Source of the DNA: Sporopachydermia quercuum
Taxonomy: Eukaryota
NCBI GenBank assembly: GCA_001599295.1
Contig: BCGN01000004.1
Coordinates: 1,613,676 to 1,677,675 of the forward strand
DNA length: 64,000 nt
Direction: 5' to 3'
The notes beneath the pieces are model-generated. The model was not told where the DNA came from. It saw only the letters and a list, made by a program, of their open reading frames with translations, and made no database searches. Within the stretch, counting starts at the first letter, position 1. Every line of letters begins with the position of its first letter. Of this stretch, positions 1-64,000 are shown one piece after another. Made by a program: the position numbers and the translations under genes.

Positions 1-22
1 TGCATACTAACTTTTATTGCAG

Positions 23-351
23 CGCGAGCTAAAGAATTGGGTTTACTACAGAGTTCTGTTATTTTCCAGGCGGGAGAAGATCAAGATATCTCGGTACAGA
101 AGTATAATTTGGGCGCACCTGGCCTCTCAACAGGACATAAGAAGATACACAGAGGAAAATTCAATCGAAATAACAAGTTTGCGCCAAAAGAACAAGAAAA
201 ACCGGATGATCCTTATGAGCTTCTGAAAACTAGAGTTCTTCCTCCTCCCCCTCCATTGGTTGTTGGAGGAACTTCAATCCCATTACCTACACCACAGTAT
301 GCATACGTTCCACCAGTGATCGAGTTGAAGAATGTCAAATATCCTGAGTAG
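23..351 (+). CDS. Probable terminal exon of an unidentified gene entering from the left edge (Pro-rich C-terminus)
   Basis: TACTAAC at 5-11 and CAG at 20-22 form a 3' splice site; frame open from 25 (RAKELGLL...VKYPE*) to the stop at 351. No family recognised. Confidence 0.45.
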
Positions 352-399
352 TCGAACCGGATATTAAAGAAAAAACCACAGTTAATACGGAACTTAAAC

Positions 400-890
400 A
401 ATCAAGAGATCTAATACCAAGAATAGCTAGAAGGAACCAGAACTATGGCACCATAGGTTCTTTGATCACAAGAAACTGAATTCTCAATTCCATTTCAGCT
501 GAGACTTGGCAAAAGGCATACAACAATCTTTGAAATCTCAATGCCTCAAACCGACATGGATTATCTACAATTCCTGTGATCTTCGGTGTAGCAGATCCCC
601 TACCTCCTCTTGTCCTATATCAGGGCGGCGATCTACTTGGGAAGCATCACATCTCATTCTATGAGAAATTTGACCTGCGATTACATCATCACTATTTACA
701 TACCACTTAAAACGGTAGATGTTGCCGGGTAACAGATACTTCAATTACATAATCGAACTGTGTAGAAGCCATAGCTAAAACATTGGGAACACACATTATG
801 AAAGAATTTTTCTTACTGTTTACATGTAGAAAACATAAATGTATAGTAAATCACAACACCCATTAGAGAATTTCACAAATGGATTGCTTG
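400..890 (+). mobile_element. Degenerate Ty3/gypsy integrase core relic
   Basis: Hand translation: SRDLIPRIARRNQNYGTI (402-; cf. SMDFITGLP..GYD.I), SISAETWQKAY (cf. TAETVAKAF), RHGLSTI (552-; cf. LHGLPKSI), TYH/NGRCCRVT (cf. AYHPQTNGQTERVN), HWEHTL*KNFSY (cf. W...LP...FAY); correct order, with stops and frameshifts. Confidence 0.6.
725..732 (+). promoter_or_regulatory. Reb1-type site CCGGGTAA upstream of GSP1
   Basis: Exact match to the reverse complement of TTACCCGG, about 450 bp before the GSP1 ATG. Confidence 0.45.
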
Positions 891-1183
891 TCCCTTTTTT
901 CTTCTTACATTTTCATAGAGATGATATAAATATATAAAGGAATACTCAAATACGATCTGTTATTTTAGTAGTAATATATTATAAATCAACGTTGGTTAAT
1001 CTGAAGAACTTAGACTGGGGCAATTTCGCTGGACAAAGTTTGGTTTTGTAAGATATTTATTGTTGTAGAATAGCTTAGTGTTAGATCAATATACAGTGAT
1101 ATATTAGCACCGAACTAGGTTTAACGTCATATCGAGTGATTTGAACAAAGTACACATATTAAACAATAATATACATATACAAA

Positions 1184-2086
1184 ATGGCTCAACAAGGAGA
1201 AGAAAACATTCCTACTTTCAAGCTTGTGCTTGTTGGTGATGGTGGTACCGGTAAGGTAAGTAATATGATGATCCATCTATCGTAGCAGCCGAGATAGTGG
1301 AAAGGCAAATCAATTGATAATCAGTCAAATCGTCAAATCCATCTATTATTTTCCATGGAAAACGCTCTAATATGATATTTCTGCTCATTTATAGTCATTT
1401 GATAGTATTATTGATGGATTACGCTTTTTTATTCTCGGGAATCAGTACTGATCAAAAACTTTCATTATCACGGATCATTATCACTAACATATTCATTATA
1501 GACTACGTTCGTCAAGAGACATTTGACTGGTGAATTCGAAAAGAAATATATTGCAACTTTAGGTGTTGAAGTTCACCCTCTTAAGTTCCACACCAATTTT
1601 GGTCCTATCAAGTTCGATGTTTGGGATACTGCTGGTCAAGAAAAGTTCGGTGGTTTGAGAGATGGTTATTATATTAACGGTCAATGTGGTATCATTATGT
1701 TCGATGTTACCTCCCGTATCACTTACAAGAATGTTCCTAACTGGCACCGTGATTTGGTCCGTGTGTGTGAAAACATTCCTATTGTCCTGTGCGGTAACAA
1801 AGTTGACGTTAAGGAAAGAAAGGTTAAAGCCAAGTCCATCACTTTCCACAGAAAGAAGAACTTGCAATACTACGATATCTCTGCTAAATCTAACTACAAC
1901 TTTGAAAAGCCTTTCTTATGGTTGGCTAGAAAGCTAGTTGGTGATCCTTCCTTAGAGTTTGTCGCTTCCCCTGCTTTGGCTCCTCCTGAAGTCCAAGTCG
2001 ATATGGAATTGATGAACAAGTACCAACAAGAAGCCGAACAAGCTTCTGCTTTGCCACTTCCTGATGAAGATGATGGAGACTTGTAA
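1184..2086 (+). CDS. GSP1: Ran GTPase; exons 1184-1255 and 1502-2086
   Basis: Spliced product [40 protein letters not shown]...WDTAGQE...NKVD...acidic tail DEDDGDL; intron 1256-1501 with GTAAGT, CACTAAC (1482-1488) and TAG. Confidence 0.98.
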
Positions 2087-2299
2087 ACATCAAATGCCAT
2101 GGCTTTTTATTAGGTTGTGTTATAATAATATTCTTATAATTTATAGTATAGTAAAGTAATGATTATGTATAATCATTAATCACTTGGATCTTATCCACAT
2201 CTACTTTTTTTCTCATGATCACTTTTTCCAGTAAGTTTCTTTTTTTGTATTGCAGGTTCCATACTCTGTAACCCACTCCAGCCCAATCAATGTGAATTC

Positions 2300-2600
2300 C
2301 ATTCTCTGCCATTTGAATTACATACAACTAATTTATCCACAGACTTATTGTCTCTCTTGATATCCATTTTTTAAGTACAATTGATTTGGCCTTGATGATC
2401 CTCAATGAAATTGCTTTACATTCAACGCATAAATATAAAGCAAATGCATTGATCTTCTGATGTCCCCTTTTTAGTCTCCAGAATACCCGACAGGATCTTT
2501 TTAGAAATTTATAACACGTACAGAGAATTGAACATAAATGGAAAACAGAGACATAAAGGCATTCTATATATAATCTACATAACAGCACATTGTTGACTGA
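2300..2600 (+). mobile_element. Degenerate Ty3/gypsy reverse transcriptase relic
   Basis: From 2365 in one frame: HFLSTIDLALMILNEIALHSTHKYKANALIF*CPLFSLQNTRQDLFR (cf. YFSKIDL..GYHQI.LHP.DKYKTAF...MPFGLQNAP..FQR). Confidence 0.6.
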
Positions 2601-2679
2601 ATAATAACCCATTATCTGCTCTTTTATGTTGATACAAAGAAAAAGACTAAATTTCTTTACCTCATANATATTGTCCAAA

Positions 2680-3273
2680 ATGGATTTGACGTTGACAATC
2701 CTGCCAGAAGCTAAGACCTTCAGTGTTGAAGGCCAAGAGGAGGATCCCGATTTACTACGAGACGTGAATAATATCATAGACATTTATAAAGATCTTTCTA
2801 CTCTGTCGACATCTATACCACAACCACCTGGACAGAAATCATTTACAACAGCGCATGCAGCCAAAGTGAAAAAGTTATTTGATGCTGGACGAGCATCTCT
2901 ACAGAAGAGACAGTTTGATGATGCTATCAAACTATTTTCGCTGGCATTAAATATGGCAATGAAAAGACATAAATGGGAGCCATTTGTGCTGTCAACACAA
3001 GAAATTGCGCTTATGATTTCGAATCGATGTGATGCAAATTTTGGTGCTGAAAATTGGTATGAAGCATTTATGGATGTTGATTTATTAGTAACCATCATGC
3101 AAACCACCCCTGAGAACATGTACAGACGAGCTGTATGCTTATTGAAACTGGAGAGATTAGATGAAGCTAAAGCAACAATTGAGAGAGGGTTAGTATTTGC
3201 TCCTGGGCATCCGAAGTTGCTAGCGGCTTTGGCTCAAGTTGAAAAAGCGATAGATGAGTCTATAGACCCATGA
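2680..3273 (+). CDS. SEC72: Sec63-complex TPR subunit Sec72
   Basis: ATG at 2680; KKLFDAG...LALNMAMKRHKWEPF...MYRRAVCLLKLERLDEAKATIERGLVFAPGHPKL matches the Sec72 TPR pattern. Confidence 0.88.
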   Translation: MDLTLTILPEAKTFSVEGQEEDPDLLRDVNNIIDIYKDLSTLSTSIPQPPGQKSFTTAHAAKVKKLFDAGRASLQKRQFDDAIKLFSLALNMAMKRHKWEPFVLSTQEIALMISNRCDANFGAENWYEAFMDVDLLVTIMQTTPENMYRRAVCLLKLERLDEAKATIERGLVFAPGHPKLLAALAQVEKAIDESIDP

Positions 3274-3349
3274 AGCTCACCAGTTTACTTTCCTTCCATC
3301 ATCATGGCTTACGATTTGTCCCTTTTCTTTCATTAGTATCTACCTGGGA

Positions 3350-3740
3350 TTTGGTTTTTAGTTTTAATACTTGGATCTTTTCCTGTATTCTTGTAGAGTA
3401 TCTTTTAATAGTCAGATAACTATCTGATGTTCAATGCTGTGGAACGTGATTATGTGTGTTTACTAAACGTCATTCCTTTAAACTTTGTCGAACCATGCGG
3501 GAGCATGTATGAATATGCAGAAACCTCAGACGGTAGTTGAACTGATATCCTTAANAACAAATTAACACATCAACATGTAATCAATTAACACATCATCAGC
3601 TTACTGATTCGTATCCTAAAATGCAAATTCGTCAATTCTAGTAATCGGCAATCATTTTATAAACAGACTTCTATTCTAGTGTTTGAAGTTAACACCCACA
3701 TCTTTCTGCCTATTTTCTTATTCGCTCTAAATGCAACTGT
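3350..3740 (-). mobile_element. Degenerate Ty3/gypsy reverse transcriptase relic
   Basis: Minus strand: KKIGRK, GVNFKH*NRSLFIK*LPITRIDEF (cf. [24 protein letters not shown], same spacing), YSYMLPHGST (cf. YEYLVMPFGLT), SYLTIKRYSTRIQEKIQVLKL (cf. VYLDDILIYS..EEHL.HLKL). Confidence 0.7.
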
Positions 3741-3998
3741 ATCATTCTATATCTGTTTCTATGTATTTTTATGCATATCCCCTTATCCTGCATAATCATA
3801 CAGCCCTCCACATAAAAATGACATTATTCCAACATCAAATTTCATCTCATACAAACAACTGATGATCGCCTTCTGCTTTGTTTCTTCTTTGTATACTAGA
3901 ATACGAATGTCTATAAAGATAGTTCAGTAGTTTTTTGCATATTTTATCAAAACATTTAGCTGCAGTTCTCTTACTAAGCCGATCTTTTATACTCGAAG

Positions 3999-4012
3999 AC
4001 GCGTATTTCGCG
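3999..4012. promoter_or_regulatory. Adjacent MCB (ACGCGT) and SCB-type (CGCGAAA, reverse) elements upstream of the ULS1-like gene
   Basis: ACGCGT at 3999-4004 and TTTCGCG at 4006-4012, about 200 bp before ATG 4211. Confidence 0.5.
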
Positions 4013-4210
4013 TTCTTACGCCTAACTGTTTACACCAATATTTTTCGTCTCAAGTATTGATATAAAACCCGATAGACGATCAGATTACTGTCAAGCAACA
4101 GCAGCTTTTCATTACATTGATGTATAAAAGAAATAGTGAATTAAGGGCAAGCAGGGCTATCTTCCGTGATATGAAAACCTAGAGGGAATTCAAGAAGGCA
4201 GTTACGTAGG

Positions 4211-7200
4211 ATGAGTTTCGTTTCTCCACTAGACAATACTCAGATTTCAACTAGTTTTATTAATGATCTTCTGCAAGATCAAATTGCTATTGAAATTCAA
4301 CAAGAAAATGGAAAGGAAGTAGGAGATTTAGGTGAAGAACTTGGTGAAATTCTGGTGAAGGAAAGAGATAATCAAGAGCAAAATCAAACCCAAACACAAG
4401 CACTAGAAGCAAACCACCAGCGTGATAAGGAGAAAGCAAAAGTTTACGAACTGGAGAATTATCAGAACGAGAAAATGCAACAAGAGCCAGATAATGAGTC
4501 TTTTTACAGCGAAATTCCTGTTGGAAGATCGACTCATGATTCGAATCCTGGTCTAAGCCGTAATCCTATTTTTGATGCAGTTTANAATTCAACTACGAAC
4601 CTTGTTTTTGAGTCAGCTTCGAAAAGAAATACCCCTGGTATAGGTGACCTTGTGAGCAGTGATAGCTCTCTGCCATCTAAGAAAAGGAAACTCGACCAGT
4701 TTCACTCTGAATTAGATGTTATCTTCCTTTCTTCCGATGAGGACCCGGATTCAGAACCTGAGATTGAATCAATAAGAGAGTCAAATGATAGTGGAATCGA
4801 CATATTCAAGAGAGCATTCCGTGGATCAAGTAATGATTCATCCAATAGCAAAAATTATTATAGCCATAGACAGCAAAGTGAGCCTAACTCTGAGTTTGCT
4901 GGTAACTTTGATTCGGGCTCAGGCTCGGAATTGGGTGTTTTTAGTGGAAATAATAGTCACAACAGTATGGAAGAGCGAATAAAAGAACTATCGACTAATA
5001 ATAAGGATCCTAGTGCTGGAAACACTGCTGGATCACCTAAAAACCAGATGATAGTTGATTTGGATGAGCTTTCTGACTCTTCCAGTGATGATATCAACAT
5101 TACAAGTACTATAAGTAAGGATATGGCTTCTAGAACGCAAAGTAGTAGCATTGATAAATCTAATGATGCTACTGGTTCTGACAGTGGTAGCGATAGTGAT
5201 GTTCAAGTATTAAACGTTAGGCCGATCCTCAGACCTGAGAATCTTCTGCATCCATTGCACCAACAGTATATTGATAACCAGCAAAGGTTACAGCGGCAGA
5301 TTCCTTACCCGCTGTCACGAAGTCGACCAGATGGTGCTATGACTGATGAGTACATGAAGGAGTTGATGAAAGGAGCCACATCAGAACATCTTCCACCAAT
5401 ATCAAACTCTACCTTCAATCAGTCTCAATTTGTGAACAGAAGTCAATCAAACTTCAATAATCTACAAGGAACCTCTGCAGAAGAAGCCAATAATATTCCC
5501 GGTGCCAGTAGTTATGCTCCTTCCAACGGTTTTTCCAATNGCTTTGCTACCGGTTCTGCTAGCGGCAGTTCTAGTAGTTATAACAATAAAGACCACGCAA
5601 ACTCCGGTTATATATCTCAATTGTCATCAGATTTTACAACTGCTCTCAGACATCTAAATAGCAGTAAAGAGAAAATTATAGCCAAACATAATACTGATCT
5701 TCAAAATCTACTGGTTCATCTCCATTCTATGACTAACGAAAAGGCCGAAATCCAAAGGAAAATGAGGGAAACTCAGAAGGCTATTAGTAATATGAGACAA
5801 GAGTGGCTTTCAATAAACCAAGAAATGACTGGTCTACGTCGTGAGGTAGATGCTGCTGATGTTACTAGTGAAAAATCTTTACGCTTAAAACATTTGATTA
5901 AGAAGAATCGTGATTTTGCTATAGAACAGCAGAGGTTAATCGATGCTAACAATCATGATTTTGCTAAATCCAATAGGCTGCAGCAGCAGATAACAAAAGT
6001 ACAGCAGTTGAAGCAGCAGCTAGTAAATTCTCATATCACTGATCGACAGCGACTAGATGAAAGAATATCTCGACACAAATCATCTATGCCAAACAATTCA
6101 CAAGGAATATTCTCTGATATCTCTTTATTTCCCACTCAGAGTTTATTTGGTGAAAGTCATGTACACACTGTACCTGGTGTTTATAATCTTGATGATCCTG
6201 AAGATGTATACAACTCAGACAACGCATGGGCTGTTAAAATGAGAGAAGAGATATCTGACTATCACTTCAGAGGAGCGAACGTTGAGGAAAACAAACAGTT
6301 AGAGAAACTATTAGACAATATTATACCCGATGAAGATTTATCTGATAAGAATAGGGAACCTACACCTAGACAATTGGAGGTTACTTTATTACCTCATCAG
6401 CGCATTGGTCTGAGTTGGATGTTGCGAATGGAGAAAAGCGGTAGCAAGGGTGGTATTTTGGCCGACGATATGGGATTGGGAAAAACCTTGCAAGCTATTT
6501 CTTTGATTTTGGCCAGTAAGGATCATAGAAAGAGTGAACTAAAGGAAATGAAAGAAAAAGAGGAAGAGGAAGAGGAAGTAAAAGAGGAAGCAAAAGAGGA
6601 AGCAAAAAATAAAAAGAAAGAGGACCAAGCAAAGAAAAACAACGGAGATGATAACTTGGAAACTGGACACGTTAAGGCTGAAAACAAGAACGGGAATGAT
6701 AATGACAGTGTATCTAGTGAACTGGAAAACGAAGATTCAGATATTGAACTGATCTCAAGTAAAACTATAGACAGAAAACCAGGAAAAGATGTAAAGAAGC
6801 CGATTAGTGTATTAGAAAAGTACTCTCAAGGGGGTTTTGGCTTTTCGAAAATTGTGAAAGCTCCTAGATTGAAACATGAACGAAAAACCACTCTGATAGT
6901 TACTCCAGTAGCTCTTTGCAGACAATGGTATGAAGAATTTTTGAATAAAATACAACCAGAACATCATCCTAAATTATACGTTCATCATGGTGATAGCAGA
7001 AGACATACATCTTTTAGGAGGTTTGCTGAATATGATGTTGTGATTACTACCTATGGTATTATCACTAGAGAATTTACTCGTCATTTTGAGTCTACATTAG
7101 CAGAAGCTCAGGCCGGCCAGCAATCTTCTGTTATCCCTGACTTGGAAAGCGCCGATTATCTTAAGAGCAGCCATGGTTATAAATCACCATTTTTTGAGCA

Positions 7201-8734
7201 GCATGCTAAATTTCATAGAATAATACTTGATGAAGCCCAAGCGATCAAGAATAAAAACTCCAAAGCTGCCAGAGGATGTTCTTTACTGCAAGCAACTTAT
7301 CGATGGTGTTTAACCGGTACACCTATGCAAAACAACGTTGATGAGCTTTATTCGCTAATCAGATTCCTGAGAATTTCTCCTTATAATGACTATACACGTT
7401 TTGCTAAAGATATTGGCAGGCCTATCAAAAGCCAAATGGAAAGAAACCGGGCTATGCAGAAACTACAGGCATTGCTGAAAGCTATTTTCCTCAGAAGACT
7501 GAAAACTTCAGAGATTGATGGACAACCAATCTTGAGACTACCTCCAAAGGAAATCGTAGCAGAAAATGTAGAAATGAGCGAAGAAGAACATAAAGAATAT
7601 CAAACGTTGGAATCAGGAGCGAAATCCAAAGTGAGGAAGTTGCTCGATTCTGATAAATGGGGCAAATCGTATAGTAATATTCTTGTGATGTTACTTAGAC
7701 TACGACAAGCCTGTGATCACCAGCTGCTTGTTCGACTAGGAGAAGAAAGGAAAAGCAGAAAAGATGGTGTTTTAGCTATAGAAGAAGGTCTGGTAGAAGC
7801 AGAAATAGATAGGGCTAATGCGTTGTCTCCTGATGTGAAATGCAGAGTAGTAGATAGTATAGACAACTTCACGTGTCCTATATGTTTTGAAGTGACGGAT
7901 GGTGATAATCTGTTCTTATTTTCTCCTTGCGGGCATGGAATTTGTTCTGATTGTGTTGATACATTTTTTGAAGAATCTGAACTCAACGAAGGTGTCCAGA
8001 GGCCAGTGGGAGAACGTATAGCAAAATGTGTAACTTGTCAAAAACAAGTGAAAGAGAATAGGATGGTTTCTTATATGATTCTCTATGGATCATTTGTTGA
8101 AAAGCGATCTGTTGAAGAACTAGAGGCAGAGTATAGGAAATACTATACTGAGAGGTTGTCAGTTTCGTCTATGATTGAACGTGGAGAGTTCACTCTATCA
8201 GGTAAAATGAATGCTTGTATGGACATCATTAGAAAGATAGAAAATGAGAAGAAGGGAGAAAAGACCATTATTTTCTCCCAGTTCACATCTTTCTTTGATT
8301 TAATGGAAAAACAGTTTAGAAGGGAAAACGTTCCTTATCTTCGTTATGATGGATCAATGAATGCCAGTCAAAGAAATGAAGTATTAACAGAATTCAAACA
8401 GGATCCTTCAGTGAAAGTGATTATTGTTAGTTTGAAAGCGGGAAATGTTGGTTTAACGCTGACGGTTGCTAATCATGTTATTCTTATGGACCCATTCTGG
8501 AACCCTTATGTTGAAGATCAAGCAATGGATCGTGTGCATCGTATTGGCCAAGATAAGCCAGTGACAGTACATAAGCTATTAGTGCCAAATACTGTTGAGG
8601 ACAGAATATTGCAGCTTCAGGAGACGAAACGGGAGTTAATCACTACTGCAATGGATGAAGGTAATTTGAAGAATATTAGTAAGCTTGGTCGTCGTGAGCT
8701 TGCATTTTTGTTTGGTATTTCTGATATGGCTTAA
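4211..8734 (+). CDS. ULS1: Uls1/Ris1-like SNF2-family ATPase with embedded RING finger (SUMO-targeted ubiquitin ligase type)
   Basis: GGILADDMGLGKT, RIILDEAQ, LTGTPMQN, RING CPIC...CGHGICSDC...CVTC, QAMDRVHRIGQ; N-terminal SIM-like motifs (VIFLSSDED, IVDLDE). Confidence 0.85.
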   Translation: MSFVSPLDNTQISTSFINDLLQDQIAIEIQQENGKEVGDLGEELGEILVKERDNQEQNQTQTQALEANHQRDKEKAKVYELENYQNEKMQQEPDNESFYSEIPVGRSTHDSNPGLSRNPIFDAVXNSTTNLVFESASKRNTPGIGDLVSSDSSLPSKKRKLDQFHSELDVIFLSSDEDPDSEPEIESIRESNDSGIDIFKRAFRGSSNDSSNSKNYYSHRQQSEPNSEFAGNFDSGSGSELGVFSGNNSHNSMEERIKELSTNNKDPSAGNTAGSPKNQMIVDLDELSDSSSDDINITSTISKDMASRTQSSSIDKSNDATGSDSGSDSDVQVLNVRPILRPENLLHPLHQQYIDNQQRLQRQIPYPLSRSRPDGAMTDEYMKELMKGATSEHLPPISNSTFNQSQFVNRSQSNFNNLQGTSAEEANNIPGASSYAPSNGFSNXFATGSASGSSSSYNNKDHANSGYISQLSSDFTTALRHLNSSKEKIIAKHNTDLQNLLVHLHSMTNEKAEIQRKMRETQKAISNMRQEWLSINQEMTGLRREVDAADVTSEKSLRLKHLIKKNRDFAIEQQRLIDANNHDFAKSNRLQQQITKVQQLKQQLVNSHITDRQRLDERISRHKSSMPNNSQGIFSDISLFPTQSLFGESHVHTVPGVYNLDDPEDVYNSDNAWAVKMREEISDYHFRGANVEENKQLEKLLDNIIPDEDLSDKNREPTPRQLEVTLLPHQRIGLSWMLRMEKSGSKGGILADDMGLGKTLQAISLILASKDHRKSELKEMKEKEEEEEEVKEEAKEEAKNKKKEDQAKKNNGDDNLETGHVKAENKNGNDNDSVSSELENEDSDIELISSKTIDRKPGKDVKKPISVLEKYSQGGFGFSKIVKAPRLKHERKTTLIVTPVALCRQWYEEFLNKIQPEHHPKLYVHHGDSRRHTSFRRFAEYDVVITTYGIITREFTRHFESTLAEAQAGQQSSVIPDLESADYLKSSHGYKSPFFEQHAKFHRIILDEAQAIKNKNSKAARGCSLLQATYRWCLTGTPMQNNVDELYSLIRFLRISPYNDYTRFAKDIGRPIKSQMERNRAMQKLQALLKAIFLRRLKTSEIDGQPILRLPPKEIVAENVEMSEEEHKEYQTLESGAKSKVRKLLDSDKWGKSYSNILVMLLRLRQACDHQLLVRLGEERKSRKDGVLAIEEGLVEAEIDRANALSPDVKCRVVDSIDNFTCPICFEVTDGDNLFLFSPCGHGICSDCVDTFFEESELNEGVQRPVGERIAKCVTCQKQVKENRMVSYMILYGSFVEKRSVEELEAEYRKYYTERLSVSSMIERGEFTLSGKMNACMDIIRKIENEKKGEKTIIFSQFTSFFDLMEKQFRRENVPYLRYDGSMNASQRNEVLTEFKQDPSVKVIIVSLKAGNVGLTLTVANHVILMDPFWNPYVEDQAMDRVHRIGQDKPVTVHKLLVPNTVEDRILQLQETKRELITTAMDEGNLKNISKLGRRELAFLFGISDMA

Positions 8735-8823
8735 TAAATATAGAATAGGTGTATAGTATGGTATATTAATAAACGGTGATAAGAGCTAGAAACGTAGTGT
8801 TATGACAATCTAGAGGGAAAGAC

Positions 8824-9165
8824 AAAGGTTGTTGAAAATCCAGTGATGTCGTATGTAGGTATTCTGTTTATAATAATCAGGAAAATAGCTGTACTTTTAA
8901 AATATCCTTCAGGAAAGGTATAAATGAGTAGCTTGTGATTGAAGAGAGGGCATAATTACTCTAATCAAAACAATTGGAAACAATCCAAAGATTATGTCAA
9001 CGGGAAAGAAAATCCAGAAGTAAAATGATGCGATCATTTTTGCTTTGTAACAAGTCATAATTTATCTCAAGATTTCATTCACCATTGGGAATGACCTGGA
9101 AGGTATTTCAACTTGTTTTATCAAGCAGTTGTTGCTAACGTTTCTTTCCATCTTTCATCAATAAT
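8824..9165 (-). mobile_element. Degenerate Ty3/gypsy reverse transcriptase relic
   Basis: Minus strand, one frame: LLMKDGKKR (KDG 9155-9147)...DLLQSKNDRIILLLDFLSR*HNLWI (cf. LDLKSGYHQIRI)...SYSFIPF, then YI[frameshift]DITGFSTTF at 8857-8824 (cf. YIDDILIFSKTF). Confidence 0.7.
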
Positions 9166-9243
9166 TCGCATTAAATGTCATCATCATCTTAATTTCAGCA
9201 ATCAATTAGTTTAGGAGTACATTTATTATTTCTTCTCAATCGT

Positions 9244-9268
9244 ACACACACACNCNCTCTCTCTCTCT
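9244..9268. repeat. Compound (CA)n(CT)n microsatellite
   Basis: acacacacacncnctctctctctct. Confidence 0.8.
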
Positions 9269-9817
9269 ATGCCTCTCGCTTCATCCTGTCGTCCTTTCTC
9301 TTCTCTTCCTTCACCTAATCTTAATCATGAAAGAGGCAATTGAGCTCGAAGAGCCAAAGTGAAAAATTCTATGGATTTAATATTCCTAGTTGGGTAGTTA
9401 TTTGGCTTTGTATAGCCCAATTGGGAAAACCATTTCCATTATCTAATTAACTTCAATGCGATGAATATAGAGAATAAACAGCTATGATACAATGGTTCTA
9501 AAGGATAAGGAAATATAAGTAGATAAGTGTTCGCTCCTCCAAATTTTATATCAGAAGGTTAATACTGAATAAAATAGTTTGGGGAGAAAATTTGGATAGT
9601 TTGAAAGATATTCAACATTTTTACTGGTTCCTATTGGCTTCTGATATTCTAATTCCTTGTCGCTCACTAATGGTGAAGAACGTAGCTGAAGCCAGTTACT
9701 ATACTATTGGGAGCCCATAACAACAGTCACTCTTTGTCTAATTTATTATCATCCGCAGCAAATACAATCAGGCAGAAAACAAGTCAAAAGTCTAATGAAT
9801 CACATCACATCCTCATA

Positions 9818-10555
9818 ATGAGAATTTCCACTAGACTATCAATACAATGGCCTCCGGCAGAGGCTTCAGAGAATACTGATACAATGGTGATTACAAGTCC
9901 TGGAAAGCACTTTGTAGATATAAGAAAATTCAAAGATCCTTCGAAACAGTATCGATTGAACTTTCCTTTTGATTGGTGTATTGCTGGCAAAAGTGTCAAT
10001 AAACCTGACAACGGAGAAAAATCAGTTGTGGAATTCAACCACGAAATAGACTCCAGATACATAGTAGCTAAGACTCTTGGAGATAAAAACGCTGATAGAT
10101 TTCTAGCTGCAGACCAAGGAGAGTTTCTATTAAACCAGCAAGGAGATGAAATTGAAACTGGTGAAATGCTCAATATTGAAACTGGCGTTGTATCTCCTTA
10201 TATTGAAATTTGGAGGCTACTGAATCCCGAATCTAAGCCTGGTAATTATGAGCAATTAGATGAGAAGCACGAGAAACATGTGAAGGTTATAGTTTTAATT
10301 CCCAATGAAGAAAGTCAATTGAAAGGGAAAATCGTAAGAGTTGGTGATTGGTTTCAAATGTTTTTATATAATGATCACCTTGATGGTTTAGAAGGTGTTT
10401 ATTTGTTGAGAGCTTATTGGGATGGATCCGAATGGGAGCATATCGTCAGTTATGGCGAGGTTGACAATNTTGTTCCTATTGGGTATATAAATGAAGGCAA
10501 CTACGGAGAATTTGGAGGAATCAATTGGAAGCTATTGGAGAAACACAATTATTAA
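9818..10555 (+). CDS. HRI1: HRI1-family protein
   Basis: MRISTRLSIQWPP...TMVITSPGKHFVDIR...FPFDWCIAG...EIETGEM...YIEIW; first ATG of the 9707 ORF is at 9818. Confidence 0.7.
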   Translation: MRISTRLSIQWPPAEASENTDTMVITSPGKHFVDIRKFKDPSKQYRLNFPFDWCIAGKSVNKPDNGEKSVVEFNHEIDSRYIVAKTLGDKNADRFLAADQGEFLLNQQGDEIETGEMLNIETGVVSPYIEIWRLLNPESKPGNYEQLDEKHEKHVKVIVLIPNEESQLKGKIVRVGDWFQMFLYNDHLDGLEGVYLLRAYWDGSEWEHIVSYGEVDNXVPIGYINEGNYGEFGGINWKLLEKHNY

Positions 10556-10885
10556 TTAAAAAAGATAACTAGGAGAGAATTGGTGGTGATTNATGACTCG
10601 TGATTTTATTGAATTCATAGTTCTAAAATACTAGTTCTACGAATATTTGTCATCTGTATAATTCATACATCATAGTATGAGATTATTGCATTATAAGACG
10701 GTAGGACATAATAAATATGATTCAGTCTTTCAAATCGTTATCTCAATGATTAAAAAGAATCCTTACTTGAAATTTATCTAGAGCTACATTCGTATTGGTT
10801 ATATGTTAGATACTTCTTGAATTTGTTGTTGACTTTCTCTCTCCATTGTTTTAACTTCCATTATTATTATTATTCGTCTTCTTCG

Positions 10886-12508
10886 TTATCCATCTTCTCC
10901 CTCTCCATCTTCTCCCTCTCCATCTTCTCCCTCTCCATCTTCTCCCTCTCCATCTTCTCCCTCTCCATCTTCTCCCTCTCCATCTTCTTCCACTTCTTCA
11001 TCGTAATCGTACATCCGTCTGCTGTCTTTTCTCTTTTTTCTCCCAGAGTAATCCTCTACAATCTCCTCAACCTCAACTTCACTCTTAGACATAGCATTCA
11101 TCAACATGTCATTATATCCTAAGCTCTTCCCATCTATAGTTTCTCTTTCTGCTAATTTTTCACTAATGCTCCTTACAATATGTCCATCCGTCGTTTCCTT
11201 TTCTTCCCGATCTTCTTCTTGCTCTTCCTTCAATTCGTCAGGCTTGATATAATTGGGAGTATCAAAATCAATATCTAACCATTCAGATATAACAGAAGTC
11301 AATGGTCTACCATCATTATTAGTGACAACTTCGTCTATTATACTTGTGGGAACAAAAGACCTACCCAAGTACGATTTGATCTTCAAATACACATAAATGC
11401 CTTCTATCAATAGAGATGTGTCGTCTGGGTGTGGAGAATCGCCAGAAAACATTGCATGTGTCATATGGACAGGAGCTATAAACAACTCATGGGTTAATTT
11501 GTAGTAATCTTCAAAGTTCAAAACACCCTGACCCTCGCTATCGAATTTATTGAACACTTTTGTCTGGAAATAGTTATAAGGTGGAGATATGTATACACCG
11601 GCCATTGTGCAGAATCGTTTCTGAGATATACCAAATGGAATAAAAGGGGCTGANTTATAGAACTCACCATGTTGTAGTACAACATCTGCTACTGATATAA
11701 ATTGGACATACAAATCATATATCTTTCTTGGGGTTGATTGTTTGTGTTTCATCAGCCTTTGGATTAAGTCATCAGGCAGATGAGTAACAACACGTCGCTT
11801 TATTATTCCTGTTTCACCAGGCTTACATTCGTCATTAGTATATTCGTTGAACTCTAATGTGCAATTGTAGGCATCAAGTCTGTTAGGTTGTATGCTGAAC
11901 CTGGGATCAATAGTTATGGGTATAGTAGTAGAAGGAATAACCCATTTCGGTGAGATGGCTATGGGAACCGGAATCTGGAAACATTGAAGGATATGAAAAG
12001 GATCATGTCTATCGAGAGACTCGCAAAGTTCACATAGATCATAGTCAACGCAATGAATACATCTATATCTTTTGCCTGATATAGGTGATATGCCACAAGC
12101 ACTACAGGAGATTCCGTTATGTTGTTTTCTTGTCCTATTTGTTTCATCAGATGCTACTTGATAGCTCATTCTTGCTACTTCACTGCTGACTGATAAATCA
12201 GCAGTAAGTTTAACCAAGTTCTTTCTGTAGTCTATGTCGCAGGTGCGTACGAAAAGGGAAGAGTACACTGTCTTTAGGCACTCTTCGATGCTTAGAGATT
12301 GTAAGTCATTGAATGCGTATTTAAGTGAGCTGTCAGCAGATCTGTTGCCTTTTGAACGATTATATCGGTTTATCCTCCTTCTGCTGTATTGATAATCAAT
12401 GCAGAACCTTGTAAGCTGATATGAGAGATCTATAGTCAGAATGCTTACCCCAGTCAATAGCAGAGCTGATTTTACATTATCTGAGGAGTCAATTGATAGC
12501 CATTTCAT
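10886..12508 (-). CDS. ZZ-type zinc finger / EF-hand protein with N-terminal hydrophobic anchor and acidic repeat tail
   Basis: ZZ motif HNGISCSACGISPISGKRYRCIHCVDYDLCELCE...H...H; EF-hand-like FDSEGQGVLNFEDY; hydrophobic ALLLTGVSILTI near the N-terminus. Confidence 0.8.
   Translation of the reverse strand: MKWLSIDSSDNVKSALLLTGVSILTIDLSYQLTRFCIDYQYSRRRINRYNRSKGNRSADSSLKYAFNDLQSLSIEECLKTVYSSLFVRTCDIDYRKNLVKLTADLSVSSEVARMSYQVASDETNRTRKQHNGISCSACGISPISGKRYRCIHCVDYDLCELCESLDRHDPFHILQCFQIPVPIAISPKWVIPSTTIPITIDPRFSIQPNRLDAYNCTLEFNEYTNDECKPGETGIIKRRVVTHLPDDLIQRLMKHKQSTPRKIYDLYVQFISVADVVLQHGEFYXSAPFIPFGISQKRFCTMAGVYISPPYNYFQTKVFNKFDSEGQGVLNFEDYYKLTHELFIAPVHMTHAMFSGDSPHPDDTSLLIEGIYVYLKIKSYLGRSFVPTSIIDEVVTNNDGRPLTSVISEWLDIDFDTPNYIKPDELKEEQEEDREEKETTDGHIVRSISEKLAERETIDGKSLGYNDMLMNAMSKSEVEVEEIVEDYSGRKKRKDSRRMYDYDEEVEEDGEGEDGEGEDGEGEDGEGEDGEGEDGEGEDG
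10889..10988. repeat. 15-bp coding minisatellite (CATCTTCTCCCTCTC) x6 plus a partial copy, encoding (GEGED)n
   Basis: Perfect units start at 10891, 10906, 10921, 10936, 10951 and 10966. Confidence 0.95.
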
Positions 12509-12849
12509 TGTTAGGCTTGTAGGAGGTTTGAGATTTATCTGAGGAGTTTAGAACTTAGAAAAAAAAAAGCAAGATTCACATAGTTTTCACCAGAAAAAAT
12601 TCGGCAGTATTAACGATAGAATACTTTTCATCCGACCGTCTATTAAACTGCTATATTGTACGTCCTACATGTTCATCTTATAATAAATAATCAATAGTTA
12701 TAAAACACTTCACAGGTACTCAACAACAGAACCCCATTTATTTGTGTATCATGTAATCAGCAAAGAGATCTGTCAGTCTCTTTGCTGTAGTACATGTGAC
12801 ACTTGCTCATGTATGATTATGCATTCATCTGCAGACAAAATCTCCGCAG

Positions 12850-12857
12850 CCGGGTAA
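12850..12857 (+). promoter_or_regulatory. Reb1-type site CCGGGTAA in the divergent ZZ-gene/ERV14 promoter
   Basis: Exact motif match between two divergently oriented genes. Confidence 0.45.
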
Positions 12858-13320
12858 TCCTTATTCATATTCGGCATTAAATGTCCCAATCATCTATTTC
12901 CAGTAAAAGCGTATCACAGCGACTACCATAATAAAGTTAGTTAGTAACATTAATTGAATGTGAAGGTGTAATATGACGATGGAAGAAACAAACTGTTGAA
13001 AGGTTTTCATTGTTGTCGCCTGATATGAGATTGGATGGCTTAATGAGTGAAGGATTGCATGAACACCAGGCAAAATTGAATAGATCAAGTGTTTAATGTG
13101 GAAGAGAGATATCAAAGGTTATAAAGATAAATAACAAGGATAAATATTGTGCTGTGAAGTGAGACGAGAGAGTCAAACTAAAGGATAGATAGTTGATAAA
13201 CAAAAGGATCAACAACTAAAAAGATTGTTTTGAATTTGGATATTGAATTCAACGAGTTACTGCAAACTTGTGTTATTAATTGCTGGTGATAGCTAGATTA
13301 TACTACAACATCTGATTAGA

Positions 13321-13933
13321 ATGAGTGGCGAGTCTTTGTAAGTAGTTATAGTCTTTGCAGGAGGTGTGTGAAGAAGTGACGAGAAGAAGACGAAGATGAA
13401 AATAAAATTGAAGCAGGGTCTGTCGCCAAGTGAATCGTTATCAGAATGAGAATGAATAATTGATATTTTCCTTGTATACTTACAGCTCAAGAATATATAT
13501 GGAGATTACCTGTGATACTAACAAAACAATTGCTAGACTTTTCATTGGAGCTGTTATCATAAACGCAGCCAACTTGTTTTTACAAGTTTTCTTCACTATC
13601 ATGTATAGTGATTTAGAATGCGATTATATAAATCCTATTGATCTGTGCAACAAACTAAATTTCTATATTTTGCCAGAAGCAGGAATCCATGCATTCTTGA
13701 CGTTATTGTTTTTGATTAATGGATACTGGTTTTCATTCTTATTGAATTTACCGGTATTAGCATTTAATGCCAATAAGATATACACCAATACTCATCTTCT
13801 AGATGCCACAGAGATTTTCAGAACTCTCAATAAGCATAAGAAGGAAAGTTTTGCGAAGTTGGGTTTCCATTTGTTGATGTTCTTCTATTACCTCTACTCT
13901 ATGATTATGGCTTTAATCAGAGATGATGAATAG
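13321..13933 (+). CDS. ERV14: Cornichon-family COPII cargo receptor; exons 13321-13337 and 13537-13933
   Basis: Spliced [47 protein letters not shown]...[11 protein letters not shown]; intron 13338-13536 with GTAAGT, TACTAAC (13516-13522) and TAG. Confidence 0.95.
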
Positions 13934-14125
13934 ACGAGAGACATGCGATGCGTTAAATGTGTGATGTACTATTATGGAGTTTATTCATTTTGATGTTATA
14001 ATACGATTCTGGAATAAAGACATTCAAACTATTACCACTACAAACAACTGTTTTGTTGCATTTGGTACTATATCATATCAACATTATTATCTTATACTAA
14101 TATATTATACTAAAATGTGATCATA

Positions 14126-15379
14126 TCATAACATTTTATTTAGTTTCTGAAGTGTTTTAACCAACGACTGTATATTTTCTTGACCTCCAAATGAACCTAT
14201 AACAGGTTGTAGTTTTTTATAGAGCTCCAGTACTTGTCGAACCGATAGTTCCTCTTCAGTTGATACTTCATTTTCGGCTCTGGCTTCTGCACCCTCATCA
14301 TCTTCATCATAAAGAGTATTCATAATATCTGTTACATCTTCCAAAGATACATAACTACTCTTTTCTTCTTGCTGTTCTAACCTTGTCAATTCGATTTCTT
14401 TCAAACAATCAGTCCTTTGTTTCCTGATTTTATATAGTTCTTCTCTCAGGGAAGCTTTATGGCGTACTCCTCGTTTAATTGATTGATGTAATTCATTATT
14501 AGTAAAGTGTAAATCAAGTAGCTTAATCAAATGTGATACTAAAACTGAGTGGAAAGCTGATATTAAGGGAGCGAAAACAGTTCGAGGCTGAGAGGTGAGT
14601 TGTTCATGAAAGATTTGAATGAGTATGTCTAAAGGTGTAGCTCGCGCTGGGGTATTCGCTAATCTTCGAAGGGAAACATTTAATGTCTTGTTTATTTGAT
14701 TTTGTTTGGAGATTTTCCCCAATGACTTTCCACCTGTTTGTATCTTTCGGGTAGCTAAGTTGTTTCTCTGTTTGCCTGTTATCTCTGTTGTATCTTCTTC
14801 TTCCTCTTCTTCGTCAGAGGTCTGTAAAAGTCTCATATTCTCTTCCGCATCTTCTTCTTCTTCTTGGTCTTCATCTTCGACCTGTTCCTCTTCTTCATTG
14901 TTCCACTCGTTTGCGATTTTGTTATTTCGTTGTATATCACTTTTCCTAGTCTTCTCTCTCAAACTTATCCTCGACTCATGATTTTCTTTATTTTTCTTGT
15001 CAGATTTTCTTAATCGTTCTGGGTTTGATTCTGATTCTGATTCTGACTCTGACTCTGATTCTGATTCTGATTCTGATTCTGATTGAATCATCCTTCGTCG
15101 TGATGGACTTGATCGACTCTTCAGTTGTGTTGGAGTTCTGGCTCGCTGTTCCAAAACACTCTTCGGTGTTCTGGAAGATGTTTTAGAAACATCTCGTGTT
15201 GGTTTCCCGTTGTTCAGTTTAGCTTGTGCTAGTGTTCGTCTAAGAGTTTGTTTTGGGCTATATGTCATTGACCTTTTGGGTGTCTGTTTCCGCTGAATTG
15301 CAAACGGACTAGCTTGAACAGTGCGAAGACCAGCTCCGCGTTTTCTTGTTGCCAAACGCACTTCCCTGTCCATTTTCAA
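14126..15379 (-). CDS. AME1: Probable CENP-U/Ame1-like inner kinetochore protein
   Basis: Basic then acidic disordered N-terminus, followed by TPLDILIQIF...LLDLHFTNNELHQSIKRGVRHKASLREELYKIRKQR coiled coil resembling the CENP-U domain. Confidence 0.6.
   Translation of the reverse strand: MKMDREVRLATRKRGAGLRTVQASPFAIQRKQTPKRSMTYSPKQTLRRTLAQAKLNNGKPTRDVSKTSSRTPKSVLEQRARTPTQLKSRSSPSRRRMIQSESESESESESESESESESNPERLRKSDKKNKENHESRISLREKTRKSDIQRNNKIANEWNNEEEEQVEDEDQEEEEDAEENMRLLQTSDEEEEEEDTTEITGKQRNNLATRKIQTGGKSLGKISKQNQINKTLNVSLRRLANTPARATPLDILIQIFHEQLTSQPRTVFAPLISAFHSVLVSHLIKLLDLHFTNNELHQSIKRGVRHKASLREELYKIRKQRTDCLKEIELTRLEQQEEKSSYVSLEDVTDIMNTLYDEDDEGAEARAENEVSTEEELSVRQVLELYKKLQPVIGSFGGQENIQSLVKTLQKLNKML
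15026..15084. repeat. 6-bp coding tandem repeat (TGATTC/TGACTC)n encoding (ES)n
   Basis: About 10 copies within the AME1-like ORF. Confidence 0.9.
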
Positions 15380-15599
15380 TTGATTATAATAGATCCGGTG
15401 AATATAACGCTGCTGGTTGGTATTTCTTTAAGGGAACTGGAAAATATGATGTTCTATGTTGTAATGATACTTCTTAATCCAAATGAAGACGTGTTTGCTG
15501 GGTTTGTAAAAAGGAACAGATGGTTATGCATCAATATGCCTGAAAATGCGGAAACATAAAGTCTAAGCAGAGATATGTAGATGAATATGATTTAAGATT

Positions 15600-17115
15600 A
15601 GAGAACTAGAAGCTCATTAAGATTTCAAAGTTCATAGTGGAATCAATAGAAATGGGAATTCCTTGATATAGCTTCTTTATAAAGCTGAGATATTTATCAA
15701 ATGATTAAGCGATTGTTGTTGAAAGGAATTAGTAAAACTCAGTTTAATTTATTGGGATTTTAGATTACTTGGTAGAGATCCTTAGGTGGGCGAACTTAGT
15801 AAATAGTAATTAATGGAGAAAACTAAGAGAACAGAAGCATATTTGGACCAAACTATAGGAATGTTGCTTTATTGATATCTATTGAAGTTTTTGTTGTGAA
15901 ACTAGACCATACACTAGCTATAGTAACGAAAGTAAAAGACTCATCGTACTTTTCAGGTTGCTAAAATGAATATGGTATTCGAACGACTGCTTGTAAAAGA
16001 GAAAGAACAAGCATACATCCAGTTAAAGCAATTAATCTTTGCATATGTATTGGAAATTCCACTTCNCAGTAAAATGATATGTCTCCACACTTTATAGAGN
16101 ATTAGCANTAAATCATTTTGATTTCATTATAAAATAACTAGGACGCAAAGATTCCGTTTAATGCAGTCAAATTTTGGCCTTTATGCCTTNAATCTTAGTA
16201 ATAGTTTTCGGACTTGAAAATAGAGTAAACTTCTACGTCCGCTGCACTACTGTATTGCACCAATCGTACAAGGTCCAACTGCTTACTCGTACCAATCGCA
16301 CGCAATTCATTTAGTTGCTTCCATTTATATATAAACACCAAGCAATTTATAATACTGGCAGTAGAAAAATCAGATCACTGAAACCACACATTCAAAACCT
16401 CCCATTTTAGTTACCACTCTATTCATTTTTACTCATCATCCATATCTCGCATAAGACCAAATAAACTTCAGCCAATATGTGTCCTTATGCAACTCATCTC
16501 TTAACAACGTAGTCCTTTCCTTTTAAGGGAAATTGATAGGCCCAGATTTGGATCCTGCAGCATTTCTGTCAAACCTTATCTCTTGATTTTCTAAATTGCA
16601 TCATGCAACATGAATCCAATCTCACTTAACTATGTATATTTCTAAACCATATATTCCCTTTCGAGCCAACTGTATGCACCTATATGCAAACTAGTGAGAT
16701 TAAAGTTAAGGTCTCGCTCTAAGTCTTAATCATCATCTTCCCACAGAAAGTTCTTTATCATCCATTCGTCAAAAGGCGTAGTGATGCTTTGATCATGAAC
16801 TAAAGATGATCAATAGGATAAAAGTACCACAGTGCTTCATTGCCAGTTTATTGTTTTCATGGAGATCCGAACAGACGTATAGAAGATCTTTGTATTCAAC
16901 ACAACGTGGTTGTCTTGTTTAATCAAAGTTCTGTCCCCTTTGTCCTTTAAGATATCTCATTTGGTGGTCACCTAAAAGGATCTATGAACAGGAGGCAAAG
17001 CTAAGTATCAAACAATTGATAGAGATCAGATTTTCAACAAACTTATTGTAAAACCTGCCCAGTATTTGGCTAGGATACCATTACGAATAATCAAAGCTTG
17101 TTGATTTACTTAATT
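15600..17115 (+). mobile_element. Long degenerate Ty3/gypsy pol relic (RT thumb, RNase H, integrase)
   Basis: FIGILDYL...KHIWTKL*ECCF (15748-; cf. FLGLVNYY...FEWT..CE.AF), DHTLAIVTKVKDSSYFSGC (DSS at 15938; cf. TDAS..AIG), HPVKAI...NSTSQ*NDM, HFDFIIK*LGRK (cf. YDF.IKY..GK), CFIASL, SPKRIY, GYHYE*SKLVDLLN (17073-; cf. AYHPQ.DG.VERLN). Confidence 0.72.
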
Positions 17116-17645
17116 TTGATTGCCGTCGATTTAATCTTCTNTGATTTCCTGGAAAAGANTTTGATCTGTTCAGCCCGTGATCAAATGCAATCAAGCAGGT
17201 GATAATTTTTGTTGTTTGTTTTTTACTTCACAGTTTTATTGTTTGGGATAAGAAAAAGTTTCGCTATTATATAAAGTCAATGTCGGTGGAAACTATTCAT
17301 TAGTTGGAGTCTTTTTCTGGTTTGTTTCATCTTTTATTGCCACAGTGATTTGTCTCTTGATTTTTTTTGTTTCATTGTTACAATTGTTGATTGAGTGTTG
17401 GTTGATAGTTTTGTTTGAATTAAGCTGCTGAAGGAAATGTTAAGGAGTTCAACGTTTATTTGAATTATTTGGGATTAAGTCTGGATTGTTTCGCAAGTCT
17501 TGGTGTTTTGATTTATTTNGGCAATTTATTTGATTTCAGTTAATTAGTTTATTTTTGTGGGGTTTCCAGATTTCAATATCCAATTGTGAGAGTGAAACCA
17601 GAAGTTGATCAGATTCTATTCCATGAGATCATAAAAAGAAAGAAT

Positions 17646-19064
17646 ATGTCTACAATTCATGAAAATATTGAGGGATTAGGGGAAACCAAGAGCCAAGCAG
17701 GGTTAACTGCTGACACTTCCTCCCAAGTGAATGACAACAGTATGTTAAGCAATGATTCCCTATCTCATTCTATACANGAAACTGCTAGTTCAAGTATAGG
17801 TTCGAATATGAATGAAGGTATTCCTATGAATGTAGTCAATTCACAAGGCATTCCACTATCACATGTTGCTTTGAACAATAACCAATCTGGTATTCAGGGC
17901 TCTGGGCAAATTCAAGTACCAGGCNCAGGCCCTGCTCCAGGTTCAATGGAGTATGGTGCAGGTCCTTCACTTACTCCTACAGCAACGTTTTTCGCCCCAC
18001 AGCCCATTATTCAACAGTTGGCTATTACTTCGTCCAATGAGCCGAAAACTACTCTTTGGATGGGTGGTCTAGATCCTTGGATTGACGAAACGAAGATACA
18101 AGCCATTTGGCAGCATTTAGGAGAAATAGTTCAGGTGAAAATGATAAAGGAAAAGTACACGGGGGCTAATGTTGGCTATTGTTTTATAGACTTTTCGTCT
18201 CACCAGTCAGCTTTGAAAGCATTATCCTTGAACGGTTGTACCTTTGCATCATCAGCTTTGAGTAATATCCCATTACCTAACAATCAGATTACTTTCAGAC
18301 TAAATTGGGCGACAGGTTCAGGCATAAATGATAAATCGATTGATGAACACAGTGTTCGTGAATATTCTGTGTTTGTTGGCGATTTAGCACCTGACACAAC
18401 TGAAGCCAAACTTTTCCAGTTATTTAGTTCCCAGTTTCCTAGTACAAGAACAGTGAAAATAATGATTGATCCTTCTACAGGGGCATCACGGTGTTATGGT
18501 TTCGTTAGATTTACAGATGAGAACGATCAGCAAAGGGCTTTAGTTGAGATGCAAGGTGTTTATTGCGGTTCGCGACCAATGAGGATTTCTGCTGCTACAC
18601 CTAAAACTAAAGGTCATAGCAATCCCTTGGCCCATGGAATAGTGCCTCCACCAATGCAAGGAATCCCAGGTCCTGTACCGCCAGGAAATCTACCAGGACC
18701 TCCGNCACCATCACAGACAAATATGATTCCTTATCCTTTCTATCAATCGGATTATATGCCTCAGTATGCAGATCCTAATAACACCACAGTTTTTGTTGGA
18801 GGGTTAGCACCATTTGTTACTGAACATGATCTCCGCGCTTTATTTCAAACGTATGGCGAAATAACGTATGTGAAGATTCCACAGGGTAAGGGCTGCGGAT
18901 TTGTTCAATACTTGCACAGAGGAGCAGCAGAAGCAGCTATAGCAGGAATGCACGGAGCTCAGATTGGTAATTCTCGTGTTAGACTGTCCTGGGGAAAATC
19001 AAATAGAAGGTACGACAGAATGATGGTACCTATGATAAATATGGGTTATGAATATGGAGTTTGA
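17646..19064 (+). CDS. Triple-RRM RNA-binding protein, Nam8/Ngr1 family
   Basis: TTLWMGGL...GYCFIDF...FRLNWA; YSVFVGDLAP...SRCYGFVRF...PMRISAATPK; DPNNTTVFVGGL...GKGCGFVQY...VRLSWGK. First ATG at 17646. Confidence 0.9.
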   Translation: MSTIHENIEGLGETKSQAGLTADTSSQVNDNSMLSNDSLSHSIXETASSSIGSNMNEGIPMNVVNSQGIPLSHVALNNNQSGIQGSGQIQVPGXGPAPGSMEYGAGPSLTPTATFFAPQPIIQQLAITSSNEPKTTLWMGGLDPWIDETKIQAIWQHLGEIVQVKMIKEKYTGANVGYCFIDFSSHQSALKALSLNGCTFASSALSNIPLPNNQITFRLNWATGSGINDKSIDEHSVREYSVFVGDLAPDTTEAKLFQLFSSQFPSTRTVKIMIDPSTGASRCYGFVRFTDENDQQRALVEMQGVYCGSRPMRISAATPKTKGHSNPLAHGIVPPPMQGIPGPVPPGNLPGPPXPSQTNMIPYPFYQSDYMPQYADPNNTTVFVGGLAPFVTEHDLRALFQTYGEITYVKIPQGKGCGFVQYLHRGAAEAAIAGMHGAQIGNSRVRLSWGKSNRRYDRMMVPMINMGYEYGV

Positions 19065-19288
19065 CGGTTATTCTTAATATTTTGATTATCTGTTTTTCTA
19101 CTTTTGGTAGTTTATTTCCATTTCTTTCTATCATTACCCCAGTTTTACCTTCTTCTCTTGTTCAGTATGTAATTACCCTGTTTTCATTATAGTATGGTTT
19201 AGTTATCCACATTCTTGAGTTTTGTTTTAACGCTGTAATATATCCATGTTCTGGAACATCTCGAGGTTTACCAATTGCGAAGATTTAT

Positions 19289-20209
19289 TTAATTCTGATT
19301 GCTGTTTCTCTCTGTAGATGGATACTGTGCTGCCAGCCTTTCGGGGTCAACTTCAGCCCACTCTTTATATGTGAGATTGTCAGACATTGTTTTCATCCAT
19401 TCCATTCTCGTTTTGATATCTTTTTCCTTCTTTCTTACCAACCCACGAACTTTTGCGATATTCTCCACAGCATCACCTAGATCAGGATCAAGATGGTTCG
19501 CTATGTCATCTCTAATTCTATGAGCCAGTCGGGGACCTCTACCATTGGTTGACACCATTACTTGAACTGCCCCTGTTTGATGCACAGCTCCAAAATAGAA
19601 ATCACATAAATCAGGCACATCTGCAACATTCACTGGGATTCCGTTGTATCTACAAATTAATCCAATATCTCGGGAGACTCCATGATCATCAATAGCTGTA
19701 AAGACAGCTGCATACCTTTCAGCCATTGGNTGACTTCTTATGTATTCAATATCAAGACATGCGCTAGGAGGTTCAGCGAGGAAAACATCATTGGGTTCAA
19801 AGGACCTTGCAACATGATTAACCTTTTTCTCATCAATAATTGCTTGAAGCTCATCTGTTGTGATATTAGGTGCAACTAATGTGATTATAGCCTTAGCATT
19901 CAGTAGATGTCCTACTCTTGATGTAGCAACTGCACCACCCCCAACTACGAGGACAGGTTTGTCTATCACCAGTTAGTAAATGCTCAGTAGCTACACTGGA
20001 AACATCCTTCCACTTTCATAAATTCAATTGAGTACGTTAAGTTGACTGTAGAACCAGATCTANTACCTAACCCTTAATTCCATTGTACTTCCGTATCATA
20101 TCTCATCAAATCCAGTCAAATCCAGTCAAATCATATCATATGAAACATTTCAGATCATATCCTACTTACTTTTGATCTGGAATGCAACTAATAACGAAGA
20201 CTCTGTCAT
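19289..20209 (-). CDS. MET8: Precorrin-2 dehydrogenase/ferrochelatase (siroheme synthesis); exons 20209-20170 and 19962-19289
   Basis: Spliced MTESSLLVAFQIK|NKPVLVVGGGAVA...PVNVADVPDLCDFYFG...VMVSTNGRGPRLA; intron with GTAAGT (20169), TACTAAC (19978-19972) and TAG (19963). Confidence 0.93.
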
Positions 20210-20399
20210 TCTGAACGTACGAAATTAACAGTAAAAACCCCAGGGAAACAAAAAAAAGTCCTATAACAAACTGCTACTGTCAATATTCATCCTATATCAA
20301 CCATAAATATCAATACACCTGGAAATCGAACAGCCAGCTATTCACAGGTTATTCAGTTACATAATAAGAAATCAGCAAAGGATAGTAATCCAGAAAAAG

Positions 20400-20740
20400 A
20401 ACATTTATTGATGACCTAATTCGGAACATGTCAACGCTCTGTTAGGTTGCCTGAAAGGGGAATCGACTATTTGAAGTGCCCTGCTTTTGAGTAATATCAT
20501 CTATAGTACAAAGGAAAAAATCTGACAGATAACGGGGCTGTTGTGCATCGCATTACCAATGCCTTGTTTGAATAAAGGTAAATATATTTAACTTTTTGTA
20601 TGTGATTCTTTGGTACTTGATAGAGACAGTCGAAAAGTTGGGAAGCAAGTACTAATGAGAAATTAGGTAGTAAGTTAGTAGAGTTTTGAAGAGACTTTGA
20701 TTTGGTTTTCGAGTATTGATTCCGCGATATAGTCAAATAA
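20400..20740 (-). mobile_element. Degenerate Ty3/gypsy RT relic inside the MET8/EFM3 divergent promoter
   Basis: Track ORF 20497-20736 contains LFDCLYQVP...IQKVKY...LVMRCTTAP (cf. DAFYQVP...EKTAF...LVMPFG.TNAP), followed in a shifted frame by FFLCTIDDITQ (IDDI at 20504-20493, the YxDD motif). Confidence 0.65.
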
Positions 20741-20847
20741 AGATTGTTCGAGAAGAAAGGCGGAAGGTAACGAAGCTCTATTTGAAACTTTCGTGGTGGT
20801 TATTGTGAGGTCAATATTGAAAAGAATTATTGGAACTACTATCAACG

Positions 20848-21951
20848 ATGCTCAATGCTACGGAGTTGATAGAGGTGCAAACCGAGATGAGAGTGCCGGT
20901 TAGCAGGATTAAGCTACCTAAAGTGAAAAATGTGAATCAAAGGCGGATATTTGACTTGATAGAAAAGATATCTGAACACAACAAAATATACAGCAAGAAC
21001 GTATTGAAACAGATTATCCTGAAAATGGAACAGGAAGACGTAAGTATTATCAATCGATTTTTTTTGCCAGTTCAGGTGAAAATAATGAATCTAACATTGT
21101 ACTAGGTTGAAATTGATGAAGATTTATATGAAAAGTATATTGAGATGATCTCAGGTGCTAGTAACAATAACGATGGTACTCATAATGATAGGATAAAATA
21201 TAGCTTTTTCAACGCTAGTGGCAAGAAGTACGAGGTAATAGTTGATGAGAAGCCAAATACGTTGTCAGATAGTGGTACTACAGGTCTGAGGACCTGGGAA
21301 GCATCAATTGAACTACTGCAGTACCTGTTGTCCGAGGAAATGAATGCAATCTTGCAGGTTTTGAGGAGAAACCGTGAGAATAAAGTCTCAAATGTAGTAC
21401 TTGAACTAGGTACAGGCACAGGTCTAGTAGGAATATTTTTATTGAAGTATTTTTCTGATTTGGTTGATAGACTAGTATTCACTGATCATAGTGAGGTAGT
21501 TATGCAGATGGTAAGAAAGAATTTGGAGTTGAATAAAATTCATATTGACAAGAAAGTTGAGCTACATTTGTTAGACTGGAGTAAGCATTCAATACCACCA
21601 GATGTGAATATTATCATTGGATGTGATATCACGTATGATTCTGATATTATTGTTGACCTTAGTTCACTGATAAGAAAATGGCATAAAGAGAACCTACTGA
21701 AATCATCAACTATTGGATTTATCGCTGCAACAGTAAGAAATACCGATACAATCCATAAATGGGAAAGTTTGCTGAGATCTCATTCCTCCATTTCAGTCAT
21801 CCATCAACATTCATTTGAAGCGAAAAAGAACTTGCAGCTTGACGATGAAACGTTTGCAAAGATAACTACGAAAGAACTTGTCTCCAATATTTATAATCAG
21901 CTAATCAATTCCCCAATCATAATTTACCAGATAATTAGCCGAATGGATTAA
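20848..21951 (+). CDS. EFM3: Seven-beta-strand protein-lysine methyltransferase, Efm3/FAM86-like; exons 20848-21039 and 21106-21951
   Basis: GTTGLRTWEAS, VLELGTGTGLVG, IIIGCDITYD, AATVRN; intron 21040-21105 (GTAAGT...ATCTAAC...TAG) joins two track ORFs in frame. Confidence 0.8.
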
Positions 21952-21959
21952 TCTTATAA

Positions 21960-22200
21960 GGCAATTGGCATACATTCATACATTCAACTCAAGGTACCTG
22001 GCCTACCACTAGAATACTCCATTTCTAGAGTCCTTCTAACACTACAACAACCACCTATCAATTGATCGTCTCACACAGAGAACTGCTGTTGAATCATCCA
22101 TGCCTTCCCTACTAACTGTTTGTCTTTTCCTTCTGTCAGTCTTTCGTATTTCCCATCGAGGTTCACTTTTTCAGTGTACTTCTAAGATCTGATCTCCACA
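21960..22200 (+). mobile_element. Degenerate Ty3/gypsy integrase relic
   Basis: VPGLP (21994-; cf. ITGLP), then IDRLTQR...TVCLFLLSVFRISHRGSLF (22061-22171; cf. VDRLTK...VAKLFLKNVFRL[HGLPKSIV]SDRGSQF). Confidence 0.65.
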
Positions 22201-23000
22201 ATCACCTACTACCTGAAACCAACCAAGCTTAACACGTGACCCAACTACTTGTACAAAGCAGAAAAAGTGAAACTCAATCCCAAATGATCAGCTGTTCCAA
22301 GTAACCTTAAACACGTACGAAGCGATATCGAACACTGCTCCAGGTAATACTAAATGCGTCTCACATTTCTCGATATGTATATTCATTTTTACAATTGAAA
22401 AGAAAAGAAAGCTTTTAAAAGCTTACTGCCTTCTAGACATATTTATAGATGAACACAAAATCATTATCCTACCCTTCCGTTTTCATTAAAACACTCTACT
22501 GTAACATATTCAATTGACATCCATATCCATTCTCATTTCTGCTTACGCCTATAATTTTCCAGATAGTGAAAAGGCTTCCGTACACCAAACTAAAGAAGCA
22601 ATGCGGGGGCAGTCTAAAGAGAATTGAGTCACAACAGGGTTTCGCTGTTTTGTCTAATTAACTTGCGAGTATTGAAGTTTACCTGCCAGAGCATTGAGGA
22701 AAGGAAAAAAAAAAAAAGAATTGAAAGGATAATAAGACAACACATTTAGGTTTTACTTTATTGTACCTGCCAATTAGATATTGAATTGAAAGGTACTAGC
22801 ATAACCTTTGTTCAATCACAGTGGTAGAGCAGCATATATAGTAAAGTGTGTCCGTGAAGTATTGCTGCATAGTATAGTTGTATTACCTGACTCCTCTTGC
22901 TATATAGACAACCAGAAGAAAGAAAGAATTCAGAGAGACTACTAATAGCATTTTTTTTTGGCTCGGAATATTTTAATCATCCTAGAAAAATTCGAACAAA

Positions 23001-24647
23001 ATGTCTGGACATCACAACCCACCCAAAACTAGGGAGTCAAAGAATTTTCTTGGGTCAAACAATTCGGCTATAAATCCCCCACTATCACCAAGAATNCAAG
23101 CTCGACAAAACTCAGTGGTAGAAATGCTTTCTACACCTCCACCGTTAGGAAATAGCTCTCATACTTATCCGCCATCAAGACATTCATCAATATCTTCTAA
23201 TCTTGATTTAAACGTTCCATCAGATGGGACAACAGAATCGCCACTTAGGCCTCATGGATCACCATCATTAGCTGATGGAAGCAGCGCTCCAGGCTTGAAT
23301 TTCCAATATCCTTCTTCGCCATTGATTCCAAAATCAGGATCTTCAGTTTCCATTAGTTCTTCTAGTACAGTACAGTCAGGTACGATTAAAGATGTTGATT
23401 GGACTAGCATACAACTCAGTGAATTAGTAGAACAAGCGAAATTGATCATTATCGATTGCACCATGCCAGTCGAAGAGGCTTTTCAAATGCTTATCAAACA
23501 CAACTTGACGTCACTACCGGTTATAATGGATCCCGAGTCCACTTGTTCATGCATCTCTACATTTGATTATTCAGATATCAATTCGTATTTGCTATTGGTT
23601 CTAGGGAAACTTGTTCCAACTGAGTCAATTTGGAATTCATCTTTAAACACATCTGGACTTGTATATACTGAACAACAGGTTCGTCAGTTTGTTGAAGATG
23701 CTCGTAGCGGACGACAGGTTCCTGTTGGCTTTGTTTGTCAGCTATCGACAAAGAATCCTTTTGTCAAGTTCAGCGAAACAGAGACTCTAGCACCAGTTGT
23801 AGAAGTTTTGGGATCTGGTGTTCATAGAATTGCTATTACTACAGATGATGCATGCACTTGCACATCTACCGCCTTGGCTAGTGCTGAAGGGAGAAAACCA
23901 TCAGTGGTGGTAACATTAGAACTTTCCACCAGGTGTGGCATAGTAGGTATATTATCACAACGTCGTCTGATTAGATATTTCTGGGAACATGCTCGGGGAT
24001 TCAAATCTTTAGAGACTTTATTTCAATCAACCATTAAGGATTTGAATATTGGATCATCATCAGTTATATCAATATCAGGAGACAGGCCGCTTATTGAAGC
24101 TCTACAAATAATGCAATCTGAAAAGATGTCCTCTTTAGCAGTTGTTGATGGTAACTTCAACCTTCTAGGTAATATTTCTATCGTTGACGTGAAACATGTT
24201 ACTAGATCATCTCAATCTAAACTTTTATATTCAACTTGCCTTCATTTCATATCGATTATTCTGAAATCCAGAGGTTTAGAGCATGGAAAGGATTCATTCC
24301 CTATTTTTCATGTAACACCTAATTCATCATTAGCTCGGACCCTTGCAAAGCTTGTTGCAACTCAAGCCCACAGATTATGGATTGTTGCGGATGAAGCATC
24401 TCCAGCAGGCGTAGGATCGTATGGAAATGATTTCACCATGAGACAAGGAAAACTTATCGGTGTTGTTAGTTTAAGTGATATTCTATCAGTGGTAGCTCGT
24501 TCAATTGGAAGATCACATGTTGATCCCAGAGCTGCCAGAAGACACAGAAGACGATCTTCAAGTAGTTCTCGATCATCAAGAAGTTCCAGAAGCAGCATTG
24601 ATAGTTTTAGAAAATCTGTGGCTGATAGTGCAAACTCTACTCGATGA
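23001..24647 (+). CDS. SDS23: CBS-domain protein Sds23/Sds24 family
   Basis: RQNSVVEMLSTPP, DWTSIQLSELVEQAKLI, LTSLPV...TFDYSD, LGSGVHRIAI, GKDSFPIFHV, KLVATQAHRLWIV. Confidence 0.9.
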   Translation: MSGHHNPPKTRESKNFLGSNNSAINPPLSPRXQARQNSVVEMLSTPPPLGNSSHTYPPSRHSSISSNLDLNVPSDGTTESPLRPHGSPSLADGSSAPGLNFQYPSSPLIPKSGSSVSISSSSTVQSGTIKDVDWTSIQLSELVEQAKLIIIDCTMPVEEAFQMLIKHNLTSLPVIMDPESTCSCISTFDYSDINSYLLLVLGKLVPTESIWNSSLNTSGLVYTEQQVRQFVEDARSGRQVPVGFVCQLSTKNPFVKFSETETLAPVVEVLGSGVHRIAITTDDACTCTSTALASAEGRKPSVVVTLELSTRCGIVGILSQRRLIRYFWEHARGFKSLETLFQSTIKDLNIGSSSVISISGDRPLIEALQIMQSEKMSSLAVVDGNFNLLGNISIVDVKHVTRSSQSKLLYSTCLHFISIILKSRGLEHGKDSFPIFHVTPNSSLARTLAKLVATQAHRLWIVADEASPAGVGSYGNDFTMRQGKLIGVVSLSDILSVVARSIGRSHVDPRAARRHRRRSSSSSRSSRSSRSSIDSFRKSVADSANSTR

Positions 24648-24869
24648 AAGTCGATGAGTCTTTTGATGGACAGGGTCTAACTTAGTTTCATCTTGCGTTT
24701 ATTTATTCATATGTATACATAACTTTTGTTAGTGTTTTTGGTAAAACTGTGAGCACTATGCCGTGGATTATATTTTCTGGTCACTTTACCAATTGAATTT
24801 AAAATTATCCTTTGGTGTATTCTTGGTATCTTTTTTTTCTTCTTCTTCTTACTATCTAATACAACTCTC

Positions 24870-25090
24870 TTATCATTATTAATTTTTTAGCTATATAAGA
24901 ATAACTGTTGTTGCTGGCAAGAGTAGTAAAGTTTTCCTCATGCTTTCATGATTTCCAGAGAAATCCTACCAATAGCTCTCTCAATTACTATTCTATAACT
25001 ATTCTATCGGATCCAACCATTGGATTGGATTCACTTTAATTCCTAGGAACACAATTATGGATGTAATACCAATGCTACTTCCTATTATCG
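24870..25090 (-). mobile_element. Possible Ty3/gypsy RT C-terminal relic
   Basis: IVFLGIKVNPIQWLDP...YW*DFSGNHESMRKTL (FLG at 25049-25041; cf. V.FLGHVVS..GI.PDP...WP.P.N.KELRSFL). Confidence 0.4.
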
Positions 25091-25111
25091 TTTCCGTATT
25101 ATTAGCCACAT

Positions 25112-25149
25112 CACGTGTGATATCACGTGGAAACCTAGTCTACACGTCA
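25112..25149. promoter_or_regulatory. Cluster of ACGT-core elements (two CACGTG and one ACACGTCA) upstream of JEM1; candidate UPR/bHLH elements
   Basis: CACGTG at 25112-25117 and 25124-25129; ACACGTCA at 25142-25149; about 350 bp before the ATG. Confidence 0.5.
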
Positions 25150-25495
25150 TCTCCCAACAAAGTGGCTTTCCCAAGCCATATTGGTATTATTCCATTTGCT
25201 TCTATAGGGACATCTTACAAAAGAAATCCCTGCAATTACTCATCACATAAAGCTCTTTAGAACATTTGAAGTAGCAGAGAGACAGTAGAACCGATATAAA
25301 TTGACAAGGGTACGTATATAGTCACGAAGAAGCGATATCCTAACAGTTCAACAAGATCATTTTATTATTAATAGAAATCACCATTGTTCGAAGAGTATTG
25401 TTCATGGATCTACTGCTCGATATCAGCCATTAGTCCGTCGAACTGCTAGACTACATAGATCTCTTGATTCAGCAAGAAATACAAACTATGAAAAT

Positions 25496-27289
25496 ATGCA
25501 TCTACGAACCATAGCTTGGTTTCTCACAGCAGTGCTTGGAGCAGTAGCTACTGCTAGCAGTTTTGAGAAACCACGGGATCTAGAGCAAAAGCTTCAAACA
25601 GCTAATAAACTATTTGCATCTGGGGAGCTAGCAGAAGCTTTATCGAGCTATGATGAAATCATCTCCAGAACAACTATAGAAGACAATTCAATACCGACTC
25701 TTCTCCAAGCTTACTTAAAACGCGGACTGACATATACATTTCTAAAAAGAGATTCAGCTGCCTCTGAAGACTTTTTGAAAGCCTTAGAACTCGATAAGGA
25801 TGCCACATTAGCCAGGTTTAATTTAGCTAGAATCCAACTGCGACAAGGCAAGTTTGATGCAGTAGAAGATAATTTAAAGGCTTTGGAAAATGATNCAAAG
25901 CTTTCCAAGGGCGAGATCGAAGAAATGAGAAACAACCTGAAAGTAGGAAAAGACACATGGAAGCTTCTGCAGAGTTCAATAAAAAAGAAAAACTGGAATG
26001 GATGTATAGATGCGGCCAGCTCTCTGCTAGAGAAGTCACCATCCTCATATGAATTCTACAAAGCAAAAATTGACTGTGGGGAGAATCTGTTGAAAGCAAC
26101 AGTAGTAGGAATACAAAAAGAATCTGATCCTGTGGAAAGAGTGTCCAAAGTTCAGTCGATATTGAGACAAACCGCTAATGATATGTCTTTAGCGGAGAAA
26201 TCAGTGTCAGATTTATCAATTAAGCTTAAATACTATCACGCTATTGGTGAAATCTCATTATTTGCATTAGACAACTATGACAATGCTCAAACGGTCATTA
26301 AGAAATGTTTACACTATGATGGCGACTATCAGGATTGCCGGTCATTGAGTAAATTTCTTACTAGACATAAGAAAATTCTTGAAGCTTTAAAAGCTCTCGA
26401 AAGTTTTGATGTGTTGAATTACGANACCCCTCCAGCATTTTCCAAGGCCGAGTATCAAAAGCTTGAGACGTTATTATTCCATACCAAACCCAAGAAGCGT
26501 CCAGGAAGCAGTAAAAAACCAGCAAAAGATTATTACTCGGAGATCAATGATGAAATAGTGTTATTTGCAGAAACTACTGGTGTACCCGAATGGTCTTTAG
26601 AATCAAAGGCAAATTTGGAACGTTTGGTATGTCTTATGTATTCTTCTGATGGTCTTGGTATACCTAAGAAAGGTCTACCTAGTTGCGAGTATATACTTGA
26701 TCATATTGATTCAAAGTATATTTATGGTCTCATCGTGAAAGCTGAAGTTGCCTTAGATAATGATAAGTTCACTGAAGCTGAGAATCTACTCAAAATTGCC
26801 AAATCCTTAATAGAAAATAGACAAAACCAACATTTAAACCAGAAGATACAACATCTGTTCAACTCAGTGCAAGTAAGAAAGAAACAATCTCTTGTTAAAG
26901 ACTATTACAAGATTTTAGGAGTACCCAGAAATGCAGATTTGAAAGCTATTAAGAAAGCTTACAGAGAAAAGACCAAAGAGTTCCATCCTGACAAATATAA
27001 AGGTGATTTATCCAAAGAAGATGTAGAAAAGAAGATGTCAGACATAAACGATGCGTACAATGTTTTGTCCCATGAAGATTCTAGACAACAGTATGATTTA
27101 GGACATGATCCTAATGATCCTACGGCAGGACAAGGAGGACAAGGAGGACCACAGGGAAGGCATGGAGCTCATGGAGGACCAACTTTTCATTTCAATCAAC
27201 AAAATTTTGGCTTTGGAGGCAATAGAAAGTTTGGTTTTGGTAACTTTGGAGGTCGTAAGATGAATTTCCAGCAGGGTGACTTTCAATGA
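25496..27289 (+). CDS. JEM1: ER-luminal TPR + J-domain co-chaperone (Jem1/DNAJC3 type)
   Basis: Signal peptide MHLRTIAWFLTAVLGAVATA, TPR-like helices, KDYYKILGV...KKAYR...HPDK J domain, G/F-rich tail. Confidence 0.88.
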   Translation: MHLRTIAWFLTAVLGAVATASSFEKPRDLEQKLQTANKLFASGELAEALSSYDEIISRTTIEDNSIPTLLQAYLKRGLTYTFLKRDSAASEDFLKALELDKDATLARFNLARIQLRQGKFDAVEDNLKALENDXKLSKGEIEEMRNNLKVGKDTWKLLQSSIKKKNWNGCIDAASSLLEKSPSSYEFYKAKIDCGENLLKATVVGIQKESDPVERVSKVQSILRQTANDMSLAEKSVSDLSIKLKYYHAIGEISLFALDNYDNAQTVIKKCLHYDGDYQDCRSLSKFLTRHKKILEALKALESFDVLNYXTPPAFSKAEYQKLETLLFHTKPKKRPGSSKKPAKDYYSEINDEIVLFAETTGVPEWSLESKANLERLVCLMYSSDGLGIPKKGLPSCEYILDHIDSKYIYGLIVKAEVALDNDKFTEAENLLKIAKSLIENRQNQHLNQKIQHLFNSVQVRKKQSLVKDYYKILGVPRNADLKAIKKAYREKTKEFHPDKYKGDLSKEDVEKKMSDINDAYNVLSHEDSRQQYDLGHDPNDPTAGQGGQGGPQGRHGAHGGPTFHFNQQNFGFGGNRKFGFGNFGGRKMNFQQGDFQ

Positions 27290-27519
27290 GATAACCTTCG
27301 TTAGAACACTGCTTGGAATAACATTGATGATCAGTGTTTTATCTCATGGATAAACAAATGGGTATCTGCATATACTGGAGTAGAATAGTGTGTAGTAGAA
27401 TAGTGTGTAGTAATAGAAAGATATAATGAATATGAATAAGAATATGATGTAATGTCGCACAGGTAATTGTTCAGGAGTAACAGGACCTTCAGTTCACCAA
27501 GATGATCTCCAAGGTGTAG

Positions 27520-27800
27520 AGGACAAGCATCTATTTTATACCTAATGATGGTATGCAGAAATCTTGTTCAACGTCAGCTACTGATACTAAAAATTATATG
27601 CTTGGAAATGTGCTTCAGTGCTTCGATACTCTTTATTCTTGAATAAAATAAGTTGTGATATGTTTAATACCAATTTCATTTCAATAGTTTATTTCTATAC
27701 GTCGAAAATGCATGCTTCAAACTTTTAAAAGTATAACAAATGAAAAAAAACTGAATGTTTATATAATGTTATAGTAGTTTATCTTAACAAAATCATCAAA
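27520..27800 (+). mobile_element. Degenerate Ty3/gypsy RNase H relic
   Basis: ASILYL (cf. APVLAY), ATDTKNYMLGNVLQ (TD at 27580-27585; cf. TDASNYALGAVLSQ), IVYFYTSKM...KYNK*KKTECL (cf. PVAYYSRKL...NYSTTEKECL). Confidence 0.65.
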
Positions 27801-27931
27801 AACTTTTAAGTGTAGTGGGTTTTGCGGATAAGTTCTTTTGAATTATAATCAATCTATCATAGTTTCTAACAGCAAATGATCTTTTGAAGTTCACGAACAA
27901 ACTCTCCCAAAACTGCTGGTACTAATTACAA

Positions 27932-29611
27932 TTAGTACACAGCCTTAGGACCGTGATACTTAAATGGTGATTCCAATGACACACCAGAAGCAGACAGGTC
28001 CAGTTTTCTTTCAGGAAAGCCTTCAAAAGATTTAGCATATGTTGCAACAGAATGAGCAATGAGCTTAGTATTGACTTCAAACGCAGTAATATTGAGATTT
28101 CCAAGATCATCACACAATTGATGATAACAAGGATCATACCACTGGCCAGCTGAGCCACCAAACATTTCTTCCTCTTCGTCAGTTTTGACTCCTTCAGCTC
28201 CGGTAGCAATTCCACCACCAGGGATGCTATTACGAATAAATCCATCATAATCAGAACGTCCATCAAAGGGGATGAGGGTATAGTTTAATCCATGGTCGAG
28301 ATAGTAGTCAATGTATAAGTTCTTCAACTCTTCTGATCCCGCTGGATTATCAATGTTGTTTGCATTATATACTTGGTAAGCAAAATTAGGAGAAGCCATC
28401 ATATCATAATCCATGAACAATCTAATCTTAGAGCTTTCTTCGGGTGTCAATTGAGAAACGTAGTAATCAGATCCTAATAGGCCTTCTTCTTCACCAGCCC
28501 ACCAGGCAAATCTCACAGAGTTGCTGATATTGAATCTCGTGAGTTGTGATGCAACTTCTAATAAAGAATTAGTACCAGAGCCATCATCGTTGATACCGGG
28601 ACCTTCAGTAACGGAGTCTGAATGAGCTCCTAGCATCACAACGTTCTCTTGATCACCTAGATAAGTTTGAGCAATGATATTGTAAGTAGTAACGAGGGCA
28701 ACATAACTATCGATTTGAACCGTAGCAGTAACGTTTTGCCCTTGACTTAGTTTTTCTTTCCAAATTTCACCGTCCTCTTTCGAAATACCAATAGAAGCAA
28801 TTTCGTCCGGAACAGGAGTACCTAGAGTTCCGTGAACAGAGCCAGGTTCATTGTTATAAATAATTGCAGCCAAAGCACCTGCTTTGCCAGCCAATACAGA
28901 CTTATCTTGGAAAGGACAAGAACCTCTTTCGATAAAAGCAATGGCACCAGCGACTGATTTAGGATAATCTCCTGCATCACAGCCATCACCAGAAACCAAT
29001 ACTAAAGGTCCAGTAACCGGTTTCTTTCCAGGAGTAGGAGGAGTGAGACTCAAAGCTTCTGCAGACTTTGGAACCTCACCGTTGATTGAAACAGTAAAGG
29101 AGTTCACACCACCAGTAACAGCTTCAAAAGGTTGAGTGCTAATATTGTAGTAATTAGAATGTTTCTTTANGGAGCCGTAGATATACCCTAAGGTAGCCTT
29201 ATGGCCCTTGGAACCAATGACACGAGTAGGATGACCATATTTCTTCAAAGAAGCATGTGCTTTGTAGTAAAGAACTTTGGACCGATGATATAAGGCTTTC
29301 GGAGCAATATAGCTTTGAAGGAGCTCAGAATCAATATCTACCAAGTCTTCAAATGAAACAGGCTCAACAGAGAGTTCTTCTAGTAGTCTTTCTACTTCTT
29401 GGTCGAAGTCTTTGGGTAAATACTCAGTATCATCTTCATGTAACTCTTCGGAGACCAAGCCAGGCTTTCTGAAATCCAAATTTAAGGATAAAGCCGATGA
29501 AAGGTCAGAAAAAATCGAGCCTAGAGAAGAAGGTAGTTGAATGTCCAAAGGCAAGGCTTCAACTACCGTTGAAGCTGAAAGGGCAATAGTAAGAAGAGAT
29601 TGCACTTTCAT
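27932..29611 (-). CDS. APE3: Vacuolar aminopeptidase Y (M28 peptidase with PA domain)
   Basis: Signal peptide; GHPTRVIGSKGH; PA domain IERGSCPF; GAHSDSV..GPGINDDGSG, WWAGEEEGLLGS, MDYDMMASPN, RSDY, DPCYHQLCD. Confidence 0.95.
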   Translation of the reverse strand: MKVQSLLTIALSASTVVEALPLDIQLPSSLGSIFSDLSSALSLNLDFRKPGLVSEELHEDDTEYLPKDFDQEVERLLEELSVEPVSFEDLVDIDSELLQSYIAPKALYHRSKVLYYKAHASLKKYGHPTRVIGSKGHKATLGYIYGSXKKHSNYYNISTQPFEAVTGGVNSFTVSINGEVPKSAEALSLTPPTPGKKPVTGPLVLVSGDGCDAGDYPKSVAGAIAFIERGSCPFQDKSVLAGKAGALAAIIYNNEPGSVHGTLGTPVPDEIASIGISKEDGEIWKEKLSQGQNVTATVQIDSYVALVTTYNIIAQTYLGDQENVVMLGAHSDSVTEGPGINDDGSGTNSLLEVASQLTRFNISNSVRFAWWAGEEEGLLGSDYYVSQLTPEESSKIRLFMDYDMMASPNFAYQVYNANNIDNPAGSEELKNLYIDYYLDHGLNYTLIPFDGRSDYDGFIRNSIPGGGIATGAEGVKTDEEEEMFGGSAGQWYDPCYHQLCDDLGNLNITAFEVNTKLIAHSVATYAKSFEGFPERKLDLSASGVSLESPFKYHGPKAVY

Positions 29612-30279
29612 GATTATTCATGCAGCAAGAAGCAACAATCAATTGAGTTTTTGGCTCTATAATAACAACACTTTCGAAAAAGTCTTTTGTATGCTGAGAT
29701 TGCAATACTTTACTCAAATAATGGTTCAATTGGCTGTAGATTTACCTTCAAACAAGCGAGCGAACACAGACAGGTCAGTTGAGTCAATGGCAAAATAGTT
29801 TGAGAAAAGCTCTTTATATACCAAACAAATCTACCGATCAAGTTGTCCTGTATATCAGCCTTCTCGTCAATTTATTTATAACTCTATGAATCTAGAAAAC
29901 AAACAGTCTTCCAACATATCCATCATTGTCTAATGGCTGCACCAGATGATAAGGAGGAGAAGAAGGAGGTAGAGGCAAGCGCTTCGAGCCAAGAGCCATT
30001 CATTCCCTTGAGAGGAGAGATGAACATCGAACACACAAATAACTTTAGCCCGATAAGAGGATAGTACCTAAAATAGCAAGAGAGAGGGGATGTTCTCAAG
30101 CAGTAACAAAGAAGTGACACAGAAGATATGCAATATATTTACACCACTTGACTTGGGACACTTGTCATGTGATGGTCATAGAGGCATGTGAGAAAGACTA
30201 AGCGCTGAAGTTTCTGGGGAGGAAAAGGATGTGGCTTTCGTGATTGTTATTAAATGTTTTCGTTTTCTGCTTTTTGGCT

Positions 30280-30640
30280 GTTCGAGATGGCTGATAGTTG
30301 ATATAACTGATTACAATGGCTTGAATAGATAAAAAGATAGAGTATTTTGTAATCGCAAGAGGCTAATCTTGTATCTTTGATCTGGTTGCAATAAAACTGT
30401 ATTAGTATTGATTCTTTCACTAAGTCAATTAAGCATTTATTTATGAGATTATGAGGTATCGTTCATTGTCGTTATAGCGGCTTCTCATCTGAATGCATCT
30501 GAATACTTTGTTATCTGTTACTAGGAAGTTCTTGTGAGAAATTGTAGGGAACTTGGATTGATGGTGATGGTTGAAGAACTCACTTTCTCTTCTGATGAGC
30601 TTATAATGATGGATTACCTAAGAAGGTATAGCTCATAGTC
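30280..30640 (+). mobile_element. Possible Ty3/gypsy integrase relic
   Basis: WLIVDITDYNGL (30288-), ISIDSFTK (30401-; cf. VVDRFTK), DGLPKKV (30608-; cf. HGLPKKI); order correct, spacing longer than typical. Confidence 0.45.
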
Positions 30641-30955
30641 AGTTCTGCTATATATTATAACTAACTGGTCTCTGCAAGAGTTGGCTATAGTAGCGAGATT
30701 TTACCTTTTATTCAGATTCGTGCGCCATTTATTGTAGTACAGGATTACTAGATAAGACTATATATTGCATACTGCTGCTTTGTATGACTACTGCGACTAG
30801 GTGGCAGACTAGAAGCATTTTAATATGGAGTAAACAAACAATGACTGATACCCACGTCTACCCACAATTTACAAAGTGACTATTATAAATAAATTCATTG
30901 AACCACCTTTATATCATAAAGCATAACTATTACATACATACAAACAACCGAACCT

Positions 30956-33070
30956 TCAGTAATGTTCAACAACATAATCATTCAAATCTTGAAATTCATA
31001 CAGGATAGAAGCATCTTGTTGATACTGTCCGTAATACCGCTCAATCTTAGCAGCAATGTTTTCACTATCGTATCCAAAATACTTATAAGCAGCAGCACCA
31101 GGCAAAGACTTACCGAAAGTTTTCATACTGAAACCTGCACTAGCATATCTTTCCCATCCATTAGCAGCATAAGCTTCAACAACAACTATAGGATGCTTTC
31201 CTCTGGGTAAGATAGTTCTCTTGTATTCATTGGATTGCTTTTCAAATAGTCTTTGACAGGGGAAACTAACGACACGAGNCTTCATACCCTTAGCATTCAA
31301 TTTTTCAGCTGCTTCAACAGCAAAGACCATTTCAGATCCAACACCAATGATGGTCAAATCAGCGTTTTCAACATCCTTGAAAACATAAGCACCATATTTA
31401 ACTAAATCTCTCTTAGAGAGTTCAGGGTATTGCTTTAAGTTCTGTCTGGAGAGAGACAAAATTGTAGTGGACTTCTTGGCATCAATAGCAACTTCCCAAG
31501 CACCGGTAGTTTCTTCAGAGTCGCAAGGTCTGATGTATAAGGTGTTGGGGAGAGATCTGTAGAAAGCGGCCAAAGCAATGGGTTGATGAGTAGGTCCATC
31601 TTCACCAGTTCCAATGGAGTCATGTGTGGCAACATGGATCACCTGTAGTTCTTGTAAAGCAGTCATTCGAACAGCAGGAGCAGCATAGATGTAAAACATA
31701 AAGAAAGATGAAGTAACAGGAATGAAAGTTCCTTCGTTGTAGGCAGCAATCCCGTTAGAAATAGCTGCCATAGCAAATTCCCTGATACCAAAGTGAATAT
31801 ACCTACCAGTATAATCGCCATTGATACCGCATTGCGTTTTAATAGCAGGATTCTGGAAGTCCTTCTTGTCTTTCCAGATCAAGTTAACTGATGGTGATAA
31901 ATCAGCAACACCAACCATGAAGTTGTTCACTTCCTTGGAAACGTTGTTGAAAACTAAACCTGAAGACTTTCTGGAAGCAGTGGGAGTTTTTGGCAAAGTG
32001 CCAGCGGCAGGTAAGAATTTTTTCCAGTCCTTAGGAAGTTCACCATTCACTCTTCTTTGGAAGTCAGCTGCTAATTCAGGGTAAGCATCAATATACTTAG
32101 CAATCAAATCAGCCCATTCTTGCTCGTACTGTTTACCCTTTTCCTTAACATCACTGAAGAACTCATAGAACTCGTCAGGGAGATAAAACTTAACTTCAGG
32201 GTCAAGCTTGAGGTTAATTTTCAACTGCTTGACCGAATCTTCGCCAAAGGCAGCTCCATGAGCAATGGCAAGACCTTGTTGAGGAGCACCAACACCAATG
32301 ATGGTATGGCAGTTAATCAAAGTGGGCTTGCCGTTTCCTTGCTTGGCCTTCAAGATAGCGTTGTAAATACCTTCAATATCAAAACAACCGTCCGCTATAT
32401 CAATTACATTCCAGTTGCAAGCTTCAAACTTAGCAGAAATGTTTTCAGTGTTAGTAAGATCGACAGATCCATCACAGGAGATCTGATTGTTATCGTATAA
32501 AACAACCAAATTATCTAATCCTAGATGGCCAGCAACCGAAATAGATTCTAATCCGACACCTTCTTGTAAGCAAGCATCACCAACCATACAGTAAATAGTG
32601 TTATCAACAACAGAAAACTCAGGCTTGTTATAAGTAGCAGCCAAATTTTTGGAAGCAATCGCCAGACCAACTGCATTGGCTATACCTTGACCCAAAGGTC
32701 CAGTTGTAACTTCGATTCCAGGATGTTCAATTTCCGGGTGACCTGGGCAGTAGGATTTCAATTCAGCTGAATGATAGGACTTCAACTGTTGCAATGTCAT
32801 ATGCTCGAAACCGAGTAAATGCCAGAATGCGTATTGGAAAAGACAAGCGTGGCCGTTAGAAAGGACAAATCTGTCTCTGTTGAAATAGTTAGGATTGCTT
32901 GGTGAGAATTTCATTGCATACTTGAATAAAGCAACACCAATGGCTGCCATACCCATAGCACCACCAGGGTGGCCACCATTATATTGCTGGACTAAGTCAG
33001 CAATAAGGCAGCGATACACTCTAAGAACGAAATCGTGTTTTTCAGGTGTTGCCAGGGCTTCAGTAGTCAT
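30956..33070 (-). CDS. Transketolase of the dihydroxyacetone synthase (formaldehyde transketolase)-like clade, no PTS1
   Basis: GGHPGGAMGM, FNRDRFVLSNGHACLFQY, PGHPE...EVTTGPLGQG, ThDP motif GDACLQEG...YDNN, THDSIGTGEDGPTHQP; DAS-type segments QTxCG..GDYTGRYI and ILYEFQDL. ATG 33070 has the best context; an in-frame ATG also lies at 33103. Confidence 0.92.
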   Translation of the reverse strand: MTTEALATPEKHDFVLRVYRCLIADLVQQYNGGHPGGAMGMAAIGVALFKYAMKFSPSNPNYFNRDRFVLSNGHACLFQYAFWHLLGFEHMTLQQLKSYHSAELKSYCPGHPEIEHPGIEVTTGPLGQGIANAVGLAIASKNLAATYNKPEFSVVDNTIYCMVGDACLQEGVGLESISVAGHLGLDNLVVLYDNNQISCDGSVDLTNTENISAKFEACNWNVIDIADGCFDIEGIYNAILKAKQGNGKPTLINCHTIIGVGAPQQGLAIAHGAAFGEDSVKQLKINLKLDPEVKFYLPDEFYEFFSDVKEKGKQYEQEWADLIAKYIDAYPELAADFQRRVNGELPKDWKKFLPAAGTLPKTPTASRKSSGLVFNNVSKEVNNFMVGVADLSPSVNLIWKDKKDFQNPAIKTQCGINGDYTGRYIHFGIREFAMAAISNGIAAYNEGTFIPVTSSFFMFYIYAAPAVRMTALQELQVIHVATHDSIGTGEDGPTHQPIALAAFYRSLPNTLYIRPCDSEETTGAWEVAIDAKKSTTILSLSRQNLKQYPELSKRDLVKYGAYVFKDVENADLTIIGVGSEMVFAVEAAEKLNAKGMKXRVVSFPCQRLFEKQSNEYKRTILPRGKHPIVVVEAYAANGWERYASAGFSMKTFGKSLPGAAAYKYFGYDSENIAAKIERYYGQYQQDASILYEFQDLNDYVVEHY

Positions 33071-33715
33071 TTTTACTTTTTTGTATGCTGGTTCTATTGT
33101 CATTAGGATGAACTCCACTTAAGATGAACTTCTCATACAATGAGGAAAAAAAAATACAAGAAAGATACAAATGACGCTTCTTCTCCAGGATAGAAAATCT
33201 GTTATCAGGAATACCAAAAGATTTTATATTTTCACCATGCATACTATCCAAGCACGTAGTTGGAAGGTAGTTTCTTTTCTATATATATAACTTGTACATC
33301 TTTGAAGCAAAAAATAGGATCATAGGTAAGATTTTGCCTTGTCATAAGGAGCAGTATTTCAATCTCTGACAGAGAAACAAAAGAGAAATCGAGCCGATAG
33401 AAGGAAAGTGTGAAAAGAAAAAGTTCAGTTTACCGCTCCTAATTCTAAAAGACGACTAATAATATTTTATATAGTTTGGCTGACAGATGGGTAATCAATT
33501 TCAGGTTCTAAAATTTCTCCTTTTTGGTTGTTTGTATGGATGGCGATGGGGAATAGTTATAACATTATAGTTGGATGATAGGTAAAGAGCAATACCGTTT
33601 CCAGCAAAATAGCCTGAAAGATAGGTCCAGCCGAAGATTCTTTTGATCATTTGAAGCATTTACCATTTCAGATGCGAGAGATTTTTCATACTTTGGTTTG
33701 AATAGCATAATAATA

Positions 33716-33728
33716 CCCCGGAAAAAAT
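33716..33728. promoter_or_regulatory. Mig1/CreA-type glucose-repression site in the transketolase promoter
   Basis: CCCCGG followed by AAAAAAT (reverse of the AT-box + SYGGGG consensus). Confidence 0.5.
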
Positions 33729-35619
33729 AGTTTAAGGTTTTGCTACTGGAGATTTACCAGCTAAAGGTTTGACATGTTTGTCGGTTCCTTACCCTAAGAT
33801 CAATAATTACCCGTTAGTTGGGGTAAAGAACTTAGAAAGTTTAAAATATATTCCCGTTAAGTAGCCCAATTTGGACTTGTCGCTCTCAACTGGCTTAAAC
33901 AATAATTTACATATGAACCTTAATATCAATGACGGTAAGAGCTTCGAGTGCTCAATACTACCTACCGTGGTGGTTCCAACTACTTCTACCACCGTTACCG
34001 CCGTAATATTTGAAATTCTGTGGAACGAAATGTGGAGATAGCAACCAGTGTTTCAAACCCAAGAGTTTACATGCATGATTGATGGGGTAGAATTATGGGG
34101 TTTAAGGAGAAGATAGAGTTCGTTGGAGCCAGTTTTGAAGTAGAAGCAAAGAGAAGGAAGAGTTATATAAGAGAATGGATATAAGAGTGAGCGGCAGTAT
34201 GAGTAATAAGACCATATAACGGATGATATATATAATGAGATATTCATTGAATGATGGATAAAAAAAGACTATTGTTTGATTTACGAGAATGTACTTGTAC
34301 ATACTTTATTAGTAAGTCTTTCCCTACAGATATTCGCTAGCTAATAGGTTGTTGCACTCAACTAGGATAGCAATAGTAGTGAACCGTCTGAAAGCTGTCA
34401 ATCACTGTTGACAATAATATTGAACTCTGGTAGGAAATAAAAATTTTGTAGTTTTTCTCAATTACTCATAAACTTGTCGGATTCAGCATGATTGTCGAGG
34501 TATGGATTCAGCTGCTCCCGTCATTTTGGTCCAAGACCTCAGGTTTTCGGGAACTTTGGACGCGACTACCTACAGTTGTTCGAACCAGGCTCCATGCATG
34601 TGGAAAGGATGAAAATGTATGAAGAGATACAAGTAAGAAACAGAGAAGAAAAGTAAAACCGAAAGCCAATAATATAAAATCTTGTCTTTCTATACATATA
34701 AGTTGGTTCACTTCTGAGAGGTATTCTTGAGCATGCCGAGAANGATACTTCAGCAGATACGTGCTATATAATTCATCATTGAGCAGACAAGTATGATATA
34801 CAATATACTATACATACTGTTACGGCATAAAAAAGAATTTATTGTTTATGATTAACTGTAAGTTATGTAGCTCATGAAATGACACCCATTCTATATATAT
34901 CATGCAGACTAACTAGCACTAGCAGAAATGATTCTTTCCTTGTCTGCTGTCGGTTGCATTACTTACTTCGCTTATTGAGGATTCTCTAAAATCCTTTCTT
35001 TTTCATTTATCGTATTTTGCTTGTTACCGACCTCATATAGAATCTTAATTAAAATNGAATTGAAATAGAATTAGCATAGCTGACACCATTGACGATTACT
35101 CTCTTGCTTTGTATAATGAACGCTAGCTCCTATTTCCCAACTTGCGAATCAAGTTAAGTACTCGTCTCGTTAATCGGTTATTTTTGTCCTCTNATGAACG
35201 ATGAACAATGAACAATAAATTGTGAATTATGAATTATGAACTAACTGATAGATAATGAGAAACCGTTTTAATGGATGTTTAATTAAATTTATATAAATAA
35301 AGCTTTAAATAATTGTTTTGGACTTTTATTTATTAATTTCTTTGCACTCTATGCATTTGATAGAGGCTCAGATTAGATGCTCTCAGGAAATGTATAACTA
35401 ACAATTAGAAGTAAGCTGTAGTGTAAGGAATTGTTTAGCATACCAGCGCAGAGAAAGGACATGAATGTGCTACGACTGTCTATTTCAAGAGAGAGAACAA
35501 AATAAGATAAAGAGAAATGTTTTGAATAATGAATATCATGGGACTAAAGGGTTTTGGTTGCCTTGAAATAGAAAGAAGAGTAGATGGGAATTAGCTCAAC
35601 TTGATGTATAGTGAATGCA

Positions 35620-36460
35620 GTTATCTATGCGCATCCCCACTACTAACACTAAGAGGTAGAGAGCTTTGATGGGAGAAGAGCAGTGGAAGGCATTACTGGA
35701 ATCATTGTTTTACCTGCTGGATATACCACTGAAAACCCCAAAATGGATGTCACCCTTTTATCAATGAGTACCAAACGTCGTTGTCATAAGTGGTCAATCA
35801 CTGCGCCACTATATGATTGAAAAGTATACCCCAAGTCAACAGATTCATAAGCTCAAGACAATATGTAAGAAAAATCTCAATGTGGATTCACATTATTCAA
35901 ATATTTCTACTTATACAGTCAATGACTCTTTAGATAGAAACGTTCATTATTCTCCTGGACATTAATCCTCCTGTTCATTTTACTGTGGAACAGGATGGAG
36001 AAATGATTGATACCCATATATTTTCTCGTGCAACTATTAGCATTCTTGTTTACATAGATACCCTTATTGTCATTTCNGCCAATTTCGAAAGCTATCTATC
36101 AAACTTGAAATTGCATTTGGCGATTTGGTAGAAATAAGGCTTCTACTGTTAATAGCACAAGAAATGTATTTCAGACCAAGATTGATATGGTAAGAGGATG
36201 CTGACTATGAACATAACGTGAACATCAACATTTGATATGCGATTCATGCAATACTATAAATTGAGCAGATGTTGAGAAAATAAAGAGCATGTCTAAGAGC
36301 TTTTCCTGCTGTTTCATTAGTATTCATCACAAGGAAATACTATCATTGAAACATATTGGTAGTATATCGATTACAATAATCTACATCAAGAGGCCCACTA
36401 ACTACAAGAGATTCACCAACATTTATGTATCTATTGACTCAACAATTATTTTGCTCAATA
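35620..36460 (+). mobile_element. Degenerate Ty3/gypsy RT to RNase H relic
   Basis: MGEEQWKALLESL..LL (35669-), KWMSPFY (cf. PWASPVF), VVNHCAT, NPPVHF, ILVYIDTLIVISANFESYLSNLKL...HKKC (YID at 36051-; cf. VYIDDIIIFS.TFEEHL...KKC), LRAF, RFTNIYVSIDST (cf. DF.KPF.V.TDAS). Confidence 0.72.
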
Positions 36461-36963
36461 TTTAAACTACCATTATATTCAGAGTGTTTCACCAGCTGGA
36501 TCCGTCTAAAAACAAAATTCATTAACATAAAATAATAGGCAATTAATTACAAGATGTCCTATTATCGATTATTGCAACTAACTATTGCTACTATTCACCA
36601 TACAAGCACCCCCAAACTTTTTTTTGCTTACATTAATGAAAATATGACCAACAACTAACACTGCACCTCAACTTCCCCAACTCGCAGAAATTCTTGTCAT
36701 GTCATTTCTATTCAACACAACAACTCTATTCTTATCCATTTCTTCTACCTCCTACAAATACATGATATGAAGTCATAAATCATATACATTACCATATATA
36801 TCATCGTACATATAATATCGAGTAATAACTATTACTCTACAAAAGTATCATCAATTTTTTTAAAAAATAAACTATAGATATGTCAACCGACCTTCGTTAT
36901 CATCATGAAAAGCATTAAAAACAGTAGTATCAGAACCCTTCGGGAAAATAAAATAATAAAAAA

Positions 36964-38586
36964 CTAGGCTTGCTTATCGTTACCAGAGACTTCAATACTA
37001 ACCTCAGAAAATGAAGTTGATGGCTTTTCAGGTAATATTTCACCGTGATGTTCAAGAATATCTTCATGTCTAGGCATTGATCTTTCGATCTTGACAACGT
37101 CCCAGGGAGTCTTGGGGTTTGATTGTTGGAAAACTTTGTCCATATCTTCCAAGGACCTGCCGGTGGTTTCAGGATAAAGAATGTAAACAACTGGGACAAT
37201 AGCCATGTTCAAAACAGCGAAAATGATATAAGTTCTGTAACCAATGGATTCAAAAGCAACAGGAGTAATCATGACAACCATGAAGTTGAAACTCCAGTTG
37301 GCAGCTGTAGAAATACCATTGATAGGAGCTCTGACCTCTAAAGGAGCAATTTCAGCAGGGTATAACCAGGGGATACCTAACCAACCAACGGCAAAGAAAC
37401 TGTTGAAAACGAATAAAGCAACAGCAGCAACAATTGGTGGTCCACTAACATGCTTGACTTCTGAAGCCCACATAGTGGTAGCTAAAACTACCATAGTTAA
37501 TGACATACCGAGAGCACAACTCAGCATAAGAGCTCTTCTACCATATCTTTCAATCAAAGGATAAGCAAGAATAGAAGCAAGGAAATACTCAGTACCATTA
37601 CAAGCAGCCAAAATTCTAGAGTTCAAAGGAGTCATACCAATGTATTGCTCATAGATGGTACCAGCATAGTAAGTAATTAAGTTGATACCAGATAATTGTT
37701 GCATGGCTTGAGTCCAGAAAGCAAGCATGGCTCTGTGGAAATGTTTGTTTTCGCCATTAGAAATAATGGACTTGAAATCAAAAAGCTTACCAGAGTCTTC
37801 CTTTTGAGATAAAGTTTCAACTTCGGCAATTTTTTGAAGAATAGCAGGATCATTAGGTTCAGCATCTTCCAAGATAGCAAAGATAACTTGAGCTTCATAA
37901 ACTCTCTTCTTCTTAATCAACCATCTAGGAGATTCAGGAGCAAAATAAAATAAAATTACAACAGCAATACAGAAAAAACATTGGAAGGCGATAGGGAATC
38001 TCCAGCCAACAGAGTTGTGGGGAACAAAGTAGAAACCAAAACCAATCCAATAAGAAAGCATGACACCGAGAATATTGAAAACACAAGCAAGCATCACAGC
38101 TTTACCTCTGTGGGAAGCTCTCGAACATTCAGACTGCCAAGTTGGGATTGTAGAGGTATTGAAACCATTTCCAAGACCAGAAATAACTCTACCAGTGATT
38201 AGTTGACCGAGAGAGAAAGACGAACATTGTAAGATAACACCAATGCACATAATGGAAGCACCACTCATAATCATTCTTCTCCTACCAAAAGTATCACCAT
38301 AAACCATACCGAATAATGCACCCATCATACATCCAATTTCGTAGATAGCAACGGTAACACCTTGAATAGTCGCAGTGTTGTCGGAGGTATTNCGACTAGT
38401 ATCAATTCTAGGGAAGGTTTCTCTGAAATTTGGCAATGTCAATAAGCTTCCCATGACACCTTGAGCGTAACCAAAAAGAAGAAAACCAACACCAGCAACA
38501 CATGCTGTATAAAGTTGAAGCCTTTTACCTCTAACTCCGAAGAACTGAGTTACTTCGGTATTATCCCTATCTAAGAAACCAACCAT
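36964..38586 (-). CDS. MFS sugar porter, STL1-like (glycerol/polyol:H+ symporter subfamily)
   Basis: GFLLFGYAQGVMG, GDTFGRRR, GRVISGLGNG.NTSTIPTWQSEC, PESPRWL, MQQLSGINLITYY, PWLYPAEI, YPETTGRSLEDMD. Confidence 0.93.
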   Translation of the reverse strand: MVGFLDRDNTEVTQFFGVRGKRLQLYTACVAGVGFLLFGYAQGVMGSLLTLPNFRETFPRIDTSXNTSDNTATIQGVTVAIYEIGCMMGALFGMVYGDTFGRRRMIMSGASIMCIGVILQCSSFSLGQLITGRVISGLGNGFNTSTIPTWQSECSRASHRGKAVMLACVFNILGVMLSYWIGFGFYFVPHNSVGWRFPIAFQCFFCIAVVILFYFAPESPRWLIKKKRVYEAQVIFAILEDAEPNDPAILQKIAEVETLSQKEDSGKLFDFKSIISNGENKHFHRAMLAFWTQAMQQLSGINLITYYAGTIYEQYIGMTPLNSRILAACNGTEYFLASILAYPLIERYGRRALMLSCALGMSLTMVVLATTMWASEVKHVSGPPIVAAVALFVFNSFFAVGWLGIPWLYPAEIAPLEVRAPINGISTAANWSFNFMVVMITPVAFESIGYRTYIIFAVLNMAIVPVVYILYPETTGRSLEDMDKVFQQSNPKTPWDVVKIERSMPRHEDILEHHGEILPEKPSTSFSEVSIEVSGNDKQA

Positions 38587-39251
38587 TTTGAAAGTTATAT
38601 GTTATGTGATCTAGTTTGTGATGTTGTATATATGTTGTATATAGAAGATCTAAGGTAAAGTAAGAGAGATGCAGTATAATTCAACATTTCTTCGATGCAA
38701 ACATTTGGTGGGATAGCTGATGCTTTTATACTTAATGTTCATCGAAAAAGGAAAATCAATTTAGAATATATAATGATAGTGATTGAGTATAAACAGTACA
38801 GAGAATTGAAAAAATAGGAAATACAAATGATTTCAGTAAAGTTCTCTGCTTTTGTCTAAATTAAAAGAATAAGAATGCGATAATAATAAAATTAAGATTT
38901 CTCCACAGTTTACTAATTATTCAGGGACGTTCAAATAATCGAAAGATTGGTTATAAGACCGTAAAAAGCCTCAATTATGTGAGTATTTAAAGTATGTCAT
39001 GATGAAAAACGTAGATAGAGCCACGAAATGTATCTTTTTTTAAGTTTATAGTTAAGGTTTAGTAAATGCTGAAAGTCTTAGTATGGGGCTAGTTGTTTCA
39101 GAGTTTAATATTAAGGAGTTCAGTGGGTTGAATGGATGGAAACGTGAGGAAAGCCGCCCAAGCAAAATTAGAATTACAATTTACCCCGGACAGAATGAAA
39201 CTCAAATTAGAGTTAATATGAGTTCTTATCACTTTGCCCCGAGAGTATGTT

Positions 39252-39264
39252 ATTTAACCTGGGG
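39252..39264. promoter_or_regulatory. Mig1/CreA-type site in the transporter promoter
   Basis: ATTTAAC-CTGGGG; a further CCCCGG at 39184-39189. Confidence 0.45.
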
Positions 39265-40129
39265 TTTAGGGATGCTCAAGCCGTTCAATGCGAAAAAATG
39301 AACTTGAATTTTGCCCTTGAAAATGCAGTGCTCAGAACAAATTGGGTGATTTAATTTCTGGAGTTATGTCATCGAGGAATTTCTTCTAGGGTGTTGGGGA
39401 AATCATTCAGCTTATGTAGTACATCTTTAGATTCTTCTAATGGTAGGCTTTCCGGACGTGGGTTTTCGAAGTATTGCAATATGCGGGANGGTCAGAAGAT
39501 CTGGGAAAAGGCACTAGAACTTCAAGATTTCATCAGAAGAGTTTCTTACAAAGGGTACGACAGCTGTAATTCAGGAGGCAAAATTGTTGTTGATCCAGTA
39601 AATTTTTTATATTCTTGATATTCGGATGATGTGTGTATAAATGGAGTAACTATGCACAACATTACGATTAACTATATGATTANAAAAGAAGTCCAGACAA
39701 AAGGTAAACCTCCGAAGGTTTGTTCAGCACATGTACGGAAAANGTTTTAAGGTTTATCTATGACATATCTATTGGAAACTTAATTTCTAGATTGGATTGC
39801 TCCCCATTGTCTTCATCGCCATACTGAGTTAGAGAATTGTAAGCATCGTAAACATTGGAAATATATTTTATGAGAGGAAGAACAAGGAGGGTGGGAGGAG
39901 ATTATTACTAGTTAGCGTATAATCTAAAAAGTAGATACATGTTTATGAATTTCTTTGCTCACCAAATTATGTTGATATATTCAATATAAGAACTAGGTAT
40001 GTAACGCAATACAGATCTATGATAGCCACACCTTTGTCTATCAGAAGACTGTTAAGAATGCAGAACAAACAGGTAAGATATAGAACACTAGAACTTTTAG
40101 TCAAAGTATCATTTTAACAATCACTTTCC

Positions 40130-42480
40130 GGTTTTCCTTTGAAAAAGTTAAATAGGTTGAAATTTAATTGGAGTTAAAAGTCTTTCGCAAAAGTGGGGAT
40201 CATCATCGGTATATCAACTTATTTTTTCTTCTGCTTTCCTTTTTCTTTATAATTCTGTAACTCTATGCTAATTCGTTAGGAGTCAATTACTCTAGCCTCG
40301 CTTAGCAAAACACTTATTTCAGATAGATTTCCAATTGTAAAGATTATGGGCTAATAGAGAAAATGTAGCTACAAGAATCTCCTACTGTTATTACATACAA
40401 AGTTACTGTCTTTCCTGAAGTAAGTACAAGTTCCATACATAATCTGATTATAGTAGTAAGTTACAATGTAATCAATAAGAATCAGTATATCGTCTAATAG
40501 ATACTTGCATTTCACCAACACCAATTAGTGGTCAGTCAATCGTATCATTATCATAGAAGCAAAATGCTTTCACAGATATATGGTTTATGGTTTAATATTA
40601 ATTGCTTAATTAATATATTGTTACCGATCTATTGGAAAATTGGAGAGTTTATATAAACATTTTCAAAGATATAGCATTCGAATTCCAAACCGGCTTGGAG
40701 CTTGTGAAAGATGAGGAGTTGATATCTTTATAAATCATGTATTATCCTATGATTATTCAGTAGGTCAGAACATAAAATGCACCATGCATTCAAAGCAAAT
40801 ATGAAAAATAAAAATAAAAATAAAAAATATTGAAGAAATCAACCAAAAAGGTTTGTTTTAATGGTATATTTATGGTAGATATATCAGACAACACTTATAC
40901 AATTTTAAGTAATGAGAGCAGGCGTCTATTAGTTGGCGCTGGTGCTGGTATTTCATACTCATATTATATGATATTCCCAACTACTCGACCTGTTATTAAA
41001 GTAAAGAGATTATAAATCTCTATTAAAGACAGATTTAAGGGTTACCTCCCCATAGAGCAAGTTTCAATAAATTGCTCAATAAGGACTTTTGTTTGACATC
41101 TTTTGAAAAGTATAATCACATCTTTTTCTTCATTCTACTTCCATTTTGATTATTTTCTTTTTTCAGTACAAGCAATTGTTTATTTTTTTTAATTGAGCAT
41201 AAAACATATCTGATGGTGATTTTACTCGGAACTATTAGAAAACTGGAAACTTGTTTGTAAATCAAAAGATCACTCAAAGTTAACCATTGAATGATGAGTT
41301 ACGAGAAAAATGATCACAAAGACTGTAGCTCTGTTTGAAAAATAAATACAAATATTGTTTCTTTTCTACCAAAGAGTTAACTATAAAAATGTAGGTGAGG
41401 TTTGATGAATCTTTTATTGGTTCTCAGAGGATAGTTGTTAGTTGATTGGGTTACCATGTGTGATTCCTTGTATTTAGAGAGTTACAATTATGATTTATTT
41501 TCCTCAGTTATAAGTTATGATTGGAAATTTCGATACTCAAGAAAAAAACAACTAATGATAGCTAATAGTCTGAAGAAAGACGCATTGAATAACTTCATGT
41601 CAAGGACTCCTTTTCTATGAGCAAGACTTACAGTAGGCACTGAAAAATTTCTTTCTAACGAGGTATTCTCCGTCTCTGAAAAATGGATAATTGACAGTAA
41701 AATGAGCTTATTAGTGTCTTTTCATGATATTTACTTAAATATCAGCTATGTTGTTCAACCAAATATACATCAGTCAAGATGAGTGTACATTTGAATCTGA
41801 AACTTCAATTTCATAAAGGTGTCTTTTAGATGACAAGACGGACTTCTAGCTGATGAACAGCTATGGCAATATTATTATTATACAACTTTTCAACAACTTC
41901 TTGAGTTTATAGATGTTCGTCAAAATCCTCTCATTCTCATGAATCTTCTCCGCTATTCATTTTAAATTCAGTTGTAAATGCTCACTACTTGCGCCAATAT
42001 AAAGTTGACTCTTTCGATAGTGAAATAAAGTTAAAATAAGAAAACTTTCCACTTCCAAATAAGGAACAATGTACGTTAAAGAAACTAAGTTAATGTTTCA
42101 TTATTGGACAACGTTATAATGAAATGAGATTAAGCTTTCGGACATTTTAATCCTCCTGGAGCTTAACTTTAAGTAAACCAGATAATATTTTAAAGTTTCC
42201 CCTGGTTACAGATCCAAATCAGGAACCAAAACTATAAACTTTCGACGAATTGTCCTCCAGGCTATTTCGACACAATAGGAAATGAAAAACCGATATTAGT
42301 ATAATGTACCTCCCCAAAAGTGAGAGATCATCTTATGCTCATTAGACAATAAAAATCTTTCTCTTTAGTTTATTTAAAATTAGAACAAGAGACTGAAACA
42401 ACTAGACATAACTCTTGGCTATGAGTGAATCACCTCAAACTTGTGGTCAAATGGAAACCACCTCAGGTATTTGATTTCAT
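40130..42480 (+). mobile_element. Near-complete but heavily decayed Ty3/gypsy pol (RT, RNase H, integrase) between the transporter and the SDR
   Basis: GVNYSSL/SKTLISDRFPIVKI (40279-), HFQRY, VDIFINHVLSY (YxDD position about 40727), STKEL (KEL at 41371), SYDWKFRYSRKKQLMIANSL (41513-; cf. YDF.I.Y..GK.N..ADAL), FPLPNK...LS*CFIIG (42046-), LPKS, SPQTCGQME (42430-; cf. HPQTDGQTE); domain order and most spacings fit Ty3/gypsy. Confidence 0.75.
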
Positions 42481-43298
42481 AAGTCAGATATCACTAGCGT
42501 AGATCTACTTGAATGTTGGCCATTTAAGGTTATCCATCTCTAAAGTTGAAGAACTGAGATTTCTTAACTAAGTTTTATTGACAGCTATTCATGCAAGGAT
42601 CATATAGCAATTGTAAGACAGGCCACCCTTATCGTTTTCAGCAGGAAAGAATAGCTAGCATATACAAGCAGAGGCAGCATTTCTCCATAAGCCAAGCCAT
42701 GGAAATGAAAGCTCATCAAGAGAGACGTCCTGCAAAAATAAGGTTTTGTAGTTATTATAGTAGGTTGGGTACTAGTTGAGTAATGTTTCTCATCCTACCT
42801 AACTTGCTTAAGCTGTGCTTCATCTCATAATTAGCAAATTTCATCTACAAGTCAAAAAAAAAAACATGAATATAGTATTGTATAGTGCTTATCAAAACAG
42901 AACTAACTACATAGAAATTCTAATGTTGAGTTGTGTTTTCTTTTATTTATCCTAAAAGCTCAATTTCCCCACTGTTTACTTTCTTTTTTCTGGGCAAAGA
43001 AGTATTAAACATTTTCCCCATGATTCTCCCCAGTCTTCAACCAAAACTTCATTAATCCAGATTTGTTTATAGAATTATCTCTTATTAGTGCAGCTTGATA
43101 TTTTCATTATCCTATTGAAAACTTACATCCTCGAAAGCTTCTTAATCATCTAACTTTCCCCTATATATCCTTGCAATGTTCATTTAGAGACATTGCGAAA
43201 TACCTTGAACAGCTTAAAGTTTGCTNAACCACGCGTAAACTGACGTTTAGGTCAGTTTGCCGTATAGTATTCTTTCTCATTTACTCCAATTTGGAAGC

Positions 43299-43310
43299 AA
43301 ATTTCTGGGG
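43299..43310. promoter_or_regulatory. Mig1/CreA-type site in the SDR promoter
   Basis: AAATTT-CTGGGG; further CCCCAC (42967) and CCCCAG (43028). Confidence 0.5.
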
Positions 43311-44036
43311 TAAAAACAAGAAATAACGTAATAACCTCACCAAGCCATCGATCAAGTTTCTGGTATCCTCTAGAACATAGCCTGTTCAACAGTACCCTCA
43401 TTTGTTTTCCTCTACTATTTGTATTTCAGAACACTTACTTTTGTTTCGATCTTTCTAGAGATAAAGACCAATTTATCCGAAGCATCTGTCATCTAAATTC
43501 TGACTTCCAATTAATCCGAATCGAACTTACAATTACTGCCCCATACTATTTGCTATTTAACAGTGTGGAGAAACCAAACCTTAGTTTGATTAATTAGTAC
43601 TTAAAGTTTAAATTCAAAAACTTTAAATCTCTGTATGGAAACCTCTCCAGGTTTTACTCTCATTATTAGCCTAGAAATTACTTTACCCTCAGGCCGGTAA
43701 TTAACTAATAGGCTATGTTATTAGAATTGGGGGAGAGCTATTTTGAGCTATATTACTTACATCAAAATCGTAGACTAAATGTTGTGAAGGCTGAACTTCA
43801 CTTGTTATTATTCATTTTGTTAGTATTCTCCTTCGTTGCTATTCTCCCTCTTTTATTCAATGCCATTGTGTTTGACCTTGTCTGTAATATATAAATCTCT
43901 CAGTGTCGATTTCAACCCTTAATTGCCATTTCCCTTTTTGCTTTGGATTTCCTCCCTCTTTGTTTCCATCTTTCGTTGATTATCTGAATATCGCTATAGC
44001 GCATCACCAATAGCACATATCATAAGATCCTTCCTG

Positions 44037-44900
44037 ATGGTTAAAAATTTTGAAGACAACGTCGCAGAGACTTCGTACATTCTCAATGATCCGAGTCCTT
44101 TACCTAAACCTGATCCCAAGCTTGCTGAGAATGTCTTGGACCTTTTCTCCTTGAAAGGTAAGATTGCAGTGGTAACTGGAGCTGGTCAAGGTATTGGTTA
44201 CTCAGTTATTGAAGCATACGCTCAAGCAGGTGCCGATGTCGCCCTTTGGGATCTTTATGATGCTTCAGAAACTGCTAAAAAACTAGCTGCCAAGTACGGT
44301 GTTAAAGCAATTGCTTATGCTTGTGATGTTACCGACTCTGAAGCTGTTGCACTAACCGTCAAACAAATTGAAGCAGATTTCGGCACCATTGATGTTTTCG
44401 TTGCCAACGCTGGTATCAACATTAACATTGGTTCCGTTGTTGACGAAGAATACAAAGATGCCAACTGGAAGAAGGTTTTAGATATAAACATTAACGGTGT
44501 TTTCTACTGTGCTCGTAATGTTGGTAAGATATTCAAGAAGAAGAACGGTGGTTCTTTCATAATCACTGGTTCCATGTCTGGTTTCATTATCAACACTCCT
44601 GTCCACCAAGCTGCATACAACACTTCCAAGGCTGCTGTTGTCCATATGGCAAAGTCTCTTGCTATTGAGTTTGTTGGTTTTAACGCTAGAGTCAATTCCA
44701 TTTCTCCTGGTTATGTCAACTCTGGCATAAATGATCATTTACCTCATTCTACCAGACAAAGGTGGTGGAGTACTATTCCCATGGGTCGTGAAGGTTTAAC
44801 AAAGGAGTTAGTTGGTGCTTACTTATACCTTGCTACTGACGCTTCCTCCTATACAACTGGTGCTGACATCAGAATTGATGGTGGTTTCACTATCTGCTAA
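44037..44900 (+). CDS. Short-chain dehydrogenase/reductase, Sou1/mannitol-dehydrogenase/L-xylulose-reductase-like
   Basis: PLPKPDPKLAENVLDLFSLKGK, TGAGQGIG, DVFVANAG, SMSG, YNTSK catalytic motif, ARVNSISPGY, YLYLATDASSYTTG.DIRIDGG. Confidence 0.92.
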   Translation: MVKNFEDNVAETSYILNDPSPLPKPDPKLAENVLDLFSLKGKIAVVTGAGQGIGYSVIEAYAQAGADVALWDLYDASETAKKLAAKYGVKAIAYACDVTDSEAVALTVKQIEADFGTIDVFVANAGININIGSVVDEEYKDANWKKVLDININGVFYCARNVGKIFKKKNGGSFIITGSMSGFIINTPVHQAAYNTSKAAVVHMAKSLAIEFVGFNARVNSISPGYVNSGINDHLPHSTRQRWWSTIPMGREGLTKELVGAYLYLATDASSYTTGADIRIDGGFTIC

Positions 44901-45924
44901 TCAGACTGGTAATAGTAAATAAATCCTGTTGGGAGAAAGTAATGTTATTTTTTATGGATGAAACAATGAAATCATGCTTGACAGTTTAAACTAGTGTGAG
45001 TTTTTGGTAGCTGATTTAACTGTTAATAGATTGATAATGATAATACAATCTGTAATATGGTAATGATAATGAGAGATGAATTATTGCAATTGTTGTGCCA
45101 GTAACGTAACTTACAGTAATCTGTTAAGTGTAATTAATGTAAGAGGTTTTTGCAATTGCTCGTNTAAAATTACTTGAATTGGTAATTAATGATAAGCATT
45201 AATTATTGCAATCATTTTACGTGGTCTTGTTGGGTGACAAGAACGAGTACGATTAATTGATGCATTATTAATTGCAGTATAACAGTATAATTATTACTCT
45301 GCTGGGTTACTATTTCTATTTCTACGATTGTTTCTGAATTACTGCCGTTTCCTTAATTCATGTTTGTTGGAATAACATATAATAGTTTTTATGCTTGGGA
45401 TTTTCAAGACTGGAGACGAGAGATATCTGCCCGGTCAAAGACTGATCCGAATGATGTCAGTTCTTAACAATTGTTTGGCTGGAAGATATGACGAGAATAC
45501 GGTGAATACTGAATAAACCAAAACATACTGCGTCATTAGATAAACATTTAAAACTAAAGTGTTTCCCGTAATTAATTCGGTACTTGAAAAAGTGTTCACA
45601 AAGAATCTATAGTACATCTTATAGTTATAATAATAGTTTGATCTCTCCAATACTCGTAGTAACAGTAATANATTGTTTGATAAAAGTGTGCAAGGATCAA
45701 TAAACGAAACGTCCTTGAAATCAGTAACTGTAAGTATCATATAGACAATTGACAATAATAGGAAGATAAGCAAATAACATTAGCCGTTGTAGAAAGAGAT
45801 CGGACAGAATAGCTAGTAATACTATTGTCAGTTGAATCCTACCAGACGATGATCTCCATTTGATAACCTTTACCTAACTTAGCCGTTCTCCATTTCCTCT
45901 TCCTATTCTATTCTATCACCATTC

Positions 45925-48900
45925 CTAATATATGCCATTCCAATAATTAATCAAATCCCTGCAACGGTAGCTCGTTGGCCATCCAACCTCAGACTCAATA
46001 TTACTCAACAAATTCAACAGCACAGTATGCTCATTTCTACTGCTAAGCAATCTTCCTGCTATCCATAATGGCTGTAATGAATTCGTATATGCTCCATGGT
46101 CATTACTAGTACATCCGATACCCACTATTCTTCTTGCATGCCAAACTGGCGATTTATTCTGAGATTTCTCCTTAATAGCACTATTTGTTCTGCTACCTTC
46201 ATCTCGATCCAATGACGATAGTTTCAGCAATCGTGGTTTATTCTCTAGCATTAAAATAACTGCCATATGATACATCTGATTGCCAGACACAGCTTTAGAA
46301 TTGGTGAAATAAACCTTTGGAAAAGGAAAATCCCCATCTTGCCATTCAAATAGTGGTTTCATTGGCACTGGGCAATCATTCTTCCAGTCATCCAATTCTT
46401 GCCATAAGTCAACCCATTCATTCTCGAAGTTCACACTGTGATCATCACTGGATATCAAATTGATAACTCTTGAGCATAAAAACACGATATAATTTGCATA
46501 CATATCCCAGTTTTCTGGTCCTGACGCTGCTAAAAACAATTTTTTCGACGTTTTAACATCTGGGTAACCTAATGGGAGCCAATCCCTGCAAGGAATAATA
46601 GTTGTTTGTTCTCCTATCACAGCAGCGCAAACATCCATTCGAATAAAACACCAGAAAATGCTTCTTTCTAAAGGAGGACTAAACCCGTTAATAGAATATC
46701 GCTTAAATAGCACGGCACATCCCTCTAGATGTCTTCTCCAATTCTTGGGCTTACTACTCATCATTTCAAATAGGCATAGCATGACACAGGCTGCAAGCAT
46801 GCTACAATCAACATCCGATTGATTATATTGGGGAACCAAATGCTGTAACGCAGTATGATACAACTGCAATGATTTGTCCTTAGGATAATTACTGTGCGTA
46901 CCCTCATATTGTCTAGACGACAATGCTAGCATTGCATAATGCAATGCCGGACATGTCAAGGCCATAAAAGGTACCTGGAAGCCAAAGTGTCTTTCTAAAC
47001 CAAACATATCCAGCCAGTTTGAGACTTCATTCACGTAGTTTTTAAGCAGCATTAATTCTTCGTTTTTGCTTAATTTTGGAGACTCGGCATTAGCAAAATC
47101 GTCAGATTTGAAGTATTCTTGAAACACATCTTCGTGAGGAATATCAGAAGGTATTGTCAGCACTGGTGAGCCTTTATTTTGCGTGGTAGACGCATTCAAA
47201 TACATAAAATCACGTAAAGTATCAGGGAATTCGTAGAAGTTCTCAGCAGCTTCGTTTTCCTGGAAACATTCAAGAAATCCGTTATAATCAAGCACAATTG
47301 CATTGTTAGAATTGGTAAAATCAGATGCTAGTGAATCGTATAAACTTGCAGCCTGAATAGATGTTCTGGGAAGAGTAGAGTTTGCAGAGTTAGTTATGCT
47401 ACCTCTTGGGGTTGTTGAAGGTAATGGCGAGAATCTAGAATTAGCAACTAGATACTGTTCGTTAGGAGTAGCNCCAGCGGGATTCTGCAGAGATATGCCT
47501 TGGGGAGTGGCTAGAGGTGTTGCCTGGGCTGCCGGAGCTGCTTGAGATTGCTGCTGCATATGTTGATGGTTGATATTTGATTGCCCTGTTGTTGTGGGTA
47601 GGTTCAATTTATTATAGAAACTCTGTTGTTCAGATTCTAATTTCCGTGTTTTCCATTCGAGATTCTGCCGCGTTAATTGGAACTTTCCTGGTGATAGCAG
47701 TTCATAATTGCTCTGGCTTTTTTCTAGATTGAAGTCTTTCTCAGTAGCAATAGGTGTGAAACTGCCGGCTGCAGCATTGGCAGTATTAGCAGTACTCGCG
47801 GCACTTGTATCAACAGGAGTTGGAGCTGGATTATTAAGATGAGAATTTTGAATGTTTTGTTGATATATACCTGTAATTGGATCATCGAACCCGTCAGTGG
47901 AATTAGAAGTACTGTTTTTCATACCGTTAGGTAGAAGACTAGGATGAAAAAGATGACTACTAACATGCAAGATACTATTTGTACTTAGTTTTCCATTCAG
48001 GCTGATTCTCCCATTTTCGGTTCCAACTTCGGATTTGATAATATCGATATCAATGTTTGGTTTCTTTTGATACTTATTGAAAGCTGATAGCTCTTGAGCC
48101 GCAGTGATAAGTATTCTGGAATCAAGACTTCTAGATCCTTTCTCTGATCCTAAACCTGGCCCTGGAGGGAACGTCTGTACGCCGTTAAATGGGATGTCTG
48201 TCCTATTTAAAGGCAGAAGATGCGAATGCTGATGTGTTTCGCCTTGCGGTAGCTCCTGAGGTTTATTAGAAAGGGTGCTTGATGATAGAATACTGTTGAT
48301 ACTAGTATTAGCTGTAGTATTGGTGCTGTTGGTGCTATTGGTACTACTACTGCCACTACTACTGTTGCCATTTAGATCGCCATTCAGGTTACCGTTTCCT
48401 ACTGGTGCCGATACTAAATTGTGTACCGATGGTTTAAATGGCTTTTTCAGTTCACTTTCATTTGAAGAAATCACAGTTTCAAGCTTAGATCCGTTAATCG
48501 AAGTAGTTACAAACACTGGTTCATTTGCACCTGGTGGCCAGTTACATTGGAGGTTATTAACCGTGCAGTAGCCGCATTTCAGCTCGCCAGAGTTGTTCAT
48601 CATTTTAACCTCATCGCATTTTCTATGCTTTTTCCGACATGTGAAGCATCCCGTGCGTACTCTTTTAGATGAGCGTAGCTTTTTATTGCTTGGAGTTGAA
48701 GATGAATCGTTTGAATTTGCAGTTGTAGTTGTAGCTGTAGTTGTTGATGATGCTGTTGCTGTAGCTGTGTTACCGTTCGAATTAGGCTCAGCATCCATGT
48801 TGTATTCAGAGAGTCTTTTCAATCCTTTCTCGGGCGAGGCTACCGTATCAGTGGCCCTGATGGTGGAAGAGTAGGAAGTTGTACTGGAGCTAGGAACTGA

Positions 48901-49083
48901 GTTGTTAGGATTTCTACTAGAATTATCACTGATATTATTGCTGATACTGCTGCTACTGTTGATACCATTACTACTGATCGCAACAGCTGTGTTTACACCA
49001 CTAGTGCTGCTAGTAGTACTGATCGGCGGTTGATTGAACAGGTCGTGATTACAAGCTGTAACCAAAGCTGGACTTGATTCCAT
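45925..49083 (-). CDS. Zn(II)2Cys6 transcription factor with C-terminal Fungal_trans_2-type domain
   Basis: RTGCFTCRKKHRKCDE...CGYCTVNNLQC; C-terminal LLKNYVNEVSNWLDMF...ALHYAMLALSSRQ...WRRHLEG...FWCFIRMD...LQPLWIAGR. Confidence 0.9.
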   Translation of the reverse strand: MESSPALVTACNHDLFNQPPISTTSSTSGVNTAVAISSNGINSSSSISNNISDNSSRNPNNSVPSSSTTSYSSTIRATDTVASPEKGLKRLSEYNMDAEPNSNGNTATATASSTTTATTTTANSNDSSSTPSNKKLRSSKRVRTGCFTCRKKHRKCDEVKMMNNSGELKCGYCTVNNLQCNWPPGANEPVFVTTSINGSKLETVISSNESELKKPFKPSVHNLVSAPVGNGNLNGDLNGNSSSGSSSTNSTNSTNTTANTSINSILSSSTLSNKPQELPQGETHQHSHLLPLNRTDIPFNGVQTFPPGPGLGSEKGSRSLDSRILITAAQELSAFNKYQKKPNIDIDIIKSEVGTENGRISLNGKLSTNSILHVSSHLFHPSLLPNGMKNSTSNSTDGFDDPITGIYQQNIQNSHLNNPAPTPVDTSAASTANTANAAAGSFTPIATEKDFNLEKSQSNYELLSPGKFQLTRQNLEWKTRKLESEQQSFYNKLNLPTTTGQSNINHQHMQQQSQAAPAAQATPLATPQGISLQNPAXATPNEQYLVANSRFSPLPSTTPRGSITNSANSTLPRTSIQAASLYDSLASDFTNSNNAIVLDYNGFLECFQENEAAENFYEFPDTLRDFMYLNASTTQNKGSPVLTIPSDIPHEDVFQEYFKSDDFANAESPKLSKNEELMLLKNYVNEVSNWLDMFGLERHFGFQVPFMALTCPALHYAMLALSSRQYEGTHSNYPKDKSLQLYHTALQHLVPQYNQSDVDCSMLAACVMLCLFEMMSSKPKNWRRHLEGCAVLFKRYSINGFSPPLERSIFWCFIRMDVCAAVIGEQTTIIPCRDWLPLGYPDVKTSKKLFLAASGPENWDMYANYIVFLCSRVINLISSDDHSVNFENEWVDLWQELDDWKNDCPVPMKPLFEWQDGDFPFPKVYFTNSKAVSGNQMYHMAVILMLENKPRLLKLSSLDRDEGSRTNSAIKEKSQNKSPVWHARRIVGIGCTSNDHGAYTNSLQPLWIAGRLLSSRNEHTVLLNLLSNIESEVGWPTSYRCRDLINYWNGIY

Positions 49084-49859
49084 TGTTCATTGAGAGAAAA
49101 ACCTGAAAGGTTCTCAATTGAGGTAGTTGATAACTCCAATCTTCCTTTGATAAATCCCGTTCGATATCCGATCACCCGCTTCAAAAATATCAAGTGTAAC
49201 AGCAAGAAATGAACAAAACAGCTCGGTGATTCAGCAAATCCTGTCCCTGAACGCGAGAGGGGGGTGAGCGAAGATCGAGTTGAGAGGTTTGTGTGGATTG
49301 ATTGGATTAGCTTAACGTTCGATCAGCGTCGCGCTAAATCTAAAATCGTAAACGAACAGTTTACCGGACAAGAGCTAACTGTGGAGGTTTATGTTATGTA
49401 TTACGTGACAGAAATGGTAATGTTGATGGAATGTCGAGGCAATGTAGATAAAATGAAGAACTTATGAAAATCAGGTGGAACTCATATGCTACCATAGAAA
49501 AGAAAGAGCAATTTCGGGGTGAAAATTTTGGTTTTGGAGTTAAAAATGATTGAAAGTTCTCCCCCATATATTTGCATTCCTGGNATATTCAAACTTTAAT
49601 TGTATATGGTCCCCACTTGAAGTTTATATCAAAGTTGAGAAACAAAGATAATTATCTTAATAATGCCCTAAAGTTTGAACATTAAAGAAAAAAGTGTAAA
49701 CTTTATTTCTAATATAAATACTCACTTCTAAGGTACACGGAAAAACTAAGACCTTAATTAAACATTAAGGTTTAGCTCTAGTTTCTCCTCAATCTTAACT
49801 TTATTAATACAATTAGATTCACCTCCATCTGTTATCCATCTGAGTACACCCTCATCTCC

Positions 49860-50040
49860 ATCTAATTCACCCCATACTAGTAGTATTCATCAATAAAAAC
49901 CAGAGAATGAAACATCATAAATTATCAAAATATCTGCTTTTGTTACTATTAGTCATGCCTCCGAACAGTATAACAATTAATCTGGAATCCTTTGTTTCCT
50001 ATCAAAGAAAGATTGTAATAGTACGGTACCTTCAGTCATC
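49860..50040 (+). mobile_element. Possible Ty3/gypsy RT relic
   Basis: SSIHQ*K...KISAFVT (AFVT at 49936-49947; cf. SGYHQI...EKTAFVT) and overlapping-frame LVMPP...SYQR (cf. LVMPFG...TFQR). Confidence 0.42.
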
Positions 50041-50256
50041 GTGAAGTTAGCCGTTAATATGCTTTTAACTGAAATTGATCCGCGATCCGAAGACCAGAAA
50101 ATGTAATATAACCTTTCATGATAATCAAACGTAAATGTCATATTTTGTTTTATAAGACATGAGTGAACTGNTGATTTGTAGCTTAAGCATGTGGAAAAAC
50201 TCGTTTAGCGAGATAACTTCTGATACCAAAGTTCCAGGAAGCACATAATTAATCCG

Positions 50257-51978
50257 TTAATTTCTTCTGTCGTCCCATCGAGAAATTGCACGTGAATCTC
50301 GGTCTCTTTCCCGATCCCGTTCTCTTTTTGCGGGATCTCGGTCTTTTTCTCTCCGGTATCTGTTATGTGAATACTTATCCCGATAATGTCCTCCCGACTT
50401 CCGGTCCCGATCTCGATCTCGATCTCGGTTTTGCCAGTATCCGCTATCCCTGTCTCGATCTCTTTCCCGCTCTCTTTCCCGCTCTCGGCTTTCCCATATG
50501 TCCGGTTTGTCCCGAGTGTACCGATCGTTCAAGGAGTGCCGCCGTAAGTTCCGAAGAACAAGTGTCTCATACTCATTCAAACTTCGCTTGAATTCCTTGA
50601 TCCGAGTCTCAGTCATTTCATTTGGATCTCGAAACCCTTCCCATGGACTCCCATCCGGCGAATCTGCTATCCAGTCTTCCAAAGACAGTACATAATACTC
50701 GACAAGTTCTTTCAGCACTTCTTTGCTGTATTCCTCGATCCGATCTCGATACTCCGGAGTGTTATATAATGCTGATACGATGCGTTCGTACACTTTTTTT
50801 GCGTCCCGTAATGTTTTAATGGACACTTGTAGGAATAAAGAAGNGGGAAGAGGACGCAACGGAGGTGAATGTGGGATTGAAGAGTCTGCAGAGTCCTGTG
50901 TGGGGCTTGTTCCAGAGTAGGCATTTACCGGACCGATTGATTTATTAGATTTGGGGTTTGGACCTGCTCTATCTGCAAAATATCCGGAGCCTGAAACCGG
51001 TTCGGACGGTTTACTCGTTGTAGACTTATTTCGATTATCTCCAATACTAAGTAAATTACCTTTTTCGGATAAACTCGGAACGGNTTTTTGTTTATCTTTT
51101 GTTCCTCTATCCGTATTAAATTGAACTTCAATTGGATCTTTGCCTTCGGATCGCAGCTTTTTAACCAATTCTCTGTGTTTTTCCCACTCCTGTTTCCGTT
51201 TCTCGGCTATTCCTTCTATGTGCTTCTTTGTTTTGTCATCCGTTTTCTCTAACGATAAAATCCGTTGATATTCCGCTACCGCTAGTGTGACTGATATTGC
51301 GTCGTTTGACAGCCGAGATGACCTTCGGATTCGCGACATCACTCCGTTGATATCTCGGATCTCTAATCCGTGAACTAACATATCCGATATCAGATTCACC
51401 CATCCGTTAACTTCCTGGGCAAATTCAGAACTACACAAAAATCCCCAAATCGCTTCTTCCACTTTGGTTTCCGCAGTTTCATCCCAACCGGTATTTCCCG
51501 AGATTCTATCTACTATGCTCAAAATCTCATTGATCACCATCGGAATCAAATTGTCTACATTCTTCATATGTCGAAGGGCTTTATTGTTCCGATCGGAACA
51601 TATTCCGGAAACAATTTCTTCAATATGCGGGACAAAAATCTGAAAGCCAATGATTTCAAGAGATCTCCGAATCACTAGTTCGCTTATTAATGTGATTACC
51701 CCACAGCGGGACAATGTTATTATGATGCTTTGAGGTTGTGTCACTTGTACAGGCTTGTCCAAGGTGCTGAGGTACCGAGCGTTCCGGAACAACCGGCAGG
51801 ATTTTTCTATATCCTCGATATCCACATCGAAGTATGTGTTTTGGGTCAGTTTTATTACTTCTGAGAAGGCAGATTCGTCTATTTTGGAGCTTTTCGGGTC
51901 TTTTTTGTTNATTATGTCATTCTGTTTTGGTNGTGGTGGAGGTGGTGGTGGTTGTAATTGCGGTGGGGCCGGTGGCAT
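50257..51978 (-). CDS. Unknown protein: poly-Pro N-terminus, helical domain with weak Shg1/BOD1-like resemblance, RD/RE-rich C-terminus
   Basis: 573-aa ORF; IEEIVSGICSDR...ILSIVDRISG loosely resembles the BOD1/Shg1 domain; tail RERERDRDRD. Confidence 0.7.
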   Translation of the reverse strand: MPPAPPQLQPPPPPPXPKQNDIXNKKDPKSSKIDESAFSEVIKLTQNTYFDVDIEDIEKSCRLFRNARYLSTLDKPVQVTQPQSIIITLSRCGVITLISELVIRRSLEIIGFQIFVPHIEEIVSGICSDRNNKALRHMKNVDNLIPMVINEILSIVDRISGNTGWDETAETKVEEAIWGFLCSSEFAQEVNGWVNLISDMLVHGLEIRDINGVMSRIRRSSRLSNDAISVTLAVAEYQRILSLEKTDDKTKKHIEGIAEKRKQEWEKHRELVKKLRSEGKDPIEVQFNTDRGTKDKQKXVPSLSEKGNLLSIGDNRNKSTTSKPSEPVSGSGYFADRAGPNPKSNKSIGPVNAYSGTSPTQDSADSSIPHSPPLRPLPXSLFLQVSIKTLRDAKKVYERIVSALYNTPEYRDRIEEYSKEVLKELVEYYVLSLEDWIADSPDGSPWEGFRDPNEMTETRIKEFKRSLNEYETLVLRNLRRHSLNDRYTRDKPDIWESRERERERERDRDRDSGYWQNRDRDRDRDRKSGGHYRDKYSHNRYRREKDRDPAKRERDRERDRDSRAISRWDDRRN

Positions 51979-52659
51979 TGTACAGAGGAAAAGGATAAGC
52001 GGTAGTTAGTCCGGAGATATCTGAACCTAAATGCCAAATGGGATATAGATCTCGGAATGATTAATCAATAGGAAACGGATGACCCAAGAGGGTTTGCAAC
52101 AGAACCGAAAAGTGAATGGTAGAAGAGAGGTGAAAAATAGAAGAGATGCTGAGGGTACAAGGAATATTGGAATCTTGAGAGTTGCCNCTGGCATGAGCTA
52201 ATGATTATCTAATCCACTATTACTTGTGCCTTTTTTAGTGTTATCTCCCAATACCCCCTCCGAAAGAAAGAAAAGACCTTNTTCTCCAATCTCCCGAACA
52301 CCCTCGCCTTTCCTTATCAAAATCACCAAAATACTACGAAGCCCAAATGGTGCTAAAAGTGCTACTTATCTTCCCAGCNGTTGATTCTATTTACCTTATT
52401 ATAGCATCGTTTTCTCCGTATATTCCATCAATTCTTCCTATTAATCTTTGTCACCCATATCCACGCTGCTTTATTCTTCTGCTACTACGGAATCGCGCTG
52501 AGNAATCACCTATCTGCTTCTTTATTGATTTTTTTGTTTGTGACTTAGCAGTACCATTACACGCTAACTGTGACAACGACCATAGCGCAAGTTCCGTCAT
52601 TCAGCAGAAAGGAACATTTATATTTCTGATTTTTTTACTTTATTCCTTTATTTTGTATC

Positions 52660-55146
52660 ATGCTTGCCGAAAGACTCTCCGTGCCAACCCCAGGCGAAAA
52701 GAAAATTATCACCCCGCCAGTCATTGATCTGACCAAGTCTTATGATTCATTTGAGCCTCCGAGCAAAAAACGAGCAAACTATCTCAGTGATCCTTTACCT
52801 TCCGCTCCATACACTGTGGAATCGCCTCTGGTGAAACGGAAAAACCTGTGCTATAATTTAATTGTTACTCCAGTACCAGCTAAAAAGGCCGCCAAGCGGG
52901 AGAATGACGAGGAAGAGGAAGAGGAAAAGGGAAAGGGAAAGGAAAGCTCAACAAATAAAAGTAATGAATGCAAGTACACAGCGTATTATGATTCTCTAAT
53001 AATTCAGCTTTCTGAAGCAACTGATGCAATTTTCGCCAGTAAGAAATTGCCACTTCCTCTTCAAATACTCTATCGAAATGTTGAAAAGCTCTGTGTCAAA
53101 AACAGAAGCGACGAGTTATGGGATATGCTTAACAAGAAAATGAAGTCCCATTTAAAGGATAAATTACTAGTTGAATTCGATCAGTTTCTTGAATCTGAAG
53201 GTCTGAATTTCTCTGATGAAGCCGAAGTGTTGGTTTTAACAAACAAACAATGCTATAATGCTATATTTAAGCTTTCCTCTATGATGAAAGACTGGAACGA
53301 GAAAATGCTGCTGGTGAGACGGNTATTTTCTGCCTTGAGTCAACTACTTACAAACGTGTCTTATAAAGAAGAAGGCAATGGATATCTCCATGGATACTCA
53401 ACAATGATGTTCCAGAATATATTTATTAAGCCTGTGAAGTATAGAAAACTGTTTTCATGTGCTTTTATTTCCATCATCAAGCAGTATAGAGATCTTTGGC
53501 TAGATAAATATGAACAGGCTCTTGCTTGTAATGAGATTCCGGGCTTCTTGCTTCCAAACAAGAAAACCTCAGACGAGCTTATGGAACTTCTGGATGTCTA
53601 TAAGACTCTGAACAGACACTCGAGTTTTATTAATATTTCTGATGCTGTTCAGAAAGAAACAGCTGATTATTATAAGCGGCTGGGTTCTCATTTAATACAG
53701 AAATACAACACTAAACAGATCTTCAGCGTAGCAACTGCTTTGGTACCTCAAGAAGNCTCAATTTACAGCGTTGTTTACGCCGGCAATGNAAAGCCTCAGT
53801 CTCCATTTATTACTCTAAGAAGATATTTGTTTGAACCCAATGGTGAGGAAATCCTCAAAGCTGGGTTTTCAATCGTGTTTTCTCAAGGAGATTCCAGCAC
53901 TATGAAAGAAATTCAAGGTGTGTATACCGAATCGCCGAAGCTTAAACCCTTGCTGGAGAAATACTGGTATGACGTGATCTACTCATCTGCCAGGAAACTA
54001 GCTGTTGATGATACTACGTTAACCCCAGTAGAAAGAGTGTCAGAGTTGGTGAAACTGCAAGAGCTCACCGAGATGTTTCTCGATGAATCTCTAAGACTAA
54101 GCCCGTTTGATACCTTGCGGAAGAAAGCATTCACTCAAGCTTTGCTTGGTGATGGAGATGACAGTGCTGTGGAAATGTTTACTAAATTGGTTGATGAGAC
54201 TCTTAGAAATCTACACACTGGCAAATGTAGTATTGGACCTGGAGCAAGAATTATTGAAGAAACGTTGCTGTTGCGAGAGTTCTTTAAAGACAGCAAGAAG
54301 TTCGATATTCTATGGAAGCGGGACTTTTCAAAACGTGTTCTGTTCAATAAAAGCAATCTTGATGATGAAGAAGTCATCAACTTCAGGCTTGAACAACATC
54401 ATCCAGCTTTAGCTCAGGAGATCAATTTGATGATGACAGATCTGGAAAACAGTGATTCTGCTTGTCGAGATTTTAATCTTTTAGTGCAGAGAAAGAGTGG
54501 TCGTAAGAAGGAGCCAAAGAGGGCAGAGATTTCTAATGATGAACCGTTGTTCCTGGAAGGAAGATTCAGTTCGTTGGGTAAGAGTGACTGGATATTCAAT
54601 GTAAAGATCATTAATAAAACGCTCTGGCCCAGTCTGCCTAAACACAACCTGGTAACTGTTCCAGGAGAAGAATTTGCTCTGTTCAATCAATTCAGAGATT
54701 TCTATCATAATGCGCTGGAACACAAGCAGCTGACGTATTCACCAGCATTAAGTAGCTGTGTAATCAATGCTGATTTCGGAGGGAAGACGCAAGAGCTGGA
54801 ATTGACGTTCTACCAGTTCCAAGTGTTGAATTTGTTTGCTGATAAGGATGTCTGGTCATTTGAAGAGATACGGGAAACTCTGGAACTACCCTTGCGAGAA
54901 CTTGCCCGTGTTTTGTTTTCGCTGTCCTGTGGGAAATATAAAGTGTTGACGAGAAAGTCTGGATCAAAGGACAGAATTGATAGAAAGGATGTGTTTCAGT
55001 ATAATGAAGACTTTAAAGTGAGAGGAGGCGTATTGAAAGTGGCGAATATAGCGCCAAAGAACCTGAATGAGTTTGCTGAAGAGTCTGAGGGGAAACTACA
55101 CAGACAAAATAGTAGAAAGGCTGGATCTGATAAGAAATGGAAGTAA
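52660..55146 (+). CDS. Divergent cullin, cullin-4-like, lacking the C-terminal neddylation domain
   Basis: N-terminal VIDLT and QLSEATDAIF...LQILYRNVEKLC as in fungal Cul4; cullin homology WKRDFSKRVLFNKS, MMTDLENS, FNVKII...WP, LFSLSCGKYKVL, FQYNEDFK; no IVRIMK motif before the stop. Confidence 0.8.
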   Translation: MLAERLSVPTPGEKKIITPPVIDLTKSYDSFEPPSKKRANYLSDPLPSAPYTVESPLVKRKNLCYNLIVTPVPAKKAAKRENDEEEEEEKGKGKESSTNKSNECKYTAYYDSLIIQLSEATDAIFASKKLPLPLQILYRNVEKLCVKNRSDELWDMLNKKMKSHLKDKLLVEFDQFLESEGLNFSDEAEVLVLTNKQCYNAIFKLSSMMKDWNEKMLLVRRXFSALSQLLTNVSYKEEGNGYLHGYSTMMFQNIFIKPVKYRKLFSCAFISIIKQYRDLWLDKYEQALACNEIPGFLLPNKKTSDELMELLDVYKTLNRHSSFINISDAVQKETADYYKRLGSHLIQKYNTKQIFSVATALVPQEXSIYSVVYAGNXKPQSPFITLRRYLFEPNGEEILKAGFSIVFSQGDSSTMKEIQGVYTESPKLKPLLEKYWYDVIYSSARKLAVDDTTLTPVERVSELVKLQELTEMFLDESLRLSPFDTLRKKAFTQALLGDGDDSAVEMFTKLVDETLRNLHTGKCSIGPGARIIEETLLLREFFKDSKKFDILWKRDFSKRVLFNKSNLDDEEVINFRLEQHHPALAQEINLMMTDLENSDSACRDFNLLVQRKSGRKKEPKRAEISNDEPLFLEGRFSSLGKSDWIFNVKIINKTLWPSLPKHNLVTVPGEEFALFNQFRDFYHNALEHKQLTYSPALSSCVINADFGGKTQELELTFYQFQVLNLFADKDVWSFEEIRETLELPLRELARVLFSLSCGKYKVLTRKSGSKDRIDRKDVFQYNEDFKVRGGVLKVANIAPKNLNEFAEESEGKLHRQNSRKAGSDKKWK

Positions 55147-55559
55147 TAAACAAAGCAGTAAGGAGGAAATAAACAGAGTAATGGAATGCCATGCAGTAAA
55201 TATCATGAATGTCATAGAAGCTCTATCGATATGTGTTTTTATGAACTGATATTGTTAGATACAGCAATTGCATAGTGGATAACGAAAAAGATGTAGCAAA
55301 AGAGATATAATATATATCATTATTATTGGTTAAGGAGATAAGATTTGACTATTTGACAGCTAATTATATAATTACTATGATAGTTTCACATGATTTATCT
55401 ATTCCACAGAATAGATAATCACTTAATATACCTAGCAAGTGTAACATAGAATAACTGAGAAGAATATCATGGAACATTACTAGCCATTACTGTCACATTG
55501 AATAGATATGCTTCTAATAGCCAAGGAAAACTAGTTATGTGAATGAAGATTTTGTCAAG

Positions 55560-56060
55560 CAAGGAAGAAGTTATCGTCATCGATTGGTGTTCAATTAGCT
55601 CTAAATGAGACATCTACAATAGCAGTCAAATTCTCTTCCCGAGAACAATCAGATTTGAAACCGGAGGATAATGCTTCATTCTTATTTTCGAATGTGTCGT
55701 CAATTATTTATTTCTGGTTATTATTCCTTATTACTCAAATGATATTGAACCTAACTTCAGTGGAAACATCTACCATTAACACACTGAAAGAAAAAGAAAG
55801 TCTGGTATTGAATGTGNTGTTTTTGAGAATTCATTGTTTTGTAACTGCGCAAATCTTAATAGGAGAATTTATGACTTCAATTCCCTAGTACGAAGGTATG
55901 AAAAGGTCAATGCTGAACTTCGATAAATTAAGGAATAGTCACCAAAGAGATCAATTAAAGAAGAAATCTTAAAACTATCAAATTTAATAGGTGATATTGT
56001 TAAATTCCACCATCTGTATGATAATGCTACATTGAAATACATTAGCAGACTACATTGATA
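55560..56060 (+). mobile_element. Degenerate Ty3/gypsy RT relic
   Basis: HRLVFN*/ALNETS (55578-; cf. WRLVVDYRALNKIT), SLPENNQI*NR (cf. PLPRIDEILDR), SYFR...ISGYYSL (SGYY at 55713-; cf. KYFS...KSGYHQI), LIGDIVKF near 55990. Confidence 0.62.
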
Positions 56061-56893
56061 GGATCTTAAAGATAAGAGAGCTACTNAGCTGTTAAATATA
56101 ACTTCTTTATAGAGAAAATGTATAATCTACCTCCATAAACAAGTAAATGATATAGTTATCTATTTCAATCNGATAGTTCAAGTAGTATACTAGGATGTAT
56201 ATAACACGTAGTTATTGTTATTAAACCGACAACAGAAGTTGAATAATAATACCTGTTGTTATTCCTCTGAACATTAGGAAACATTAGAAGATAAAGCAAG
56301 ATAAATTGAATATTTATATGACATGATAGTAAGATAAATTTTGATTATGTTTTCCAGTACTTGATGAATAAACCATTCCCTGAGACAAACCAAACTTCTA
56401 AGAATACACACATATTCCAATATACGTAGTATACAGGAGCTTCACTAGAGGGTGCGGGAACTGCATTAGAGCAGAAATATACAAGTATATACTGACGAAA
56501 CAAACATGAATATACCTGGTAGATTATCGATGGGAGTAATCTCTGCAGACATATTACTAAAACATTATGCATTTTCATTTAAAGGGTTGGTATAAATAGA
56601 ATTCATCATTGTGNTGTTAACTAGCATGAAGGACAGCTGATCTAGTGGTCATACTCTCATATACAATCACATTATCCTCTAGAACAACATGTGGTTTATT
56701 TATTCTTGGTATATCTCGTGCTGGTAGTGAATCAGTTCACACCAGAATCATGGCAACTTCACCCGCATCTCAATTGTCAAAGTTAAGATATTCTTCCCAC
56801 ATCAACGTATTTAAATGACCGATCCTATATGAGTTTTTCTCTACACTCACTAACGTATACATATCATAGTTCCATTCAATGTATATATTCTCA

Positions 56894-59020
56894 TTACTCC
56901 ACATCAAAAATATCCTGGGAGAAAAACATAATCTCCTCTACTACTTTACTAGCCCAGCTCATGTCAGTTGGCGTCTGGATCACCTTTTCAGGCATGAGTG
57001 TAGGTCCCCAAACAACTCCCAAGTTATATGCACTCATATAGTTGTACTCCATGTCTGCTGCTACTCTGCATAGATGGAATATTAATGTTCTTAATGTCCA
57101 ATAGTTGGCATCTGGTAATCTGAATACAACCTCGTGTATCTGTTTCATTCTTTCTCCATCGTCTTGCACTTGAACTGCTCGAATGAACTCAGGCCCAAGC
57201 TCATTGGTAAACAGCTGTTCAGGTAACGAAATGAAATATTGCTTCAATAAAGATGCAATGCAATGAATATGGTTCAAATCGTCTTGGTTTTTGGGTAAAA
57301 GCATATTAACATTCTTATCGAAGTCTTCATCCATAGCTCTTCGTAATTCAATAAGCTTAACACTTGAACCGTTTACTCTGTATAGACCGTTGACTTTCAG
57401 TCCGTATCTATCTAGAACATCAATAGCTTGACGGACAAACCGTGGCACTACTTCACCTTCGATTTGAGCCATGGTAGCAATAGGTGTACCAAAAATAGGT
57501 ACGTGAACTTGTTGAGGTTGCTGATATTCAGCTGAACCAAGCATGGGGTCACCAGGCACTGGCCGAGGTCCACTTACTGATGGATCTTCTGTGCCAAGAA
57601 CAGCATCTATCATTGATTTGGGGTTTCCCCCTGTTGCTGCTGTTGAGGGTGTTTTTGATGAAGCGGCTGCTGATGTTCCTTGGTTACCTAATGATGTAGC
57701 TGAATTCACGCCTGCTGTAGCAGTCGCACCTGTAGCAGCTGTGGCGCCTGCAGCTGCACCATATCCGAATCCTCGGCCTAATAACGACGATCTTCTTCCC
57801 AGATTACCACCCGTACCTGTACCTGCACCGGCCCCTCCTCCAGCAACAGTACTAGCACTGGCATTGAATGGTCCGGACGTCGATCTTGTAGCGTTAAAAC
57901 CCCCATAGCCACCTCCTAAACTATTATTATTCTCCGGTTCTTGAGAGGGATGTCGTTTGTATTCAATATCGCGTGATCTCAAACTCACCTGGTTCTTGAA
58001 TTTAATTAAATAGTCAAACAAATCCTTTTCGTTGTCAATAGCACACGCAACTTCTCTCATGGAGGTATGTTGTTTGTTGGATTTGAATGGAGATGCCAAA
58101 ACAGTTCCTGATTGGACGATCACTGTTTCACTCCAGGTAGCATACTTCTGAAGTTGAAGACTTAAAGCAGTATCGATTTCTAAAATCAGTCCTTTCAACG
58201 CTCTTCCTGTCTCTGGTCTGTATTTATCAATCAACCTTCTCAGCATAGAGTTACATGCTTGAACTTTTGATGAGTAATCGACATCCGCATGTTCAATTTT
58301 TCGTTTGAGATCTTCTTCTTGTTGACCTCCAGTACGGGTACCTCTTAATGTCAATGATTTCTTGTTAGGATCTGAGTTGTGTAATCTTTCTAGATCGTTA
58401 CAAAGACCTTCATATTTGGTTCTTGCTCGTTCGGCAGCGATTAGAGCGTCAGAATACTCTTTTTCACGTTTTCTACCTTCGTCTTTCAATGTTTTCCGTC
58501 TTTTAGCAATTGTAGTGGCCAACGATGTTAGTTCTGATGACATTGTTTGCAAACCTTTAACATAAGACATACCAACTTCGTACAGTCGCTCGTCAAATGA
58601 TAGCAATTGGTCTAGTTGGGCCTGGAATGAATCTTGACGGGCTTCCTGAGAAGCTGCTTTTGAAGTATAAGACTCTTTAGAACTTTTGGCATCCTTCTTT
58701 AGTTGAGCATAATGCGAACTTTCTTGACTGGCTTTTTTCTTCACAAACTTGGAGAATTCTTCGCAAGAGTTGATCGATGCTTTTAAACGTTTCAATAATG
58801 GATCGAATCCGACTTCGGATTCTACCACTGTATCAATGCGAACATCGTTCATTAGTTCCACTGAAGAAGCAGGAATCAAATCGGCAGCACGGCTGCTGAC
58901 ATCTGCTGTTACGTTTTGCTGTTCCACAGATGCTTGCATTTGAGCTGTTGATATGTTAGAATTCACTAGTTCCAACCCAGAGGTTTCACCCCCAGAAGCA
59001 TTTGATTCAGAGGGATCCAT
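56894..59020 (-). CDS. RGD1: F-BAR + RhoGAP protein
   Basis: SEVGFDPLLKRLKASINSCEEFSKFVKKK...RQDSF F-BAR; IFGTP...VPRFV...GLYRVNG...ASLLKQYF..LPEQL...NLGVVWGPTL RhoGAP. First ATG at 59020. Confidence 0.9.
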   Translation of the reverse strand: MDPSESNASGGETSGLELVNSNISTAQMQASVEQQNVTADVSSRAADLIPASSVELMNDVRIDTVVESEVGFDPLLKRLKASINSCEEFSKFVKKKASQESSHYAQLKKDAKSSKESYTSKAASQEARQDSFQAQLDQLLSFDERLYEVGMSYVKGLQTMSSELTSLATTIAKRRKTLKDEGRKREKEYSDALIAAERARTKYEGLCNDLERLHNSDPNKKSLTLRGTRTGGQQEEDLKRKIEHADVDYSSKVQACNSMLRRLIDKYRPETGRALKGLILEIDTALSLQLQKYATWSETVIVQSGTVLASPFKSNKQHTSMREVACAIDNEKDLFDYLIKFKNQVSLRSRDIEYKRHPSQEPENNNSLGGGYGGFNATRSTSGPFNASASTVAGGGAGAGTGTGGNLGRRSSLLGRGFGYGAAAGATAATGATATAGVNSATSLGNQGTSAAASSKTPSTAATGGNPKSMIDAVLGTEDPSVSGPRPVPGDPMLGSAEYQQPQQVHVPIFGTPIATMAQIEGEVVPRFVRQAIDVLDRYGLKVNGLYRVNGSSVKLIELRRAMDEDFDKNVNMLLPKNQDDLNHIHCIASLLKQYFISLPEQLFTNELGPEFIRAVQVQDDGERMKQIHEVVFRLPDANYWTLRTLIFHLCRVAADMEYNYMSAYNLGVVWGPTLMPEKVIQTPTDMSWASKVVEEIMFFSQDIFDVE

Positions 59021-59245
59021 GTTTGATATCAAAATGGTATTTGCAAACCGCTGAAAATTGATATGATGTATATAAATATATTTATAGCTACTGTCTACTT
59101 CGTTGTTTCAGTACTATGTGGTTGTCGGTGATAGCGTGTTCTAAGCCAGCATCAGATGATTGATTCACACCTTGACAACCTGACGTAGACAGAATCCTTA
59201 TAGTATGAAGATCTATCGAAACTCTGATGCTTTATCGTATGGTCT

Positions 59246-59590
59246 ACGCGTATTTCTATTCAATGTTGTCTTCTTTACCAGCAGAGATACTTAATCGTTT
59301 TCAGCAATAATAGTTGATAAGAAGAAAAGGGGTCAGTGACTGCTGTATTTTGCATGTGTCCGTAAGATGTATATCACGATTGGATTCTGTGTTTCGAATA
59401 AGTCACAGAGAGCAATAAGCGTCTTAGTGAATTGAGGCGGTGGAACCTGTTTTTAGAGTTTGCAAACTTTATGTGAGATTTCTGTTAACGAAAGTTTAAA
59501 TCGGCAAAAGGAGACGCGAAGTAGGGAGCTAAAAGCGGAGATTATACTTTGAATGAGTTAAGGGAATAAATTACGAGGGTATACGCGAAA
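59246..59590. promoter_or_regulatory. MCB/SCB-type elements upstream of RGD1
   Basis: ACGCGT at 59246-59251, ACGCGAA at 59514-59520, CGCGAAA at 59584-59590. Confidence 0.4.
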
Positions 59591-59689
59591 AAACTATTTG
59601 GAATGTTTAAGAAGCCTTGTTGAAGATACACGTAATACACTACTCTAAAAGTGGTAGCCGCAGTTTTTGCAGAAAGAAAAATGTATTGC

Positions 59690-60050
59690 AGATACTTCGT
59701 TTTCTGTCTGCACTGTTAGGTCAGAAGACCAGATTAATACAAATATATAGCGGATATTATGTAGATCGTCTCCGTAATTCTTTTGTGAAACCGGAGGTAT
59801 TAACTTTTTTATAGACGCTAAATCCCATAAAAACTTCTCACCTGCATATGATATAATAGAAAAGTCGTATGGAATAAGTGCAAAAAAAAATTATAGAGTT
59901 CAAAGATTAGCTAGTCCACTTAACAAAAAGAACAGAGTCAATTTGCTCGATCGTCGATTCTTAGATTAACGAGATAAATAATACGACTATTCTTAGCTCC
60001 AGGAATCTCCGCGTTCTACACCAAATATCTAAAGGGAAAAAAATGCTTTT
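59690..60050 (+). mobile_element. Possible Ty3/gypsy integrase relic
   Basis: FLSAL...YYVDRL (59761-), SYGISAKK (YG at 59868-; cf. LHGIPKKI), SAF/HQISKGK (60008-; cf. TAFHPQTDGQ). Confidence 0.42.
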
Positions 60051-60177
60051 AGACATAAATATACATCTATATATCATTCATTTTTTATACAGATAAATAG
60101 ACTATACACATGAATCAATCATACCGATATTCTAACAAACTTTTCACCGACTATTGCTGAACACATTCTAATGAATA

Positions 60178-63030
60178 TTATCCCATACTTTTGTCAACTG
60201 CTTGAAGACTAGCCTGACTAAGACCAACAGCCAATGTAAGTCCTAAAACAGTTTCCCACAGACCTTTGGTCTGAGCGAACTCCTTTTTCACATCATATAT
60301 CGTCAGCCACCCCATTTTGTTCTCCTCGTTAGGTTCGTCATCCGGTGGATTTGGATATACAAGTCCATCTCCAGCATAGTAATAATTCTGCTGGCTTTCA
60401 TCAATCTCTTTACGATAGAACGTTATATTTCTAGCATCTTTCTTGTTTCTAAGCTTAATCATCATTTGCTTTCTCGGATTATTCTCTCGAGGTCTAAATA
60501 AACCTATAATCTTCTGATCTCGTATCACGTTTTTCAGGCTACCCATTCTATGATTTCTATCAGAGTCCTCTTCATCGTCTTTAAATACAGATTGAAAGAA
60601 ATAAACATTGTTTTTACCTTTCAATGTCTTTTTGGACCTTAATTTAAGACTTTGCGAAAGCCTGGGCAACGCTCCGCATATCCATCTCTTACCATTACTA
60701 TCTCTTAGCTCATACCTATGCAGTTTATCCAGTTGCTGATTGATCTCTGGGTTGAGTAGCGCATATTTATTGTCCTCCTTATTATTTAGAAAATCAACTG
60801 GCAGCTCTATTGCTTGCGTTATCCATTCATTCACATCTCCAATGGCACCGAGTGGATCATCAGGATTAGCTGTTTGGCCAAAATCAAGGTCGTTGGCCGA
60901 CATATCGGCCTTTTCNGAAACAACTGTATCACCTGTTTGATCCTCCAGTTCGTTTATCTGGGGTATGACAACAGAATATTTTCCTCCATCAGCTTTGGAG
61001 CCTCTCTTTACACGCAACACACATGTATTGGTAGACCTATCAAAGAAGTTCAATTGAAATCCTGTTGTTAGAACTTCTTCATCAAATGGCTCTTCAGGAG
61101 CAGTCTTATTACTAGCATTTGGAACAGATGCCATATGATTTGAACGGCTTCCATATTCCAAAAAGACAAAATAAGAGGGTCCCTGTCGACAAAATCTATA
61201 TCTATTGCCAGGATTTGTAGTTAAAATGAAATCCTTTCCGCTTTTCGTTATATGATACTTCCAAAATGTTTGGTCGTAGGTGTTTTCAGATGAGCTGATA
61301 AAGTTTTCTATTCTGCTCTTACCGTTTTCTGTAGTTTCAGAGATACTCTTAGTATTGGTACCACCTTCAGCAAAGTCGCTACTGCTGAAGCTTTCAATAT
61401 CACTGTTGCTCCCATTGGATCTATTATCACTATCAGGTTCGTTTCTATGCACAAGTTTTCTTACCCAATTAGAGGACTTGGAACTCCTACCATTGACTAT
61501 ACCATTGTCGTAATTATCACTTGTACTACTAACTGGGNGACCGCTTGTACTAGATTCAAGGTTTATACGTTTACTGGATTTCGTTGCTAATAGCGATTCG
61601 TCTAAATGTTGACTAGATACATTTTTCCTGAGAGTAGAAGGGAAGCCTGTTACTTTTGGAGCGTCTGTCCTAGCAGGTGAAAAAGAGGAAAAAGAGGAAG
61701 ACGAGTTAGTGTGCTTACTTATTCTTTTTTTCTGTCCAAAGATGCCCCAGCCGTTTAATTTTTCCTGAGAAGGTTCACCAGTAGGAGGTTGTTGAGATTC
61801 GGGGGTTGGTTTGATTGGTTCAGCCTCATTAGACACAGTAGATACAGCGGGAATTTGAGCACTCCCAGAAGTTCTAACAGTTCTATCTGATGAAATAACA
61901 GTATTAAATGCAGTATTTGAGGTTACATCATCAGGCACGGACAGCACATCTGAATCACGAGAATCTTTACTTTGTTCGGGACTTATTTGCTCAGCTGTAG
62001 GCAAATTATCGATTTTATGTTCATGAATGTTGCTGTTGATGTCCAACTGCCTGACACCATTTTCCAGCCCAGTGGTACTTAATTCAGCATCAGCCACATG
62101 TTTCTCAGGCAGTACTCTAGACTTTATTCCAGTATTCTCGCTACTACTAGCAAATTCAGTCTCATTGATCTCAGTAACAGCTGCAACAGGAGGCGAGAAA
62201 TTAGTGCTCCTTTCTTTTAGCTGCTTCTTTTTCGATCCAAGCGTAATGATCTTCTTGGAGAATCCTGAAAGACTCAGCTTCTTCTTCTTTCTGACCTCTC
62301 CAGCAGCAATTGTGCCTTTGCTGACAGCTCTACTGGTAGGAGCACTACCATTGGAACCATAATCACCACCAGACGTCTGGGCTTTCTTCAATGATCCACC
62401 ATCAGCAACTGCATCCCTAATGGGAGAAGCATTATGGCCACCAAAATTCAAAGAGAACCTTCTATTTTTTGCAGGTTCACCGCGTAGGGTTACTTTGGAA
62501 AACCCATGTGACTTCGAGTCCACTGTCAAGTTTGTAGGGCTGGAAGGACTGGGTTTTAGTTGGCTAGCAGGCTTAGATCTTGTTTTTGATATTTCCAAAG
62601 ATTCCAATGGTCCTTTTCGCTCTGTCAAAGTGCCACGTGATGCTTTACTGAAGACTGGTTTCTTAGCAGTAGTGAAACNAGCTTTTGAATTACGCTTACT
62701 GCTATCAGCACGAGCCATACTTCTGCTATCAAAGGAAGTAGAAGCAGCCAATAAAGCTGAAGCAATCGCAGTTTTACTCGATCTTCTAGACCTTGCTGAA
62801 GGGTCCTTTCTCATCACAACAGTTTCATTTGGTAAGAACACCAAATCTGAGTCCTCTTTCGAGGTATCCTCGCGTGGTCTAGAAGCCACGGCAGCTGCAG
62901 CCACAGCATCCTTTGGTTGAGATCCTGTCAGAGAAGCTGATAAATACACAGGATCGGTCAGAATGCTAGTAGCCAGCCTACTATCAGATCTTCGGAATAT
63001 CGATTGACTATGATTAATAGAGGAGTACAT
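60178..63030 (-). CDS. Unknown protein: long Ser-rich disordered N-terminus and globular C-terminal domain
   Basis: 950-aa ORF; ordered-looking C-terminal blocks FWKYHI..GKDFILTTNP...CRQGPSYFV and KMGWLTIYD...GLWETVLGLTLAVG. Confidence 0.8.
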   Translation of the reverse strand: MYSSINHSQSIFRRSDSRLATSILTDPVYLSASLTGSQPKDAVAAAAVASRPREDTSKEDSDLVFLPNETVVMRKDPSARSRRSSKTAIASALLAASTSFDSRSMARADSSKRNSKAXFTTAKKPVFSKASRGTLTERKGPLESLEISKTRSKPASQLKPSPSSPTNLTVDSKSHGFSKVTLRGEPAKNRRFSLNFGGHNASPIRDAVADGGSLKKAQTSGGDYGSNGSAPTSRAVSKGTIAAGEVRKKKKLSLSGFSKKIITLGSKKKQLKERSTNFSPPVAAVTEINETEFASSSENTGIKSRVLPEKHVADAELSTTGLENGVRQLDINSNIHEHKIDNLPTAEQISPEQSKDSRDSDVLSVPDDVTSNTAFNTVISSDRTVRTSGSAQIPAVSTVSNEAEPIKPTPESQQPPTGEPSQEKLNGWGIFGQKKRISKHTNSSSSFSSFSPARTDAPKVTGFPSTLRKNVSSQHLDESLLATKSSKRINLESSTSGXPVSSTSDNYDNGIVNGRSSKSSNWVRKLVHRNEPDSDNRSNGSNSDIESFSSSDFAEGGTNTKSISETTENGKSRIENFISSSENTYDQTFWKYHITKSGKDFILTTNPGNRYRFCRQGPSYFVFLEYGSRSNHMASVPNASNKTAPEEPFDEEVLTTGFQLNFFDRSTNTCVLRVKRGSKADGGKYSVVIPQINELEDQTGDTVVXEKADMSANDLDFGQTANPDDPLGAIGDVNEWITQAIELPVDFLNNKEDNKYALLNPEINQQLDKLHRYELRDSNGKRWICGALPRLSQSLKLRSKKTLKGKNNVYFFQSVFKDDEEDSDRNHRMGSLKNVIRDQKIIGLFRPRENNPRKQMMIKLRNKKDARNITFYRKEIDESQQNYYYAGDGLVYPNPPDDEPNEENKMGWLTIYDVKKEFAQTKGLWETVLGLTLAVGLSQASLQAVDKSMG

Positions 63031-63149
63031 ATTGGAGAAACTGATTTAGGAACAATTGTAGGATTTTGTCCGTAGTTTCAAATTCAGGCCGGCAAGTACT
63101 ATTCGCCAACAGTTATCAGTAATCGGTTTNCCTTTCTCTTCCTCTTTCC

Positions 63150-63740
63150 CTTTCACTCAATATTTCTACCAGTCAAATGACACCTTTACGTGCCCCACAG
63201 TTTGAATTATAACCTAACGCCAGAACACGTTTACTANACGAAACAAGCTAAATTGACACGTTCTTTGAGCTCTTCTACTTGCATATTCTATCAACAGTTG
63301 ATTCTTTGATGTTTCTACTCCATGCAATTCTGTTTAACCAATGGCCTATACAGGAACCTNTTCTATCTACTTTATTATCTACTTGATCCAACACTTTACG
63401 TATCAGAAGATCATCAATTGTTCCAATACACGATCCAGACTGTCACTAAGCTTTTATCTAGTAATCTATCATCACTCTCACTGCATCTATGTAGCTTCCC
63501 TATTCATTACAAAAAAAAGTGTAGAAGATAATAAATGGGAGAGAGCCATTGTAATCACGAAGGTTTTGTCTCGTTATCATAAGATTTCCAACTTTAAATG
63601 TATGGTGATCTTATTATTTGGGGATGTTTTATTGGAGAAGATGATGAGCTATTTTTTCCGGAGTTTGATGATTACATGATAGGAAATTGAGAAAAGTTAT
63701 TGGTTTGATGATTATTACCAGAAATGGAATCTTCTACTGA
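63150..63740 (+). mobile_element. Degenerate Ty3/gypsy RT relic
   Basis: NDTFTCPTV, TS*IDT, LAYSINS*FFDV, MQFCLTNG (63322-; cf. MPFGLTNA), NFKC...FGDVL, KLRKVIGLM (63684-; cf. ELRSFLGLV). Confidence 0.68.
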
Positions 63741-63896
63741 AACCGGAAACTATATCCTGCAAAATGCACTTTACTACATATATACTCCAAAACAACTTTT
63801 CTCTTATTATCTCTCTTGTACTTGCCCGTTTTTACCGCCTGTGGAAACTATTATAAGCCAACAAGTAGATCAGCCCGCCAATAAGAACTGGAAAAG

Positions 63897-63964
63897 ATGG
63901 TGCAATTACCGGAAATTGCAGGTGTGGAATACGGATCAACACTGGGGAAAGGATCGTTTGGAAT
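63897..63964 (+). CDS. First exon of a Ser/Thr protein kinase, probably Chk1-like (continues beyond the window)
   Basis: MVQLPEIAGVEYGSTLGKGSFG (Gly-rich loop) followed by the 5' splice site GTGAGT at 63965; LP.I..V..G.T.G.G.F resembles yeast Chk1 N-termini. Confidence 0.65.
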
Positions 63965-64000
63965 GTGAGTATGGGTCCGAGCAAATAAGCCGTTCATTGA

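Follow-up and report, generated by a model that had tools for sequence, protein, structure and literature searches.

A regulator-led gene cluster with a DAS-like transketolase in Sporopachydermia quercuum: a candidate route for a plant-derived branched pentose

Four consecutive genes in a 64,000-nucleotide stretch of Sporopachydermia quercuum DNA (the window) encode a transketolase resembling dihydroxyacetone synthase (DAS), a sugar porter, a short-chain dehydrogenase (SDR) and a Zn2Cys6 transcription factor, and these gene families are linked in other fungi. According to our leading reading, which we hold tentatively and at somewhat less than even probability, the genes may belong to a glucose-repressed, regulator-led, oxido-reductive cluster that works without a sugar kinase and would serve the use of a branched pentose from plants, with D-apiose or its polyol apiitol as the most likely substrate.

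The gene of the transketolase, a member of the clade of DAS-like proteins (DLPs) by Pfam and relatives (30956..33103, minus strand, 715 aa), is separated by a 3860-bp spacer holding its promoter (33104..36963, with SYGGRG sites and a CCCCGGA motif) from the gene of an MFS transporter of the sugar-porter (SP) family (36964..38586, minus strand, 540 aa, Pfam Sugar_tr). A divergent promoter region of 5450 bp with an enrichment of Mig1/CreA-type sites (38587..44036) is common to the porter and to the Sou1/SCR-derived SDR (44037..44900, plus strand, 287 aa), which was identified by Pfam, PDB alignment and trees. The Zn2Cys6 factor with a C-terminal Fungal_trans_2 domain (Pfam PF11951) follows at 45925..49083 (minus strand, 1052 aa). 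The four ORFs are intact and concordant with Pfam. As originally predicted, they are consecutive, and porter and SDR are divergently oriented, here with 5450 bp between them; the only other ORFs of at least 100 aa between the four genes are two shadow ORFs. The two long spacers are the longest among the 20 gaps of the window, and neither 33104..36963 nor 38587..44036 holds a coding relic of a kinase, an isomerase or another cluster gene, in agreement with the predicted absence of these enzymes. Searches of the locus for tRNAs and against Rfam gave no match. Two DNA runs each have one contig that spans positions 39800-49500 without differences; these runs may be the window's own source, so that this agreement is not independent.

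The regulator, a probable pathway-specific activator, has 111 relatives at E<=1e-10. A DLP transketolase is adjacent to or near a regulator relative in all six named pairs, which were pre-selected. More generally, a search with the regulator gave 80 fungal loci, of which 16 include a DAS-like transketolase (10 of 21 among loci of at least 15 kb), and the transketolases in those 16 loci are 52-63% identical to the window enzyme vs 39-44% to TKL1 of the same genome as the window. All four families occur in six loci (L026, L051, L061/L096, L062 and L065), representing about three lineages. The cluster had been predicted to be catabolic, conserved and led by its regulator, and a lack of linkage in other species was to count against this; linkage is in fact widespread among fungal loci. 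In C. boidinii, the SDR adjoins the regulator in four assemblies and the transketolase is 15-17 genes away from this pair; in Kuraishia capsulata, C. arabinofermentans and Ogataea the linkage is broken. Since the only sugar kinase in the scanned fungal loci is DAK, the suggestion that the route needs no kinase and passes through a free ketose is likewise consistent with the data.

The label 'DAS-like' given to the transketolase is right, and more exactly the enzyme is a DLP, a DAS-like protein without PTS1: it is a second transketolase beside TKL1 (46% identity), is nearer to DAS-annotated proteins and lacks PTS1, as judged in a comparison set without true DAS sequences. It is 61-69% identical to at least 120 fungal relatives among the matches listed, with a value of 65% for BAJ11495, the 'DAS-like protein' of O. 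methanolica, and a PTS1-like C-terminus is found neither in the window protein nor in any of 120 relatives. In databases many of these relatives are named 'dihydroxyacetone synthase', and an A. niger network gives such genes EC 2.2.1.3 by annotation (PMC6231085). A methanol-type DAS is ruled against by the missing PTS1 and by the genome assembly, where no alcohol oxidase of the GMC family (PF00732) was matched in a search whose control matched in 5 of 14 genomes. Nakagawa et al. are said to have found in 2010 that the DAS-like protein of O. methanolica fails to complement das1 and shows no induction by methanol. Our literature search returned no paper assigning DLP a function, and a review of S. 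stipitis clusters (Jeffries 2009) mentions neither transketolase nor dihydroxyacetone.

Alignment to 1GPU (yeast Tkl1 numbering) shows His30, His69, His103, Asp157, Asn187 and His263, together with Arg359, Ser386, Glu418, His469, Asp477, His481 and Arg528, to be present and conserved in relatives, with catalytic and phosphate-binding residues intact. Special chemistry had been expected on the acceptor side, with small aldehydes; the intact phosphate-binding residues point to the donor side, making it more likely that the acceptor of the predicted enzyme is phosphorylated and its donor is not. Moreover, smaller residues occupy the DLP active site at yeast-TKL1 positions A33, P34 and I191, which may be compatible with a bulkier donor. 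A single-sequence AlphaFold model of the transketolase was unusable (pLDDT 34.5).

The SDR is about 57% identical to Candida albicans Sou1 and the carbonyl reductase SCR (PDB 7DLM, 3CTM) and has the same fold and catalytic residues (Ser179, Tyr194 and Lys198), but after beta-strand 2 an NAD(H)-type Asp72 replaces their NADPH-type Tyr-Asn-Ser, and the substrate loops differ. The C. boidinii orthologue also has Asp72, as do those mould cluster SDRs that were examined; a separate NADPH-type Sou1 is kept on contig C8 of the genome. Identity to the C. boidinii SDR adjoining the regulator orthologue reaches 75%, and trees show that the SDR is not orthologous to those of the mould clusters. One Escherichia apiose SDR is sister (0.95) to a clade of fungal cluster SDRs and the window SDR; in pairwise comparison with the apiose SDR of E. 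coli (39% identical), the window SDR is no closer than other paralogues of the genome (42% and 38%). Sou1/ArdH-type SDRs oxidise a C2 hydroxyl of the hand opposite to that of D-apiitol, and therefore the SDR fits the oxidation step proposed below poorly.

The porter scores above the cut-off of TIGR00879. One cluster member among its relatives is named 'putative Sugar transporter STL1', but the description as 'STL1-like' is loose, with best representatives only 46% identical. The porter is 36% identical over its full length to that of the L026 cluster, and its identity to paralogues in its own genome (35%) is about the same as that to porters of other clusters (about 36%). No porter orthologue with genomic context was identified.

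Upstream Mig1/CreA-type sites, also part of the original prediction, stand for most of the locus. The divergent region 38587-44036 contains 13 SYGGRG sites vs 4.2 expected, a count reached in 0 of 200 shuffles, and the upstream 1 kb is enriched for the transketolase (5 vs 1.4 expected, p ~0.025) and the porter (4 vs 1.2, p ~0.03), but not significantly for the SDR (3 vs 1.2). Four of 13 non-cluster promoters counted have four or three such sites. The CCCCGGA motif lies ~620 bp upstream of the transketolase ATG and ~610 bp upstream of the porter; it was not found before the SDR, the genes on contig C3, the aldo-keto reductase (AKR) on contig C7 or DAK. Motif discovery in 14 transketolase upstream regions gave no convincing common regulator site and no enrichment of a CGG dyad, and the Euf1 motifs ATGCA and CGGAT are not enriched at the locus.

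The wider neighbourhood gives hints of a substrate. Homologous fungal clusters carry a xylose-reductase-like AKR in 8 loci (6 distinct), an L-arabinitol-dehydrogenase (LAD)-like enzyme in 8 (5 distinct), GH3 in 7, a rhamnosidase-like glycoside hydrolase in 2 and Sde182 in 4 (only 2 distinct). This gene content would imply that an aldose is set free from a glycoside; instead of the erythrulose or xylulose once proposed as the free ketose, it favours a glycoside-derived aldose, with D-apiose as the best candidate. In Paramyrothecium, one gene model fuses DAK to the regulator adjoining the transketolase, which is expected if dihydroxyacetone is released. A sub-group of fungal loci with an L-threonate-dehydrogenase-like gene (LtnD-like; 323 bits in NF043037 vs a cut-off of 350) and DAK, the transketolase not being in view, fits C4 chemistry equally. 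In the genome of the window, contig C3 bears a satellite cluster with a paralogous regulator, a porter and a LAD-like dehydrogenase whose best PDB match is L-arabinitol 4-dehydrogenase (3M6I), and contig C7 an extra xylose-reductase-like AKR. The single GH3 sits in a different cluster, and neither Sde182 nor the apiosidase family GH140 is present in this genome.

An independent test of the apiose link was provided by 80 bacterial loci fetched with a fungal Sde182 protein. Eight of them hold homologues of the growth-validated D-apiose genes of E. coli SE15, with identities of 40-66% (29-33% for DUF2291). Three loci have aplK, aptA and aptB together, 4 have aplK, 6 have the binding protein and 4 have DUF2291. 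In the Sde182 tree, the eight loci are scattered over six or more separate positions. The bacterial sequence scanned was 1.21 Mb, or ~0.3 genome-equivalents at an assumed 4.5 Mb, and the D-apiose pathway is known from only 5.62% of screened genomes (PMC13001218); by the 5-of-10-gene criterion of that study, only L183 comes near. In the other 72 loci no apiose gene appears up to a distance of 8 kb, and members of the Sde182 family also adjoin arabinofuranosidase, GH31, rhamnosidase and sulfatase genes. AP_endonuc_2 genes in L124 and L146, considered as apiose isomerases, are L-rhamnose isomerases and were left uncounted; L124 stays in the count on account of its binding protein and permease. 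In a fold search, the Sde182-linked binding protein matched RHE_PF00037 (4RY0) with Z 42.9, rmsd 1.5 and 69% identity over 287 aligned residues. We take 5IBQ to be a structure holding apiose and 3KTC to be Pectobacterium ApsI. The ESM Atlas returned DUF1593 clusters only. Sde_0182 is described as a Ca2+-retaining domain of nucleoside-hydrolase fold, inactive on nucleosides and thought to bind furanoses (PMC8910321); as apiose is a furanose, this was counted for the apiose reading. Escherichia clusters of strains grown on D-apiose lack the isomerase, and two SDRs are thought to replace it (PMC13001218), a precedent for oxido-reductive entry.

As we infer the apiose route, the porter would import the sugar, an aldose reductase would convert D-apiose to apiitol, and an NAD+-linked dehydrogenase would oxidise C2 of apiitol to free apulose. 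The cytosolic DAS-like transketolase would then transfer the C1-C2 unit of apulose to glyceraldehyde-3-phosphate or another aldose phosphate acceptor, giving xylulose-5-phosphate and dihydroxyacetone, which the housekeeping DAK, present once in the genome and on another contig among housekeeping genes, would turn into DHAP. The pathway would be split, with transketolase, porter, NAD-type SDR and regulator in the window and the rest on C3 and C7; the SDR may oxidise apiitol or, instead of the AKR, carry out an NADH-linked reduction.

Several other readings were weighed against the same data. Erythritol (through the SDR) or L-threitol (through the LAD-like enzyme, once an AKR has reduced L-threose derived from the breakdown of ascorbate) could give free L-erythrulose, to be split by transketolase into xylulose-5-phosphate and glycolaldehyde, in place of EYK1, EYI1 and EYI2 in yeasts without RpiB. 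L-erythrulose is a good transketolase donor, and the oxidation hand of Sou1-type SDRs yields it from erythritol. RpiB is missing from the genome, which has a single TPI and a single DAK, and one fungal sub-group has an LtnD-like gene and DAK together with the regulator. We nevertheless consider this tetritol route, the main rival of the apiose reading, unlikely: among 150 fungal segments scanned, no aldehyde dehydrogenase or glycolate gene for glycolaldehyde removal was found; genes for GH3, rhamnosidase-like enzymes and Sde182 turn up repeatedly, although tetroses do not occur in glycosidic linkage; the regulator is probably not EUF1, given no Yarrowia protein among its 111 relatives in a word-limited search; and the link of Sde182 to apiose genes is left unexplained. 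This link, like DAK, is also unaccounted for if another rare aldose or polyol (a pentitol, a heptitol such as volemitol giving sedoheptulose, hamamelose, or an epimerisation of the L-arabinose type through AKR, LAD and an SDR resembling L-xylulose reductase) supplies a free D-threo ketose to the transketolase. The fungal L-arabinose pathway uses the same families (AKR, LAD-like and Sou1/ArdH-like enzymes), the C3 dehydrogenase resembles 3M6I, and SDR and LAD-like enzyme occur together in L023/L024 and in the window genome. Pentose routes, however, finish with xylulokinase, and a complete xylose cluster that includes a kinase exists separately in this genome, so that pentose would need no dedicated transketolase; such a substrate is doubtful, and slightly the less probable of these two readings.

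The names of the relatives, EC 2.2.1.3 in the A. niger network (PMC6231085), the STL1-like porter and the DAK link would suit a true dihydroxyacetone synthase fixing formaldehyde, for example from pectin methanol, beside a glycerol porter and a glycerol/dihydroxyacetone dehydrogenase. Such C1/glycerol housekeeping is improbable given the absence of PTS1 from the window protein and 120 relatives, the missing alcohol oxidase match, a named relative that is the O. methanolica DAS-like protein, and an aldose reductase and glycosidases that it does not explain. Least probable, and by our estimate very much so, is that regulator and transketolase alone are an ancient unit with porter and SDR as unrelated neighbours in this yeast. 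The porter's similar identities to cluster porters and own paralogues, the non-orthology of the mould SDRs and the distant C. boidinii transketolase would agree with it, but SDR and regulator adjoin in four C. boidinii assemblies, in distant fungi NAD-type SDRs and related porters are again neighbours of regulator and transketolase, and the common divergent promoter is enriched in carbon-repression sites.

Carter et al. are said to have described in 2018 a bacterial D-apiose transketolase route with ApsI, AplK and AptAB. It corresponds to MetaCyc PWY-8089, as cited in PMC13001218. The proposed likeness is conversion of the aldose to apulose and transketolase cleavage to xylulose-5-phosphate and a C3 ketose; the Escherichia variant has an entry thought oxido-reductive, by two SDRs in place of ApsI, and the accessory family Sde182 connects the bacterial route with the fungal clusters. 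The bacterial route has an FGGY kinase, an isomerase and an ABC importer, whereas the window cluster lacks all three; its split AptAB contrasts with the full-length fungal DLP (only 28-34% identity to AptA), and its product is DHAP, whereas the fungal proposal has an unphosphorylated donor and the product dihydroxyacetone. Neither aplK nor aptB was matched in the 80 fungal loci or the window spacers. The window cluster is at most one that works like the bacterial route, not a member of it.

With methylotrophic-yeast DAS (EC 2.2.1.3) and O. methanolica DLP, the window enzyme shares a transketolase branch by relatives' annotation. Like BAJ11495 it has no PTS1; unlike DAS it has no peroxisomal signal, its genome gives no alcohol oxidase match, and it sits in a sugar cluster. 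Fungal oxido-reductive pentose pathways run through XyrA/LarA, LadA, LxrA/Lxr3/Alx1, XdhA and XkiA. The same families appear in the homologous clusters (XR-like AKR, LAD-like dehydrogenase, Sou1/ArdH-like SDR), but those pathways end in a ketose kinase, whereas window-type clusters have a dedicated transketolase, their own conserved regulator and clustered genes. The Yarrowia lipolytica erythritol cluster (EUF1, EYD1, EYK1, EYI1, EYI2) likewise pairs a Zn2Cys6 regulator with a polyol/ketose SDR (PMC10935855, PMC5992420). It had been offered as a precedent; as a homologous one it finds no support, with no Yarrowia protein among the 111 regulator relatives in a word-limited search and a genome without RpiB and with one DAK and one TPI. 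The Yarrowia cluster has a DAK-type kinase, RpiB and a second TPI, and the window cluster has a transketolase and a porter instead. Orthology of the regulator to EUF1 was dropped on that same search and on domain layout (EUF1 951 aa, domains ~20-65 and 279-560; window regulator 1052 aa, laid out otherwise).

D-apiose is a sugar of plant walls and glycosides, and our literature search returned no paper on its use by fungi. A transketolase that bears the annotation 'dihydroxyacetone synthase' but has no demonstrated role is found in many non-methylotrophic fungi; with a conserved regulator and a named substrate, both this role and fungal apiose use become testable. With a little less confidence than in the cluster's own substrate, we suggest that a eukaryotic D-apiose pathway may be widespread among fungi, with DLP cleaving free apulose, Sde182/DUF1593 proteins acting as feeding apiofuranosidases or apiose-binding modules, and the formaldehyde-fixing DAS of methylotrophic yeasts having arisen from this DLP enzyme. 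If true, a common annotation would be corrected, DUF1593/Sde182 would be given a function, and a natural transketolase acting on a free branched ketose would become useful in biocatalysis and pectin valorisation. It would also suggest an origin for the DAS of methylotrophic yeasts.

The four neighbouring genes of the original prediction, in G000:C4:1613676-1677675 of a 16.4-Mb genome in 15 contigs, were all found intact and in place by ORF and Pfam checks: a transketolase (30956-33103, minus strand), a sugar porter (36964-38586, minus), an SDR (44037-44900, plus) and a Zn2Cys6/PF11951 regulator (45925-49083, minus). They are flanked by an M28 peptidase gene and a gene for a protein without a Pfam match. 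Cluster spacers of 3860 and 5450 bp are the two longest among the window's 20, and no gene relics, tRNA or Rfam RNA were detected in them. Mig1/CreA-type sites, noted upstream in the original prediction, are enriched in the divergent porter–SDR spacer (SYGGRG 13 times versus 4.2 expected, reached in 0 of 200 shuffles) and only modestly so upstream of transketolase and porter. An identical 9-mer, in which a CGG triplet overlaps a Mig1-like GC box, occurs in the same orientation ~610-620 bp upstream of transketolase and porter (33714-33722 and 39182-39190), and was not found ahead of the other candidate genes. The window also contains 61 scattered single N, ~1 per kb and some within ORFs, which are probably masked heterozygous positions or withheld bases, and two long ORFs of 573 and 950 aa (50257-51978 and 60178-63030) without any Pfam match.

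Two transketolase matches exist in the genome, the window's and canonical TKL1, with 46% identity between them. The best 120 listed relatives of the window enzyme are 61-69% identical to it; those with names are from yeasts and filamentous ascomycetes, and the Ogataea methanolica 'DAS-like protein' (DLP) BAJ11495 is among them. Because a PTS1-like C-terminus is absent from the window enzyme and all 120 listed relatives, and no match to the alcohol oxidase family occurs in the genome, the label 'DAS-like' holds in a narrower form, and the enzyme is assigned by sequence to the cytosolic DLP group, not to methanol DAS. Nakagawa et al. reportedly found in 2010 that das1 was not complemented by DLP. 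Every ThDP, catalytic and phosphate-binding residue of yeast Tkl1 is kept in the alignment, and clade-typical changes close to the active site (yeast numbering: A33->G, P34->A, I191->C, N387->V, V474->T) may widen the pocket.

Conserved linkage in other species was borne out by named genome pairs and by part of a set of 80 metagenome loci. Nineteen of 111 regulator matches were paired by eye with apparently the same genome among the 120 listed transketolase relatives, and six pairs were looked up. The two genes are adjacent in four (Limtongia smithiae, Candida jaroonii, Colletotrichum navitas and Paramyrothecium foliicola), 3 apart in Cadophora and 8 apart in Lipomyces orientalis. Their locus tags are 3 apart in Coleophoma crateriformis. 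Kuraishia capsulata, C. arabinofermentans and Ogataea lack the linkage. An independent regulator search of metagenome contigs gave 80 fungal loci, some of them duplicates or close kin; 16 contain a DLP-type transketolase, among them 10 of the 21 loci of at least 15 kb, many others being too short to tell, and all four genes occur together in 6 of the 80. In a tree, the regulator relatives form one family spanning Lipomycetales, other yeasts and moulds. The Yarrowia erythritol cluster was dropped as a homologous precedent, since no Yarrowia protein was among the 111 regulator matches, its regulator EUF1 has another domain layout (PMC5624910), RpiB was not found in the genome, and a single DAK and a single TPI are encoded. 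On the same evidence, the window cluster is not the erythritol cluster of PMC10935855 and PMC5992420.

Partner genes were surveyed with Pfam in 150 of the 347 segments extracted, and with tblastn over all 80 fungal loci. A xylose-reductase-like aldose reductase (AKR) recurs in 6 distinct loci, an L-arabinitol-dehydrogenase (LAD)-like Zn dehydrogenase in 5, GH3 in 7, a rhamnosidase-like hydrolase in 2 and Sde182/DUF1593 in 2 distinct loci; an NAD-type SDR of a subfamily other than the window's also recurs. AKR and SDR never occur together in the surveyed loci, and the LAD-like enzyme is found with either. No isomerase, and no sugar kinase other than DAK, was seen in them. In a sub-group of regulator loci (L041, L043, L047, L070 and L094) the transketolase is mostly out of view. 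These loci combine a pair of SDRs and a DAK-like gene with one resembling L-threonate dehydrogenase (NF043037, scoring below cut-off), and are possibly a sugar-acid branch.

Related genes lie elsewhere in this genome. A satellite on contig C3 (G000:C3:43156-50370; L214:4157-8271, L215:1292-2371) comprises a porter, a paralogous regulator and a LAD-like dehydrogenase. This regulator is 44.6% identical to the window's over 287 aligned residues and groups with transketolase-linked yeast regulators, and the dehydrogenase is 51-54% identical to those of DLP clusters in other fungi; the satellite is probably the other half of the window cluster's pathway. Close to one end of contig C7 lies a second AKR of the xylose-reductase-like type (G000:C7:512-1471; L206:509-1480). 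It is 63% identical to the cluster AKR of fungal locus L019 and neighbours a P450 and another Zn2Cys6/PF11951 gene. Elsewhere, G000:C7:797000-816000 (L208, L209) holds a Zn polyol dehydrogenase, a transaldolase-like gene, two porters, GH3 and a Zn2Cys6 gene, and is a predicted second kinase-free sugar cluster. A complete xylose cluster (G000:C1:1241000-1265000; L217-L219) has two porters, AKR, xylitol dehydrogenase, FGGY kinase and a transcription factor, and a subtelomeric sulfur-scavenging array (G000:C3:2000-41000; L210-L214) has several TauD dioxygenases, alkyl sulfatase, sulfatase and MFS permeases.

To test a D-apiose reading of the fungal clusters outside fungi, bacterial relatives were fetched with a fungal cluster's Sde182 gene (the 80 best of >562) and compared with the D-apiose cluster ECSF_RS02670-02715 of E. 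coli SE15, a cluster type reported with growth on D-apiose (PMC13001218). Apiose-gene homologues occur in 8 of these 80 loci: aplK in 4 (44-48%), aptA with aptB in 3 (42-51%), binding protein in 6 (40-47%), permease in 5 (51-58%) and DUF2291 in 4 (29-33%), and one SDR is 66% identical to its E. coli SE15 counterpart. Chance would give at most ~0.3 apiose operons in the 1.21 Mb scanned even with one per genome, and such operons are reported in 5.62% of screened genomes (PMC13001218). Sde182/DUF1593 lies within or beside D-apiose-type operons at L137:3177-12790, L183:607-16232, L199:7794-17067 and L176:66-9470, which suggests that DUF1593 may act on apiofuranosides. In L137, Sde182, isomerase, split transketolase, FGGY kinase, DUF2291 and ABC ATPase follow in one orientation. 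PDB matches were 3KTC for its isomerase (E 3e-101) and 5IBQ/4RY0 for the binding protein of L183 (E 6e-124), structures which we take to have apiose roles; L176 and L183 carry a fucose-isomerase-fold gene at the expected place of the apiose isomerase. On the Sde182 tree the eight linked loci are scattered over at least 6 places. The two fungal proteins cluster together (0.999), beside a group that includes two of the apiose-linked bacterial loci (0.92). The other 72 loci have no nearby apiose gene, and the family also adjoins other glycosidases in bacteria. Sde_0182 is described as a nucleoside-hydrolase fold interacting with furanose, without nucleosidase activity (PMC8910321). In the Escherichia apiose cluster two SDRs probably take over from the isomerase, which is missing, and one of them is sister (0.95) to a clade that unites the SDRs of the fungal clusters with ArdH-like and Sou1-like enzymes.

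Aldose reductase, C2 dehydrogenase, transketolase, DAK and glycosidases without a kinase led us to D-apiose, which we put forward tentatively, at slightly under an even chance, as the substrate; a kinase-free route through a free ketose is considerably more probable. Apiitol would be oxidised at C2 to apulose, which transketolase would cleave with release of dihydroxyacetone. The apiose reading is two steps removed: bacterial apiose genes are tied to Sde182, which is tied to two fungal clusters, and these in turn to the one in the window.

The window SDR bears on this choice. It aligns with the NADPH-dependent Sou1/SCR enzymes, but its beta-strand 2 ends in the Asp that marks NAD(H) use, and a separate NADPH-type Sou1 is encoded elsewhere in the genome. 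In four assemblies its nearest relative, from Candida boidinii (75% identical), has an accession next to that of the regulator orthologue (OWB59527/26, OWB58124/23, OWB72861/62, GME87637/38); the C. boidinii DLP is separated from them by 15-17 genes within one contig. The neighbouring porter is of the sugar-porter family, and its predicted likeness to STL1 is only loose. The stereo-preference of Sou1-type SDRs suits conversion of erythritol to L-erythrulose better than that of D-apiitol to apulose, so the substrate may instead be a tetritol, or the SDR may perform the reductase step. For apiitol, the LAD-like enzyme on C3 fits better than the window SDR.

Neither Sde182 nor GH140 was found in this genome, and therefore the yeast would rely on apiose freed by others. 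PMC13753588 presents apiose pathways as bacterial, with little work on them since 2018. Full-text searches, with subscription journals outside their coverage, listed no paper on this cluster, DLP function or fungal apiose catabolism. We regard this as a real and conserved catabolic cluster that has the orphan DLP transketolase at its core and appears not to have been described before.
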